Counted from the first letter of the whole stretch, positions 1 through 62,539 are shown. The stretch: DNA of 62,539 nucleotides, filler included, from Gemmatimonadota bacterium (GCA_003697105.1; 6 parts of 6 records of this genome joined end to end with filler, not necessarily neighbours in it), one strand, 5' to 3'. A program made the numbers and translations. The notes: generated from the sequence alone by a model not told the origin.

Positions 1-167
1 GGCATTATTCTTAAATCCTGAATAGTCGTTTCTAGGGGGATATTTGTCTCACATGATTCCAACTTTCTGATGAGGTAGCCTAGTTACAGAATCTATCTTG
101 GGATAAGTTTCTCTATAATCCATCCATCTTATATTCAACTCCAATTTTGAGGGATTAGGAGGAGATA

Positions 168-3100
168 GTGAGGCACTCATTATCGTATCTATTCATATAT
201 GTTTTAGTTTTGATACCCATCTCCTTATCTGCCCAGCAATCCCGAGACACGGCATTGCTGTGTACATTCGGCAATAAAGCGACAACCAATTGGGGCGATG
301 ATGATTATAACCAAGTGATTTTTATAGCGCTCCCTTCGGAAGCAAAAGCCCCGTTTTATGTGCGGATTTATGACCCAGATTGTTACGGCGCATTGGATGA
401 AGCCAACGGCACGTGGAATACTGTTACCGATTTCCGGGTCTATGGCGGCGCAGGCACCTACACCAACCCAAATGCCCGAAGTGTCTCCCCCCAAGAAGGG
501 CTACGCAGTGGAAATCTCCTAAAAGGCCAACTATTTGGTAATGAAGCCCGCTTTGACCAACAATGGTTTGTCTTAGGTCCGTTCTCCCCCACGGAAGGTG
601 AAATTATCGGAAACGAAATCCTGTTCAAGCTGGTGATTGAAGGTAAAGAAGGGGACGATGGAAATCTTTATGACCTCCAAATTAGCCAATCCGAAACCGT
701 ATTTTCCCCATACCCTAACGCTCGCTTGTTTGCCTATGAATTCACCTTTCAGTTGCCTCCCGAAGAAAATCGGGTCATGCAAATTCAATTATTACCGGAA
801 TCTACCGTCACCCAATTAGCACTTTATAATTTTGATTCCGATAAATTGAATAGCTTAACCCTTCGTATCCCCCAGAACCCACCCATCGTATTGGATGCCT
901 CTGGGGATAATACATGGGCGGTCACCCGGGTCGATGTGTCCGAGATGGAGCAAAATTTTTCGGTCAACTTCGGGAAAACAAGTTTTGGGAATAACGATAT
1001 CGTCTTTTATGCAGAAGATCAAAACGGGCGACCCATCCCATTACAATACCCTCTACCCATTGTCCACTTTCAGCAAGTAGAAACTGAGATTAAGCGCGAA
1101 CATGAATGCAATACGATCTTTTTTGATGCCTCGGCCTCAACCGACCCCAATGGCGATTTGTTGGATTATATTTGGGATTTTGGAGATGGCGCCCAAGCGG
1201 CAGGTGTAAGAGTTTCACACACCTATACCAAAAGCGGGGATTACCCCGTAATGCTAACCGTGATTGATAATTCCGGGGCAATTTGTGCCATTGCCAACGA
1301 TGTTGTATCGATCAATATCAACACACCCCCAATTGCAGATGCCGGACCCAATTTGACCGGTTGCCCCAATGAAACCATCCGGTTTAATGGCACGCGCTCC
1401 GTCGATCCCGATGGCGCCATTATTAGTTATGAGTGGGATTTTGGGGATGGTGAATCCGGCCGAGGTGCGACACCGATTCACGCCTATCGAATGCCCGGCA
1501 TGTACACCGTGACTTTGACAGTTACAGATAATTCGGCGACGTCCTGCAACGTGTCATCGGATCAAATCACTGTGAATGTCAATTCCCCGCCCGTCGCCAA
1601 TGCCGGACCCGATCAAACTGTCGGAACCACCACGGTCGTTTTTGATGGCACCGCATCTTATGACCCTGATAACCCGGGCGGCATGACGGGTAACGCCCTG
1701 ATCTACACCTGGGACTTTGGTGACGGTAGCCCGGGCAAACAAGGACCCACCCCATTCCATACATACCAAAAACCCGGTCAATACATTGTGACACTAACTG
1801 TCCAAGACCGCTCCGGTACAGAGTGCAATATCAGCACAGATACCATGATTTTAACCATCAACCAATCCCCTAAAGCAAATGCAGGTACAGACCTTGTAGG
1901 TTGCGCCGGAAAACCAATCACGTTTGATGGCTCCCGCTCCGTGGATGCGGATGGTTCCGTGGTCGAATATCAATGGGACTTTGGCGATGGCAATATCGGT
2001 GAGGGACCAAAACCCACCCACAGTTACGAACGTCCCGGGACGTACAACGCAACGCTAAGTGTGGTCGATAACACTGCCACCCTCAATAGCCGTGACACGG
2101 ATGTAGTAACCGTAACGATTAATCACCCCCCAATGGCAGATGCCGGGATAGATAAAATCGTCTGTGAAAACTCGCAAGTGGTCTTTGATGGTTCAAATTC
2201 ATTTGATTTAGATGGACATATTACCCGGTACGTCTGGGATTTTGGCGATGGAAGCAAAGGCGAAGGCGTTCGTCCGGTACATGTCTATACCAAACCGGGC
2301 AAGTACCCGGTAAAATTGACCGTTTATGACAACAGCAATACCGGTTGCGGGTTTTCTTCCGATGAAGTGACCATTACCGTCAATCAAATTCCGGTGGCAA
2401 ATGCCGGTGCAGATCAAACCGTGTGCAGTAGTACCGTTACCTTCGACGGCACAAAATCCGTCGATCCCGATGGGATAATCACCCAATACTTATGGGATTT
2501 TGGGGACGGAGCGAAAGGCGGTGGTCCTCGCCCCACACACGTTTACCCCGATGAGGGTACATACCTCGTTACACTTACCGTAAAGGATGATTCCGGCACA
2601 AATTGTAACTCCCATAGTGATGTAATGACCGTAGTAATCAACAAAGCACCCGTGGCGGATGCCGGGCCCGACCAGATTGTCTGTACCGGTTCTCCGGTAG
2701 CATTTAATGGGATTGGATCAACCGATTCGGATGGCGCAATCCAAAAATATATGTGGGATTTTGGGGATGGTACCCCCCAAGTGAGCGGAGCCCAAGCCAC
2801 CCATACTTACCAAAAAAGCGGAAATTACCGCATCATTCTAACCGTGACCGATAATTCTGGAACCAGTTGCCAAAATACCATCGATGACCTGATTGTCCGG
2901 GTCAACAATCCTCCCGTGGCGGAAGCCGGAACAGACAAACGGGGTTGTGTGGATGAAGCCATCCCGTTTGACGGCAGCGCCTCTTATGACCCCGACGGTG
3001 AAATCCGGCGCTATATCTGGGATTTTGGCGATGGTAGCCCGACGGTGGAATCCGTCAGCCCCGCGCATGTGTATGCCAGCCCCGGCACATACACCGCCAC

Positions 3101-5330
3101 ATTGACGGTCTATGACAATAGCGGTACCACCTGCAATAGCGATACCGATAAAATCGTCGTCGTGATTAACGAAATGCCAATTGCCGAAGCCGGCGAGGAT
3201 ATCCACACCTGTAATACCACGGTCACATTTGACGGCAGCCGCTCTGTGGACCCAGACGGCGGAAAATTAAGCTATCACTGGGATTTTGGCGATGGTTATA
3301 CCGGTAGCGGTCCGCGACCCACCCATACGTACCGCCAACCGGGGGTGTATCCGGTCACATTAACCGTGACCGATGATAGCGGTACCCGGTGCAATAATAA
3401 CTTTGATAACCTCACCGTGTTTATTAACCAACCCCCCATTGCCGATGCCGGCGAAGACCAAGTCGTCTGCCTGACAGACATCGTGGCATTCAATGGGAGT
3501 AAATCGGTTGATCCAGATGATGGCGTCTTAAATTATGTTTGGGACTTTGGAGATGGCTCACCTCCCAAAAGCGGCGTGGTTAGCCCCATCCACCAATACC
3601 AAAAAGGCGGAATTTACACCGTCACTTTGACGGTTACGGATGATTCCGGCGTGGCGTGTAATACCAGTATTGATAAAGTTACCGTCCAAGTTGCCGAAGC
3701 ACCTTCTGCAGATGCCGGTCCAGACCAAACCGTCTGTGCCAATACACAAGTTAAATTTGATGGATCAAAATCACGTGACCTTGACGGGCAAGTAAATGCA
3801 TTCTATTGGGATTTTGGTGATGGAAATACCGGCGGCGGCATGAATCCAACACACGTGTACAACCGTGCCGGAATCTACACCGTCACCCTCACTATTACCG
3901 GCGATGAAGTCGGGAATTGCACCAATAGTGATACGGATGTAATGACCGTCACCGTACATGAAGCACCTACGGCAGTTGCCGGTGAAGACCAAGTCGGTTG
4001 TGTCGGAGAACGTTTGGTTTTTGATGCAAGCCTTTCCAAAGCCGCCAGCCCCATCGAAACCTATTTGTGGGATTTTGGCGATGGAACACAGCAAAATGGT
4101 ATCATGGTCAATCATGCTTATACCAAACCCGGAACATATACCGTGAATCTAACGGTTCAAGATAATTCCGGTACGGAATGCAACCAAACCAGCGATAAAT
4201 TGACTGTCATCATTAACAACCCCCCTGTTGCCAATGCGGGGGAAGACATCAAAATTTGTATCAATGACCCCGTTAAATTTGATGGCACCGCCAGTGTGGA
4301 TCGAGACGGATTCATTACCTCGTATGAATGGGATTTCGGGGATGGTAACAAAGGACGGGGTGTAAATACCATCCACATTTATAAACAACCCGGCGTCTAT
4401 ACGGCATCATTGACCATTCGGGACAATTCAAATGTGGCGTGCAATGTGGCGAACGATACCCGCGTAATTACGGTCAACCAACCCCCCGTTGCCCAAATTG
4501 GGGATGAGCAGCAAACCGTTTGTGTCGGAGAATCGGTTCAGTTTAACGGCACATCCTCCCAAGACGCCGATGGGCAGATCACTAAATACGAATGGGATTT
4601 CGGGGATGGTAACAAAGGAAATGGGGAAAATACCAGCCACATCTACAAAAATCCCGGCACATATCAGGCAACATTGCGTGTTATTGATGATTCCGGGGTG
4701 TATTGCAGCGTTGGAACCGCCTCCACGACGATCATCGTCAACCAACCCCCGATTGCAGAAGCCGGGGCTGATAAAATTGCCTGCCCCAATGAAACGTTGT
4801 ATTTTGACGGCGCACAAAGTACCGATCTGGATGGGCGAATTGTCCGGTATGAATGGGATTTTGGTGATGGTACGCGCGGCAACCAAATTAAAACAAGCCA
4901 TGAGTATCTGGAACCGGGAACATACACCGTTACCTTGACAGTCACCGATGATTCCGGTACCGAATGCGCAACCGCCACAGACCAACTGACCGTGATTATC
5001 AATGAACCACCTTTGGCAGCCGTTACATTAGACGATATAACCGCCTGTGTCGGTTGTGCTCATGATGAAGTCTATTTTGATGCCTCACCATCGAAAGACC
5101 GAGAAGGCGGGCGGCTAAGCTTTCAGTGGGATTTTGGTGATGGAACAAAAGGGGTGGGAATGCGTCCAACACATACTTACACCGAACCCGGTGTGTACAA
5201 TGTTACGCTAACCGTCATTGATGACTCCGGCACAAAGTGTAACTATTCCACCATCAATATTACCGTAAATGCCAATCGAGCACCAACACCGGATATTCAA
5301 ATCCGTTCAGATGCCGGTAGTAAGCCTTAA
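168..5330 (+). CDS. Secreted surface protein: N-terminal ~300-aa domain plus 16 tandem Cys-containing PKD domains
   Basis: GTG start after AGGAGG; signal peptide (…ISLSA|QQ); 16 WDFGDG PKD signatures with H-x-Y-xx-PG-x-Y-x-V-x-L-x-V-x-D. Confidence 0.93.
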   Translation: MRHSLSYLFIYVLVLIPISLSAQQSRDTALLCTFGNKATTNWGDDDYNQVIFIALPSEAKAPFYVRIYDPDCYGALDEANGTWNTVTDFRVYGGAGTYTNPNARSVSPQEGLRSGNLLKGQLFGNEARFDQQWFVLGPFSPTEGEIIGNEILFKLVIEGKEGDDGNLYDLQISQSETVFSPYPNARLFAYEFTFQLPPEENRVMQIQLLPESTVTQLALYNFDSDKLNSLTLRIPQNPPIVLDASGDNTWAVTRVDVSEMEQNFSVNFGKTSFGNNDIVFYAEDQNGRPIPLQYPLPIVHFQQVETEIKREHECNTIFFDASASTDPNGDLLDYIWDFGDGAQAAGVRVSHTYTKSGDYPVMLTVIDNSGAICAIANDVVSININTPPIADAGPNLTGCPNETIRFNGTRSVDPDGAIISYEWDFGDGESGRGATPIHAYRMPGMYTVTLTVTDNSATSCNVSSDQITVNVNSPPVANAGPDQTVGTTTVVFDGTASYDPDNPGGMTGNALIYTWDFGDGSPGKQGPTPFHTYQKPGQYIVTLTVQDRSGTECNISTDTMILTINQSPKANAGTDLVGCAGKPITFDGSRSVDADGSVVEYQWDFGDGNIGEGPKPTHSYERPGTYNATLSVVDNTATLNSRDTDVVTVTINHPPMADAGIDKIVCENSQVVFDGSNSFDLDGHITRYVWDFGDGSKGEGVRPVHVYTKPGKYPVKLTVYDNSNTGCGFSSDEVTITVNQIPVANAGADQTVCSSTVTFDGTKSVDPDGIITQYLWDFGDGAKGGGPRPTHVYPDEGTYLVTLTVKDDSGTNCNSHSDVMTVVINKAPVADAGPDQIVCTGSPVAFNGIGSTDSDGAIQKYMWDFGDGTPQVSGAQATHTYQKSGNYRIILTVTDNSGTSCQNTIDDLIVRVNNPPVAEAGTDKRGCVDEAIPFDGSASYDPDGEIRRYIWDFGDGSPTVESVSPAHVYASPGTYTATLTVYDNSGTTCNSDTDKIVVVINEMPIAEAGEDIHTCNTTVTFDGSRSVDPDGGKLSYHWDFGDGYTGSGPRPTHTYRQPGVYPVTLTVTDDSGTRCNNNFDNLTVFINQPPIADAGEDQVVCLTDIVAFNGSKSVDPDDGVLNYVWDFGDGSPPKSGVVSPIHQYQKGGIYTVTLTVTDDSGVACNTSIDKVTVQVAEAPSADAGPDQTVCANTQVKFDGSKSRDLDGQVNAFYWDFGDGNTGGGMNPTHVYNRAGIYTVTLTITGDEVGNCTNSDTDVMTVTVHEAPTAVAGEDQVGCVGERLVFDASLSKAASPIETYLWDFGDGTQQNGIMVNHAYTKPGTYTVNLTVQDNSGTECNQTSDKLTVIINNPPVANAGEDIKICINDPVKFDGTASVDRDGFITSYEWDFGDGNKGRGVNTIHIYKQPGVYTASLTIRDNSNVACNVANDTRVITVNQPPVAQIGDEQQTVCVGESVQFNGTSSQDADGQITKYEWDFGDGNKGNGENTSHIYKNPGTYQATLRVIDDSGVYCSVGTASTTIIVNQPPIAEAGADKIACPNETLYFDGAQSTDLDGRIVRYEWDFGDGTRGNQIKTSHEYLEPGTYTVTLTVTDDSGTECATATDQLTVIINEPPLAAVTLDDITACVGCAHDEVYFDASPSKDREGGRLSFQWDFGDGTKGVGMRPTHTYTEPGVYNVTLTVIDDSGTKCNYSTINITVNANRAPTPDIQIRSDAGSKP

Positions 5331-5368
5331 ATAACATCAAACACTATCACCAGCAAATACATAGAGCT

Positions 5369-5408
5369 AACCTTGCGACGAGACCCTCCCCCCTCTCGCA
5401 AGGTTTTC
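5369..5408 (+). terminator. Hairpin (putative terminator/attenuator) between PKD gene and glycosyltransferase cluster
   Basis: AACCTTGCGA…TCGCAAGGTT stem followed by a short T run. Confidence 0.5.
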
Positions 5409-5413
5409 AATTA

Positions 5414-6385
5414 ATGAAGGCAATGAACATCATACCAACCTGCGATTTATCGATTATCATTCCTCTGCTCAATGAAGCCGATTCCTTGCACGAACTATAT
5501 GAACGCTGCCGGATAGAAGTCAATGCTCTGGATTTAAGCTATGAATTCATCTTTATTGATGATGGCAGTACCGACAATTCCGCCGCAATCATTCAAGAAC
5601 TCCATCAACAAGACCCCCACATTAAATTGATTCAATTCCGGCATAATTATGGCAAAGCGGCAGGTCTCGCCATCGGATTTGAAGCCGCCAACGGCGCAAT
5701 CGTGATTACAATGGATGCCGACCTACAAGATGACCCCGCCGAAATTCCAAATTTAATTGCCAAAATCAATGACGGGTGGGATTTGGTCTCCGGTTGGAAG
5801 AAAAAACGCAAAGACCCCCTCACAAAACGGTTACCCTCCAAAGTGTTTAATTATGTAACCGCAAAAGTCACCGGTTTAAAAATCCATGACGCCAATTGTG
5901 GACTCAAAGCGTACCGTTATGAGGTTGCCAAAACGGTGTATCCCTATTTATACGGGGAATTGCACCGTTATATCCCCGTCTTAGCACATATGGAAGGCTT
6001 CCGGGTAACAGAAACGGTTGTGGTACACCATCCCCGCAAATATGGCATTTCCAAATATGGCATGTGGCGGTTTTTTTCCGGATTTTTTGATTTGACGACG
6101 GTTGTCTTTCTGAACCGGTACACCAAACGTCCTCTCCATTTTTTCGGAATTTTGGGATTAATCACGTGGGCCACCGCCTCTTTAATTGCTTTGTACTTCT
6201 TTTGGGTCTGGCTAAACGAAGGCGCCTTACGGGTACGCCCAATGCTCCTCTTTGCCGGATTTTTAGCCGTCATTGGCGTGCAATTTTTCTCGATGGGCTT
6301 ATTGGGCGAAATGATCACCCGTTTCCGGCAAACCCCCCACACGGCAGATTATCTCATCAAAAATCGATTAGGATTCACCAAATGA
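5414..6385 (+). CDS. GT2 glycosyltransferase, polyprenyl-phosphate (DPM1/ArnC/GtrB-like) type with C-terminal TM helices
   Basis: IIPLLNE, DDGSTD, NYGKAA, MDADLQDDP, GELHRYIP motifs; two C-terminal hydrophobic segments. Confidence 0.93.
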   Translation: MKAMNIIPTCDLSIIIPLLNEADSLHELYERCRIEVNALDLSYEFIFIDDGSTDNSAAIIQELHQQDPHIKLIQFRHNYGKAAGLAIGFEAANGAIVITMDADLQDDPAEIPNLIAKINDGWDLVSGWKKKRKDPLTKRLPSKVFNYVTAKVTGLKIHDANCGLKAYRYEVAKTVYPYLYGELHRYIPVLAHMEGFRVTETVVVHHPRKYGISKYGMWRFFSGFFDLTTVVFLNRYTKRPLHFFGILGLITWATASLIALYFFWVWLNEGALRVRPMLLFAGFLAVIGVQFFSMGLLGEMITRFRQTPHTADYLIKNRLGFTK

Positions 6386-7086
6386 AAACCGTCATCTTAG
6401 CCGGTGGATTCGGAACCCGCTTACGTTCGGAAGTCGCCGACCGCCCCAAACCCATGGGACTCATTGCCGGAAAACCCTTTTTGCAGTACCAACTTGAGTA
6501 CCTCTATTCTTTTGGCTTAACGGAATTTATTCTCTGTGTGGGCTACAAAGCCGATCAAATTATGGATTTTTTCGGCGATGGCAGCTCGTTTGGGATACAG
6601 ATCGATTACGCCCGCGAAGAAAAACCGCTGGGTACTGCTGGCGCACTAAAAAACGCCGGCTTAAATGAACCGTTTTTAGCCCTAAATGGCGATTCCTTTT
6701 TGCGAGTCGATATAACACAGGTACTCACATTTTACCAGAAAGTACACGCACCCGTAATCGTGTGCCGGTATGTAACCGATGCGTCGCGATATGGCGCCGT
6801 CCAATTTGATGCCCACCAGCGGATTATCGCTTTTCAAGAAAAAGCGAAGGCGCATGGCGCCGGTTGGATCAACGCCGGCATATATGTGCTCAATCCGGAT
6901 TTGATGATGACAATCCCACCCCACCAAAAGGTATCCATTGAGCAGGAAACTTTCCCGGCATATCTGGAGCGCGGAATGTACGCCTTCCCTTCGGAGGATT
7001 ATTTCATCGATATTGGCACGCCCCAAAGTTACCAGCAAGCACAGCGAGATGTTGATTACCTTAGCCCTTGGAGAAAAATACCATGA
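6382..7086 (+). CDS. Sugar-phosphate nucleotidyltransferase, HddC-like (heptose-1-P guanylyltransferase)
   Basis: ILAGGFGTRL, PKP, PLGTAGAL, INAGIY, FIDIGTP; ATG at 6382 overlaps upstream stop (ATGA); next to HddA-like kinase. Confidence 0.85.
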   Translation: MKTVILAGGFGTRLRSEVADRPKPMGLIAGKPFLQYQLEYLYSFGLTEFILCVGYKADQIMDFFGDGSSFGIQIDYAREEKPLGTAGALKNAGLNEPFLALNGDSFLRVDITQVLTFYQKVHAPVIVCRYVTDASRYGAVQFDAHQRIIAFQEKAKAHGAGWINAGIYVLNPDLMMTIPPHQKVSIEQETFPAYLERGMYAFPSEDYFIDIGTPQSYQQAQRDVDYLSPWRKIP

Positions 7087-8087
7087 TTTACCGGAGTAAA
7101 GCGCCTTTACGAATCAGTTTTGCCGGTGGCGGCACCGATGTGTCACCCTATCCCGAAGAACGAGGAGGCGTCGTACTAAATGTCACCATTGATAAATACG
7201 CGTATGCCTCTTTGAAACCGCGTGATGATCGCAAAATGTCTATCCACTCCTTGGATTACGACATCGTCGCCAAATACAATATGGATGAAGAATTGACTTA
7301 CAATGGAGAACTCGACCTAGTTAAAGCGGTCGCGCGGAATCTGGAAGTCGATCAAGGGTTTGATCTGTTTATTCATAGTGATGCCCCGCCCGGCTCCGGA
7401 TTGGGATCATCTTCCACCATGTGTGTCGCTCTGGTTGGCGTGTTTCAACAGTGGCTAAATCTACCGTTAACACATTATGACATTGCCGAAGTAACCTACC
7501 ACGCGGAGCGAATCGATTTACAAATCACCGGTGGCCGCCAAGACCAATACGCTGCGACATTCGGCGGCTTTAATTTTATTGAATTCCTGAAAGATGCCAC
7601 CGTTGTCAATCCCTTGCGAATCCGACCGGAATATATCAACGAACTACACTACCGGCTTTTACTCTGCTATACCGGCAAAACCCGGCTTTCCGCCAATATC
7701 GTAGCGAATCATTCCAATGCGTTTCGCCGGAAGGAAAAAACAGTTGTAGAGGCACTCGACCAGACGAAAGCGTTGGCAATCGACATGAAAAATTGCCTGT
7801 TACGGGGTGAATTAGACTATTTTGGCGAATTACTCCACCATGCTTGGTTACACAAAAAACAGTTTAACGACCAGATCAGCAATGCCTATATTGATACGTT
7901 ATATGATACGGCTCGCAACAATGGCGCCGTGGGAGGTAAAATCCTCGGTGCAGGGGGTGGCGGCTATCTGCTGTTGTATTGCCCTTTTGATAAAAAGCAC
8001 ATTATTGCCAAGCAGTTAGAAGCGCTGGGTGGACAGATTGTGGAGTTTAGTTTCGAGTTTCAGGGATTGCAAACATGGCAGATTTAA
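7083..8087 (+). CDS. hddA: GHMP-family sugar kinase, HddA-like (D-glycero-D-manno-heptose-7-P kinase)
   Basis: APLRISFAGGGTD, PPGSGLGSSS, GGRQDQYA, GKILGAGGGG; ATGA overlap at 7083. Confidence 0.85.
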   Translation: MIYRSKAPLRISFAGGGTDVSPYPEERGGVVLNVTIDKYAYASLKPRDDRKMSIHSLDYDIVAKYNMDEELTYNGELDLVKAVARNLEVDQGFDLFIHSDAPPGSGLGSSSTMCVALVGVFQQWLNLPLTHYDIAEVTYHAERIDLQITGGRQDQYAATFGGFNFIEFLKDATVVNPLRIRPEYINELHYRLLLCYTGKTRLSANIVANHSNAFRRKEKTVVEALDQTKALAIDMKNCLLRGELDYFGELLHHAWLHKKQFNDQISNAYIDTLYDTARNNGAVGGKILGAGGGGYLLLYCPFDKKHIIAKQLEALGGQIVEFSFEFQGLQTWQI

Positions 8088-8818
8088 ATCGCCCGCTGGG
8101 ACAACCTGCCGCCTATCATGAATTGATTGTAACGCGACGGTTGGCAGTGTTGCAACAGTTTGAAGGTTTTCTGGACGCATCAAAAACGCTGGTGGATGTG
8201 GGCTGCGGGAATGGGGCGTCCCTACTGCAATTAGCACATCACTTTCGTTTGTGTCATGGTATTGATATTTCCGCCGCCAACCAACATGCGTTTGAAGCCG
8301 AAGCCCGCCGCCGGAATATCCAAAATTGTACCTTCTCTTTAGCCAATATCGACCAGTGGGTAGAAGTTCCAAAGCAGAAGTATGACCGGCTCATCTGCTT
8401 TGAGGTCATTGAGCACGTGCAAGATGACCAACATGCCGCAAAGATGCTCTACCATCTGGTAAAACCCGGCGGCTTGGCGGCAATTTCCGTCCCCAATAAA
8501 TGGTGGATTTTTGAGACCCACGGCGCACGGTTGCCCGTCCTCAAATGGAATCGCGTCCCGTTTTTTTCATGGTTGCCAACCCCGATTCATGAGCGGTTTG
8601 CCAATGCGCGCATTTACACCGTCTCGCGCATTACACGGCTATTGAAAAATGCCGGTTTTACCCTTGTGGATTGGCATTACATCACGGCGCCAATGGATCG
8701 TGTCACATGGAAACCCTTGCAAACGGTTCTCCGGCGTACGCTGTTCGCACAGCACACCACATCGATCCCGATGCTCTCAACCTCAATCATGGTCTTTGCC
8801 GAACGAAAGATGGACTAA
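8075..8818 (+). CDS. Class I SAM-dependent methyltransferase
   Basis: LVDVGCGNG motif I, FEVIEHV, KPGG. Confidence 0.88.
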   Translation: MADLNRPLGQPAAYHELIVTRRLAVLQQFEGFLDASKTLVDVGCGNGASLLQLAHHFRLCHGIDISAANQHAFEAEARRRNIQNCTFSLANIDQWVEVPKQKYDRLICFEVIEHVQDDQHAAKMLYHLVKPGGLAAISVPNKWWIFETHGARLPVLKWNRVPFFSWLPTPIHERFANARIYTVSRITRLLKNAGFTLVDWHYITAPMDRVTWKPLQTVLRRTLFAQHTTSIPMLSTSIMVFAERKMD

Positions 8819-8822
8819 TGCG

Positions 8823-9950
8823 ATGAAAATCTATTTTGTAGCCCCGGCATACCCTTTACGGGGTGGCATTGTGCATTACGTGGCGATTTTGCATAATCTG
8901 CTGAAAGCGCGCGGGCATGACTCCAAAATTTTATCCTTCACCGTGCAGTACCCTAAATTTCTATTTCCGGGTAAAACGCAGGAGGAAGCCAGTAAAGAGA
9001 ATCTGCCCGTCGATGCCGAACCGGTATTTAGCTCCATCAATCCGTTGAGTTGGTTCGCCACATTTTGGAAGATCAAGCACTACCAACCGGATATGGTGAT
9101 TTTCAAATATTGGATGCCCTTTTTTGCACCCGGTTTTGGCACCGTCTGTCTGTTGACCCGGTGGTTTACCAAAACGAAGATTTTATTCATTTGTGATAAC
9201 ATTATTTCCCATGAATCCCTGCCGGGGGAAACCCTGCTAACTCGGATGCTCCTGCGTTTGGTGGATTTTTTCATCGTTCAATCGGATGCGGTCAAAGCCG
9301 ATTTGTTGCGGCTGCACAAAAATGCCGTTTACCGCGAAGTCGCCCACCCCATCTATGATGTGTTTGAATCCCAACCCTTAACGCCGGATGAGGCACGAGA
9401 GCAGTTTAATCTAAAACCCGGCATCCCGGTGGTGCTCTTTTTTGGGTTCATCAAACCCTACAAAGGGTTGCATGTGTTAATCGACGCCATCCCGCAAGTA
9501 CGGGCAGAGCTACCGGACGTTCAATTTCTGATTGCCGGAGAATTCTACGGCGACCGGGAAGCGTACCTCGAGCAAATTCAAAACCTGAATGCCGGTGATG
9601 CCTTACAATTACATGATGATTACATTCCCAACGAGCAAGTGCAAGCGTTTTTCCGTGCCGCAGATGTTGTGGTATTGCCCTACATTTCGGCCACACAAAG
9701 CGGGATCATCCAGATCGCCTATAGTTTTGATAAACCGGTGATTACCACCCGGGTGGGCGGCTTGCCGGAGGTCGTTCTGGATGGAAAAACTGGTTTCGTG
9801 GTGCCTCCGCAAGATAGCGTCGCCTTGGCAAAAGCGATTATCCGGTTTTTTCAGGAAAACCACGCGCCGAACTTTATTGAAAATGTCCGCGAAGAAAAGA
9901 AAAAATACTCCTGGCAACCGCTAATTGAAGCCATTGAAACCTTTTCGTAA
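8823..9950 (+). CDS. GT4 (GT-B) glycosyltransferase
   Basis: PLRGGI, FFGFIKPYKG, PYISATQSG, VGGLPE; start reassigned to ATG 8823. Confidence 0.92.
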   Translation: MKIYFVAPAYPLRGGIVHYVAILHNLLKARGHDSKILSFTVQYPKFLFPGKTQEEASKENLPVDAEPVFSSINPLSWFATFWKIKHYQPDMVIFKYWMPFFAPGFGTVCLLTRWFTKTKILFICDNIISHESLPGETLLTRMLLRLVDFFIVQSDAVKADLLRLHKNAVYREVAHPIYDVFESQPLTPDEAREQFNLKPGIPVVLFFGFIKPYKGLHVLIDAIPQVRAELPDVQFLIAGEFYGDREAYLEQIQNLNAGDALQLHDDYIPNEQVQAFFRAADVVVLPYISATQSGIIQIAYSFDKPVITTRVGGLPEVVLDGKTGFVVPPQDSVALAKAIIRFFQENHAPNFIENVREEKKKYSWQPLIEAIETFS

Positions 9951-9968
9951 CGCAAACAACCCCAGCCC

Positions 9969-10814
9969 ATGACCCCTACCCCCAAAGTCAGCATTGTCGT
10001 ATTGACATGGAACGATAAAGCCAACGTGTTGGAGTGTCTGGAATCCCTGTCACAGGTGGATTACCCGAACCTAGAGGTGATTGTCTCGGACAATGGCTCT
10101 ACAGATGGGAGCATCGAAGCCATCCGGGCAACGTTTCCAAATGTCATTCTGATCGAAAATGGTGAGAATTTAAAATTTTCACGCGGTAATAATGTCGGCA
10201 TACAGTACGCGCTGGAGCACGGCGCCGATTATGTTCTGTTGCTAAACAATGATACGATTGTCGATCCGCATTTCATCACAGAAATGGTCGAAGTAGGTGA
10301 AACTGACCCGACAATTGGCATGTTAGGACCCAAAATCTACTACCATACCGAACCCAACGTGATCTGGTATGCCGGAGGCGAAATTTCCCTGTGGAAAGGC
10401 TTAGCTTGGCACACCGGCATTCGCGAGCCGGACACCGGGCAGTTTGATGAAATTCGGGACGTCGGTTATATTACTGGGTGTGCCCTGATGGTCAAACGCA
10501 ACGTTATCGAAAAGATCGGAATGCTAGACCCCACTTACGTCGCTTATGCGGAGGATTCCGATTTTTCACTCCGGGCGCACCGAGCCGGTTACCGGCTGGT
10601 TTACGTCCCCTCCGCCAAGCTCTGGCACAAAATCGGTGGAGCATGGGGTACGGTCACCCGACGCAAAATTTGGAATAAATTCAAAAGTCATCTGATTTTG
10701 TTCCGCCGGTATGCCCCTCCGCTAGCGTGGTTTACCACCATCCCGCTCTTTTTCGTTCTGGATGGTTTTCGTATCCTCTTCCTGATTGCGAAGGGAAAAA
10801 TCCGCAACACCTGA
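9969..10814 (+). CDS. GT2 glycosyltransferase (WbbL/rhamnosyltransferase-like subfamily)
   Basis: VLTWN, DNGSTDGS, LLNND, GCAL, EDSDF, WHK. Confidence 0.9.
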   Translation: MTPTPKVSIVVLTWNDKANVLECLESLSQVDYPNLEVIVSDNGSTDGSIEAIRATFPNVILIENGENLKFSRGNNVGIQYALEHGADYVLLLNNDTIVDPHFITEMVEVGETDPTIGMLGPKIYYHTEPNVIWYAGGEISLWKGLAWHTGIREPDTGQFDEIRDVGYITGCALMVKRNVIEKIGMLDPTYVAYAEDSDFSLRAHRAGYRLVYVPSAKLWHKIGGAWGTVTRRKIWNKFKSHLILFRRYAPPLAWFTTIPLFFVLDGFRILFLIAKGKIRNT

Positions 10815-10835
10815 CTAGAAAAAAAGCCATTCATA

Positions 10836-11678
10836 GTGTCACCCAAAATTTACCTGATCATTCTCAACTGGAACGGCAGACACATGTTACCCGAGTGTCT
10901 CCAAACCGTCTTTCAACTGGATTATCCGAATGTTGAGGTGATGATCGTTGATAATGCCTCGACCGATCACTCGCGGCAATATGTAACGGAGCATTTCCCA
11001 CAGGTAATCTGGATTCAAAATCAGGAAAATTTGCGCTTTGCCGAGGGAAACAACGTCGGTATTCGCTATGCTTTAGAACACGGCGCAGACTACATCTTTT
11101 TATTGAACAACGATACCACCATTGCCCCGGAGGCGCTCACGGAATTGGTTCAGGTACTCAAATCAGACCCGACGATTGGCGTGGCAGGTCCCAAAATTTA
11201 CTATGCGGATGAACCCGACCGGCTCTGGTTTGCGGGCGGGCGCACTAATTTAATATGGGGGCATTTTTGGCATCGGGGAATCCGCCAACGGGATCACGGA
11301 CAATTTGACCAGATTGAACCCGTCGATTTTATCACCGGATGTGCCATGCTCGTACGCGCCTCAGTGATTCAAACCGTGGGATTGATGGATCCGCACTATT
11401 TCATCTACGGCGAAGACGTTGACTGGTGCCTGCGGATGCGGCAACACGGTTTCCAGTGTGTGTATGTCCCCTCAGCTACCGTCTGGCATAAAATTTCAGC
11501 CAGTAGCGGTCAGGTTTCGGTATTCAAAATCCAGCACCGGCTGAAAAGTCAGTTTCAACTCCTATGGCGATTTGCCCCTCGCTGGGCACTGTTTACAACA
11601 ATTCCCCTCTTTTTGATTGGAGATAGCTTGCGGATCATCTACCTAATTCTCATCAGAAAAATAAGGAATACCTCATGA
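10836..11678 (+). CDS. GT2 glycosyltransferase, paralog of the preceding gene
   Basis: ILNWNG, DNASTD, LLNND, GCAM, EDVDW; shares NNVGI-YALEHGADY, FTTIPLF and KIRNT with the upstream GT2. Confidence 0.9.
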   Translation: MSPKIYLIILNWNGRHMLPECLQTVFQLDYPNVEVMIVDNASTDHSRQYVTEHFPQVIWIQNQENLRFAEGNNVGIRYALEHGADYIFLLNNDTTIAPEALTELVQVLKSDPTIGVAGPKIYYADEPDRLWFAGGRTNLIWGHFWHRGIRQRDHGQFDQIEPVDFITGCAMLVRASVIQTVGLMDPHYFIYGEDVDWCLRMRQHGFQCVYVPSATVWHKISASSGQVSVFKIQHRLKSQFQLLWRFAPRWALFTTIPLFLIGDSLRIIYLILIRKIRNTS

Positions 11679-12001
11679 AAATTTTATTGATCGGCGCCGA
11701 CGGACAACTCGGTACGGATTTCCGCAAAATTTTAGCAGGTGAACCGGAGGAAGTGATCCCCAGCACCATCGCAGATATGGATATTACCGATATTCGAGCC
11801 GTCCAAAAGCGATTGCAAGCCGTAAAACCGGATGTGGTGATCTCTACCGCCGCAGAAAATCGAGTGGATTATGTGGAAGATCATCCAAAACAGGCATTTG
11901 CGGTCAACGCTTTGGGACCCCGCAATTTAGCCGTTGCATGCCGTAAAATTGGGGCGATATTGGTCTCTTACAGTACAGATTATGTCTTTGATGGGCAAAA
12001 A
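11675..12001 (+). CDS. rfbD: dTDP-4-dehydrorhamnose reductase (truncated by contig end)
   Basis: GADGQLG, AFAVNA, STDYVFDG motifs. Confidence 0.9.
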
Positions 12002-12101
12002 NNNNNNNNNNNNNNNNNNNNNNNNNNNNNNNNNNNNNNNNNNNNTTAATTAATTAANNNNNNNNNNNNNNNNNNNNNNNNNNNNNNNNNNNNNNNNNNN
12101 N
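12002..12101. other. Artificial contig spacer
   Basis: N-run + TTAATTAATTAA (six-frame stop) + N-run, 100 nt. Confidence 0.99.
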
Positions 12102-12242
12102 ATTTTAACCGGTTATACATATTCTGAAATCGCTACCGTCGTCTAAAAAATGAAGCGGAATCAAGGGGTTTTTTGATTTCCATTTTATTTGGAAATCTCT
12201 TTGGCGGTTCTGGATGTCAACATGTTTTCCCATCAAGAATAT

Positions 12243-12308
12243 TTTTTTATCCGCCAGATATTTCAGGCGGATAGAAAAACACCCGCCACAAACCGGCGGG
12301 TGTTTTTT
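12243..12308 (-). terminator. Two tandem intrinsic terminator hairpins downstream of the M16 peptidase
   Basis: TATCCGCC…GGCGGATA and AAAAACACCCGCC…GGCGGGTGTTTTT, flanked by A/T tracts. Confidence 0.8.
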
Positions 12309-12332
12309 GCACCTTACTTTAATGACAGCATA

Positions 12333-15161
12333 TTACTCTTCGGATTTTGCGGTGGTCTTTTTTTCGGGGTAGAGTACTACTTGCACAAATTCATCGGGAT
12401 TGAAGTATCGCCGGGCGTATTCCATAATTTTATCATTATTAAACGAGGAAATCCACTGTTCTAAATTCAAAATTTCCCGCGGATCTTCACCGTACTTGTC
12501 GTAGAATTCCAGATTGGAGAGCCAGAAATTGTTTTCCTGCAGTTGTGTCTCGCGTTCCCGGCGTTGCATCTCCTGCACTTTTTCCACGTAAATATCGCTT
12601 AACCCCTGCATTTTCAAGGAGTCGATTTGGGTCATTACGGCGGAAGTGAGTTCATCGACCCGGTCTGGAGCACAGCCAAAACCGATGCCCAGCATGTAAC
12701 GCGGTTGGGGGTCCCGTTGAGGGGATGCCCACACCCCGACACCGTAAACACCACCCATATCTTCGCGCAAAATTTCGCGTAATTTAATGCGAAAGGCTCG
12801 TACCATTGATTGGAGATAATACCGGTTTTCGCGGTTCCAGTCAAAATCACCGTGGAACATCATCCGCACCATGCTTTGCGGTTCAAGCCCTTTATAAACC
12901 GCTTTTTTCACCACGCCGTCCGGAGGATTCATCCCGACATCATGCCACGTTTCCCCCCGGTGCTGGGCGGGAAGGCTGCCGAGGTAGGTCTCGACCAGTG
13001 GTTTCATCGTCTCTAGCTCAAAATTTCCGACGAAAAGGAATGTAAAATCGCTGGCATCACCAAACCGGTCCTTAAAAATTTGGTACACCCGGTCTAGCTT
13101 GACCTGATCCAGTGTTTCCACCGTCATTGGGTACGAGCGGGGATGATAATTCCCCATGGTGGTTCGCACCGTATCCATATAAACCGCTCGTGGATTCGCT
13201 GTCCGGTTTTCCAATTGCGTTTTTTGCCGTGCTACATACGCCGCAAATGCCGTTTCATCCTGACGGGGTGCGGTGAAGTAGAGATACACCAATTGAAATA
13301 AGGTCTCCAAGTCCTGCGGAGAGGCTCTGCCGGTAAAGCCTTCCTCCAATTCGCCAATTTGTGGGGAAACTTGCACTACTTTATCTGCCAGTAGCTTATC
13401 TAATTCGATCCGGTTGAATGCGCCTACACCGCTTTGGGTCATCACGTCATCTGCCACTACCGCCGACCAATAATCCGCATCATCCACCACAGAGTGCCCG
13501 CCGGGGCTATACGCACTGAATAAAATTTCATCATTTTTAAAATCTGTTGGTTTGAGGATGATCCGTGCCCCATTATCCAACTGCCAAACGGTTACATCCA
13601 ATTCATCGATACGGGTTTCACTACTAATTTTGCCCGGTGTTGGGGATTCTGCCACCAGCGGCTGATCCGAGACGTTATCTTCGTAAGGCTCAACCGTCTT
13701 TTGTGCCACGTGATCGAAAACAGCTTTTAGTTGGTCTTCTGTTGCCAGCGGTTCATCTCTCTCAGGACCATCAACGGCAATAACCCGATTTTCATCGGTG
13801 ATGTACTCTTTCACCAACGCATTTATATCTGCTAAATCAATGGTATCGAGATATTTTTGCGCTAATTTATATTCATCCGCAATATGGAGAGGGATAAAAC
13901 CTCGTAAAAAATGACGTTGTACGTCCCAGATCAAGCGACGCGATTCGGTTTTGTCTTTTTCTGCCAATTTTTGCTCCAATTCTCGCATCAATTGGGCTTT
14001 CTGCCGTTGGAGTTCGGATTCTGTAAAACCGTGTTCTTGTACCCGCCGGGCTTCGGTCAACAGTGCTTCCAACCCTTTTTCGACGCCATCTTGATCGACT
14101 TGCGCCCCCAGCATGTAGATGTTCGTGCCGCGAATCCACCACATCGAATAGGAATATGCTGCGATAAATGGAGGTTCTGCTTGTTGGGTCAATTCATACA
14201 ATCGTTGGTTAAGCATTCCGTTGTAGAGTTCTTCCATCAAGCTCCGCCGGTAATCCCCTTCCGTTTGGAAGGTATTGGGTTTGTGCTTGAAGTAAACACT
14301 GACGCTGGTACGGGTTGCTTCCGGGTCGGTAGCAATGGTATAGAGGGTTTCCTTATGTCCGGGCACATCGTATTCCACCCGTTCGCGTGGCTCAGCCACT
14401 GCCGGAATGGAATCAAAATAGCGGTGAATCAGGTTCTCGAATTGATCGACATCAATATCACCTACTGCCACCACCGCCATTAAGTCGGTGCGGTACCAAT
14501 CCCGGTAAAACCGGCGCAAGACATCATGTTCAAATGTTTCGATGATCTCTTTTTTACCGATAGGCAACCGCTGGGCATACTTGGAATCTTTGAAAATAAC
14601 GGGATATTGCTGGTCCCGCATCCGGGCATCTGCCCCTCGTCCCAATCGCCATTCTTCGATTACCACTCCGCGTTCTTTATCGATTTCTTCATCTTCCATT
14701 GTGATGTAATGGGACCAATCCGCCAAAATCTGAAAAGCGGTTTCAATGATCGTCAGGCTATCGGTTGGAATTTGGAGCATATAAACGGTTTCATCAAAAC
14801 TGGTATAGGCATTCAGATCGGGTCCAAAACGCATCCCGATAGCTTCCAGATAATCCACCAGTTCGTGTTTTTCAAAGTGTTGGGTGCCGTTAAACGCCAT
14901 GTGCTCCAGCAGGTGTGCTAACCCTTGCTGGTCATCATCTTCTAGCACGGAACCGGCATTGACAACCAACCGCAAATCTGCTCGATTTTCCGGTTTCGCA
15001 TTATGCTGGAGGTAATATGTCAATCCGTTCTCTAACTGACCCGTCCGAATATCAGGATTCATGGGAAGCGGTTGGTCCAAGTCAGGTAAATCCACTCCGA
15101 AACTCACCTGTGCCATCAGTAATAAGATGACCGCAACGGTCTGTGAAATACGATTAACCAT
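12333..15161 (-). CDS. M16 family zinc protease (PqqL-like), secreted
   Basis: GLAHLLEHMAFNG (HxxEH), NAYTSFDETVY, second-half LRE; likely start MVNRISQ with signal peptide. Confidence 0.94.
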   Translation of the reverse strand: MVNRISQTVAVILLLMAQVSFGVDLPDLDQPLPMNPDIRTGQLENGLTYYLQHNAKPENRADLRLVVNAGSVLEDDDQQGLAHLLEHMAFNGTQHFEKHELVDYLEAIGMRFGPDLNAYTSFDETVYMLQIPTDSLTIIETAFQILADWSHYITMEDEEIDKERGVVIEEWRLGRGADARMRDQQYPVIFKDSKYAQRLPIGKKEIIETFEHDVLRRFYRDWYRTDLMAVVAVGDIDVDQFENLIHRYFDSIPAVAEPRERVEYDVPGHKETLYTIATDPEATRTSVSVYFKHKPNTFQTEGDYRRSLMEELYNGMLNQRLYELTQQAEPPFIAAYSYSMWWIRGTNIYMLGAQVDQDGVEKGLEALLTEARRVQEHGFTESELQRQKAQLMRELEQKLAEKDKTESRRLIWDVQRHFLRGFIPLHIADEYKLAQKYLDTIDLADINALVKEYITDENRVIAVDGPERDEPLATEDQLKAVFDHVAQKTVEPYEDNVSDQPLVAESPTPGKISSETRIDELDVTVWQLDNGARIILKPTDFKNDEILFSAYSPGGHSVVDDADYWSAVVADDVMTQSGVGAFNRIELDKLLADKVVQVSPQIGELEEGFTGRASPQDLETLFQLVYLYFTAPRQDETAFAAYVARQKTQLENRTANPRAVYMDTVRTTMGNYHPRSYPMTVETLDQVKLDRVYQIFKDRFGDASDFTFLFVGNFELETMKPLVETYLGSLPAQHRGETWHDVGMNPPDGVVKKAVYKGLEPQSMVRMMFHGDFDWNRENRYYLQSMVRAFRIKLREILREDMGGVYGVGVWASPQRDPQPRYMLGIGFGCAPDRVDELTSAVMTQIDSLKMQGLSDIYVEKVQEMQRRERETQLQENNFWLSNLEFYDKYGEDPREILNLEQWISSFNNDKIMEYARRYFNPDEFVQVVLYPEKKTTAKSEE

Positions 15162-15256
15162 AGATGATGAAACTCCTCTTACTGAAAAGTGATATAATAT
15201 TAGGGGGTACGAGGTTGAGACCCCAGTTTCGTTTACCTTCGACACCTAAATTGGTG

Positions 15257-16114
15257 TTAATATACTTCAGGGACAAACGTTTGATCGCTCAACGGTGGGC
15301 GAACATATCCCGTATTATCTTGACGTGGGGGAAGCTCAATAGGCTCGGGCGTTAAATCTTCGTAGGGGATGAGACGAAGCAAATGATGAATGCAATTTAA
15401 CCGGGCGCGTTTTTTATCATCCGCATTGACCACATACCACGGTGCTTGCTTGATATCCGTATAATTAAACATATCGTCCTTTGCTTTGGAATATTCGACC
15501 CATTTTGTTCGTGCCTGTAAGTCCATTGGGCTGAGTTTCCAGCGTTTGGTGGGGTCGTCAATACGGGCTTGAAACCGCCGTTCTTGTTCTTCGTCACTGA
15601 CCGAAAACCAATATTTAATCAAAATAATCCCGGAACGTACCAGCATCCGTTCAAATTCTGGGCAGCTTCGGAAATATTCCTGCACTTGTTGTTCGGTACA
15701 AAAGCCCATCACCCGTTCCACACCGGGTCGATTGTACCAACTGCGGTCAAACAGCACCATCTCACCGGCTGCGGGCAGATGGGGCACATAGCGTTGAAAA
15801 TACCATTGCGATTTTTCGCGTTCAGTGGGTACACCCAATGCCACGACTCGGCAAATACGAGGGTTCAAACACTGGGTAATCCGTTTGATGACGCCTCCTT
15901 TACCGGCAGCATCGCGTCCTTCAAAAATAACAACCACTTTCAGACCCTTGTATTTGATCCACTCTTGCAATTTGACCAGTTCGATCTGCAACTTGCGTAG
16001 TTCGCGCTCGTAAAATTTGCGCTTGAGCTTGGGTTTTTTCTGCCGTACATCTTCGGATAGGGGTGCCTCCGTTAAGTTCGTGACCCGATAGCTCGCTTTT
16101 TTCTTTTTACCCAT
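15257..16114 (-). CDS. ppk2: Polyphosphate kinase 2
   Basis: FEGRDAAGKGG, FDRSWYNR, WKLSPMD, DDKKRARLN. Confidence 0.97.
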   Translation of the reverse strand: MGKKKKASYRVTNLTEAPLSEDVRQKKPKLKRKFYERELRKLQIELVKLQEWIKYKGLKVVVIFEGRDAAGKGGVIKRITQCLNPRICRVVALGVPTEREKSQWYFQRYVPHLPAAGEMVLFDRSWYNRPGVERVMGFCTEQQVQEYFRSCPEFERMLVRSGIILIKYWFSVSDEEQERRFQARIDDPTKRWKLSPMDLQARTKWVEYSKAKDDMFNYTDIKQAPWYVVNADDKKRARLNCIHHLLRLIPYEDLTPEPIELPPRQDNTGYVRPPLSDQTFVPEVY

Positions 16115-16237
16115 GTTTCACACTCCTTATTAAACGAATGGATTATGTTTCGCATTGTTGGCAGCACCCATCAAACAATCCGGCTCCATCATAACCGAAC
16201 GTTACAAACGTGTCAACCTTGAAACTATCCGTCTCCG

Positions 16238-17449
16238 TTAGTAGTCCAAACCAAACGCCTCGTGCAACACCCTAACCGCCTGACCCGCATTGGCTTTGGG
16301 GATAATACAACTGATGGTGATATGGGATGAACTGATCAGATCGAGGGGAATACCGGCGTTGGAAATGGCGGCAAACATGCGTCCGGCAACACCGTACTGG
16401 GAGGACATCTCTGCCCCCACAATAGAAACTATTGCCACATCATTTTGGATGCTATATGCCCCTTGGTGCAATTCGTGGGTCAGTGCTTGCAGAACCGGCG
16501 TCACAATATCCAAATCCGCCAAATTGACGGCAAATGCCACCTCTACGCGCTCTCCGGCAATCCGGTTTTGAGTCGCCAACCGCACTCGCACCTCTGCTTT
16601 GCCTAACCGCTCAAAGACATTTGCCGCTAGGGTGTTTTCTTCTGCCGCGGCCGAGACGATCACTTTGGCGCAATCGGTGTTACACGTAATACCGCGCACC
16701 GGACGTCCTTCAATCTGAAGTTTACCGCCCATGATGGTGCCCGGTTTCTGATGAAAACTGGAGCGAATGTGGACGCGGATATTGTGCTGACGGGCAAATT
16801 CCACTGCTGCCGGATGGAGCGCTTTCATGCCTAAGTTGCTGAGTTCTAGCATTTCGTCATAGGTGATATAGGGGATTTTGCGGGCATCGGCTACTACATT
16901 CGGATCGGCGGTGAAGACACCATCTACATCCTTCAGAATTTCGCATTCATCCGCCTGAAGATATGTTGCCAATGCCAACGCGGTAATATCCGATCCGCCC
17001 CGCCCGAGCGTGGTGATCTCCTTTTCTTCGCTCACCCCTTGAAACCCGGCGACAATGACAATCTTACCCTGTTGGAGGGCTTCTTCAATCCGAAACGCCT
17101 TTACATCCTTGATCTTTGCCCGGGTGTGGCGGGTATCCGTGATAATCCCACTTTGTGAGCCGGTGAACGAGATCGCTTCATACCCCAGATCATAAATCGC
17201 CATTGCCAACAGCGACATGGAAATCCGCTCACCCACGCTTAACAACATATCGAGTTCGCGCTCACGCGGGTGCGGTGAGACCTCATACGCCATTTTCATC
17301 AACTGATCGGTGGTTTTACCCATTGCCGAGACCACGACAATCATCTCGTGACCCTGCTCTTTCAGCCCCACAATGCGAGCGGCGGCGGCTTTGATCAGTT
17401 CGGGCGTGGCAACCGAAGTACCCCCATATTTTTGGACAATACGCGCCAT
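16238..17449 (-). CDS. lysC: Aspartate kinase with two ACT domains
   Basis: [33 protein letters not shown]; start at MARIVQK. Confidence 0.94.
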
Positions 17450-17583
17450 AATCGAGGATGCGTCTGGAAAAAATAGGTGAAATAGGTCTTGAGAATGCCC
17501 CAATATACGCCGCTATCCGCCAGAGATCAACGGTAAATACAACGAGGCTCTAATTAAAATAAAAATAGTTATATCTTTTTTTA

Positions 17584-17612
17584 TTGACATCCGCACCGGT
17601 GCTTGTTACCAT
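17584..17612 (+). promoter_or_regulatory. Sigma70-type promoter for the oxidoreductase alpha gene
   Basis: TTGACA-17 nt-TACCAT with TGn extension. Confidence 0.65.
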
Positions 17613-17662
17613 ACGCCTCAAAACAATCTGTTCCCTTAACGCTCCAAACGAGAACTCGAGTG

Positions 17663-19540
17663 ATGCAGACAAACAACGGTAACCCCCGTATTGTAGAAGA
17701 AGCCACCATCCTGTTTGCCGGTGATTCTGGCGATGGCATGCAACTGACCGGCACCCAATTTACAAACACCGCCGCCATGATGGGTAACGATGTTGCCACG
17801 TTGCCCAACTATCCGGCAGAAATCCGTTCGCCCGCCGGCACGCTCTATGGTGTGTCTAGCTTTCAAGTTCATTTTGGCAGTGTAGATGTTCACACGCCCG
17901 GCGATGAGTGTGATATGCTCGTGGCGATGAATCCGGCAGCGTTAAAGGTCAGCCTCCACCAGCTAAAGTATGGCGGCATCATTTTGGTGAATGAAGACCA
18001 ATTCACAGAGAAGAACCTGCGTTTAGCAGAATACGACGAGAATCCTTTAGATAATGATACCCTAGACCGGTATCAAGTGTATCGGGTGGAAATTTCCAAA
18101 TTAACCGCTCTGGCGCTAGAAGATTCGGGGTTGTCGCCCAAAGAGATCGAACGGTGTAAAAATTTCTTTGCGCTTGGTATCACTTACTTTCTGTACAATC
18201 GGGATGTGGCGCCGACGATCCGGTGGATTGGCCAAAAATTCAAGTCGCGCCCGGAATTGGCGAATGCCAACAAGACCGCCTTGCAAGCGGGTTATAATTT
18301 TGCCTATACCGCCGAGTTTTTTACCTCGCGTTATACCGTAGAAAAAGCGCAGTTGGCACCGGGCAAATACCGTAATATCAGCGGCACCCAAGCTTTAGCT
18401 TACGGTTTAGTTGCCGCCGCCGAACGTGCCCAAACCCCGCTTTTTTATGGCGGATACCCGATTACACCGGCATCAGACCTACTGCATTATCTTTCCACTT
18501 TAAAACATTTTGGAGTGAAAACCTTTCAAGCAGAGGATGAAATCGCAGCAATCGGGAGCGCTATCGGAGCATCATATGCAGGAAATATCGCCGTGACGGG
18601 TACTTCCGGGGCAGGGGTTTCGCTCAAAACAGAAGCTATCGGTCTGGCGGTGATGGCAGAACTGCCGCTAGTCATTGTCAATATTCAACGGGGAGGTCCC
18701 TCGACCGGTTTGCCGACCAAAACGGAACAATCCGACCTTTACCAAGCTATGTTCGGACGGCATGGGGAAGCGCCACTGATCGTGCTGGCGGCAAAAACAC
18801 CGGCTAATTGTTTTGAGATGGCGTTTGAAGCCGTCCGGCTTGCCCAACAGCACATGACACCGGTGATACTCCTCTCCGATGGGTATCTGGGTAATGGCTC
18901 CGAACCGTGGCGATTGCCTGATGTGGACCGTCTTCCACCGATCAACATAACCTTTGCGGAAAACCCAGAAACGTACCAACCTTACCAACGGGATGAAAAT
19001 TTGGTGCGGCTACGCGCGATTCCGGGTATGCCCGGCTTTGAACACCGCATCGGCGGTTTGGAAAAAGAGAATATCAGCGGTAATGTCAGCTACGATCCGG
19101 CAAATCATGAACTGATGACGAAACTTCGGCAGGAAAAAGTAGATCGCGTGGCAGAGAACATCCCGGATCTGGGGGTCGAAGGTGACCCCGACGCTGAACT
19201 GCTGATCCTAGGCTGGGGATCAACTTATGGCTCAATTAAAAAGGCGGTGGAAAATTTGTTAGCTGGTGGGATTCGGGTGGCACACGCACATTTGACGTAT
19301 CTGAATCCGTTTCCGAAAAACACGGAAGCCGTATTGCGATCCTACAAAACAATTTTAGTTCCGGAGATCAACAACGGGCAATTAGTGAACATCATCCGCG
19401 CCAAATATCTGCTCCCCGCAATTCCGTTCAATATCATTCAGGGTCGCCCCTTTAAAGCGGTGGAAATTGAAGAAAAAGTGAAAGAATTGTTGAACTCCAA
19501 AAACGAATACAGCCCCAACGGCTCAACAACACAAAGATGA
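17663..19540 (+). CDS. korA: 2-oxoacid:ferredoxin oxidoreductase alpha subunit (gamma-alpha fusion, KorA-like)
   Basis: AGDSGDGMQLTG, YPAEIR, YPITPAS, QAEDEIAA, QRGGPSTGLPTK. Confidence 0.92.
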   Translation: MQTNNGNPRIVEEATILFAGDSGDGMQLTGTQFTNTAAMMGNDVATLPNYPAEIRSPAGTLYGVSSFQVHFGSVDVHTPGDECDMLVAMNPAALKVSLHQLKYGGIILVNEDQFTEKNLRLAEYDENPLDNDTLDRYQVYRVEISKLTALALEDSGLSPKEIERCKNFFALGITYFLYNRDVAPTIRWIGQKFKSRPELANANKTALQAGYNFAYTAEFFTSRYTVEKAQLAPGKYRNISGTQALAYGLVAAAERAQTPLFYGGYPITPASDLLHYLSTLKHFGVKTFQAEDEIAAIGSAIGASYAGNIAVTGTSGAGVSLKTEAIGLAVMAELPLVIVNIQRGGPSTGLPTKTEQSDLYQAMFGRHGEAPLIVLAAKTPANCFEMAFEAVRLAQQHMTPVILLSDGYLGNGSEPWRLPDVDRLPPINITFAENPETYQPYQRDENLVRLRAIPGMPGFEHRIGGLEKENISGNVSYDPANHELMTKLRQEKVDRVAENIPDLGVEGDPDAELLILGWGSTYGSIKKAVENLLAGGIRVAHAHLTYLNPFPKNTEAVLRSYKTILVPEINNGQLVNIIRAKYLLPAIPFNIIQGRPFKAVEIEEKVKELLNSKNEYSPNGSTTQR

Positions 19541-19753
19541 TAGGAAAAAGAACAAGATTCCGCCCCTTATCATCTGCGGATTAAAAGCGGTGGTGGAAAT
19601 GAAATCGCTTTGGAAAGCTCGATGGATGAGCCGCCCCAAACTAGTAAACTTCCGCTTCGGTTTTTTGATCCATTTTAATATCCCATTGGTAAAAATGGTA
19701 CTAACCGGATAATCATTTGAGTGAGACCGCGCACAAGAAAGCTGTTGTTTTCT

Positions 19754-19853
19754 TAGGTTCTGTTGACATTTCGTAATTTGTTTATGACATATTGTTTCTT
19801 TGAAAGGAGAAACGCCCTATGTCATCAAAATTACGAAATGTCAACAGAACCTA
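19754..19853. mobile_element. ~100-bp MITE-like element with 26-bp perfect inverted ends
   Basis: 19754-19779 TAGGTTCTGTTGACATTTCGTAATTT is the exact reverse complement of 19828-19853; outer TA may be a target duplication. Confidence 0.75.
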
Positions 19854-20000
19854 GGACTACATATAGATATTGATGATAGTAAAAATATAATAAGACTCTT
19901 GTCTTCTGACCACAAATTATTAGCTGAATGGGATGTTTACGTTATAGTCGGAGTTTTTTCTTCAAAATTAAGTCGATTATTATTTGTTCTAGCTGATAGG
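19852..20000 (+). pseudogene. AT-rich fragment resembling an MvaI/BcnI-family restriction endonuclease
   Basis: GLHIDID…LLAEWDVYVIVGVFSSKLSRLLFVLAD resembles this family from memory; no 5' half upstream; cut by contig end. Confidence 0.4.
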
Positions 20001-20100
20001 NNNNNNNNNNNNNNNNNNNNNNNNNNNNNNNNNNNNNNNNNNNNTTAATTAATTAANNNNNNNNNNNNNNNNNNNNNNNNNNNNNNNNNNNNNNNNNNNN
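20001..20100. other. Artificial contig spacer
   Basis: N-run + TTAATTAATTAA + N-run. Confidence 0.99.
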
Positions 20101-21489
20101 GGGGATCACATCCACCGCACCATTCAGCCACTGCACCCGTACGGAATCTATGAGGTCAGTCATGCCGAGACCAAATTCCGCAATTAAATGGTTCTGCCCG
20201 CCACGTCCGGTAAGCCCGCTGACTTCGCGATATTGCCTTCCTGCTGTCGTAAATAGGGTAATTTTTGCGCCGATAGTGCTGGCATCGGCGGTTTGTGTCC
20301 GGCATTCCACTTGTAACCAATTATGGCCATTCCCATTATTTTGGTACAGCAGGTTATTCTCACCCGCCCCGTTGGCAATAAAAATATCGGTATCGCCGTC
20401 ACCATCATAATCGGCACAACTGATGCCGTGATAGGGAGCTTCCAGAAGGAGCAACTCCTCATTTTCATCAATAACGAGATCAAATGTGCCATCACCGTTA
20501 TTGTGATAGAGATGGCACAAGCGCGTATCACCACTATTCGCAACGATCATATCGAGCCAGCCATCATTATCATAATCCAGCCACGCACTGCTAAACGAAG
20601 CACCGATAGTGGTCACAATATCACCCGCATCTGCAGGGCTGAAGGTGCCATCACCATTATTTTGGTAGAGATTATTGGGCGTGCCGTTCGAGGGTCCATA
20701 GTTGATCACGTACAGATCGAGATCACCATCATTATCATAATCACCCCAATTTCCACCTTGTGAACTAAAAGCGTCGGTGGCAATCGCACCGGAAGTGACG
20801 CGAGTAAAATTGCCATTTCCCTGATTTTCATAGAGAAAATTAACGGCATCCCCGGTATTTGCTACAAACAGGTCAAGATCGCCATCATTGTCATAATCCG
20901 CCCAAATGCAGTTGCGTGAATTTCCGCCATCATTCACAATCCCACCTGTGGTGATTCGCTCAAAGGTGCCATTTCCCAAGTTATGAAATAGCATGTTGTT
21001 TTCACCATTGTTTGCCACAAATAGGTCGAGCCAGCCATCATTGTCATAATCTCCCCATGCCGCCCCTTGTGAATTGGCACCATCATTGACAATTTCACCT
21101 GAAGTAACCGCCGTAAAATTCCCATTACCGGTATTTGTATATAACGCATTATCTCCCTCGTTCGGTACAAAGAGGTCGAGGTCACCGTCATTATCATAAT
21201 CCCCCCAAGTACCGGCATAGGAAACGGTATTCTCCTGCACAATCGACCCGCTGGTGATACGGGTAAACGTGCCATCTCCATTATTGACATATAACAAATT
21301 TTCACTTTGACGATTCGCCCCAAACAGATCGGGATGACCATCGCCATTAAAATCGCCCCAAGCACAGCCCCACGTATTACCACCGTTATTGACAATATCC
21401 CCGCTGGTGGTGCGCGTAAACTGTTGCCCAAAGGCAGACGCCGTAAAACAGAAAAGAACAAACCATAACCAGATCATGTACTTAGACAT
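20101..21489 (-). CDS. Secreted FG-GAP/VCBS beta-propeller + ASPIC/UnbV protein (CRTAC1-like), 3'-truncated
   Basis: Signal peptide; seven (W)GDYDNDGxLDL-type repeats; N-WLQV…GAKITL…EFGLG…VQW UnbV motif. Confidence 0.92.
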
Positions 21490-21540
21490 TATCAAACCTC
21501 ATAAATTAGGGATTAGAACTCAGGATTCGGAGCTTAGGGT

Positions 21541-22059
21541 TTAGGAAGTTGAAGACGGATTTGAGCCTTCCGGTACACTGGAAAAAATGACCACAAACCG
21601 GATACCCCACCCGACAGTAAACGCCATAAATATCCCTAAAATGCTCCAAAAAGCAACACCTGGTAATACCGGTGGTGGGTTGAGATTCGCTCGAAAGATG
21701 AGTTCAACTACAATCATCAGGAAAAGCAACGTGAAAACTGCCATTAGATGCATTTCCCGTTGAATCACGTTCATAGTGGTTTCAGACCGTTCTGGAGCGA
21801 GCCAATAGTCTTTGTTTGGTAAATTGATAACAGTGTTGGGAAGGTGGCGCATTAAACCGCCCATCATTACAAATAGAATCGCTAATCCGCCCATCAATAT
21901 CAGATACAAATTGATGAACTCAGACTTACTGCACCAACCATCCGGTTGATTTTGAGCGTCAAAATGGGATGCCACCACATCCGGTAGTTGCGGCGCGTAA
22001 TAAAGGCACTGAACGGCCGCTAAAATTAAGATTAAATATATCAGTAACGTCATTTTCAT
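21541..22059 (-). CDS. DUF1648-type membrane protein
   Basis: LPDVVASHFD…PDGW…K, INLPNKDYW; 4 TM segments. Confidence 0.8.
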   Translation of the reverse strand: MKMTLLIYLILILAAVQCLYYAPQLPDVVASHFDAQNQPDGWCSKSEFINLYLILMGGLAILFVMMGGLMRHLPNTVINLPNKDYWLAPERSETTMNVIQREMHLMAVFTLLFLMIVVELIFRANLNPPPVLPGVAFWSILGIFMAFTVGWGIRFVVIFSSVPEGSNPSSTS

Positions 22060-22150
22060 AAGATAACCTCCATCAATGATGAAGGATGAAGGCGAAAGGA
22101 TAACCCCCTCGCCCTGAAAATTATAAAATCCACAAACTCACGAACTCAGA

Positions 22151-25100
22151 TCATTTTAAGAGTAACATTCGGCGGCTTTCGGTGGTATCACCGGTTTGCA
22201 ACGTATAGAGATAAAGACCGCTGGAAACTCCCAAACCGTTATTATCCGTACCATCCCATGTGATTTGATATGTGCCAGTCGATTGCTGGTCAAGGTCGAT
22301 CAATGTACGAATCAGATGACCTGAAATATCGTAAATACTAAGATTGACCGGCATCGCCTGTGGCAGTTGGTAGCGGATCGTAGTTTGCGGATTAAACGGA
22401 TTCGGATAGTTTTGATACAACGTCACTTGTTGAGGGACATGTAAGGTCAGGTCTGTTTGTTCCACATCTACGGTTTGGTCACTGCCGTAGATCACAAAGC
22501 GGTCAATAAACCAGCCCCGATGGTCATCTGTATTCGTGCTAGCAAACCGGAATTTGACTTGAATCCACTGTCCCATAAACGCACTCAAATCAAAGCGGAT
22601 TTGTTCCCATCCCTCACTGGAGCCGGTAAAACCGGGTTGGCCCGCTAATCCCACAACGGAATTGTCGGGATAACCGCCTTCCGGTACGACAATCACGCCT
22701 GCCGGATTCGCCGCAGTAGAAATCCGCACATGACCTCCATCCCAACCGGGATTTGTTTCATACCAATGGTGTAGAATTAGATGATAATCCAGTAAAGAAT
22801 CAATCGGCACATAAAAGGCGGGGCTCACAAGGTCTGAGTTTGCTTGAGGTTGGTAATTTCCATCCAGATTAAAGCCCCATAGATACTCGCCTTCGTACGC
22901 TTCTGCGGGACCACCTGCGGGTGTCGGGCTACCATACTCCCAACCACATCCGCCATTGGCGCACTCTTCCGTAAAATTGCCATCATCGGCTTCAAAACCT
23001 TGAATGCCGGCAAGGGCAAAATTGACCATCACCGGCTGATTTTCCGGTACGGTGGCTTGAATCATTCGCATTTCATGGGTGGGGTCTGCGGCGTAAACCT
23101 CGTAGGTGTATGATCCCGGGCAGATAATCTCATAAAATCCCTCGCTATCGGTGAAGACTGGGGGCAACTCAACACCATCTTGTACCGCCATCACCGCCAC
23201 ACCTGCCAAATGCACCTGATTCATATCCCAGACATAGCCTTGAATCCGTCCAGAGGGTAATGGGTTCAGGGGAATATCCACTTGCAAGGTCTCGTCTTCT
23301 GCTACGGTCAACATCCCGGACTCAAAAATTTCGTAACCAAAATGTTGGGCTGTAATTTGGTATTCACCGGCACCCGGCACATAAATCCGGTAGAAACCCG
23401 TTTCATCAGCTTGGACGGAATATTGATCGACTAAGGTGACCCTCGCCGGAACCGGATCGCCGTTTTCACTATTGGTGATGGTGCCCTCAATCGCTTCACC
23501 GGAAAGCGCTTCAATGGTGCTGATATATGGAATAAAATTGTGCCCGTCCACCACAAGGTCATAAGTGCCCATTTCAGAGGCATGGGTGTAGATGGTGGCA
23601 TCGCCATTCTGGTTGGTACGTCCAGTGTAAAATTCGTCTTGCTCTATGTTGGTGATTGCTACGGTGGCACCCCAAACTGGATTTCCGTCGCTGTCTTCCA
23701 CGTGGATTATCGTTTGGGAATCCCCAATGGGAAAGATCGGGTCATGTGTCACCACAAATTCTGTAGGGGTTTCGGTGTAAATCTCACACGTGGGATCACC
23801 CATCAGGGCAAAGTGATTGTAGGTATCTTCCGTGTAAATATCGGGTAACGGATAATCAATCACAACCACTTCTTTGCCCCAAAGCAGCGCACCCCCCATC
23901 GTAAAAATACCCTGTTCAAACATCGCCTCATAAATTCCCCGGTCGAGTGAATCCCGGCGACGGGCATACGGTTCCGGGGTAGTTACTTGCGATCCGGCAA
24001 TGGATCCAATCGAGCCTTCTGGGTCGGTAGAACTACCATCGCGCATCCAGCGGACACAAAAATCGTTGTTGTTATAGTTACACTTCCCGCAAGTCAGCCA
24101 CGTGACAAAGGGGTATTTCCCATCGGGGTCGATCATTTCCATCGTGATGCCATATTCCCCGATGTAACCTCGGTAGTTCAGAAACGCCCGTCCGTCATTG
24201 ACATTATCTACCACATCTCCCGTGTGGCCATTGGTGCGATATTCATTGATCTCAATATAACCGCCGGCTTCCTGCAACAACCGGGTCCCCACTTCATCAT
24301 ATTTGGTTTCAAAAGAGGATTCCTGCGAGCAGACCAAGGTTGCCCGCTTGTTCCAATCGGTACCATCTACCACCGGATTTTGTTCGTATTGAAGTGTCCG
24401 GTTGACCATTGTCAGCAAAGAAAGCGGTGAATTGGTGCAGGGAAAACGCCCGATAATCACATCTAATTTTTCATCGTCACCTTCCAAGTACCCATACGGG
24501 TTATCCCCGAGATATCCCGTCGTCGTCCAGCCGGGCAGTACATTACCATCCCCAATTAATAGGATGTATTCGGGACGGGTAGCCGGATCATCATACACAC
24601 TTTGAATATAAGCTTTAATTTCGTTATTCGAGTCTCCCGTCTCAGAGAACGGCGCCACATACGTCCGAATACCTTTTTTATTTTTCCATGCCGCAAAGGG
24701 ACCCAGCGCACCGGCTAACGCATCCGGGGAGATAATTAAAAACGACAACCCATCCGGCGCTTCCCGTAAACCCGAAAATAAATGAGGTTTAAGCGCCTCA
24801 TAATTGACAATCGCCTTCCGATAAAAGTCCTCAAATGTGGGAGAAGGTATTGACAGAATTGATTTTGGATTCTGGGTGCTAGTACCCGTAGTTTGAATTT
24901 CAATCTGCAAATCGGTGTAAACCCGTACATCTTTCGTCACTGGATTTACCTGAATCGGACATACTTGGAGAGCAACAACCCGCACATCGCGCCAGATTTC
25001 CGGCGAACCGAGTGTTGCCAGTTCTGCGGGATAGAACGCATCCCGCTCATAGATATGCGAATCCAAAAAATGCAGTTCCGGCTCGATGTAATCCGAATAG

Positions 25101-25450
25101 GGCAGAACATCTAAACCCGGTAAAATCTCATACGCACCGGCACGGACAGAAATTTCGGCATTTGCAGTTGGGGGGATGGCAATCAGGGTGGAAATCATCG
25201 GTAACCGGGGTGCTCCCGGTTCAGAAAGATGAGGCGTTTGAGGGAAGCTTATTTTGGCATACTCAAGTTGATCGATAGAGACAAAATCAAGGTTCACCCC
25301 GGCAACATCCACTCTTAGTGTTGTACCATTTAAGTTGGCTTCCGTAACCGTCACCTGAGGCGAAGCGGGTATCTCACTGGTCAGCGGCAACCAATCCGCA
25401 AACACCACCGGTGATAAAAAAATAAGAATAATGGTAATCCAATAGCGCAT
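22151..25450 (-). CDS. Secreted C25 (gingipain-like) protein with propeptide, carboxypeptidase-regulatory-like Ig domains, jelly-roll domain and FlgD/T9SS-like CTD
   Basis: GAPRLP propeptide, WKNKKG, YILLIGD, IGRFP, LMGDP; C-terminal QNYPNPFNPQTTIRY…WDG…SSGLY. Confidence 0.88.
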   Translation of the reverse strand: MRYWITIILIFLSPVVFADWLPLTSEIPASPQVTVTEANLNGTTLRVDVAGVNLDFVSIDQLEYAKISFPQTPHLSEPGAPRLPMISTLIAIPPTANAEISVRAGAYEILPGLDVLPYSDYIEPELHFLDSHIYERDAFYPAELATLGSPEIWRDVRVVALQVCPIQVNPVTKDVRVYTDLQIEIQTTGTSTQNPKSILSIPSPTFEDFYRKAIVNYEALKPHLFSGLREAPDGLSFLIISPDALAGALGPFAAWKNKKGIRTYVAPFSETGDSNNEIKAYIQSVYDDPATRPEYILLIGDGNVLPGWTTTGYLGDNPYGYLEGDDEKLDVIIGRFPCTNSPLSLLTMVNRTLQYEQNPVVDGTDWNKRATLVCSQESSFETKYDEVGTRLLQEAGGYIEINEYRTNGHTGDVVDNVNDGRAFLNYRGYIGEYGITMEMIDPDGKYPFVTWLTCGKCNYNNNDFCVRWMRDGSSTDPEGSIGSIAGSQVTTPEPYARRRDSLDRGIYEAMFEQGIFTMGGALLWGKEVVVIDYPLPDIYTEDTYNHFALMGDPTCEIYTETPTEFVVTHDPIFPIGDSQTIIHVEDSDGNPVWGATVAITNIEQDEFYTGRTNQNGDATIYTHASEMGTYDLVVDGHNFIPYISTIEALSGEAIEGTITNSENGDPVPARVTLVDQYSVQADETGFYRIYVPGAGEYQITAQHFGYEIFESGMLTVAEDETLQVDIPLNPLPSGRIQGYVWDMNQVHLAGVAVMAVQDGVELPPVFTDSEGFYEIICPGSYTYEVYAADPTHEMRMIQATVPENQPVMVNFALAGIQGFEADDGNFTEECANGGCGWEYGSPTPAGGPAEAYEGEYLWGFNLDGNYQPQANSDLVSPAFYVPIDSLLDYHLILHHWYETNPGWDGGHVRISTAANPAGVIVVPEGGYPDNSVVGLAGQPGFTGSSEGWEQIRFDLSAFMGQWIQVKFRFASTNTDDHRGWFIDRFVIYGSDQTVDVEQTDLTLHVPQQVTLYQNYPNPFNPQTTIRYQLPQAMPVNLSIYDISGHLIRTLIDLDQQSTGTYQITWDGTDNNGLGVSSGLYLYTLQTGDTTESRRMLLLK

Positions 25451-25574
25451 AGACGCCTCCTTGAGAGAAAACAGAAAAGAATACGATGGGAAAAATGGGG
25501 AGTAAATTATGTGGGGAGTTCAAGCAAGTTGAATTATACCGAAATGCGCGGAAACGTCAAGCAAAAAATGAGAA

Positions 25575-25835
25575 TTATGATGGGCTATCATTTTTGGAAG
25601 AAGGCGTCTCTGGATAAATGGGTTGCCCGACCAACGCATCCTGCCCATACAAAACAGCGTTAAGATAGCCACTTATCAGGACAAGCAAAAGGTACGTCAC
25701 CTCAGCCGCACCAACCGCCAAGATCAGGATAATCACCATATGGAAGGCAAAAAAATGATGAAACAGCCATCCCCAAATGACGGTCAACATCAATTTGAGC
25801 GGACAGCCCAAAGCGATCAACGCATTGCCATGCAT
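25575..25835 (-). CDS. Small hypothetical membrane protein
   Basis: Hydrophobic ORF directly downstream of and co-oriented with 25851-26186. Confidence 0.45.
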   Translation of the reverse strand: MHGNALIALGCPLKLMLTVIWGWLFHHFFAFHMVIILILAVGAAEVTYLLLVLISGYLNAVLYGQDALVGQPIYPETPSSKNDSPS

Positions 25836-25850
25836 AGCAATTCTCCGGCA

Positions 25851-26186
25851 CTAATATTCCAGCGGTTCTGGATTGACCCGGCGACGAATTTCGCGGAAAA
25901 TTCGCCGGTCAACCCGGTCACCCACAAAAAACGTCAAGATAAAACTCAGGAGAATCATAAAAACCGACCGGAATTTAGGGATAAAAAAGCCGGCTCCGAG
26001 AGCTAACATCGTCGGAATCACACCTGCCGTAATTACAGTTTCACCGGTATTTTCGCGGCTAAACTGTTTGGGGTCTTCCAGATACAAGCGGAGCATGTTT
26101 CCGGCAGCAGAAGCCAGCGCGACTAAAACCAAAATCAGGAGTGATTTGAAAAGTTTGATTAAAAATGCCATGACCTTAAACCTCAT
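25851..26186 (-). CDS. Hypothetical membrane protein
   Basis: Three hydrophobic segments, basic C-terminus; start uncertain. Confidence 0.6.
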   Translation of the reverse strand: MRFKVMAFLIKLFKSLLILVLVALASAAGNMLRLYLEDPKQFSRENTGETVITAGVIPTMLALGAGFFIPKFRSVFMILLSFILTFFVGDRVDRRIFREIRRRVNPEPLEY

Positions 26187-26276
26187 TATTTATGTACCAT
26201 TGGTGGCTTAATTTCACATTCGCAACCACTTACTGGGTATATATGATAGCACAAAGAAGAATAGTTTGTAAAGACA

Positions 26277-26308
26277 AAACCCGTTTTCCGGTACCGGAAA
26301 ACGGGTTT
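26277..26308. terminator. 32-bp perfect palindrome just downstream of the lexA operon (likely terminator)
   Basis: AAACCCGTTTTCCGGT|ACCGGAAAACGGGTTT, followed by T-tract on the minus strand. Confidence 0.65.
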
Positions 26309-26317
26309 CAAGGTGCG

Positions 26318-26527
26318 TCATAAGATACGTAGCCACCAGCCAACGGCATATTGAGGCAAATCTCCCCCGCCGGAAGGCAGTTCATGTTTGCCGTAGCCTT
26401 TACCTCCAAAAAAAATGGGTTCGTAGCCGAGATATTCAGTGACCTTCTTTCGGGCTTTGGTCTCGCTACTGGCATCTTCCACAATGAAGACCCGTGGCTG
26501 GTTCTGTTTATTTTTTAAAATGATCAT
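26318..26527 (-). CDS. Small hypothetical protein (69 aa) downstream of lexA
   Basis: AGGAG RBS before ATG 26527; fills the gap between lexA stop and palindrome. Confidence 0.6.
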   Translation of the reverse strand: MIILKNKQNQPRVFIVEDASSETKARKKVTEYLGYEPIFFGGKGYGKHELPSGGGDLPQYAVGWWLRIL

Positions 26528-26546
26528 GGGCTTCTCCTGGTAACAA

Positions 26547-27164
26547 TTAAATATCACGACGAAATAGGCGCACTACTTTTCCGATGATCTGCACATCGTT
26601 TGCGGAGTCGATTTCAATGGGCTCCATCAAGTCATTCTCGGGAATGAGCCGAATGTTATCGGGTGTTCGTTCCACCCGTTTTAAGGTAACGGTATCATTA
26701 ACCCGAACCACAGCCACATCCCGTTCGGTCACGGTGGGTTGCATCCGTACAATCACAATGTCCCCATCCCGAATACCCCGATTAATCATGGACGACCCTT
26801 TCACCCGGAGAGCAAACATCTGCCCATCCGAATTATCAAGCCCCATCGCTTCCCAATCAAACTGTTCCTGAATATCGGAAATCAGGGACTGTAACACCTG
26901 TAAATTACCGGCGGGAATCTCGTACAACAAAGGTATGTGCGGCATGGTAGGAATCCGTTTGGGAATAATCCCTCGGCTTTGCTTGCGGATATATTCAATA
27001 TAGCCCTTTTTGGAAAGGCGGGTGAGATAATCCGTAACCGAATTGAGGGACTTGAACCCAAAATGAACCATAATATCCTGAAACGAAGGGGAATGCCCCT
27101 GTTCCATGTAGTACGATTCAATAAACTTTAATACTTCACTCTCACGAGCGGTTAAGTTTTTCAT
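26547..27164 (-). CDS. lexA: LexA repressor, catalytically intact
   Basis: LTARESEVL…PSFQDI…KKGYI wHTH; IPAG cleavage site; VKGSSM Ser and TLKR Lys; GGGGG RBS before ATG 27164. Confidence 0.93.
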   Translation of the reverse strand: MKNLTARESEVLKFIESYYMEQGHSPSFQDIMVHFGFKSLNSVTDYLTRLSKKGYIEYIRKQSRGIIPKRIPTMPHIPLLYEIPAGNLQVLQSLISDIQEQFDWEAMGLDNSDGQMFALRVKGSSMINRGIRDGDIVIVRMQPTVTERDVAVVRVNDTVTLKRVERTPDNIRLIPENDLMEPIEIDSANDVQIIGKVVRLFRRDI

Positions 27165-27177
27165 GAAAACCCCCTTT

Positions 27178-27384
27178 TTAATGAGCGACCGCAAAAGCCG
27201 AAACCGGTACCCGCTGTAAATACCGCTTATCTTTAAGTGCCTGAACATAATATGCCGCCAGATTGTTGGAACGCAACTTCAACTGCTGGCTGATTTCCTC
27301 AAAAGAGGGAAATACACCGGTTTTCACGCGGTAGGACTCGATAAAAAGCAGAACTTCTTGCTCCCGACGGGTTAAATTCCTCAT
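27178..27384 (-). CDS. Stand-alone LexA DNA-binding (wHTH) domain protein, 68 aa
   Basis: LTRREQEVLLFIESY…GVFPSFEEI…LKDKRYL parallels the LexA N-terminus; strong AAGGAGGT RBS. Confidence 0.85.
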   Translation of the reverse strand: MRNLTRREQEVLLFIESYRVKTGVFPSFEEISQQLKLRSNNLAAYYVQALKDKRYLQRVPVSAFAVAH

Positions 27385-27420
27385 GGTAGCACCTCCTTAG
27401 ATTGGAACGGTGGAATAGGA

Positions 27421-27458
27421 TACTGTATGAATATATAGTGTAATTATATACATGTCAA
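27421..27458 (-). promoter_or_regulatory. Sigma70 promoter of the mini-lexA/lexA operon with overlapping SOS-box-like site
   Basis: Minus strand TTGACA-17 nt-TATATT; TACTGTATGAATATATAGTG (27421-27440) resembles CTGT-N8-ACAG with one core mismatch. Confidence 0.7.
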
Positions 27459-27592
27459 GCCTAAATTTTTTGAATACCCATCGAATAATTCTCGACAGAG
27501 CGCCGTCTGCTGGGTTGGCGATACTGGCACACCGCTATGCGCCGGAAAATAAAATGGACACCATCACCCCTAAAACCAACTCGAATAAAACA

Positions 27593-27628
27593 AAAAACGC
27601 ACCCTATTAAACAGGGTGCGAAAAAAAA
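27593..27628 (-). terminator. Intrinsic terminator after 27659-27973
   Basis: CGCACCCT…AGGGTGCG stem; T-tract follows on the minus strand. Confidence 0.75.
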
Positions 27629-27658
27629 TACATCTACCTGCTGGATAACCAACACCGG

Positions 27659-27973
27659 TTAAACAGAACTACGAATTCGGCCAAGAACCCGAACATTATC
27701 GGTACCCGGAACCAAATCACTTAAGTTCACGGTGGCATCTACCGTTATTTCCCAACCATTGCTTCCTTTAGAAGGTACAAAATTATCGGCATGTTCTTGC
27801 GCCCACTGGTTGGATGTAGCCTTACTCCGGTAAATCCAAGCATCTAGCACCGTTAATTCATCAACCGTGCTGGGAACAGGGGTGCCTTGATCATCGTGCA
27901 ATGTACCAGTGAGTTGGGTTTGGGAAATTTGAGCATAATACATTTTCTCTTGTGTTTCTGCCGCCACTATCAA
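27659..27973 (-). CDS. Hypothetical protein (104 aa)
   Basis: AAAGGAGGTG RBS before TTG start; own terminator. Confidence 0.65.
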   Translation of the reverse strand: MIVAAETQEKMYYAQISQTQLTGTLHDDQGTPVPSTVDELTVLDAWIYRSKATSNQWAQEHADNFVPSKGSNGWEITVDATVNLSDLVPGTDNVRVLGRIRSSV

Positions 27974-28006
27974 ACACCTCCTTTCTCGACAAAGTTTTAA
28001 TGACTT

Positions 28007-28264
28007 CTGTAAAATACGTAACTCCCTGAAATTTATGGCGTTACGGTGTTGATTTTTACTGGATTTACCTCCTGCAATGTATTATCTTTAAGGTGTTGAA
28101 AACAAAAAAGTTAACATCACCACAGGAGGTAAATTGTGAATAACTATTTTTTCGATCATCCCCAACTTCCACTCGTTTCCGATAAGGATATTTCCAAGCT
28201 CCCCATCGTCACGAAATACGAGGCGTTGTTTGCCCAGTTGAACCTGTTCTGGCGTATTTTACAG
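28007..28264 (+). mobile_element. Internally deleted IS (mini-IS) carrying only a transposase-like 5' end
   Basis: 12-bp perfect inverted ends CTGTAAAATACG / CGTATTTTACAG; GTG ORF at 28136 (…QLPL…KYEALFAQLNL) behind an RBS-sequestering inverted repeat. Confidence 0.55.
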
Positions 28265-28405
28265 CGTATTTTTCTGATTTATCGCCAACGTTAAATTCTA
28301 TCCGCTGTTGCCCCGGATAACCCCCCACAAGCCTGTTGCGAAGGGGGAAACGATGATTATCACAGCTCTGTATAAACGGGGCTGAGCAATGATGGATAGA
28401 ATTCA

Positions 28406-28606
28406 GTTGTACGAAGCCGTGCTATGTGGATAATATCCAAGTTTTGCGCCCAACCCTAAAATAGCGAATCCGGACAAAATTCGGCGGCAGGATATGCCGT
28501 AAAAACCGCCGGATGAACTCCGTGACCTCCCGTGACATCACCTTCCCAGATACGACAATACCTGTTCGGGACCGCCAAAGGAAGGTCATCCCGAATCTCC
28601 GACTCA
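28406..28606 (-). mobile_element. IS91-family transposase remnant with internal deletions
   Basis: Minus strand reads FGGPEQVLSYLGR* then EFIRRFLRHILPPNFVRIRYF, both IS91 (Y2) motifs; ends …GGCTTCGTACAAC, reminiscent of an oriIS end. Confidence 0.8.
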
Positions 28607-28706
28607 NNNNNNNNNNNNNNNNNNNNNNNNNNNNNNNNNNNNNNNNNNNNTTAATTAATTAANNNNNNNNNNNNNNNNNNNNNNNNNNNNNNNNNNNNNN
28701 NNNNNN
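28607..28706. other. Artificial contig spacer
   Basis: N-run + TTAATTAATTAA + N-run. Confidence 0.99.
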
Positions 28707-28869
28707 CGAATGGAAACAGAAACGGAAGCCCATTAAAATCAAAAAACACGGTAAACCTGAAATCAGTTTGTTTCGATACGGGCTTGATGAATGACAATCA
28801 ATCATTGCCTATATACATCTGAAACCCATTGAATTCAAAAGAGTTATTACACTTTTGACGTGTACTTAG
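28707..28869 (+). mobile_element. 3' end of an IS4-family transposase pseudogene
   Basis: KPIKIKKHGKPEISLFRYGLDE*…LLTCT*, the KHG…SLFRYGLD…CT* C-terminus typical of IS4/IS10-group; in-frame TGA at 28792. Confidence 0.75.
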
Positions 28870-28915
28870 GGCACTGCCAGAAAAAATTGAGGAATTGCGC
28901 GGGTAAAAACAAAAA

Positions 28916-28946
28916 GGTGAGATGCATCTTAAAGATGCGTCTCACC
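28916..28946 (-). terminator. Intrinsic terminator of glgB
   Basis: GGTGAGATGCATCT/AGATGCGTCTCACC stem followed by T5 on the minus strand. Confidence 0.8.
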
Positions 28947-28980
28947 GAGTTTTGGAGATGATCTTGGCGAGGTGTCTCCT

Positions 28981-31242
28981 CTAAAGTTCTTCTTGTTCGG
29001 TATCCTGATAGTCTTCGTCGAGTAGTTCTGGTTTGAAGATAAGTCCGGCAAGGGGGGGCAGGGTGATCGTTAAGGAGTAGGGTTTGCCGTCGGAGGGGGT
29101 TTCCTGTGCTTGGACACCACCGTCATTGCCCCGGTTGCCGCCCCAGTAGCGTTCGGCATCACTGTTAAAAATCTCCCGGTAAAACCGGAGTTTGGGCACC
29201 CCGATGGTATAATCTTCTCGCAACACGGGTGTAAAATTGATGACAAACACCAAAAATTCCTGCCGATTTTTATCGTAACGAATAAAGGAAATGACGGTGT
29301 TTTCGTAATCGTCACAATTGATGCCATCAAAACCGGTTCCGGTAAAGTCATCTTCCCACATCGCTTTTTCGGCGTGGTAAATCCGGTTGAGGTCTGCCAC
29401 ACAATTTTTTAACCCCTGATGGGACACATGCTCCAATAGATGCCAATCCAGCCCAACATCATGATTCCATTCCTTGACTTGCCCGAATTCCTGTCCCATA
29501 AAGAGCAGTTGTTTGCCGGGGAAGCCCCACATGTAGGTGTAGAGGGCGCGCAAATTGGCAAATTTTGCCTCGAACGTTGATCCCGGCATTTTGGTTAGCA
29601 TAGAGCCTTTACCATGTACCACTTCGTCGTGGGAATAGGGTAAGATGAAATTCTCGCTCCACGCATAGAGCAGCCCAAACGTAATTTTATTGTAATTGAA
29701 TTTGCGGAAAAAAGGGTCTAGTTTGATGAATTCCAGCGAGTCGTGCATCCAACCCATATTCCACTTAAACGTAAACCCCAGCCCGCCCATGTAAGTGGGG
29801 CGCGAGACGAGGGGCCAGGAGGTGGACTCCTCCGCAATCATCATCGCCCCGGGGAAATACTCGTGAATGATAACGTTCGCGTGCTTTAAAAAGTCGATTG
29901 CCTCCAGATTCTCTTTACCACCAAACCGGTTGGGAATCCATTCCCCCTCTTTGCGGCTGTAATCCAGATAAAGCATAGATGCCACCGCATCCACCCGAAG
30001 CCCATCAAAATGGAATTTATCCAGCCAGTACAACGCATTGGAAATCAAAAAGTTACGGACTTCAAAACGTCCAAAATTGAACACTTTGGTTCCCCAATCG
30101 GGGTGTTCGCCTTGGCGCGGGTCGGCGTGCTCGTATAGTGCCGTACCATCAAACCAGACCAGCCCGTGCGCATCTTTGGGAAAATGCGCCGGTACCCAAT
30201 CTAACAAGACGCCAATCCCCGCTTGATGGCAGCGATCAATGAAATATTGTAGGTCTTTGGGTTCGCCGAAACGGCTGGTCGGCGCGAAATAGCCGGTAAC
30301 CTGATAGCCCCACGAGCCATCGTAAGGGTGTTCCTGCAGGGGCATAAATTCAATGTGAGTGAAGCCCATTTCCTTCACATACGGGATCAGCTCGTCAGCG
30401 AGTTCGCGGTAGGTGTAATAGTCTCCATTTTCGTGCCGTTTCCACGATCCGGCGTGGACTTCATAGATGCTTAGCGGGCGATTGAGGAGGTCTTGGGTTT
30501 TCCGGGTTTCCATCCAATCCTGATCGTGCCATTCGTAATCATGGAGGGTGTAAACAATTGAGGCCGTTTTGGGGCGAAGCTCGGAATAAAAGGCATACGG
30601 ATCGGATTTCATAAATACCAGTCCATTACGGGCTTTAATTTCATATTTATAGACAGCTCCTTCCCCCAAACCGGGTTTAAAGAGTACCCATACTCCAGAA
30701 TCCTCAAAAAATTCCATTTGGTCTTTGCGACCATCCCAGCCGTTGAAATCTCCGACGACGCTCACCCGAACCGCATTCGGTGCCCAGCAGGAAAAAACAA
30801 CTCCTTTCCTGCCGTTGATTTCCCGGACGTGTGCTCCCATTTTATCATAAATGCGATAGTGTTGGGAGCGGTTAAACAGATACCGGTCAAATGGTGTGAT
30901 TTCTTCATGAAATTCTTCATAGGGGTCTTGGGTGATCCACTCGTTGCCGTAAGCATCCCGTACCTTAAATTGGTAATGAAAGCGCTCCGACCGGTCCCAT
31001 AAAATCGCCTCGAACAGCCCGTCATCATGGATGCGGCTCATCTGCCAGACCTGTTGCTCGTCATCGGCATCCACGACATACGCCTCTTTGACATCCGGCA
31101 AAAATGCCCGGATAGAAACCACCTGTTTTGACCCTTCCGGTAAGGGTACCTCTACAAAATGAAGCCCTAACACTTGGTGGGGATTCCGGTGTTCCGTATT
31201 GATAATGGCGACCGCATCCATGGGTTTAATCGAGGTCAACAT
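28981..31242 (-). CDS. glgB: 1,4-alpha-glucan branching enzyme (GH13)
   Basis: [51 protein letters not shown]. Confidence 0.98.
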
Positions 31243-31294
31243 GATTTCATTCTCCTAAAGGTTAAAGTGCGTTGCGCGTTGCTGCCAAGGGGGT

Positions 31295-34200
31295 TTACCC
31301 GTATTTCACTTCATGGGGCAACCAAATGATGAATGTCGTTCCCTGCCCGATTTCACTTTCCACCTGAATCGTGCCCTGATGCTCCTTCACAATCCGCAAG
31401 ATGATCGACATACCCAAACCGCGTCCTTTTTCGCCTTTGGTGGTAAAAAACGGCTCAAACATTTTCTTCCGCACATCTTCAGGAATCCCATATCCATTAT
31501 CACGGAATCGGATTTCCACACCATTAATCCCATCTGCTCCGCTAGTTTCGCTAGTTTGGGGTTGGATCGAAATCTCAATGGTGGGTTGTTCCGCACCTTC
31601 CACGGCATGAACCGCATTATTGAGCAGATTCGTAAAAATTTGCCCCAACTGCCCGCTGGTCGAAATAATATTCAGGTTTTCGCCGTACTGTTCGCGTAAG
31701 GTGATGTGCTCCAACTGTTGTTGATGAATTCGGATGGTTTCGCGGCAAACTTCGCCAACATCCACGGAACCCCGCTTCAGGCTACGTTTACCGACCAAGC
31801 CTTGTAAATCTTGCACGACCGTGCGAGTGCGCACGCCAGCAAGCTGAATCAGTTGGGCGGCGGACTGTACTTTTTCCAGTTCTTTCAAACGTTGTTCCAA
31901 GTAGGCGCTGAGTTCGTTTCCCTCCTGATCATGTTCCCAGCACTCCCAAATTTTGTCGGTATCCAAAGGGGACAATTTGAGGATGTGCTCCACAGGTCCA
32001 TTGATTCCGCTGAGAGCATTGTTAATTTCGTGGGCGATCATCCCTGCCATACCGGCGAGTGTTGCCAGCCGCTCACTCTCCAACAATTGTTGGGTGCGGT
32101 CATTGACTTTTGCTTCCAACTCCTGACTAAAACTGATGTTTTCCAAAGAGACCGCTAAGGAATGGGCAATCGTTTCGATAAAATCCAGTTCTGCATCGGT
32201 AAACTGGTCACCATCCACCCCGTTTATCTGAATTTGTGCCAAGAACTGTTGGTTGGCATAAATCACCACAACTAACTGATTCTCCGGGTGGAGGTAGCAC
32301 TCTGTTTTCGTGGTGGGAGGGGGTGGCTCCAGCCGGTTTAGGGGGGTGTAGCGGGACGGGATTTCGTTCGGGAGATGGGGCAACCCCTCCGCATCTACCG
32401 TCACCGGCAATGAGTAGCGGAGATACGGTTCCGCCAGGCGGTCTCCCGTGGCGGCTACGGTGACCTCTACAGCCACCTGTTCCGGTTGGATGGGAATCTC
32501 GTGCAGCATGGCGTTCACCGCCTTGATGATAGCTTCGATGGGTTGGCGAGCTTCTGCCATCTGCCGGGTGCTATTCAACAGAATTTCCAAGCGGATATTG
32601 GCACGCCGTAGAATTTCGTTTGCTTCTGTTTTTAAGCGGTCTGCTTCCTGAAGCTGTTTATTGGCTTCGGCTAGCCGCTCTGCCACTAATTGTTTATGTT
32701 GCAATTCACGTCGCTGGCGTTCCAGTTCACGGGTTTGGGCGATGGTTTTCCACCGAACATAGCCGCCAATCAATGCCAGCACGGTCAGCACATATACCGT
32801 ATATGCCCACCAGGTTTTCCACGGCGGCGGGGTCACCCGAATCTGAATAGAGGCGCCGGTCTCATTCCACACGCCATCATTATTGGAGCCGATTACTCGG
32901 AACGTATAATTTCCCCCGTGAACATTGGTGTAACTGGCAAAGCGCATCTTTCCAGCGTTGATCCAATCCTTATCGAACCCTTCCAGCTTATACCGGTACT
33001 GATTTTTAGCCGGATTGGTATAGTCGAGCGCCGCAAATTCAAAGGAGAAAAAATTCTCTTTATACGACAGTTGGATGTGATCGATCTGGTGAATCGCCCG
33101 GTCAAATTGGACATCCTGATCGAATTTGCGGAATCCGGTGATCACCACTGGCGGAATATGTGGATTATCCTTGACCTGCGCCGGTTTGAACCGGTTAAAC
33201 CCATTGATACCCCCTAAATAGAAAAACCCGGCGTGATCGACAAAGGATGCTCCCGCCGTAAATTCATTGCTTTGCAAGCCATCCGCCGTATCATAATTCC
33301 GAAATGTTTCCGTAAGCGGGTTAAATTTGCAAACGCCATTGCTGGTACTTAACCAGAGATTCCCACGGGAATCTTCCAAAATGCTGAGAATTTCGTTGCT
33401 GGGCAAACCGTCTTTTTTCAGATAGCGGCGAAATGAGACCGTTTGTGGCTCCGTTTTTTGCCGGTCTGATGCCGCCAGCCGGTTCAGCCCTCCCCGGGTG
33501 CCTACCCATAAATTTCCGGCGCGATCCTGATGAATGGCGAAAACATCATCATTGCTCAAACTCTGGTCATTGCTGGCATCATGGCGATAGTGGAGGAAGG
33601 TCAGGTGTCCCGTACCGGTTCGAGTCACCCGATTCAATCCACCGCCCCACGTACCCAGCCACATCTGCTGATCGCTATCGATATAAATCGACAAAATACT
33701 CGTGTGGCTTGGGCTATTGGGGTTGTTGGGGTCATGCTGGTAAGGGGTAAATACCGGTTTTTCATGAATCCAATCCAACCGGGTTAATCCTTCATCTGTC
33801 CCCAGCCATAACTCATCTTCCCAGCCATCCACAATGGTATAAATTTGGTTATTATTCAGACTTTGATCATCGGTGGGGTCGTGCATATACCGGGTAAATG
33901 TTTGCGATGTGGGGTCATACCGGTGTAAACCTTGCCGGTATGCCGATGCCCACAGGATACCGCGTTGGTCCACATGTAATGCCGCGATGCGGTTACTGCT
34001 CAAGGTTGTGACGTTCGCCGCGTCATGCTGAAAATGCTGAAATGTCGTGCGCTGGGCATCCAACCGGCTCAAACCGCCGCCATCCGTACCAACCCAGAGA
34101 TTCCCGGCGGCATCTTCAGCAAAGGCGGTCACCGAAGCATGACGCAAGGTATTGGCATCATTGGGGTTATAGGTGTATGTTTGGAATTTTTTTGGTTTGA

Positions 34201-35251
34201 GATCGACTTTATTAATTCCCCCACCCCGTGTGCCAATCCAGAGCACATTCGCGTTATCACTGGTGATACTCCGTATGTCATTGTGGCTAATGCTATGAGG
34301 GTTGTTGGGATCATGTTGGTAGGCGGTAAACGTTCCGGTTTCACGGTTGAACAGGCACAAACCGCCCCCATTCGTGGCAACCCACAACCGTCCGTACCGG
34401 TCTTCGTGAATTTTATACGTGGAGTTGTGGCTGAGGCTTTGAGGATTTTCGGGGTCATGCAGATAGCGGGTAAAGGTACCCGTTTGGGGGTCAAAGCGAT
34501 TGAAGCCCCCTCGAGTAGAGACCCAGAAATTCTCTTGTGAATCAATAAATAACCACTGTACCCGGTTATGACTCACGCTCGTGGGGTCGTTCGGGTCGTG
34601 GTGATAATGGGTAAAGATTTCTGTTTGTGGGTCAAACCGGTTCAGCCCATTATCTGTACCGATCCAAAGGATACCGGCTTTATCTTCAATAACACACCAA
34701 ACCCGGTTATGGCTAAGCGATGTTGGGTCTTCTGGATTGTGCTGGTAACGGGTAAACACGCCGGTTTTCGGGTTCAAACGGTTCAAGCCGCCTCGATAGG
34801 TGCCGAGCCAGATAGTTCCATCTCGGGATTGAAAAACATATTGTACCCGGTTGTCACTTAAACTCGCCTCATTTTGTGGATCGGTTTTCAGCGCAGTAAA
34901 GGTATTTGTGCGTGGGTCAAATCGATTGATACCACCCCCCCATGTGGTCACCCACAGATACCCGTTCTCATCCTGAATGATGTGTCCGGTATCATTATTG
35001 GAGAGGGAGTTCTCGTCGAGGGGGTCATTTTGGTAGGTGATAAAATGGTAGCCATCATACCGGTTCAAGCCGCCTTCTCCGGCAAACCAGATAAAACCGG
35101 TTTGATCCTGAAACACGTGGTACACCACCCCATGCGACAAGCCTTCTTCATGCCCGATGTGTTCAAATGTTAGCGCCACATCTTGAGCTGAGGCTTCAAA
35201 GGGCATCAGTGCTATCAGGCAAGCTAAAATATATATCCAAAGAGGTGGCAT
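31295..35251 (-). CDS. Sensor histidine kinase with periplasmic Reg_prop beta-propellers and Y_Y_Y domain, TM, GAF-like region, HisKA/HATPase
   Basis: Repeated D-x-x-G-x-LWxGT-xx-GLxR, YRYKLEGFD, PPPWKTWW, IAHEINN, NLLNNA, DNGYG, FFTTK, GLGM. Confidence 0.93.
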   Translation of the reverse strand: MPPLWIYILACLIALMPFEASAQDVALTFEHIGHEEGLSHGVVYHVFQDQTGFIWFAGEGGLNRYDGYHFITYQNDPLDENSLSNNDTGHIIQDENGYLWVTTWGGGINRFDPRTNTFTALKTDPQNEASLSDNRVQYVFQSRDGTIWLGTYRGGLNRLNPKTGVFTRYQHNPEDPTSLSHNRVWCVIEDKAGILWIGTDNGLNRFDPQTEIFTHYHHDPNDPTSVSHNRVQWLFIDSQENFWVSTRGGFNRFDPQTGTFTRYLHDPENPQSLSHNSTYKIHEDRYGRLWVATNGGGLCLFNRETGTFTAYQHDPNNPHSISHNDIRSITSDNANVLWIGTRGGGINKVDLKPKKFQTYTYNPNDANTLRHASVTAFAEDAAGNLWVGTDGGGLSRLDAQRTTFQHFQHDAANVTTLSSNRIAALHVDQRGILWASAYRQGLHRYDPTSQTFTRYMHDPTDDQSLNNNQIYTIVDGWEDELWLGTDEGLTRLDWIHEKPVFTPYQHDPNNPNSPSHTSILSIYIDSDQQMWLGTWGGGLNRVTRTGTGHLTFLHYRHDASNDQSLSNDDVFAIHQDRAGNLWVGTRGGLNRLAASDRQKTEPQTVSFRRYLKKDGLPSNEILSILEDSRGNLWLSTSNGVCKFNPLTETFRNYDTADGLQSNEFTAGASFVDHAGFFYLGGINGFNRFKPAQVKDNPHIPPVVITGFRKFDQDVQFDRAIHQIDHIQLSYKENFFSFEFAALDYTNPAKNQYRYKLEGFDKDWINAGKMRFASYTNVHGGNYTFRVIGSNNDGVWNETGASIQIRVTPPPWKTWWAYTVYVLTVLALIGGYVRWKTIAQTRELERQRRELQHKQLVAERLAEANKQLQEADRLKTEANEILRRANIRLEILLNSTRQMAEARQPIEAIIKAVNAMLHEIPIQPEQVAVEVTVAATGDRLAEPYLRYSLPVTVDAEGLPHLPNEIPSRYTPLNRLEPPPPTTKTECYLHPENQLVVVIYANQQFLAQIQINGVDGDQFTDAELDFIETIAHSLAVSLENISFSQELEAKVNDRTQQLLESERLATLAGMAGMIAHEINNALSGINGPVEHILKLSPLDTDKIWECWEHDQEGNELSAYLEQRLKELEKVQSAAQLIQLAGVRTRTVVQDLQGLVGKRSLKRGSVDVGEVCRETIRIHQQQLEHITLREQYGENLNIISTSGQLGQIFTNLLNNAVHAVEGAEQPTIEISIQPQTSETSGADGINGVEIRFRDNGYGIPEDVRKKMFEPFFTTKGEKGRGLGMSIILRIVKEHQGTIQVESEIGQGTTFIIWLPHEVKYG

Positions 35252-35273
35252 GAAAGACCCTTCCTTTTTAGAA

Positions 35274-35852
35274 TCAGACGAGTCGTTGCAAAACTGACTT
35301 TAATCGCGGATAATCATCGGAGAGTAGTTGGCTGAGTTCTTTTCCGACCTGAACGCGGTACTGTGGATTCGGATGTAACGGTGCGGTTTGACGAATGACG
35401 GCGGCAATGAGTTCGTCTGTGGGGACATTCGGGTTGGCTAAAATCATCCGTAAAAAGGCTAGATTTTCGCTGATTTTCTGGATTTCCCCGGTGGATAGCA
35501 GGTAAACACGGGCGTGTAAGCGTGGGGGCAGTGGCGGCGTATGGTAATAGACCTGACCTCCCTGCTGGTATCCAATGATGGAAATCTCAAAATTAGTGCG
35601 TTGGAGTTCAAACAGATGGGGCATTTTTGCATCGAGTTCATCCAAAGGGATACCATACGCCACTGGTTGGCGGTTCGCGTCAACCCCCGTGGTCATCACG
35701 TTATAAACGATGCCCAACACCTGACGGTCTGGGTCCATGCGCACCCAACAGCCAAAGGCGGGTGGTTGGATATCCCGCCGGTGGGGAAGTTGGGCGACCA
35801 CCCGGTTACTACTACTTTCAATGATTTCGCCGACATAATCCGCGGGTGTCAT
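35274..35852 (-). CDS. Stand-alone HAS-barrel domain protein (NurA/HerA-associated)
   Basis: VGEIIESS…PPAFGCWV…PPLPPRLHARV…GKELSQLL-DDY-RL pattern; ATGA overlap with nurA. Confidence 0.78.
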   Translation of the reverse strand: MTPADYVGEIIESSSNRVVAQLPHRRDIQPPAFGCWVRMDPDRQVLGIVYNVMTTGVDANRQPVAYGIPLDELDAKMPHLFELQRTNFEISIIGYQQGGQVYYHTPPLPPRLHARVYLLSTGEIQKISENLAFLRMILANPNVPTDELIAAVIRQTAPLHPNPQYRVQVGKELSQLLSDDYPRLKSVLQRLV

Positions 35853-37042
35853 CGTGTGGGCCTTTGCTTAGATAGTGCTTTACGGGTTGGTGATTTGTGG
35901 ATTTGTTTCTGAAGTAGCGTATTCTCAATAAGTTGGTAAAAGAGTTCGCGGTCGGGTCCCCGTACAACCGCCTGTTCGTGGGCTTCTATGAGTGCTAAAG
36001 GATACCCGAACCCTTTCTCTACTTGATCCAACGTGACCGCATGAATCAAATCAATCAAATGCGGTTGGTGGCTCATCCAATGGGGGAATTCGAGCCGCGC
36101 GATCTCGGTCATCCCACCAAATTGCCCCACATTCAGATAAAAAAAATCAATTTGGGGATGCCAGGAGTCTGAATTCATCGGCTTAAATGCGTTACTAAAA
36201 ATAGCAGACCGTTCTCCCGGTCGTAAAATCTCGGCGAAGAGGCGGGCATCCCGGACGGCTTCCAGTTGGGCACACTCCCGCTCCGGCGGTAAATCCGGTT
36301 TTTGGCAGTTTTGACAATTCTCATGTGGTACCGGACAGGCATACACACGTAAACTTTTGATGAATTCACTGTGACGCGGGTCACTTTTGTAAGCAAAAAT
36401 GGGGGTCTGATGGGTTTCAAACTGGTCAAACACTCGTCGCAACTGATCGACTAATTGAAGGCGGAGGGTCTCCCGTTTTTCTTCCAGATACCACATGATC
36501 AAGGTGCCATCCGCTATTGCCAGACGCGGTGAGGTTGTCGGGTATTCAGCCGCCAGTTGCCACAGGGCTTCTAGCTCCATGACACCCCGCCGGGCACTTA
36601 CTTCATCGGAGCTGATAGTCCGGCTACCTGTCTCTGTAGGAATCTGTAAATCTTCTTGTCGATAATACATGTGCGGCGCGCTCCACAACCGGGCAGACGC
36701 GGAAGCGCCGTATTGCAAAACCACATTGCCGATATTGATCAAGAAATAAGGTACAATCTCATGATGGCTGGGGAAAATTTGCGATCCATCCGTGGCGAAT
36801 AGGGTATAGTCAGAGGTCACAGACTTTGGCAGGCGGTGTGTGTCCAACGATGAATCGATTTGGGCAATTAGCCACGTTGTCTTGCTCTGATTCACCCGTT
36901 GCTGGAAGGCTTCAAAATTTTGGCGAGCCGCCTCATATAATTGGAGTGCCAAATCCAGTTGAAGGCGACTTTCGTTACCGTCAATTGCCTTCTGCGGGTC
37001 CATTTCTTGGATTTGGCGTTGCAACTCCACCAGATCAAGCAT
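35849..37042 (-). CDS. nurA: NurA-family nuclease
   Basis: ATDGSQI, DGTL, ARLEFP-W, GYPLALIEAHEQAVV; Cys cluster CPVPHENCQNC…C. Confidence 0.9.
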   Translation of the reverse strand: MLDLVELQRQIQEMDPQKAIDGNESRLQLDLALQLYEAARQNFEAFQQRVNQSKTTWLIAQIDSSLDTHRLPKSVTSDYTLFATDGSQIFPSHHEIVPYFLINIGNVVLQYGASASARLWSAPHMYYRQEDLQIPTETGSRTISSDEVSARRGVMELEALWQLAAEYPTTSPRLAIADGTLIMWYLEEKRETLRLQLVDQLRRVFDQFETHQTPIFAYKSDPRHSEFIKSLRVYACPVPHENCQNCQKPDLPPERECAQLEAVRDARLFAEILRPGERSAIFSNAFKPMNSDSWHPQIDFFYLNVGQFGGMTEIARLEFPHWMSHQPHLIDLIHAVTLDQVEKGFGYPLALIEAHEQAVVRGPDRELFYQLIENTLLQKQIHKSPTRKALSKQRPTR

Positions 37043-37062
37043 GAAAACCTTCCTTAGTGAGC

Positions 37063-37467
37063 TTACTTTTTCTTACCAAACAAACCGCCCAATACTTTTC
37101 CGAAGAAGCCAGAATCTTCCTTTTTGACATCTTCTTCAACTTCGGCAACCGTCTCTTCAATTGGGGTTTCGGGCGCATCTTTGGCATTTTCGGCATCGAC
37201 CCGTTTTTTGATGGACATGTAGATCTTCTGATGCTGTTGCCAAATCCACTGGTTCACGGTTTTTTGTTGGGCTTTATCCTTCAGCATTTCGGCAATCGGA
37301 ACGCCATTGATCTCTTCGGTTCGTTTATCAATTTTGACCTGCCCTTTAATAATCACTTCCGTCCGAACAACAACGGGGTCCCAATCCTCATGTAGCTGAG
37401 TTTGGATTTGAATTTTTTCGCCATCGGCGCGTTCCACCACCGAATTGCGACCTGGAAACATTCCCAT
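37063..37467 (-). CDS. Hypothetical protein
   Basis: GGAGG RBS; co-oriented within the gene run; C-terminal amphipathic GFFGKVLGGLFGKKK. Confidence 0.75.
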   Translation of the reverse strand: MGMFPGRNSVVERADGEKIQIQTQLHEDWDPVVVRTEVIIKGQVKIDKRTEEINGVPIAEMLKDKAQQKTVNQWIWQQHQKIYMSIKKRVDAENAKDAPETPIEETVAEVEEDVKKEDSGFFGKVLGGLFGKKK

Positions 37468-37510
37468 TGAGATAACCTCCATCCAATAAGTTAGATACAG
37501 AACCTGCTTA

Positions 37511-38776
37511 CTACGTTTTACGTTCTTTTTTCTTTGCCGCCGGAAATAAGATGTTATTCAAAATCAGCCGGTAGCCGGGTGAATTTTTGTGTAAAGAGAG
37601 CCGTGTTGGAGGGTCACCGACCCGGTGCCGGTAATCTTCGGGGTCGTGCCCGCCGTAATATGTAAACGTGCCTTGTCCAAATTTGCCATGCAAATATTTA
37701 ACCTCATTCGCGCCTTCTACTTCCCCCATGATTGTCACGGATTTTTTGATAAATTCCTTATGAAAACTGGTGGTTTGTCCCAAAAAGCCATTGACCACAT
37801 TCACATGGCATTGGGTCAGCATGGTGGGTACCGGGTCATACTTTGCCGAGAATTCAAATAGGGTGAAGTAGTCCGCTTCCGCGCCACGAGCTTCCGCATA
37901 ATTACTCGCATCAATATCCGAAAATTCATAGACCAGTGGATTGCTTTCCAGATGGAAATTTTCAAAGGCGAAACAGCGGGTATAATCCAATTTACTCTGG
38001 AAATTCGGATCAATGGGATCGCCATCAAATTCCGGGGCACAGATGTCCACACCGTAAGCTGCCAACGCGATCTCAAAGGTATCGGTTGCGGAACACATGG
38101 CGAATAAAAACCCCCCATTTGCCACATACGCTTTAATCGTTTCGGCAACCGCACTTTTGAGCTGGGAGACTTTAGAAAATCCCAATTTATGGGCAAGTTG
38201 TTCACTCTGCAAAACTTCCAACTGGTACCATTCCGCATTGCGGAAACTGGCGTAAAATTTACCATATTGGCCGGTAAAGTCCTCATGATGCAGATGTAAC
38301 CAGTCAAAATCTTCTAACTTACCTTCCAGCACCTCTTCATCGTAAACCGTTTCATACGGAATATCGGCATATGTCAAGGCGAGGGTTACCGCATCATCCC
38401 ACGGTTGTTTGTTGGGGGGCGTATAAATGGCGACTTCCGGTGGTTTTTCCAGTAGAACCCGCTCCATGTTTTCGCTTTCAATTTTGCTGTAGATTTGAGC
38501 CACTTCCGAACCGGAAACCGTGCTATAGGACACGCCCATTTCGATGGCTTTTTCCCGGAAACCGGGGAATTCATCCACTAAAAATGAACCGTTCCGGTAA
38601 TTGAGCAACCATTCGACATTATAGCCTTCCTGAAGACACCAATAAGCCAATCCATACGCTTTTAGATGATCGGTTTGGGCTAAATCCATATAGACTAATG
38701 CCTTTGCCGAAACCGTAGAGGAAAGGGCAAAAATCAACGAGAGGAGTAGTGCTACGGATTTCCATTCATATCTCAT
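37511..38776 (-). CDS. Conserved FCB-type secreted protein (often mis-annotated 'asparagine synthetase B'), class I GATase-like fold likely
   Basis: HLKAYG, WLLNYRNGSF, WDDAVTLALTYA, WLHLHHEDFTGQYGKF, GGFLFAMCSATD, GHDPEDY; signal peptide. Confidence 0.8.
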   Translation of the reverse strand: MRYEWKSVALLLSLIFALSSTVSAKALVYMDLAQTDHLKAYGLAYWCLQEGYNVEWLLNYRNGSFLVDEFPGFREKAIEMGVSYSTVSGSEVAQIYSKIESENMERVLLEKPPEVAIYTPPNKQPWDDAVTLALTYADIPYETVYDEEVLEGKLEDFDWLHLHHEDFTGQYGKFYASFRNAEWYQLEVLQSEQLAHKLGFSKVSQLKSAVAETIKAYVANGGFLFAMCSATDTFEIALAAYGVDICAPEFDGDPIDPNFQSKLDYTRCFAFENFHLESNPLVYEFSDIDASNYAEARGAEADYFTLFEFSAKYDPVPTMLTQCHVNVVNGFLGQTTSFHKEFIKKSVTIMGEVEGANEVKYLHGKFGQGTFTYYGGHDPEDYRHRVGDPPTRLSLHKNSPGYRLILNNILFPAAKKKERKT

Positions 38777-38782
38777 GTGGGG

Positions 38783-39130
38783 TTACTCTCCTTTGTTGTG
38801 TTCCACTAAAATGATACCAAAACTTTTATCTAAAACCGTAAATCCAATCTTAATCTCACCGGTAACCGTGGCATGTTCACCCCGTTCTAACACCCGTCCT
38901 TGCGGGTTGACCCACAATTCTCCACCGGAATCATCACTAATTTTGTACAATCCCTTGCCGGTGAGTGGGATTGAGAATGTCTCCACCACAGTGCCGGAAA
39001 TGGTCACGGGTCGGCCGGTGTACGCTTGCGGGTCTTTTTCAATATCCCGTAATCGCACCTGACTATTTCCGCAACTCATCAACAGCATGGCAATTAAAAT
39101 TCCGCTACAAATGTTATTCATCATCGCCAT
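38783..39130 (-). CDS. OB-fold lipoprotein
   Basis: Lipobox LLMSC; P-x-Y-G-x-V-x-I-x-G-x-V…Y-x-I-x-D-x-x-G…V-x-G pattern. Confidence 0.7.
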   Translation of the reverse strand: MAMMNNICSGILIAMLLMSCGNSQVRLRDIEKDPQAYTGRPVTISGTVVETFSIPLTGKGLYKISDDSGGELWVNPQGRVLERGEHATVTGEIKIGFTVLDKSFGIILVEHNKGE

Positions 39131-39302
39131 AAGTTCCCTCCAAAATCATCCGGGCTTCCTTGGAGGTTAATAATTTTTTATTACGCCGGATGTAATTCTT
39201 GATCAGATACGTGATCATCTCTTCCATGGTCATCTTTTTCATTTCCGATAGAACGATAAAATCTTCCTCCAGTTCATCGGGAATGTTGATAAACAACCGC
39301 AT
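39114..39302 (-). CDS. Small ribbon-helix-helix (CopG-like) protein
   Basis: GAGGAGGG RBS; RLFINIPDEL beta-strand followed by two helices. Confidence 0.6.
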   Translation of the reverse strand: MRLFINIPDELEEDFIVLSEMKKMTMEEMITYLIKNYIRRNKKLLTSKEARMILEGTYGDDE

Positions 39303-39431
39303 AATACCCTCCTCAACAGGTTGGATAATGAAACTGCTGGACGTAGTTTGAATGCTGAGAATTCTAATTTAGCATACAACCCTCGTTTGTGCAAGCCAGA
39401 AAATTCCGGTTCCGTTGACTTTACGAAAATG

Positions 39432-39466
39432 AAACCCTATGAGCGTTTCGGGTGTTCATAGGGTTT
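39432..39466 (-). terminator. Putative terminator of the LRR gene
   Basis: AAACCCTATGA…TCATAGGGTTT inverted repeat. Confidence 0.65.
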
Positions 39467-39507
39467 ATCCTCGATGTTCTCCGGTGGGCAGCAACGGGAT
39501 CATCACT

Positions 39508-41052
39508 TTAGTTAAAGAAAATCTGGGTATGGGGCAGGCGTTTTTTCAGATCATGCTGGGTGGCAGATGAGACCGTGCCATTCCAGTCCAGATAAAGAAT
39601 TTTAAGATTTTTTAGGTTGGTAACTTCTTTCGGAACTCCATCGACCCCATTGACCTCCAGATGAAGAACTTCCAAATTTTGAAGTTGACCGAATGATGGT
39701 GGGATTTCCAACACACCATTTCCCTGCAAATTCAAATTGCGGAGATTGGTCAGTTGCCCCATCTCTGCCGGTAAGCTTACTAACGAATTTTGGGACAAAT
39801 CTAAATCCGTGAGATTCTGTAATTGACCAATGGACGCCGGAAGTGCCTCTAGCCCGTTGCCCGCCAGATTCAGTGACCGTAGATTTCTCAGATTGCCCAA
39901 CGCCTCTGGAAAAACCCGCAGACCATTTCCCGAAAGGTCTAGTTTTTCCAAACCGTACAACTGACCCATTTCTGGAGGAAGATAGGTTAGCCCATTATGT
40001 GCCAGATCAAGCCATTTTAAGTTTCGTAACTCACCGATACCGCAAGAGATTGCATTTAACGCATTGCTAGAGAGATCAAGCAGTACCAGATTATCCCAAT
40101 ATCGAATCGCCGGCGGCAATGTTAATAGCTGATTTTCCGAGAGATCAAGACGTTCCAAGCTGTGCAACCGGCTTACCGGTGCCCACTGGGCAGGCGGACG
40201 TTGGCTTTTGATGTCGCTCATTATATCATTGGAGCTACAACAACTCCCGCCATAAGGTGCTATGCCAAAACAGAGTCCCGCACTCAACTTATCCGCAATG
40301 AGCCAGAGTTCGGTTTCCGTAAAGGTTAAATCTTCATAGGGTTGTCCCGTCAATTTTGCTTGTACTTTATCGACCAAATGGTTGGGTACTGCCCAGGGAT
40401 CATCCGTTTCCAAACGTTCCATGATGATCTGAGCACCCGTTTCAGACATGGGTTCGTAGTCATGGGTTTCCCAATTCATCAAGCGAGGGAATAAATTTTT
40501 GAAGAAATTCAGGCATCCCCCCACAATCCCCTTGTCCGGGGGACGTAACCGCATCCTGAGCTTACGAGCGGTATTGCCGGAGATCTTTTTTTGGTATCCC
40601 TGCGCTTTCAGCTTGTGGATTACCATCTCCACATCGGCACATCCCCGGTGCCAGCCCGTTGGATTATCGGCGCGGAGCACATCCATCACATCACCAATCA
40701 GCAGGCAGTCCAGCGCCGGAGGTTCCGAAAATAGTTTCTGACGAATTTCCTGCTTTTCAAACGCTTCAAAATCGGAAATCCGGGCAAACAGGGTATCCTC
40801 AATTTGAGGAAAGCGATAGGTTAACGTGGCTAAATTTGTAAGCTGGTTTCCCGACAGATCAAGCTCCGCAAGCTTGGAAAAATGATCAATATTCCCATCC
40901 AAGACCCCCAGCCCACAATTGCTTAAATCAATGACTGTCGCATCTGATGGAAAGCGCCCTAGATTACACCGATCTACACTTTGAGCACACCCCACAAGTA
41001 GCCCTACCACCAAACCCAGTACCATTACTCTGGCACACCATCGTGACATCAT
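39508..41052 (-). CDS. Leucine-rich-repeat lipoprotein with a large non-LRR insert
   Basis: AAGGAGG RBS before ATG 41052; lipobox LLVGC; LxxLxLxxNxLxxLP repeats before and after a ~230-aa insert. Confidence 0.88.
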   Translation of the reverse strand: MMSRWCARVMVLGLVVGLLVGCAQSVDRCNLGRFPSDATVIDLSNCGLGVLDGNIDHFSKLAELDLSGNQLTNLATLTYRFPQIEDTLFARISDFEAFEKQEIRQKLFSEPPALDCLLIGDVMDVLRADNPTGWHRGCADVEMVIHKLKAQGYQKKISGNTARKLRMRLRPPDKGIVGGCLNFFKNLFPRLMNWETHDYEPMSETGAQIIMERLETDDPWAVPNHLVDKVQAKLTGQPYEDLTFTETELWLIADKLSAGLCFGIAPYGGSCCSSNDIMSDIKSQRPPAQWAPVSRLHSLERLDLSENQLLTLPPAIRYWDNLVLLDLSSNALNAISCGIGELRNLKWLDLAHNGLTYLPPEMGQLYGLEKLDLSGNGLRVFPEALGNLRNLRSLNLAGNGLEALPASIGQLQNLTDLDLSQNSLVSLPAEMGQLTNLRNLNLQGNGVLEIPPSFGQLQNLEVLHLEVNGVDGVPKEVTNLKNLKILYLDWNGTVSSATQHDLKKRLPHTQIFFN

Positions 41053-41274
41053 TCGTTTATCCTCCTTGGGAATTGCCCCTAAAACAGAATCGCTTAAAAG
41101 TATGATTTTACAAATTTTATCATAGATTATCGTTTTATTCAACAAAAATATGACGGCTGCGGGATGGATTTCTGGAGGCGAACGCCTTCCCTGCCACCCA
41201 CACGGAAATTGAAAAATATAGCAGAGGTAACGTAGTGAAAATAAAAACATTATGCCTTTGACCCGTCGGAAAGT

Positions 41275-43336
41275 GTGGAGGCGCGGGTCAACGGGTTTTT
41301 GTCCAATTTAGGGCAAGGTGTGCTATTGGTCGGAATTGTTGTCTTGCTCTCGGTAGGGTTGCGGGCATCCATAATCGTGATGCTGGCAATTCCGCTTCCA
41401 CTCATCATCGGAATCGGCTTTGTGGATAAAGCCGGGTTTGGCTTACAGCAAATGTCGATTGTGGGGCTGGTGATCGCGCTCGGTTTATTGGTTGATAACG
41501 CGATTGTGGTAACCGAAAACGTGAGCCGTTTCCTGAAAAAGGGGCGCTCTCAAGTGGACACGGCAATGGAGGGCACCTCACAGATTGGCTGGGCGATTGT
41601 CAGTTCCACCGTGACGACTGTGCTGGCGTTCATCCCCATTATTTTCATGCCGGATGAAACCGGAGATTTCATTCGCGGTATGCCGGTGACGGTCGTCTTC
41701 ACGTTGAGCGCGTCATTGTTGCTTGCCCTTACCCTGACGCCCTATTTGTCCAGCCGGATCCTAAAATATAAGGAAGGGCAACGGATAAGTCCGGTTCAAC
41801 ACCTGCTTAATTGGGTCATTGAAAAGCCTTACCGGGCAACGCTCCGGATCGCTTTGCGGCTCCCGTGGATGATTGTGGTATTCGCACTGATTACCTTTGC
41901 CGGCAGTTTGGCATTGTTCCCGCTGGTTGGCATTTCCTTTTTCCCGAAGGCGGAAAAACCCCAGTTCTACATCAACATTACCACCCCCAACGGATCGAGT
42001 TTAGATAAAACGGATCACGTTGTGCAAGTGGTGGAGGCCGAACTGGCAAAAATGGATGAAATCAAGCACTGGTCGGCAAACATTGGGCGTAGTAACCCGC
42101 GAATTTACTACGGACTCATCCCCAAACACAAAACCCCCACCCATGCCCAAATTTTTGTCGAATTGAAAAACCGGAAATTGGAACAATGGCACAGGCGGTA
42201 AACCATTTACGCCAAAAATTCCAGGAGTACCCCGGCGCACAAATCGCCATCAAAGAGTTTGAACAAGGTCCGCCCGTGGAAGCACCCATTGAAATCCGTT
42301 TGATGGGTGACAACCTCCCCGAATTGACCCGCATCGCGAAAGATACGGAACGCATCTTCCGCAAAACGGCGGGAACGATCAATATCGATAACCCGTTGCG
42401 CACCTCCAAAACCGATTTACGGGTGAATATCAACCGGGAGAAAGCAGGACTATTGGGTGTCCCCCTGATTGACATTGATCGCACTGTCCGCATGGCGATT
42501 GCCGGTCTGCCAGTCGCCACCTACCGCGAACCAAAGGTGATGAACATCCGATTGTGATGCGCCTGCCATTTGTTGAAGGCGAACCGAAAATCGAAGATTT
42601 TAACCGTATTTATGTGCGTTCCATGACAGGAGCACAAATTCCGCTGAACCAACTGGCGAGCATTGAATTTAAAGCCAGCCCTAGCAAAATCGATCACCGA
42701 AATTTGGATCGGACAGTGTCCATCACCGCCGATGTGCAGGCGGGCTATTTGGTCGATGATGTCACCCGCGAGATTGTTACCCAATTGGAGGCGTACGAGT
42801 TTCCGCCGGGCACCCGATTTTCGGTCGGGGGGGTGGTGGAAACCCGCGAGGAATCTTTTGGCGGGATGGGGCAAGCCTCAATCATTGCCCTGATTGCTAT
42901 TTTCGGCGTGTTGGTGCTTCAATTCCGGTCATTTCTTCAACCCCTGATCGTCTTTGCCGCGATTCCGTTGGCTGTTATTGGGTCGATCTTGGCGCTCTTC
43001 TTGACCGGTAACCAATTTTCGTTTATGGCGTTTGTCGGGTTGACCAGCTTAATTGGTATTGTGATCAATAACTCCATCATCCTGGTCGATTATACCAACC
43101 AATTACGGGCGGAAGGTAAATCAATTCAAACGGTATTGAAAGAAGCCGGTGAGACCCGTTTCACACCGATCATCTTGACCACGGCGACCACCATTGGCGG
43201 CTTGCTACCCTTGACCCTTAGCGGCGGGACTCTTTGGGCACCTCTCGGTTGGACTATCATCGGCGGTTTGATGATGTCCACATTTTTGACATTGATTGTC
43301 GTCCCTGTTTTGTATATTTTGATGACCCGTGAATGA
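41275..43336 (+). pseudogene. AcrB/RND efflux permease, 5'-truncated with two frameshifts
   Basis: GLLVDNAIVV-EN, GPPV, INNSIILVD, RFTPIILT in three successive frames (41275-42201, 42186-42557, 42554-43336); first periplasmic domain absent. Confidence 0.85.
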
Positions 43337-43379
43337 GTCGCACTTCCTCCCCGTAGCACATTCCATATGAGACCCTCTT

Positions 43380-44666
43380 ATGTCCCGAGCGATTGATTAT
43401 ACTGCCAAATTTGAGCACTTGCGACAGCAACCGCTTTTTCAAAAACTGGATACCGATCAGCAACAGGCATTGAAACGGATTGCTTTTGAATATCGATTGA
43501 CTTTTCAGGAATTTCGGACATTGGTAGAAGCCAGCCGCGATTTGCGTATGTGGGGCGAACCTGACCTTGACCAGTGGTGGCGGGAGCAAGAGGCACAATC
43601 CTCCCTAAAAAAAGCGCAACTCAAAGTGTACCTATTCCAGCAGTTGCGGGAGTATTTGGATGCGTTAAAATCGAAACCCGCCCGTTATCCAGCCCACCCC
43701 CTCCCACCTCCCCAACGGGAGCGCTCACGGTCGATCCGCCGGGAAGAGAGCGATAAAGCCATCATGGGTATGTGTCCGGTAGCCTCCCCGCAGACGGTCT
43801 GTTGCAACCTGCGCACAATCGATGTTGTTGAAAATTGCCCTTTGGGTTGCAGTTATTGCATCATTCAGACGTTCTATCAGGAAAATATCCGATTTGACGC
43901 GGCGTTTGCGGAAAAATTAAAGCGGCTTGAGCTGGATCCGCACCGGTTTTACCATATCGGAACGGGACAATCTTCTGATTCGCTCCTGTGGGACAACCGG
44001 TATGGTGTTTTGGAAGCGATTTGCCAATTTGCGGCGGATCATCCCCATGTTTTGATGGAACTCAAAACCAAATCGGATCAAATCCGGTATATGCTGGAAA
44101 ACGAAATACCACCGAATGTTGTATGCAGTTGGTCGCTCAACACTCCAACGATTATCGAGAATGAAGAACACTTTACCGCCAGTTTGGAGCGCCGTCTGGC
44201 AGCCGCACGTGCCGTAGCGGATAAGGGCATCCGGGTTGGGTTTCACTTCCACCCGATGATTCATTACGCCGGCTGGGAGGTGGAGTATCCGGCGGTTGCG
44301 CAACGACTGATCGATCAGTTTCATCCGGCGGAGGTGGTCTTTATCTCGTTTGGGAGCTTGACCCTCATCAAGCCGGCAGTCAAGGCAATCCGGGAACAAG
44401 GAAACCCGACTAAAATCTTACAAACTCAGTTCAGCACCGACCCGCTGGGGAAACTGACCTATTCCGACGAGATAAAAATCGCGTTATTCCGTACGCTGTA
44501 TCAGGCATTTACGCCATGGCAGGAGGAGGTCTTTTTTTATCTTTGCATGGAAAAAGCATCGATTTGGAAGGCACTGTTCGGCACTGTATATGAATCCAAC
44601 GAGCAGTTTGAGCAAGAATTTGGCAGACATACGTTGAAAAAAATAAAAGTATCATCTTTGATTTGA
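43380..44666 (+). CDS. Spore photoproduct lyase (SplB)-like radical SAM protein
   Basis: NCPLGCSYC CxxxCxxC, IGTGQSSDSL, ELKTKS, WSLN…E-TASL-RL-AA, GFHFHP. Confidence 0.82.
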   Translation: MSRAIDYTAKFEHLRQQPLFQKLDTDQQQALKRIAFEYRLTFQEFRTLVEASRDLRMWGEPDLDQWWREQEAQSSLKKAQLKVYLFQQLREYLDALKSKPARYPAHPLPPPQRERSRSIRREESDKAIMGMCPVASPQTVCCNLRTIDVVENCPLGCSYCIIQTFYQENIRFDAAFAEKLKRLELDPHRFYHIGTGQSSDSLLWDNRYGVLEAICQFAADHPHVLMELKTKSDQIRYMLENEIPPNVVCSWSLNTPTIIENEEHFTASLERRLAAARAVADKGIRVGFHFHPMIHYAGWEVEYPAVAQRLIDQFHPAEVVFISFGSLTLIKPAVKAIREQGNPTKILQTQFSTDPLGKLTYSDEIKIALFRTLYQAFTPWQEEVFFYLCMEKASIWKALFGTVYESNEQFEQEFGRHTLKKIKVSSLI

Positions 44667-44762
44667 AGTCCCTTGACCGGAGACCGGATGGCGGCGAACA
44701 TCGCAGTTCCTCAATATGAAGGTTCTCCCCCTTGAATGCTCCGGCGGTTTCCATCATTTCTA

Positions 44763-44791
44763 TTGACAACAGCCTCCTTTTTTGGTACAGT
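44763..44791 (+). promoter_or_regulatory. Sigma70-type promoter of the 4Fe-4S protein
   Basis: TTGACA-17 nt-TACAGT with TGn extension; AAGGAGG RBS downstream. Confidence 0.6.
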
Positions 44792-44836
44792 CTAATCATA
44801 GATGCTCTTATCCACAATTTATAAAAAGGAGGTTGC

Positions 44837-46135
44837 ATGGCACATCTCACCGTTCGATCCGGTTATAAAAAGTTGACGGAGCGTTTGAACCGGTTTCCAC
44901 AAGGTGCTCCCCCAAGTAAACTCCTCTACCAAATTTTGCAAATGCTCTTTTCGGAGCAGGAAGCGCAGTATGTCTCGTTACTCCCGATCAAACCTTTTGG
45001 GGTAAAAACGGCTGCAAAACTTTGGAAACTCTCCCAAGCCGAAGCCCAAACCATCTTAGATAACCTAGCCAGTCGTGGCATTTTGGTTGATTTGGAAATG
45101 CCGGATGGTCATCAAAGTTATTCCTTACCCCCGCCGATGGCGGGTTTTTTTGAGTTTTCGATGATGCGTCTTCGCACGGATATTGATCAACATCTGTTGG
45201 CTGAGTTATTTTACCAGTATTTGAATGTGGAAGAGGATTTCATCAAAGCCTTGTTCACCCACGGTGAGACACAATTAGGACGCACGTTTGTCAACGAGGC
45301 GGCATTGACGCCAGAAAACAGTTTGCACGTGTTAGATTACGAACGCGCCAGTGAAGTCATCCGGACGGCAAGCCATCGTGCCGTTGGGATGTGCTACTGC
45401 CGCCACAAAATGGAGCACAAAGGGCAAGCTTGCGATGCACCGATGAATATCTGTATGACCTTCAACGCAACCGGCGCGTCTTTAATCAAACATGGAATTG
45501 CCCGGGAGGTGGATGTGCCGGAATGCCTTGATTTGCTGGAGCAAGCTTACGATCACAATCTGGTGCAGTTTGGGGAAAATGTGCGGGAAGGTGTCAATTT
45601 CATCTGTAATTGTTGTGGCTGTTGTTGTGAGGCGATGATCGCACAACGGCGGTTCAGCGTGCTTCACCCCGTTCATACGACGAATTTTCTACCGGAGATT
45701 GATAAAGATGTCTGCAACGGTTGTGGCAAATGTGTCACGGTTTGTCCGGTGGAAGCAATGACGTTGGTTTCTGCAAATGATCCCCATCGACCTAAACGAA
45801 AAACAGCCCGGCTAAATGCGGATATTTGCCTTGGCTGTGGGGTTTGTGTGCGGCAATGTACCCGTGAGGCACTTCAGCTAAAGGAGCGGGAACAACGCGT
45901 TATTACCCCTCTAAACGGTGCTCACAAAGCGGTAGTGATGGCTATCGAACGCGGGAAATTACAACATTTGATTTTTGATAATCAAGCACAATGGAATCAC
46001 CGGGCAATGGCGGCAATTTTGGGGGTAATCCTCAAACTGCCGCCCGTAAAGCAAATATTAGCCACTCAACAAGTAAAATCTCGTTATCTGGAGTATCTCG
46101 TCTCCAAAATGAGTGAGAATGCCCGGCACGAGTGA
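44837..46135 (+). CDS. 4Fe-4S dicluster-binding protein with N-terminal wHTH-like region
   Basis: CYCRH, ICNCCGCCC, CNGCGKCVTVCP, CLGCGVCVRQC. Confidence 0.88.
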   Translation: MAHLTVRSGYKKLTERLNRFPQGAPPSKLLYQILQMLFSEQEAQYVSLLPIKPFGVKTAAKLWKLSQAEAQTILDNLASRGILVDLEMPDGHQSYSLPPPMAGFFEFSMMRLRTDIDQHLLAELFYQYLNVEEDFIKALFTHGETQLGRTFVNEAALTPENSLHVLDYERASEVIRTASHRAVGMCYCRHKMEHKGQACDAPMNICMTFNATGASLIKHGIAREVDVPECLDLLEQAYDHNLVQFGENVREGVNFICNCCGCCCEAMIAQRRFSVLHPVHTTNFLPEIDKDVCNGCGKCVTVCPVEAMTLVSANDPHRPKRKTARLNADICLGCGVCVRQCTREALQLKEREQRVITPLNGAHKAVVMAIERGKLQHLIFDNQAQWNHRAMAAILGVILKLPPVKQILATQQVKSRYLEYLVSKMSENARHE

Positions 46136-46176
46136 ACTACGAGTGAACTACAAAAGATGGAGTGCGATTATAGAGC

Positions 46177-46209
46177 ATGACAGCCAGTCTTCCATGGACT
46201 GGCTGTCAT
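46177..46209. terminator. Strong hairpin downstream of the 4Fe-4S gene
   Basis: ATGACAGCCAGTC…GACTGGCTGTCAT 13-bp perfect stem; no U-tract. Confidence 0.5.
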
Positions 46210-46277
46210 CGTAAACCGAAAATTAAGTGTACGGTGGCAAACAAACCGTCATTTGATCCAGACGGTCTTGATATTCA

Positions 46278-46377
46278 NNNNNNNNNNNNNNNNNNNNNNN
46301 NNNNNNNNNNNNNNNNNNNNNTTAATTAATTAANNNNNNNNNNNNNNNNNNNNNNNNNNNNNNNNNNNNNNNNNNNN
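46278..46377. other. Artificial contig spacer
   Basis: N-run + TTAATTAATTAA + N-run. Confidence 0.99.
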
Positions 46378-46668
46378 CATTTGATGACGCATCACAAAGA
46401 GCAATTTCAATCGATCTCGGAATTGCAAGAGGCGTTGGATACCTTTGTCGAGTACTATAATTGGTATCGGGGACACAGCGCGATCTCTTACCATACGCCC
46501 GAAAGTGTTTATGCCGGATATCAGCCCAAACGATACCGATTAGGTGCCTTACCGGCGACCGGCATCCTGCTGGGACATCTCTCAGGGCTAGAAGGAAAAA
46601 GAAAAGAACCACCACCAATTGTCGATCAAGACTTTAGAAAAGGGCATCTGGCACTTGTGACGGTCTAA
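46378..46668 (+). mobile_element. 3' end of a DDE integrase-core transposase (IS3/IS481-like)
   Basis: F-S-xELQEAL-xFVEYYN-xRGHSAI-YHTP motif; at contig start. Confidence 0.78.
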
Positions 46669-46896
46669 AATTCTCACAGGTCAGGTGATAGAACACTGCC
46701 GGTACAATAACCAACAATTGGCGAAACGTCGTGCTACCCAAACAACAATACAAACAATCTAATAACGCCGAATTATAGCAATGAATGAAAATAGAAAGTC
46801 AATCATGCTATAATGTAAAGAGAATATCAGGTCACCTCAAATTTTGGCGAAGGTATTGTTATTATAATTCGTATATTTCGCATGGTAAACCTCAGA

Positions 46897-47535
46897 TTAG
46901 GGTTGTAATGCCCGCTCGACAAACTCAAAAAATTCCGTGATCATGGTTTCCGGTTCTGTGCTGTGTTTTCCGCGCAAAGTTTCGGATTTGATCGAGGCCA
47001 CTTGAAAAACACCCGATGCCGCACCCCACAGCACTAATGCCGTCCGGTGCGGGTCAATATCAGCCCGAATGGAACCATCGGAAATACCCAATTCAATCGC
47101 ATTCTGCACCAAACACGTGCCGCGCTCGGCACTTTGGTAGCAGGCTTGCACAATCTCACTACCGGAATCTTCCGGGTCAAGTTGGTGGCGCTGAAAATAG
47201 TGTAATATATTAAAGTAATCGGGGTAATCCTGATAAAATTTTAAGTAAGCTTCCCCAATTGCCCGGACCTGATCGAGTCCTCGCGTGACTGCGGACATCC
47301 CCGTTACAAAGAGGTTCGTCATAATATCAAATCCCCGCAGTAAAATAGCTAAATAAAGTTCTTCTTTACTTTTAAAATAGAGATAAAGTGTACCTTTGCT
47401 GAGTTCTGCCACGGCGGCGACTTCATCCATCGTGGCATTTTGCCAGCCTTTTTTGAAAAAGACCTGCTCTGCCGCATCGATGATGTCATTGCGGCGTTGT
47501 TCTTTTTCCCGTTCTCGACGTTCCGCGATGCCCAT
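46897..47535 (-). CDS. TetR/AcrR family transcriptional regulator
   Basis: IIDAAEQVF…ATMDEVA-AELSKGTLYLYFKSKEEL. Confidence 0.95.
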   Translation of the reverse strand: MGIAERREREKEQRRNDIIDAAEQVFFKKGWQNATMDEVAAVAELSKGTLYLYFKSKEELYLAILLRGFDIMTNLFVTGMSAVTRGLDQVRAIGEAYLKFYQDYPDYFNILHYFQRHQLDPEDSGSEIVQACYQSAERGTCLVQNAIELGISDGSIRADIDPHRTALVLWGAASGVFQVASIKSETLRGKHSTEPETMITEFFEFVERALQP

Positions 47536-47573
47536 GATTAACCTTCCTTTAGTTAATAGATATTATTCAATAA

Positions 47574-47590
47574 AATGACTTTCAGTCATT
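47574..47590. promoter_or_regulatory. Putative TetR operator
   Basis: AATGACT-TTC-AGTCATT perfect 7-3-7 inverted repeat 39 nt upstream of tetR. Confidence 0.65.
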
Positions 47591-47820
47591 AAGTGAATTA
47601 TAGATAATCAATGAACCGCTACCTGTCAATAGCCAAATTCAACTCTCCGAATTAAAATGTGATAAAAGTAATACATAACGTTTTATTTTTCAATAGGTTA
47701 AATTGATTTTGTAAAAATTAAACTTGACATTTGCGCCGTATCGGGCTAATTCTTATGCCTTTTTAGGAACAATACACCGGCCAAATACAAATTAATACAT
47801 TAAAAATCAAGAGGTTAGAT

Positions 47821-48627
47821 ATGAAGCTCAAGAGGATACTTTTATTGATAATCCTTGCGGGTGGATGGCATTTCGTACTGGAATCGCTCGCGGCGGAGGA
47901 GAACTCCCTTCAGACCGGGCGAGATGTATTTGAAGCGATGGAAGCCCGGCAAGCATTTACTGATGAATCCGCCACCCTAACGATGGAATTAATAAATGCC
48001 AAAGGGCAAGTTCGCACCCGAAAAATGGAATCTTACAGTATGGAAGATGAAAACGGTTTGAAAAAATCGATGATCATTTTTACCTATCCGGCGGATGTAA
48101 AAGGGATGGGGCTGCTCACACTTGAAAATGAAACGGGCGATACGGATCAATGGCTCTATTTACCCCGTTCCAAAAAAGAACGACGGATTGTTTCCCGCCA
48201 GAAATCGGAATCCTTTGCCGGGTCTGATTTCAATTATGAAGATTTGGAAATCCGGGATATTGACGATAATACGTACACGTTGGTGGGTCAGAAGCAAATC
48301 GCGGATCGAAATTGTTTCCAAATAGAAGTCATACCCAAACCTGAAGTGAAAAGCGCCTACAGCAAGCAAATTTGTTGGATTGATAGCGAACGGCTGGTTA
48401 TGCTCAAATGTGAATTTTATGACCATGATAACCATCATTTTAAAACCCTGACGGCATCCGATGTGCGCTTGGTCTCCAACACCACAGACCGCTGGCGAGC
48501 CTACCGGGTTGTGATGGAAGACCATACGGATCATCACCGCACCGTACTTACAATGGAAAATCTTCGGGTGAATAGCGGCTTAACTGCCGGGCAATTCACC
48601 TTACGGTATCTAAAACGGCAACATTAG
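47821..48627 (+). CDS. Outer-membrane lipoprotein-sorting (LolA-like) protein
   Basis: F-YPADVKG-GLL, DQWLYLP…RRI, FAGSDF-YEDL, YSK…WID…EFYD…KTL; signal peptide. Confidence 0.88.
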   Translation: MKLKRILLLIILAGGWHFVLESLAAEENSLQTGRDVFEAMEARQAFTDESATLTMELINAKGQVRTRKMESYSMEDENGLKKSMIIFTYPADVKGMGLLTLENETGDTDQWLYLPRSKKERRIVSRQKSESFAGSDFNYEDLEIRDIDDNTYTLVGQKQIADRNCFQIEVIPKPEVKSAYSKQICWIDSERLVMLKCEFYDHDNHHFKTLTASDVRLVSNTTDRWRAYRVVMEDHTDHHRTVLTMENLRVNSGLTAGQFTLRYLKRQH

Positions 48628-48747
48628 ATAATCCACTGAAAACAAATAAGATAAGCGGTTTACGCTTAACATTGCTATTGACATCCTAACCGGAATATAC
48701 TAATTTGGTGCGACATTCAAATCCAAAATTTTACCGGGAAGATATTC

Positions 48748-49056
48748 ATGTGGAAACTCTTTTTACCTCTGGTTTTAGCCGTCGGTTTTATCATAGGGTC
48801 TTTTATTTGGCTCAACGGCAATGACCGCATCATCATTTACTTTTTTCAGATGCAATCCCCACCTATTTCGGTGGGAATGGCACTGATGCTGGCTTTTTTT
48901 GCCGGAGTTGTGGTGATGTATATCTGGAGTACCATTGCCGAATTAAATATGCGAAACCAACTCCGCCGGATACAGAAAGAAAAACAAGCTCTACTACGCG
49001 AAATTGAGCGGCTTTCTGCGCTACCGGAAGCAGAGAACGGGGTTGGTTCGGATTAG
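48748..49056 (+). CDS. LapA-family (DUF1049) membrane protein
   Basis: TM-N…F…-TM followed by basic coiled coil. Confidence 0.72.
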   Translation: MWKLFLPLVLAVGFIIGSFIWLNGNDRIIIYFFQMQSPPISVGMALMLAFFAGVVVMYIWSTIAELNMRNQLRRIQKEKQALLREIERLSALPEAENGVGSD

Positions 49057-49082
49057 TTCATTTTAGTTGGAGGTTCACCTGC

Positions 49083-50510
49083 ATGGGTACCACCTTTACA
49101 GAAGACCGGTGGAGGCACAACAGGACTAAAAACAGTGCTAAAATGGTTTTCACGACAGTACATACATGGATTGCTCGGGTTGTTTGCGGTATTTCCCCCC
49201 CATATCGCAAGTGGGTTTTTGCCGCCCTTATGGCGGGGTGTATTCCGTTTACCCCCATTTTTTCGGGAGCAAGCCGGTCTCCTCAGGACGACACGGTACT
49301 GATCTTTGAAAAATATCAAAACTTGCCCCCCTATGGGCAGGTAGATGAAAGCCTTTCCCCAGCGCGTTTGACCTTACATGATTTAATGCCGGAAGTCAAC
49401 CAAACGTGGACAGGGAAAGTCGAGCAGAACCCAGAACACGTATTTTTGCTGGAAGAGGTCAAGGAAGAACGGTCGGCGGTATTGTATGATTTGGGCGGAT
49501 ACCAACCCCAAATATACATTTTCAATACGGCAGATATTCAGGAAAAAATCACGGACTGGCGACGCCACGTTTACCGGATGCAAAATCTGGCGAAGATCGA
49601 TACCTTAAATGTGCTAGATCAATTAAGTGATGAAGAATTATCACTATATCTAAAGATGACACCGTACCAAGCACGGGTGGCTGAGATTGCCGAATTGACC
49701 GGTTTGGATGCGAAAATTTACCTCTCACTCTTTTGGGCTGAAACCAATTTAACGCATTTTTCTTACTCCGCACGTCGTCAGAAATGGGGTGTTATTATCT
49801 CCCCCAAGCAAGCGTGGGGTATTGCACAGGTGACACACTATGGGTTCACCCAAATTGACCGGGATCATGCCTTTTACCGGAGCATCCCGAAAAAACGGGA
49901 ATTGATTCTACGCGAGTATGCCCGTTCTAACTCAATAGAAGCCGTGCTGGAAAACGTGCCGAATGTCGGTTACTACTATGTGCGGCATATCTTGAGCCAA
50001 GCCGGTTATTCATTACCCCCCGATAATCGCGCGGCGGAGTTTGCGCATCTCAAACGGGACGATCTCTATAATCTGAATTTTCGCAGTCAGGAAAAAGCAC
50101 GTCTATTTGATTCTCATGTAGATAAAGTACGCCTTATTCTGGATACTTTGGTTGGACCAGGCGCCGTGGACCGGGAACGTTATAAAATTGACCCCCTTTA
50201 CGCCTTCAGCGTAGGCTGTGCCTATTTTTATCTGGATTACGTGACGTTTATGGACGAACCCCTTCTAGCCGATACCAATGATCTGATTGAAGCCTGCGTG
50301 GGTGCTTATAACAGCGGGCGAAGCGGCACACAATATCGATTGCGAAAATACAAAACCCGGTGGCACCGTGCCAAACCGAAAGAAACAAAAGGGCACTGGC
50401 GCCGATTCCAGACCGCGTACCAGCATCTTTCATCCATCGAAAGAACCTTTGCGGAAGCCCGCCAGCGCCAATTAATGGCGCAACAACGCTTAATGAACAA
50501 CACCCCTTAA
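49083..50510 (+). CDS. Lytic transglycosylase (SLT)-like protein with large insertion; start uncertain
   Basis: AET (catalytic Glu), SPKQAWGIAQV, GCAYF, AYNSG motifs in SLT order. Confidence 0.65.
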   Translation: MGTTFTEDRWRHNRTKNSAKMVFTTVHTWIARVVCGISPPYRKWVFAALMAGCIPFTPIFSGASRSPQDDTVLIFEKYQNLPPYGQVDESLSPARLTLHDLMPEVNQTWTGKVEQNPEHVFLLEEVKEERSAVLYDLGGYQPQIYIFNTADIQEKITDWRRHVYRMQNLAKIDTLNVLDQLSDEELSLYLKMTPYQARVAEIAELTGLDAKIYLSLFWAETNLTHFSYSARRQKWGVIISPKQAWGIAQVTHYGFTQIDRDHAFYRSIPKKRELILREYARSNSIEAVLENVPNVGYYYVRHILSQAGYSLPPDNRAAEFAHLKRDDLYNLNFRSQEKARLFDSHVDKVRLILDTLVGPGAVDRERYKIDPLYAFSVGCAYFYLDYVTFMDEPLLADTNDLIEACVGAYNSGRSGTQYRLRKYKTRWHRAKPKETKGHWRRFQTAYQHLSSIERTFAEARQRQLMAQQRLMNNTP

Positions 50511-50537
50511 CCGCACCCATGTGGCGCCGGTACGATC

Positions 50538-51320
50538 ATGTATCCCATCCTTTTTGAAGTTGGTGCCTTATCGATAAAATCTTACGGGGTAATGTTGGCG
50601 TTGTCATTTATCACCGGCACGTACCTCTCCCTCCAGCGCGCCAAACAGGTGGGGTTAAATCCAGATGATATAATTGATTTGATTCTCGTCATCCTCGTCT
50701 CCTCTATTGGGGGGGCGAGGATGCTTTTTGTAGCAACCCATTTTTCCTACTATTACACCGCACCGATCCGAATATTGATGGTGTGGGAAGGTGGGTTGAT
50801 CTTGTATGGTGGGATCATCGGGGCACTTCTCGCCGGATGGTGGTTTGTCCGCCGGCGAAACATCCCGTTTTTGAAGGCGGCAGATACCGTTATACCGGCC
50901 GTCGCACTGGGTATCGGGATAACCCGAATCGGCTGTTTTTTGAATGGATGCTGTTTTGGATTTTCCTGTGACCCCGACTTTGTGCTGGGTGTAACCTTTC
51001 CGGTAGGCAGTCCGGCGGATATAGCTGGTTTAAGCGGTAAGCTCTACCCGACACAACTTTATAGTTCTGTTGCCGGATTTGTCCTCTTTGGGGTGTTGTC
51101 CGTAGCAGACCGAAAAAAACGGTTTGAAGGGTTTACGTTAAGCCTCTTTTTGACTCTCTATGCTCTTTTCCGCTTCATTGTCGAATTTTACCGGTATCAT
51201 GATGATGCTTTTTTTTATCATGGTCAGCGGGTGATGACGGTGAGCCAGTTGATCAGTCTTTTGCTATGTTTTGGTGGGATCGGACTTGGCGGGTACCTGT
51301 ACCGGAAGGCGCGATCCTAA
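50538..51320 (+). CDS. lgt: Prolipoprotein diacylglyceryl transferase
   Basis: MYPILF, YG, GAR, GGL-LYGG, RIGCFLNGCCFG, PTQLY, RF-VEF-R. Confidence 0.95.
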   Translation: MYPILFEVGALSIKSYGVMLALSFITGTYLSLQRAKQVGLNPDDIIDLILVILVSSIGGARMLFVATHFSYYYTAPIRILMVWEGGLILYGGIIGALLAGWWFVRRRNIPFLKAADTVIPAVALGIGITRIGCFLNGCCFGFSCDPDFVLGVTFPVGSPADIAGLSGKLYPTQLYSSVAGFVLFGVLSVADRKKRFEGFTLSLFLTLYALFRFIVEFYRYHDDAFFYHGQRVMTVSQLISLLLCFGGIGLGGYLYRKARS

Positions 51321-53198
51321 TCTTGGGGTAGGGTCGCAGTTAATTCACAGATTTTATCTAACTGAAAATCCTTCAAACGCTCTCTGATCTGTGTGGTAAA
51401 TGCCAGATACTTCGCATTCGTGGTTTCAAGGTGGTCTAACACCGCTTCAATCCGGCGCACACTACCCATATCGGCTAAATGATAAATTTGTTGTAGATAC
51501 TCCGGTGGGGGGAAATAGATTTCCCCCTCTGGGGTAGGTTGTTCCTCGCGGGTTTCCTCGTAAACCCATTTTAAATGTAAATGACGGCTCAACCGGTCGA
51601 GTAAGGTGTCCAGGTGAATTGGTTTGGTAAGGAAGTCATCACAACCGGCATCCAAGCACTCTTGGCGGGTATATTCAAATGCACTAGCAGAAACCATAAT
51701 CACGACAATATGCTGCAGATTAGGATCTTTCCGCATGTATCTCACCACATCAATTCCGTTGAGTTGCGGCATGACCAAATCCATCAAGATAATGTCCGGT
51801 AGATATTTTGTGGCTTTATCGAGTGCATCTTTACCATCTACGGCCTCAATAAAATCAAAGTTTAAGGGTTGCAGTAAATCTTTTAGGACGATCCGGTTTT
51901 CAGTTTTATCATCGGCAATTAAGATGGATCGTCGTTTACCTTCATATCCCAAAATACGGGGGGCGACGCCATTTGCTTCGGGGGAATCTTCTGCCACCGG
52001 TAAGTCGAGGTCAAACCAAAAGGTCGTACCGGTATCAACGTCACTTTTAACATGCAAGGTACTCCCCATTTTTTGAGCGAGACGCTGGCTGATCGCCAAA
52101 CCTAAGCCGGTACCTTCACTTTGCAACCGGGCATCTGAAATTTGGCAAAAAGGCTCGAAAATATCGGTGATTTTGTCTGCCGGAATGCCAATGCCGGAGT
52201 CTTCCACCTGAAAGCGAATCTGTTCGTAATGATAGCCTACTTTCAGTTTAATATAACCTTGAAGTGTAAATTTGACGGCATTACTAAGGAGATTGAGTAA
52301 AATTTGCCGGATCCGCTTTTCATCCCCCATGACGGTGGGTGGCAAATTGTCATCAATGTCGCTCATAAAATGAAGTGCTTTTTGTTCGGCACGCAGGCGA
52401 ATCGTTTCGCAAATATTTTGGAGCATATCCAACAGGCGGAAGTTTGCCGGTTCAATATCCAAACGCCCGGCTTCAATTTTAGAAAGGTCTAAAATCTCGT
52501 TGATCAGGGTTAATAAGTGTTCACCACTACGGCGGATAATCTCCAATCCTTCCTTTTGTTTTTCCGTCAGAGGGGTATTGGCTAAAATCTGAGCATATCC
52601 CAAAATACCATTGAGCGGTGTTCGCAATTCATGGCTCATATTTGCCAGAAAGACACTTTTTGCCTGATTGGCGGCTTCGGCTTCCGCTTTTGCCTGAATT
52701 AAGGTCTCTTCCACTTGTTTGCGTTCGTCAATTTCGCGTTTAAGTTCTACGTTTTTCAACCGGTAAATTTCAGCTTCCTTGATCCGTTTTTCCGCCTCGT
52801 ACCGGGCTTGAATTTCGGCAAATTGACGGGTTTTTTCCTCATTAAACATAGATTCCTTACACTGAATGTACTTCTTGTAAAATATCAGTGCTTGGACGCT
52901 ATCTTCTTTTTTTTCATATACCTTCGCTAAGGTATGGTAGTTCTGAACTTCAGGTAATTTCGCACCGATCTCCTTCGCAAACCTTAAACTTTCCTGACAA
53001 AACTGAATGGCGGTGCCTAAATCCTCCAAACGCACGTAAATTTGGGCAATATTATGCAAGGTGATAACCAAATGAAGTTTGTCTCCAATTTCATCACAAA
53101 TATGGTGTGCTTTATTGTAGTAGTCTAAGGCAAGATGGAGGTTGTCCCAATCCCGGTAAATATTGCCAATGTTATTGTAACAAAGGGCAATACCGTAC
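51317..53198 (-). CDS. TPR-containing hybrid histidine kinase/response regulator (5' end lost at contig edge)
   Basis: TPRs (YNNIGNIY, LHNIAQIY), FLANMSHELRTPLN, NLLSNAVKFT, GTGLGL, receiver DD…MDLVMP…KP. Confidence 0.94.
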
Positions 53199-53298
53199 NN
53201 NNNNNNNNNNNNNNNNNNNNNNNNNNNNNNNNNNNNNNNNNNTTAATTAATTAANNNNNNNNNNNNNNNNNNNNNNNNNNNNNNNNNNNNNNNNNNNN
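53199..53298. other. Artificial contig spacer
   Basis: N-run + TTAATTAATTAA + N-run. Confidence 0.99.
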
Positions 53299-56200
53299 CT
53301 CAAGCCGGAGGCATCATAAATTTGGCAGGTGATCTGAAAGGTCTCATCGTCAAAGGTGCTCGTCGGGGCAAAATTGGAGATCGTTGGCGGGGTAGAATCA
53401 TCATCGCCGACATAGATAAGCAACGGGAGGGTCCAGATCGCTGACGCATCCCCCGCATGATCGGCATCGGCATCGCGGGCATAAATGCGGAAGATAAATT
53501 CCGTACCGGCGGGCAATGCGGGGAATTCGCTCTCCGATTGGTAGCGGTCACCACTCAGGAGCACCAACGGGGTTTCCGTAGCGTCTTCGGTCAGTTCGCC
53601 GTCGGTATCCCAGCGGACGAACTGTTCGGCAAGCCCGCTGGCATCGGTGATGGTAGCAGAGACGTAAAACGGGTTATTATCCTCAATGCCTTCCGGGAGA
53701 ACATCCGTCACGACGGGCGCATCTGGGTCATCATCGTAAACAGTTACCGTCTGAATACCGGAAATCGTTTGCCGTTCGTCGCCCAGATGATCCATATCGT
53801 TATCGGTGGCATAAATCCGGTAACGGATGACCGTCCCGCCCGGTTGTGCGGGAAGTACTGTTTGGGCGCGATAGTGGTTGTTACCCTGATGAATCAAGGT
53901 GATTTGTTCGCCGTCATCGGGAGTCTCGTCGGTATCCCACACCAGATACGCTTCAGAAAGTCCGCTGGTATCTTCAATATCACACTCGATGGAGATGGTC
54001 TCGTTATCCAGTACCTCGACCGGGGTAAAATTGGAAATAACCGGGGCATCGGGGTCATCATCGATCACGACAAATGAGATTCGTTCACTGACACCTCCGG
54101 TACGGTCGGCGGGATTTTCCAGATCGAAATCGTTATCCCAGGCATAAATTTCATAGAGAATTTCCGTGCCGGCAGGCTGGCGGTTGATCTGTTCCACACT
54201 TTGGAAGCGAGACCCACTCAGGGGGTTCATCTGCTGGACTTCAAAATTATCATCATCAATATTTCCGTCGTTATCCCACTTGATCCAGACCCCTTGCCCG
54301 TTGGGTGGACCCGAATCATCATCAAATACACCGGACGAATCGATAATATCTGCCTCAAAATAAAAGTCTTCATCATCGTAGAGCGCTACCGGACTAAAAT
54401 TGACAAACTCCGGCGGCAGAACATCATCATCGGCAACGACAATCTCAACGGTCTGGCTGATTGCCAAACTGCGATCCCGTAAAAATTCGTTATCCTGATC
54501 GTTATCCCAAGCGTAAATATTGTAGCTTAGTTCTGTCCCCACCGCTTGCTGGGGAATCGTGCTGACGGTAATCCAGGTATCCCCGTTGTAGGGTTCCATG
54601 TAGATGGAATCGGAGACCGCATCCGTTTGCCAGTACAAAATGACGAGATCAATCCCGGACTCATCCGTAATGTCGGCATACATGAAAGTGGATTGGTTGT
54701 CGGTCATTTCATCCGTAAGGTTGGTAATGATAGGCGGCGTGTTGTCATCATCCAAAATGGTGATGGTTTGCTGGGCACTTTCGCCCGGTTGGCGGTCGGC
54801 GGGGTAGCCGTTATCAAAATCGTTATCGGCGGCACGTACCACGTAGCGGAAAAAGGTACCCACCAACTGCGAGTCAATGGCTTCAGCAGTTTGGTAGCGG
54901 TTATTTCCAAGCGGAATCATCGCCACTTCCACGTTCTCTTCAAAGCCATTGGACCAGACCAGCGTGACGGAATCGTCATAAATCCCGGATGTATCCGTGA
55001 TCGTACATTCAATGGTGATGGTTTCGGCATCGGTGACGGCGGTTGGGGTAAAATCGGCAAATGTTGGCGGAGTTTGGTCATCATCGATTACTTCCAGCGG
55101 TTGGATGGCACTAACCGCCAGCGCTTTGTCACCTTCATCTTCGTTATCAAAATCGTTATCTTTGGCGTAAATCTGGTAAACAAAATCCACATCAAAGTGG
55201 TAGCTCCCAATGAGGTCGGTGGTGCGGAAGGTATCGCCGCTATCGCGAACCATTGGGGTGCGGAATTTGGTCAGTTCCAACTCGCCGTCAATATCCCAAT
55301 TGACATAGACACTGCTTTCATCAATCCCACTGGAGTCATCCACAATGGTTGCCGTGATCCAGAATGCCTCGTAATCCAGCACAGATTGTGGGGCAAAATC
55401 ACGGATTTCGGGTGGGGTGGCGTCATCATCGATAATTTCAATGGTGATGGTCTGGCTGGCAGATTGGGCGCGGTCACCGGGATAGGAATTATCAAAATCA
55501 TTATCATAGGCATAGACCCGGTAAACAAATGTCCCACTGGAGGGTTGCGGGGGCAAGGCGTCAATGGTGCGGTAGCGTCCTTGTGAACCGAGCACAAACG
55601 CCATCTGGGTTTCATTGGCATCTTCGGTCAGTTCGCCGTCATTATCCCACCAGATATAAATCCCCTGTCCGTCCGAACCCGTGTCATTATCAAACACGTT
55701 ACTGGGGTCAGTGATGGTACATTCGATGTAAAATTCAGCGGTATCATAAATGAGTTCGGGGGCAAAATCGCGGTATGTCGGTCCTTCGGCGTCATCATCA
55801 ACGATGGTCACGGTTTGCACCTCGCTAACCCCACTGAGCGCATCGCCTTCGTGGTCATCATCCACATCACTGGCATAGACCTGATAAACCAGATCGACCG
55901 CTACCGTTTGCGGATTGATCGACTCTGCCGCTACCCACCGCCCATCGATGAAATTCATCGTCACGGGACCATTGGCATTCACGATCAGATCGCCGTCATT
56001 ATCCCAATAGAGGTAAACGGAGTTGCTGTCCAGCCCGGAATCATCGGAAATCTGGCAAGAGAGCGTAAAACCCTCATCATCAAAGGCTTCTACCGGCTGA
56101 AAATCAAATGCCAGCGGCGGGTCGGTGTCTTCATCTTCAAACGTGATCGACAACGTATCGGTGGTGGTGCTGAGTGCATCACCGGGACGATCGGTGTCGG

Positions 56201-58241
56201 CATCCGTAGTTGTAATGGAAAAGCGGAACGCAAAGCCGGCTTGACCGGGAATTTGGGGGGGAATTTGGCTGACGGTCTGGTATTCATCCCCGCCGATATG
56301 CTCCAATGCCACTTCTGTTTCGGGATCAATGCCGTTTGTCCAAAAGAGAGACGCCGACGCCACCCCAGAGGCATCCTGAATCGTACAGGAGATGCTGAAG
56401 GGGGTGTCTTCAAGGGTGGTCGCCGGCAAAATATTGGTAATCACAGGCGCCTCGGTGTCATCATCCGTAAAAGTGATCGTCTCAGCGGTGCTGACCGTCG
56501 TCATACCATCGTCCGGTTGATCACGGTCGGCATCCGTTGCCCGTACCCGGTAAATAAAGAGTGAATCAAACAGGTCGGCGGTGATAAAAGCCGCGCTGGA
56601 TTGGTACGTACCATTACCATTTTCATCACCGCTGATCCGCAACATCGGCATCGTTTGATAATCGCTATCCAATTCTCCGTCAGTATCCCATTCCAGCAGT
56701 ACGAGCGTGGTATCGATCCCGCTGGTGGGGTCGCTGACATCCGCCGTAATGACAAAAGTGGGGCTGCTGTCCGAGACATTCGTTGGCGATAAGTTGGAGA
56801 TGAGGGGTGCATCCGAGTCATCGTCAGCGAAATTGACAGCAGCCACCAGACTGATTCCAAAGGTCGCGTCCTCCGGGCGATCATTATCGGCATCCCACGC
56901 CGTCCAGCGGAAAACAAAATTGGAGTCAAACACGTCTAGGGTATAAAATATTTCCGATTGGTACAATCCGGTGTACGTGGTGGTATCAGTGCCGGCATAT
57001 GTGCCCGTGCCGACGTTGAAGTCCGTCTCAAGTTCGCCGTCGGTATCCCACAGAACCCGCACAGAATCGGGATTAATCCCGGATTCATCATTGATGTTGC
57101 CGGAAAGCACAAAACTGGGTACATCATCGGTGATCATTGATGGGGCAAGACCGGCAAAGGTGGGTTCACTTTCATCATCGTCACTGAACTGGATGGTGAC
57201 CGTGGCGCTCGTTGCGCGGAGTTCATCCCCCGGATGGTCGGCATCCTGATCATTGGCAGTGACGCGGTAGAGAAAATCCATGCCGTAAACCTCAGCGGTG
57301 GTGAAAACGCTATCACTCACATAGTGATTGTCACTTACTAACGACATGTTTACGGATTGAAACCCATTGTCCAGATCACCGTCCACATCCCATTCCAACA
57401 CGACCGACGCCGGATCAACCCCGCTGGTGGAATCCAAGACCGTTGCGGTAATTTCAAATGTCGTTTGATTATCGATCAGGGCGGTTGGCGCTAAATCGCC
57501 AATTACGGGGACATCTTGATCATCATCGGTGATCGTAATGGTGAAGAGTTCGCTGGCAGATTGCATCCGGTCATTGGGGTTGTTCCGGTCAAAATCGTTA
57601 TCGTGGGCAAAAATTTGGCCGGTAATTAGGACTCCGGCAGGCATTGGCGGCAGCGCAACATCAACGCGATAGGCTTGCAAACTGTCTGACCAACTCAGTT
57701 GCACTTCGGTAGCATCGGTGACCAGTTCACCATCGGTATCCCACAACAGATATATCCCTTGCCCCTCTGAGCCGGTGCTATCATCATATACACCGGAGAG
57801 CGAATCGGCAATTTGCGCCGAGATCCCGATCGATTCGGAATCCAGCACCGTGGACGGTTGTATCCCGGAAATATTGGGACCGACGCCATCATCATCCGCT
57901 GTGGCATAGACGGTATCGGTCGGTGTACTGGGGATGCTACTTCCAAAATCAATCGCGATGACGGAATAGCCGTAAGTTCCCAGTTGCAATACGGTTTCAT
58001 CGGTGTAGGTCAATGCGGCGGGGAAGATGGTAATTGCCGGAATACCATCCGTCCGGCGCACTTGAAAAAAGACATCATCCATCAGTTCGGCGGGGTAATC
58101 CCACGCCAAGCTAATTGCAGAATCATTAACCGCCGTCACGCGCAACTGCGTCGGCGGTGCCGTCTGTGCCCCTGCGGTACCCCCGGCAACGGGCAACAGC
58201 CCTAATAACAACCCCAAACAGACCCATAATTTGCGGTTCAT
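53299..58241 (-). CDS. Giant secreted acidic repeat protein (FN3-like N-domain + at least 14 Ig-like repeats), 3'-truncated
   Basis: Signal peptide; PPTQL…LAW…YTD…Y-Y-V-A FN3 pattern; repeats starting DDD-x-x-x-P. Confidence 0.9.
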
Positions 58242-58333
58242 TATCGCACCCCTCTGGATAAATGAACGTTATATCATATTGATTTTACTACCATTTAATC
58301 AAATGACTTGAAGTGATTTGTTAAGTAAACTCG

Positions 58334-58362
58334 ATCATACTCGATTTAGACCCCTTTGTCAA
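58334..58362 (-). promoter_or_regulatory. Sigma70 promoter of the giant repeat protein
   Basis: Minus strand TTGACA-17 nt-TATGAT. Confidence 0.75.
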
Positions 58363-58380
58363 CAAAAATTTTGGGAAGGC

Positions 58381-58416
58381 AAAAACAAACCCCTGATACC
58401 ATCAGGCATCAGGGGT
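58381..58416 (-). terminator. Intrinsic terminator
   Basis: ACCCCTGAT…ATCAGGGGT stem followed by TTTGTTTTT on the minus strand. Confidence 0.8.
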
Positions 58417-58422
58417 AACCCG

Positions 58423-58558
58423 ACCTGCCGCACCCCCGATGTGCTGAATAGACATTTTTATAGCGAGATTCAAGGCGGTCAAGAGTAGGTGGGTCTGTTT
58501 TACCGGTGTAAGGGGTCGCCATTACAATGGCTAAAAACAGGGATGCGGAAAGGCAGGT
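58423..58558 (-). ncRNA. Candidate structured RNA (unassigned)
   Basis: End-to-end closing helices plus nested internal stems; lies between a stop codon and a terminator. Confidence 0.3.
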
Positions 58559-58591
58559 AACGGTTTAGGGAAAAACATGCCGCGTGGGGCA

Positions 58592-59089
58592 TTAGCGTGA
58601 GGAGTTTTCGTATTGTTTTTCGCGAGAACGGCGATCTAGGGCGGCTTGGCGGATGTGTTCAGCGGTCTTCCAATCTTGCTGTTCTTGAGGCGTGGTGACC
58701 CGAAGTGGGGGAACCGGTTGGGGTTTACCTTTCGTATCAATAGCGACCATGGTGACAAAGGAGGTGCAACAGTGGGTTCGTTCGCCGTTGTTGGGATTTT
58801 CACTCCAAACGATCACTTTGATCATCATGGAGGAGCGCCCCACGTAAATGGTCTTTGCGCAGATGTGGACGAGGAAGTTGGCTTTGATGGGGGTATGAAA
58901 ATCAATGGCTTCTACCGATGCCGTCACGACGTGTTCATGACAGTAACGGATGGCACACATGGCGGCAGCTTTATCGATCATCTCCATTAGTTTGCCTCCA
59001 AACAAAGCGTTATAGCGATTGGTATAAGCCGGTAGTACCAAGTCATTCATTTCGACGGTGATGGGAGGCTGCGGGGGTCGGTTTGGCAT
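58592..59089 (-). CDS. Hot-dog fold acyl-CoA thioesterase (YciA-like)
   Basis: LVLP-xTN-x-x-xLFGG-LM-xID, VTASV, GRSSM, TMVAID-xGKP-PVP. Confidence 0.93.
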   Translation of the reverse strand: MPNRPPQPPITVEMNDLVLPAYTNRYNALFGGKLMEMIDKAAAMCAIRYCHEHVVTASVEAIDFHTPIKANFLVHICAKTIYVGRSSMMIKVIVWSENPNNGERTHCCTSFVTMVAIDTKGKPQPVPPLRVTTPQEQQDWKTAEHIRQAALDRRSREKQYENSSR

Positions 59090-59098
59090 TACATTCCT

Positions 59099-60265
59099 TT
59101 ACAATTTACGGATAATGGAAATGGTCATATCATCTTTTTGGGGTGTGGTACCGCAAAATTGGCTGAGGGTTTCAAACACCTCATTGATAATTTCAGAGGC
59201 GGGCAGGTGATAATGTTTTTTGAGCAAGCGCTCGAAGCGTTCAAAGCCGAACAAATCGGTTTTGGCATTCATGGCATTAACAATGCCGCTGTTATAGAGG
59301 ATCAACGTTTCGCCCGCTTGAAATTGATGTTCATGGCAGTGAAAAGTCAAATCCGATTGGACACCCATCGGCAGCGAAGTGGCGGCGAGCTGGTCAATTT
59401 GTACAGAGCCATTCACACCCCGCACGGTATAGGGGAAGGGATGCCCGGCACTGGCATAGTGCATCACTCCCGTTGCGGTATTGAGCATGGCATAAAACAG
59501 GGTGACAAATGTTTTTTCCGTCCAGGCGGTGCATAAAATCCGGTTGATGGTTTGGAGGACGATTTCCGGCGGGGATTGCTGGGGTATTTGGGCATAAATA
59601 CCGCTTTTTACCATCGCCATCAACAAGGCGGCAGGCAACCCTTTACCGCTCACATCCGCGATAACGGCGTTCAACTCCCGGTCGTTGCGGGGGATAAAAT
59701 CGAAGTAATCGCCCCCAATTTCTTCCGCGGCGATACTGGCGCCGTAAATATCCCAACCCTCAATTTCGGGGAAGGCGGGGGGGAGCAAGGAGACTTGCAC
59801 CATTCGCCCTCGATCCATTTCCTCCGTCAGCAACAGAGAGGTGGTCTGGAGTTCAACGGTTCGGAGTTCCAACTCCATGGTTTGTTCAAGGATACGACTT
59901 TCCAGATCGGCATTCAGTTTTTCGAGTTGTTTACGGGATTGAAGCAAGTTCTGCCGCATCCGGTCCAGGTGAAGGGCAAGTTGCCCGAATTCATCCTGCC
60001 GGTTAATCGTGATCGGCTGTTTGAGGTCACCGGCGGAAATCGACTGAATATCACTGACGATATGTTTCAGGGGCTGAATGACCATGTTTGCCATCATGAT
60101 GGCAGCCGCTATCGTGATAAGTGAGGCAAAAAATGCCACACCGATAATGCCCCGGACGAGTGGGGCGGTTAAATCTCCATATATCCAAATGAGGCTAAAT
60201 ATCACCACGATGGTAAATAGGGTGACGCAGAGCGAGAGCAGAATAAACCGGCTGCGGATACTCAT
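59099..60265 (-). CDS. Membrane HAMP + SpoIIE/PP2C (RsbU-like) phosphatase
   Basis: 2 TM, HAMP (DEFGQLA), GGDYFD, ADVSGKG, SAGHP, DDMT; ATGA overlap at 60265. Confidence 0.9.
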   Translation of the reverse strand: MSIRSRFILLSLCVTLFTIVVIFSLIWIYGDLTAPLVRGIIGVAFFASLITIAAAIMMANMVIQPLKHIVSDIQSISAGDLKQPITINRQDEFGQLALHLDRMRQNLLQSRKQLEKLNADLESRILEQTMELELRTVELQTTSLLLTEEMDRGRMVQVSLLPPAFPEIEGWDIYGASIAAEEIGGDYFDFIPRNDRELNAVIADVSGKGLPAALLMAMVKSGIYAQIPQQSPPEIVLQTINRILCTAWTEKTFVTLFYAMLNTATGVMHYASAGHPFPYTVRGVNGSVQIDQLAATSLPMGVQSDLTFHCHEHQFQAGETLILYNSGIVNAMNAKTDLFGFERFERLLKKHYHLPASEIINEVFETLSQFCGTTPQKDDMTISIIRKL

Positions 60266-61470
60266 AATGTGTCCGATCTCAACTGAAGGAGAGATTGTAA
60301 TTTCAGACTTTGGGGAGCCATGGCTTTGATCTCTTCGCAAGCTTTAGACCATTCATTAATGTGATGTAAATGATAGTGCGCCAGACCCAACATGTAGAAG
60401 ACATCTACCCGCAATTGGCGATGCTCTGCCGGGATACGGTGGAGGGCGTTGTTGAGGTGGGAAACAGCCGCCGGATAACGTCCTTCCTGAAGTGCGATGA
60501 ACGCCTGACCCAATGCCACATAACACAACTGGTGGTCTGCCAGATGCGGTTTAAGGGCTTCTAGCTGAGCGCTCCCCTCCGGTAGCGGTTGGTTTTGCTG
60601 CCATGCCAATCGTAATCGGCCCAATAATACCAGTAGAGCATAATTTGGGCGGGACATCGGGAATTCAAGGGCATCGGCTCGATCTAAACAGGATTGAGCT
60701 AAATCAAATTGCCCGGTGTGCGTGTAGGCATACGCTAAGGTTATCAAGGCGACAAAACGCAAATCAACCGGCGTTAATAGCGCCGCCGCCTGTTCGCCAT
60801 ACGAAATGGCACGGTCGTATTGCTCGCATTGGGTATATAAATAGGCGCGAGCATACGTGGTTGTTGCCGCAAATTCTGGGGTAGATTCCAAACGGCTCAA
60901 TGCCGCCAGTTCCGCTTCACCGCGTGACAAATCGATTAACATCCCATACGCCATCACCCGTTGGTTGTGCAGTTGATATGCCATTTGAGAGGATTGCGGC
61001 GTCTGTTTTGCCGCCAGATCGCATGCTTGCAGAATTTTCAGTGGCTGTTGTAACGTGAGATAAACACTGGCTTGGATCAAATAGGTTTGCGTGTGGTCTA
61101 TGTTCGGACTGATGTTTAAGGCGGTTTCGCACCACTTCAATGCGTCATGGGGTCGTTCTAGAAACATGTGTAAATGGGCGGCTTGTATGGCGGCATTGGC
61201 TCTGAAGGCATCGTTTAAGCCCCAGCGGCTGGCTTTTTCAAACTGGGTCAACGCCGATTCGTACTGCTTGAGGTGAACTCGCCACAAGCCGGAAACATAA
61301 TACCGCACCATAAAGCTGACCCAGCCAAAAAAGACGATCAATCCATAAGCGATAAGTTGCCCATTGCTCCAATGAAACCAGATGGGGATAGCAATCACTA
61401 CCGCCAAACCCAGCGTGTAAAGTAAAATTTCCTTGAGGATGTGGAGGAAGGATGTGTTTTCTTCCGGCAT
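60262..61470 (-). CDS. Membrane-anchored TPR protein
   Basis: Two N-terminal TMs followed by helical TPR-like repeats. Confidence 0.75.
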   Translation of the reverse strand: MPEENTSFLHILKEILLYTLGLAVVIAIPIWFHWSNGQLIAYGLIVFFGWVSFMVRYYVSGLWRVHLKQYESALTQFEKASRWGLNDAFRANAAIQAAHLHMFLERPHDALKWCETALNISPNIDHTQTYLIQASVYLTLQQPLKILQACDLAAKQTPQSSQMAYQLHNQRVMAYGMLIDLSRGEAELAALSRLESTPEFAATTTYARAYLYTQCEQYDRAISYGEQAAALLTPVDLRFVALITLAYAYTHTGQFDLAQSCLDRADALEFPMSRPNYALLVLLGRLRLAWQQNQPLPEGSAQLEALKPHLADHQLCYVALGQAFIALQEGRYPAAVSHLNNALHRIPAEHRQLRVDVFYMLGLAHYHLHHINEWSKACEEIKAMAPQSLKLQSLLQLRSDTL

Positions 61471-61478
61471 AGGGCTTC

Positions 61479-62195
61479 TCAACAACCGCCACGGGCGTGA
61501 TATGTGGAGCGGGAATGATGACGGCGTCGTTCTCGTTCTTTTGAGAGCAATTCGTGCTGAAAATGGGTGCCGCTTTCCGCTAAAGCCTGCATGGAGAGTA
61601 CCCGGATTTTGGCGCCGATAAGTTCCAGTTCCTTACCGATACCGTGGGCGGTCTCTTCTGTCAAATCGGTTGCCAACAGGGAAGGTGTCCGAAGGAGCAA
61701 TTTTGCTTGTGTTTCGTCGCATTCACGCACAATCTGAATGCCTTCGAGTACCTCGTCTTCGTAGCCGGGGGTCACGTCTTCTAAAATCAAGGCAAATCGA
61801 TTGGGATCGGGTCGGAACAAGGGTTTTGAGGTGCGCCGGGGATGACGGCGCGGGGAAATTGGCGGTATCGGGGGTACTGGGGGGATGGCACCTGTGGGTG
61901 GCTTCGGGGGAACTTCCGGTGGTGTGTCATCCACATCAAGGTGGAATTTTACCTGCTGAAAAGGAGGTTCCAAAGTGGGAGATTCTCGCCCTTCTAATCG
62001 TTCACGGACGGTGTATTTATAGATCAGGGCGACGATGGCAGGAATCCAGACCTGCCCAAACCACGGAATTACCATCCCCAAAATCCAGAAGACTTTGGGG
62101 GGTAACTCCTTTTTGGAGCGCTTCGTGACATCAATTAATTGCTGTAACCAAACAAAGAACAGCCAAATGCCAATCACAAAAGTGATAAATTGCAT
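61479..62195 (-). CDS. Membrane protein: PLDc_N-like TMs, Pro-rich linker, L7/L12-C/ClpS-like domain
   Basis: LIDV…KVFWIL…PWFG; PP-rich linker; F-L-L…AK-LL-xP…A-x-I-x-x-L-x-xGAK. Confidence 0.6.
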   Translation of the reverse strand: MQFITFVIGIWLFFVWLQQLIDVTKRSKKELPPKVFWILGMVIPWFGQVWIPAIVALIYKYTVRERLEGRESPTLEPPFQQVKFHLDVDDTPPEVPPKPPTGAIPPVPPIPPISPRRHPRRTSKPLFRPDPNRFALILEDVTPGYEDEVLEGIQIVRECDETQAKLLLRTPSLLATDLTEETAHGIGKELELIGAKIRVLSMQALAESGTHFQHELLSKERERRRHHSRSTYHARGGC

Positions 62196-62418
62196 GTTTT
62201 ATTCCGCTGGAGATAGGTGGGGGCACATCGCGACGTACCGAGTAGCTTCAAAATGTAACCGGATTTACAACGGTTGTCAACCCCAAGTAAAAAACGTCTT
62301 GAATATTTTTTGAGATGTTGTAGTTTAAACACCGATTTTCTCTCCCATAACCATAGTACACGACAAAACTTGAAAAAAAGTCAACTTTCTTCTACTTTCT
62401 CTGAAAACTCTGGAAAAC

Positions 62419-62538
62419 TCATGTTTTAAAATTGATAAAAGCGTTCATTTTCTCAAAGGCATGGTCGTCGATGTTATTTTGGATGCGGAATCGTTGCACG
62501 GCGTTGGTGATGAGCAACTTTTGCCGCCCCATGAGAAA
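62419..62538 (-). CDS. 3' end of a gene entering from the window edge
   Basis: Open frame FLMGRQKLLITNAVQRF…NFKT* from the edge; same strand as neighbours. Confidence 0.35.
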   Translation of the reverse strand, partial: FLMGRQKLLITNAVQRFRIQNNIDDHAFEKMNAFINFKT

Positions 62539-62539
62539 G

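Follow-up and report, generated by a model that had tools for sequence, protein, structure and literature searches.

Few building blocks of bacterial and archaeal surface proteins are as common as PKD arrays, which are usually depicted as strings of flexibly linked beads. The gene described here, from a Gemmatimonadota bacterium, encodes such an array in which almost every repeat carries two Cys residues, one shortly after its start (early) and one in a loop near its end (late). This regularity raises the question of which Cys meets which, and of what the resulting contacts would do to the string.

Gene, family, and cysteine pattern

The window, by which we mean the whole 62,539-nucleotide stretch of DNA analyzed, consists of joined contigs with 440 N, and the gene lies on the contig that makes up window positions 1-12001 (12,001 bases). 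Its product is identical to a protein on record (P0002) and is laid out as follows.

168..5330, plus strand: whole gene of a secreted PKD-array protein of 1,720 aa; a single open frame with a GTG start, stop included
168..233, plus strand: probable Sec signal peptide, aa 1-22, with a hydrophobic core and then SLSA before QQ (judged by sequence inspection)
234..1061, plus strand: N-terminal all-beta head, aa 23-298, family-defining by homologue comparison; C32 at 261-263 and C72 at 381-383
1062..5276, plus strand: 16 tandem PKD repeats, aa 299-1703, 86-93 aa each (Pfam and our own profile)
1284..1286, plus strand: C373, the late Cys of repeat 1, with no upstream PKD partner; C32 is a candidate partner
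1623..1625, plus strand: G486 at the early position of repeat 3, Cys absent (DQTVGTTT)
2085..2087, plus strand: N640 at the late position of repeat 4, Cys absent (NTATLNS)
5046..5057, plus strand: C1627-V-G-C1630 in the A'-B turn of repeat 16, a predicted local disulfide
5277..5327, plus strand: C-terminal tail of 17 aa with no recognizable sorting signal (sequence; Pfam scan)

A Pfam scan of the window protein returned 16 stretches of PKD_4 (PF18911; E = 0, 1352 bits against a cutoff of 27) and PF00801 at 699 bits. The WDFGDG anchor occurs 16 times, spaced 86-92 aa apart, and neither Por_Secre_tail nor CHU_C was found in the protein at E <= 0.001.

The protein belongs to a family defined by a conserved head of ~300 aa followed by 12-20 PKD repeats, with members such as the 'PKD domain-containing protein' entries of Thiorhodococcus, Mesorhizobium, and Skermanella; judging by record names, the members are mostly from Proteobacteria. 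Its head is homologous to theirs, the PKD array follows directly, and identity to 59 aligned members is 29-48%. Among those members, the invariant head columns include G13, D47, D55, and W111, and many homologue matches span 92-99% of the window protein. The head (~277 aa) has no match in Pfam (E <= 10), in NCBIfam, or, by sequence, in the PDB, and searches with a 450-residue model (VIA-align wide, Foldseek) gave match lists filled by PKD and Ig domains. A search of the ESM Atlas gave stand-alone Bacteroidota proteins of ~305-326 aa and a weak, unconfirmed lead to LipL32 (0.91).

Downstream on the same contig (5414-11678) lie glycosyltransferase, nucleotidyl-transferase, GHMP-kinase, and methyltransferase genes. 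The genome also encodes two paralogues (contigs C96 and C22), and the neighbors of the three genes are unrelated to one another, so we rejected a functional link to this glycosyltransferase cluster; a scan of the genome contigs for a conserved gene neighborhood returned one locus only. Our best guess is that the protein serves as a stiff spacer or adhesin of the surface or matrix.

The 1,720 aa contain 33 Cys in total. The early Cys occupies column 14 of the profile HMM, after AGxDQxV, in 15 of the 16 repeats, and the late Cys occupies column 75, in DxSGTxC, also in 15 of 16. Counting both Cys of the CVGC in repeat 16, the repeats hold no further Cys; the other two of the protein, C32 and C72, belong to the N-terminal head. 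The 16 repeats, the 33 Cys, the two exceptions in repeats 3 and 4, and the CVGC of the last repeat are exactly as originally described, with all coordinates correct. Spacing between late(n) and early(n+1) is 26-27 residues, and early(n) and late(n+1) are 146-154 residues apart. G486 and N640 make the junction between repeats 3 and 4 the only unstapled one in the protein; that a missing early and a missing late Cys should fall on the same junction has a chance of ~1 in 15, which within the window protein alone is weak evidence. Since most repeats carry both Cys, this one sequence is also compatible with classical pairings, either early(n) with late(n) inside a domain or late(n) with early(n+1), neighbors 26 residues apart. 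The decision between these registers came from the homologues.

Covariation of the early and late cysteines

We built a profile from the 16 repeats of the window protein and aligned to it all repeats of the best 120 homologues (hmmalign). The window protein and its identical copy were left out, and a junction was kept only if the neighboring repeats lay -8 to +12 residues apart, which gave a set of 119 proteins and 1,813 junctions. The early Cys of domain n and the late Cys of domain n+1 are both present at 603 of these junctions and both absent at 1,185, with early only at 12 and late only at 13, so that 1,788 junctions are concordant and 25 discordant. Of the 13 late-only cases, at least 9 have an early alignment window that is empty or holds 1-2 letters, indicating that the domain start was left unaligned there. 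The phi coefficients at this and the other registers are listed below.

early(n)/late(n+1), offset +1: phi 0.969
early(n)/late(n), same domain: phi 0.252
early(n)/late(n-1), the 26-residue neighbors: phi -0.087
offset -2: phi 0.110
offset +2: phi 0.365
offset +3: phi -0.099

With the data stratified by protein, offset +1 has a Mantel-Haenszel odds ratio of 1,579, and no other offset exceeds 3.4. These values support the original prediction that early-Cys(n) pairs with late-Cys(n+1), with phi at 0.97 against 0.25 for the same domain and -0.09 for late(n)/early(n+1).

As related proteins are not independent samples, we also made a tree-based count. The tree set comprised the 69 of 121 proteins with exactly 15 detected repeats (1,590-1,670 aa); the others were dropped because the orthology of their junctions is unclear. 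With a FastTree phylogeny and Fitch changes counted per junction, these 69 proteins show 29 changes of the early Cys, 17 of the late Cys, and 32 of the joint state. Of the 17 late-Cys changes, 14 share a branch with an early-Cys change at offset +1, and three control offsets give 3-4 coincidences. The original prediction had named independent loss of the two positions as evidence against itself; with 1,788 of 1,813 junctions concordant, the two are instead gained and lost together.

A full-library search with repeats 5-7 yielded 139 further representatives, from which we took 55 giant arrays, all >2,300 aa and with both Cys in at least half of their domains. As these were selected for carrying both residues, they are a test of the offset alone. 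The late window was widened for the giants, since 149 apparent early-only domains proved to be alignment artifacts in which the late Cys had been pushed into an end insert. Over 1,750 junctions, both partners are present at 1,702 and neither at 23, with early only at 20 and late only at 5; the CMH chi2 reaches 182 at offset +1 and does not exceed 3.1 at other offsets. Each of the 1,944 domains retains at least one of its two Cys, while 23 junctions lack both partners. The number of repeats in the giants is 20-79, and their Cys occupy columns 14 and 73/75; the four that were scanned are all canonical PKD_4 arrays, two of them ending in a CHU_C type IX signal.

Closer to the window protein, the C96 paralogue repeats its pattern, including the Cys-free 3/4 junction, and the pattern of the C22 paralogue is mixed, with 11 of 11 junctions concordant. 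Judged from the homologue data, the Cys pattern is far beyond chance. The phi values and the giant arrays together leave the classical pairings with next to no probability. The architecture had also been called unfamiliar for PKD proteins, and here the survey disagrees: at least one early(n)/late(n+1) pair occurs in 113 of the 119 family members and in 99 of the 139 further representatives.

Predicted geometry and comparison with known rods

An AF2 model of repeats 2-5 (354 residues; alignment of 23 rows) has a pLDDT of 92.1 and a pTM of 0.64. The PKD fold is confirmed by VIA-align against the PKD domains of ColG/ColH, with Z 15.4-16.4 and rmsd 0.7-1.5 Å over 85-86 residues. The early Cys (model residue 14) comes directly after strand A' (11-13) and before strand B (18-20); the late Cys (model residue 75) lies between strands F (59-69) and G (77-86), directly before G. 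The model would thus put the early Cys at the C-terminal pole of its domain, within the A'-B turn, and the late Cys at the N-terminal pole, within the F-G loop. Inside a domain, the two residues would lie at opposite ends of the 10-residue G strand, a separation that also argues against pairing within a domain. With the Cys at opposite poles of a sandwich of seven passes, early(n) should meet late(n+1) at the junction, the two facing each other across it.

The reading that we favor, with a probability of roughly 78%, is a secreted rod made of a signal peptide, an all-beta head, and 16 PKD domains, in which the A'-B turn of domain n and the F-G loop of domain n+1 bring their Cys together across the junction to form an intramolecular disulfide. 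The chemistry of the link is, we infer, that of a disulfide. The predicted pairs are 314-460, 399-553, 579-727, 666-813, 753-901, 839-989, 927-1075, 1015-1164, 1101-1251, 1190-1338, 1278-1425, 1364-1513, 1452-1600, and 1539-1691. Each would close a disulfide loop of 146-154 residues that overlaps the next. The shortest covalent path would consequently run from late(n) through 26-27 residues to early(n+1), across the S-S bond, and on to late(n+2), so that at alternate junctions it takes in just the G strand, the linker, and strands A/A'. Such a topology would make the rod a stiff cable, barely extensible even with its domains unfolded.

The junction between repeats 3 and 4 was originally proposed as a built-in hinge. 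Judging from its residues, this junction would have no covalent lock, but the idea of a designed hinge is not sustained. Where the family lacks the Cys pair, the most frequent combination is A or G at column 14 and N at column 75, found at 427 of 1,828 junctions (352 + 75), so that G486 with N640 is simply the usual unstapled combination. The pLDDT does not dip there either: it is 93-95 in blocks around the 3/4 junction, against 92 at stapled junctions, although pLDDT is no test of flexibility. The Cys-free 3/4 junction is conserved across the subgroup of the window protein, and in the main 15-repeat family most junctions are unstapled. With one staple missing, junction 3/4 would still be spanned by the other interleaved path.

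The ends of the array bear on the same register. For the CxxC of the last repeat, two fates had been suggested, pairing with itself or redox activity. Among 180 proteins whose last repeat lies at most 60 aa from the C-terminus, the terminal repeat has no early Cys in 146, two in 16, one in 17, and three in 1. These comparative data fit self-pairing; a redox-active role finds no support in them. As the last domain has no downstream partner, C1627 and C1630 would pair locally, and we predict a local disulfide of this domain. The C96 paralogue ends in CNGC; in the C22 paralogue, repeat 1 lacks the late Cys and the last repeat carries C-x5-C.

At the other end, the 14 junction pairs and the CxxC leave C32, C72, and C373 over. 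An N-terminal Cys (column 32 or 38) and the late Cys of repeat 1 are both present in 6 of 6 head-retaining members of the subgroup, and neither is present in the main family. One of these proteins (P0053) has a sole N-terminal Cys with late(1), and its Cys total is even, 24. C373 is probably bonded to C32 in the head, and C72 would then be the free Cys. This assignment is tentative because the column of the N-terminal Cys differs, being 32 in the window protein and 38 in 5 other subgroup members.

The best multidomain matches of the four-domain model, by Foldseek and VIA-align, are fragments of GhpA, the grappling-hook protein of Aureispira sp. CCB-QB1 (PDB 9g8b, 9flu, 9flp, 9flw, and others; bioRxiv 10.1101/2024.01.29.577165). 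That preprint describes, from cryoEM, disulfides that link nearby Ig-like domains within one chain (one joins Cys2988 to Cys3140, 152 residues apart), in a glycosylated heptamer (a seven-stranded bundle) that carries a T9SS sorting domain (bioRxiv 10.1101/2024.01.29.577165). Against seven GhpA fragments, the four-domain model gives Z 12.2-13.9 and rmsd 4.0-6.3 Å over 309-315 of its 354 residues (VIA-align), and it shows the GhpA-like interdomain geometry of an extended tandem Ig-like rod. Model residues 1-354 align with GhpA 2893-3234, which places Cys2988 near the early column of domain 2 and Cys3140 near the late column of domain 3, in each case to within ~3 residues; the placement is approximate, as only the range ends are given. 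Both proteins are tandem Ig-like rods, and the reported spacing of 152 residues between neighbor-domain Cys compares with the 146-154 predicted here.

The two proteins are nevertheless distinct. GhpA differs from the window protein, which has canonical PKD_4 repeats, a different head, and no sorting tail. Searches of the PDB with phmmer found no GhpA chain, whether with a di-repeat (E <= 0.001) or with one of the giants (P0198, E <= 0.01). We rejected membership of the window protein in the GhpA family on the lack of a sequence match and of a T9SS tail. The window protein most likely works like the GhpA stem.

The seven-stranded bundle that the GhpA preprint describes also raises the possibility that the pairs are intermolecular, the early Cys of one chain meeting the late Cys of a staggered neighbor in a bundle or lattice, and covariation alone does not distinguish contacts within a chain from contacts between chains. 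We regard this as very improbable. In GhpA, as reported, the disulfides are intramolecular and the lateral contacts are hydrogen bonds; in the AF2 model, the poles already meet within a single chain. First repeats without a late Cys, together with last repeats whose early Cys is missing or self-pairing, fit an in-chain register. Intramolecular staples thus remain the preferred reading.

Giants with CHU_C tails (e.g., P0141 and P0251) resemble the window protein in their PKD_4 repeats, in their Cys at columns 14 and 73/75, and in the offset +1 rule. They differ in having 20-79 repeats, in being T9SS cargo (CHU_C in 2 of 4 scanned), and in lacking the N-terminal head found in the family of the window protein.

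Calcium stiffens the linker of collagenase PKD domains. The ColG/ColH domains (PDB 4aqo, 4u6t, 4jgu, 9lqj) are of the same domain family as our repeats (sequence E 1e-25), but in the printed alignment ColH lacks Cys at both columns, and, according to the structure titles, calcium is present in 4aqo and 4u7k. SiiE and MpIBP (4p99), both Ca2+-rigidified BIg adhesins, are likewise long beads-on-string surface proteins that need stiffness, with calcium at their linkers in place of the junction disulfide predicted here. Gram-positive adhesins with isopeptide- or ester-bonded domains are long surface proteins that need mechanical strength; their covalent bonds lie inside one domain, whereas those predicted for the window protein would cross the junction. 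In open-access PMC and bioRxiv, we found nothing in print on interdomain disulfides in PKD arrays and no report of them in Ig-like adhesins. An archaeal S-layer preprint from 2026 proposes interdomain disulfides between Ig-like domains, which are unconfirmed there.

Oxidation machinery and biological meaning

The chemistry of the link deserves separate consideration, since the Cys may face each other and coevolve and yet stay thiols or bridge a metal, in a cell that has no disulfide-forming pathway. In a profile search, DsbB, VKOR, DSBA, and Thioredoxin_4 had no match in the genome of this organism (96.85% complete), which does hold 12 Thioredoxin_2 and 2 DsbD_TM matches; DsbB, VKOR, and DSBA also had no match in two genomes of the same class, the only two of that class among 40 relatives. 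We then counted Cys residues by parity, an idea that reportedly goes back to Dutton and colleagues (2008). An even number occurs in 238 of 533 exported-like and 652 of 1,337 cytoplasmic-like proteins (2,918 ORFs; home-made signal-peptide rule, no positive-control genome). Exported-like proteins thus show no excess of even Cys numbers in this crude count of the organism's own genome, which used a home-made signal-peptide rule and no positive-control genome. The missing DsbA, DsbB, and VKOR, taken with the missing even-Cys excess, keep a nondisulfide contact as a rival, and metal at such junctions has a precedent in the Ca2+ at collagenase PKD junctions, as named in the titles of 4aqo and 4u7k.

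We nevertheless consider free thiols or a bridged metal unlikely. A metal would be poorly coordinated by just two thiolates. A terminal CxxC or C-x5-C is what would be expected if an unpaired thiol must be capped. The protein bears a probable signal peptide, which would take it to where oxygen can reach it, and the organism encodes two heme-copper oxidase genes, from which it follows that it encounters oxygen; cytochrome bd was not found in its genome. The family members are mostly from Proteobacteria, which as a rule have Dsb systems. GhpA has real disulfides at equivalent places. The junction disulfide accordingly remains our preferred chemistry.

A bolder proposal can be attached to it, namely, that the overlapping staples form a practically inextensible covalent cable, with ~16 bonds per molecule and three paralogues, made without DsbA, DsbB, or VKOR. 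We treat this combination as a long shot. If it were true, it would mean an unrecognized route for oxidizing surface proteins outside the cytoplasm, and a secreted thioredoxin-fold protein with an in-frame TGA, encoded in the same genome, is one candidate for such a route.

Interdomain disulfides as such are already published for GhpA. What is new here is their generality, the rule by which they can be recognized, and the contrast with a genome that shows none of the known disulfide machinery. Under this rule, a Cys in the A'-B turn of domain n together with a Cys in the F-G loop of domain n+1 makes locked junctions readable from the sequence alone. It holds in a widespread, uncharacterized family, in which 113 of 119 members have at least one pair, and in giant T9SS cargo, and it yields predictions for the stiffness and length of these arrays and for their resistance to force or proteases.

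Terminal repeats and paralogues of the PKD rod

Nine members of the main PKD-rod family with 15-16 repeats (P0078, P0080, and P0096 among them) carry a single Cys in the terminal repeat, within an F-C-G-G-A-H-D-like motif, and in those nine members this residue has no obvious partner. Two others, P0091 and P0101, share this motif but contain additional Cys within the terminal repeat. The window's own genome (G000) holds two further copies of the PKD-rod gene, on contigs C96 and C22.

G000:C96, L006:5469-10226, (-): PKD-rod paralogue, 1,586-aa frame
G000:C22, L007:5789-10411, (-): PKD-rod paralogue, 1,541-aa frame

Their neighbouring genes differ; one paralogue adjoins a CarboxypepD_reg protein, and the other is neighboured by a 1,982-aa TPR protein and a PKD-FGE-sulfatase protein.

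The head domain outside PKD arrays

The N-terminal head domain of the PKD rod also matches a stand-alone protein in a Flavobacteriales MAG, where it adjoins a PD40 and PKD protein, as well as Bacteroidota protein clusters of 305-326 aa in the ESM Atlas.

L001:9908-10876, (+): stand-alone head-domain protein, 323 aa, 35% identity

A thioredoxin-fold candidate outside the window and genes within it

Outside the window, a Thioredoxin_2 match lies in a 395-aa frame that contains one in-frame TGA. This frame may encode a thiol oxidoreductase that acts outside the cytoplasm; the genome gave no match to DsbA, DsbB, or VKOR.

G000:C6:39350-39628, (-): Thioredoxin_2 match

The following features lie within the window.

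53247-58241, (-): 1,664-aa ORF, no Pfam family found at E <= 1e-5
35849-37042, (-): NurA-domain nuclease gene, E 1.2e-31
41275-42201 and 42554-43336, (+): ORFs matching AcrB profile positions 335-624 and 771-1020
22151-25450, (-): gingipain-like Peptidase_C25 gene with propeptide, CarboxypepD_reg domains, and Por_Secre_tail

After the nuclease gene comes a 192-aa ORF that has no family match. The two AcrB-matching ORFs cover distinct segments of the profile and may be one gene broken through a frameshift or sequence gaps. The Peptidase_C25 protein, with these domains and its Por_Secre_tail, shows that cargo for type IX secretion exists in this organism.
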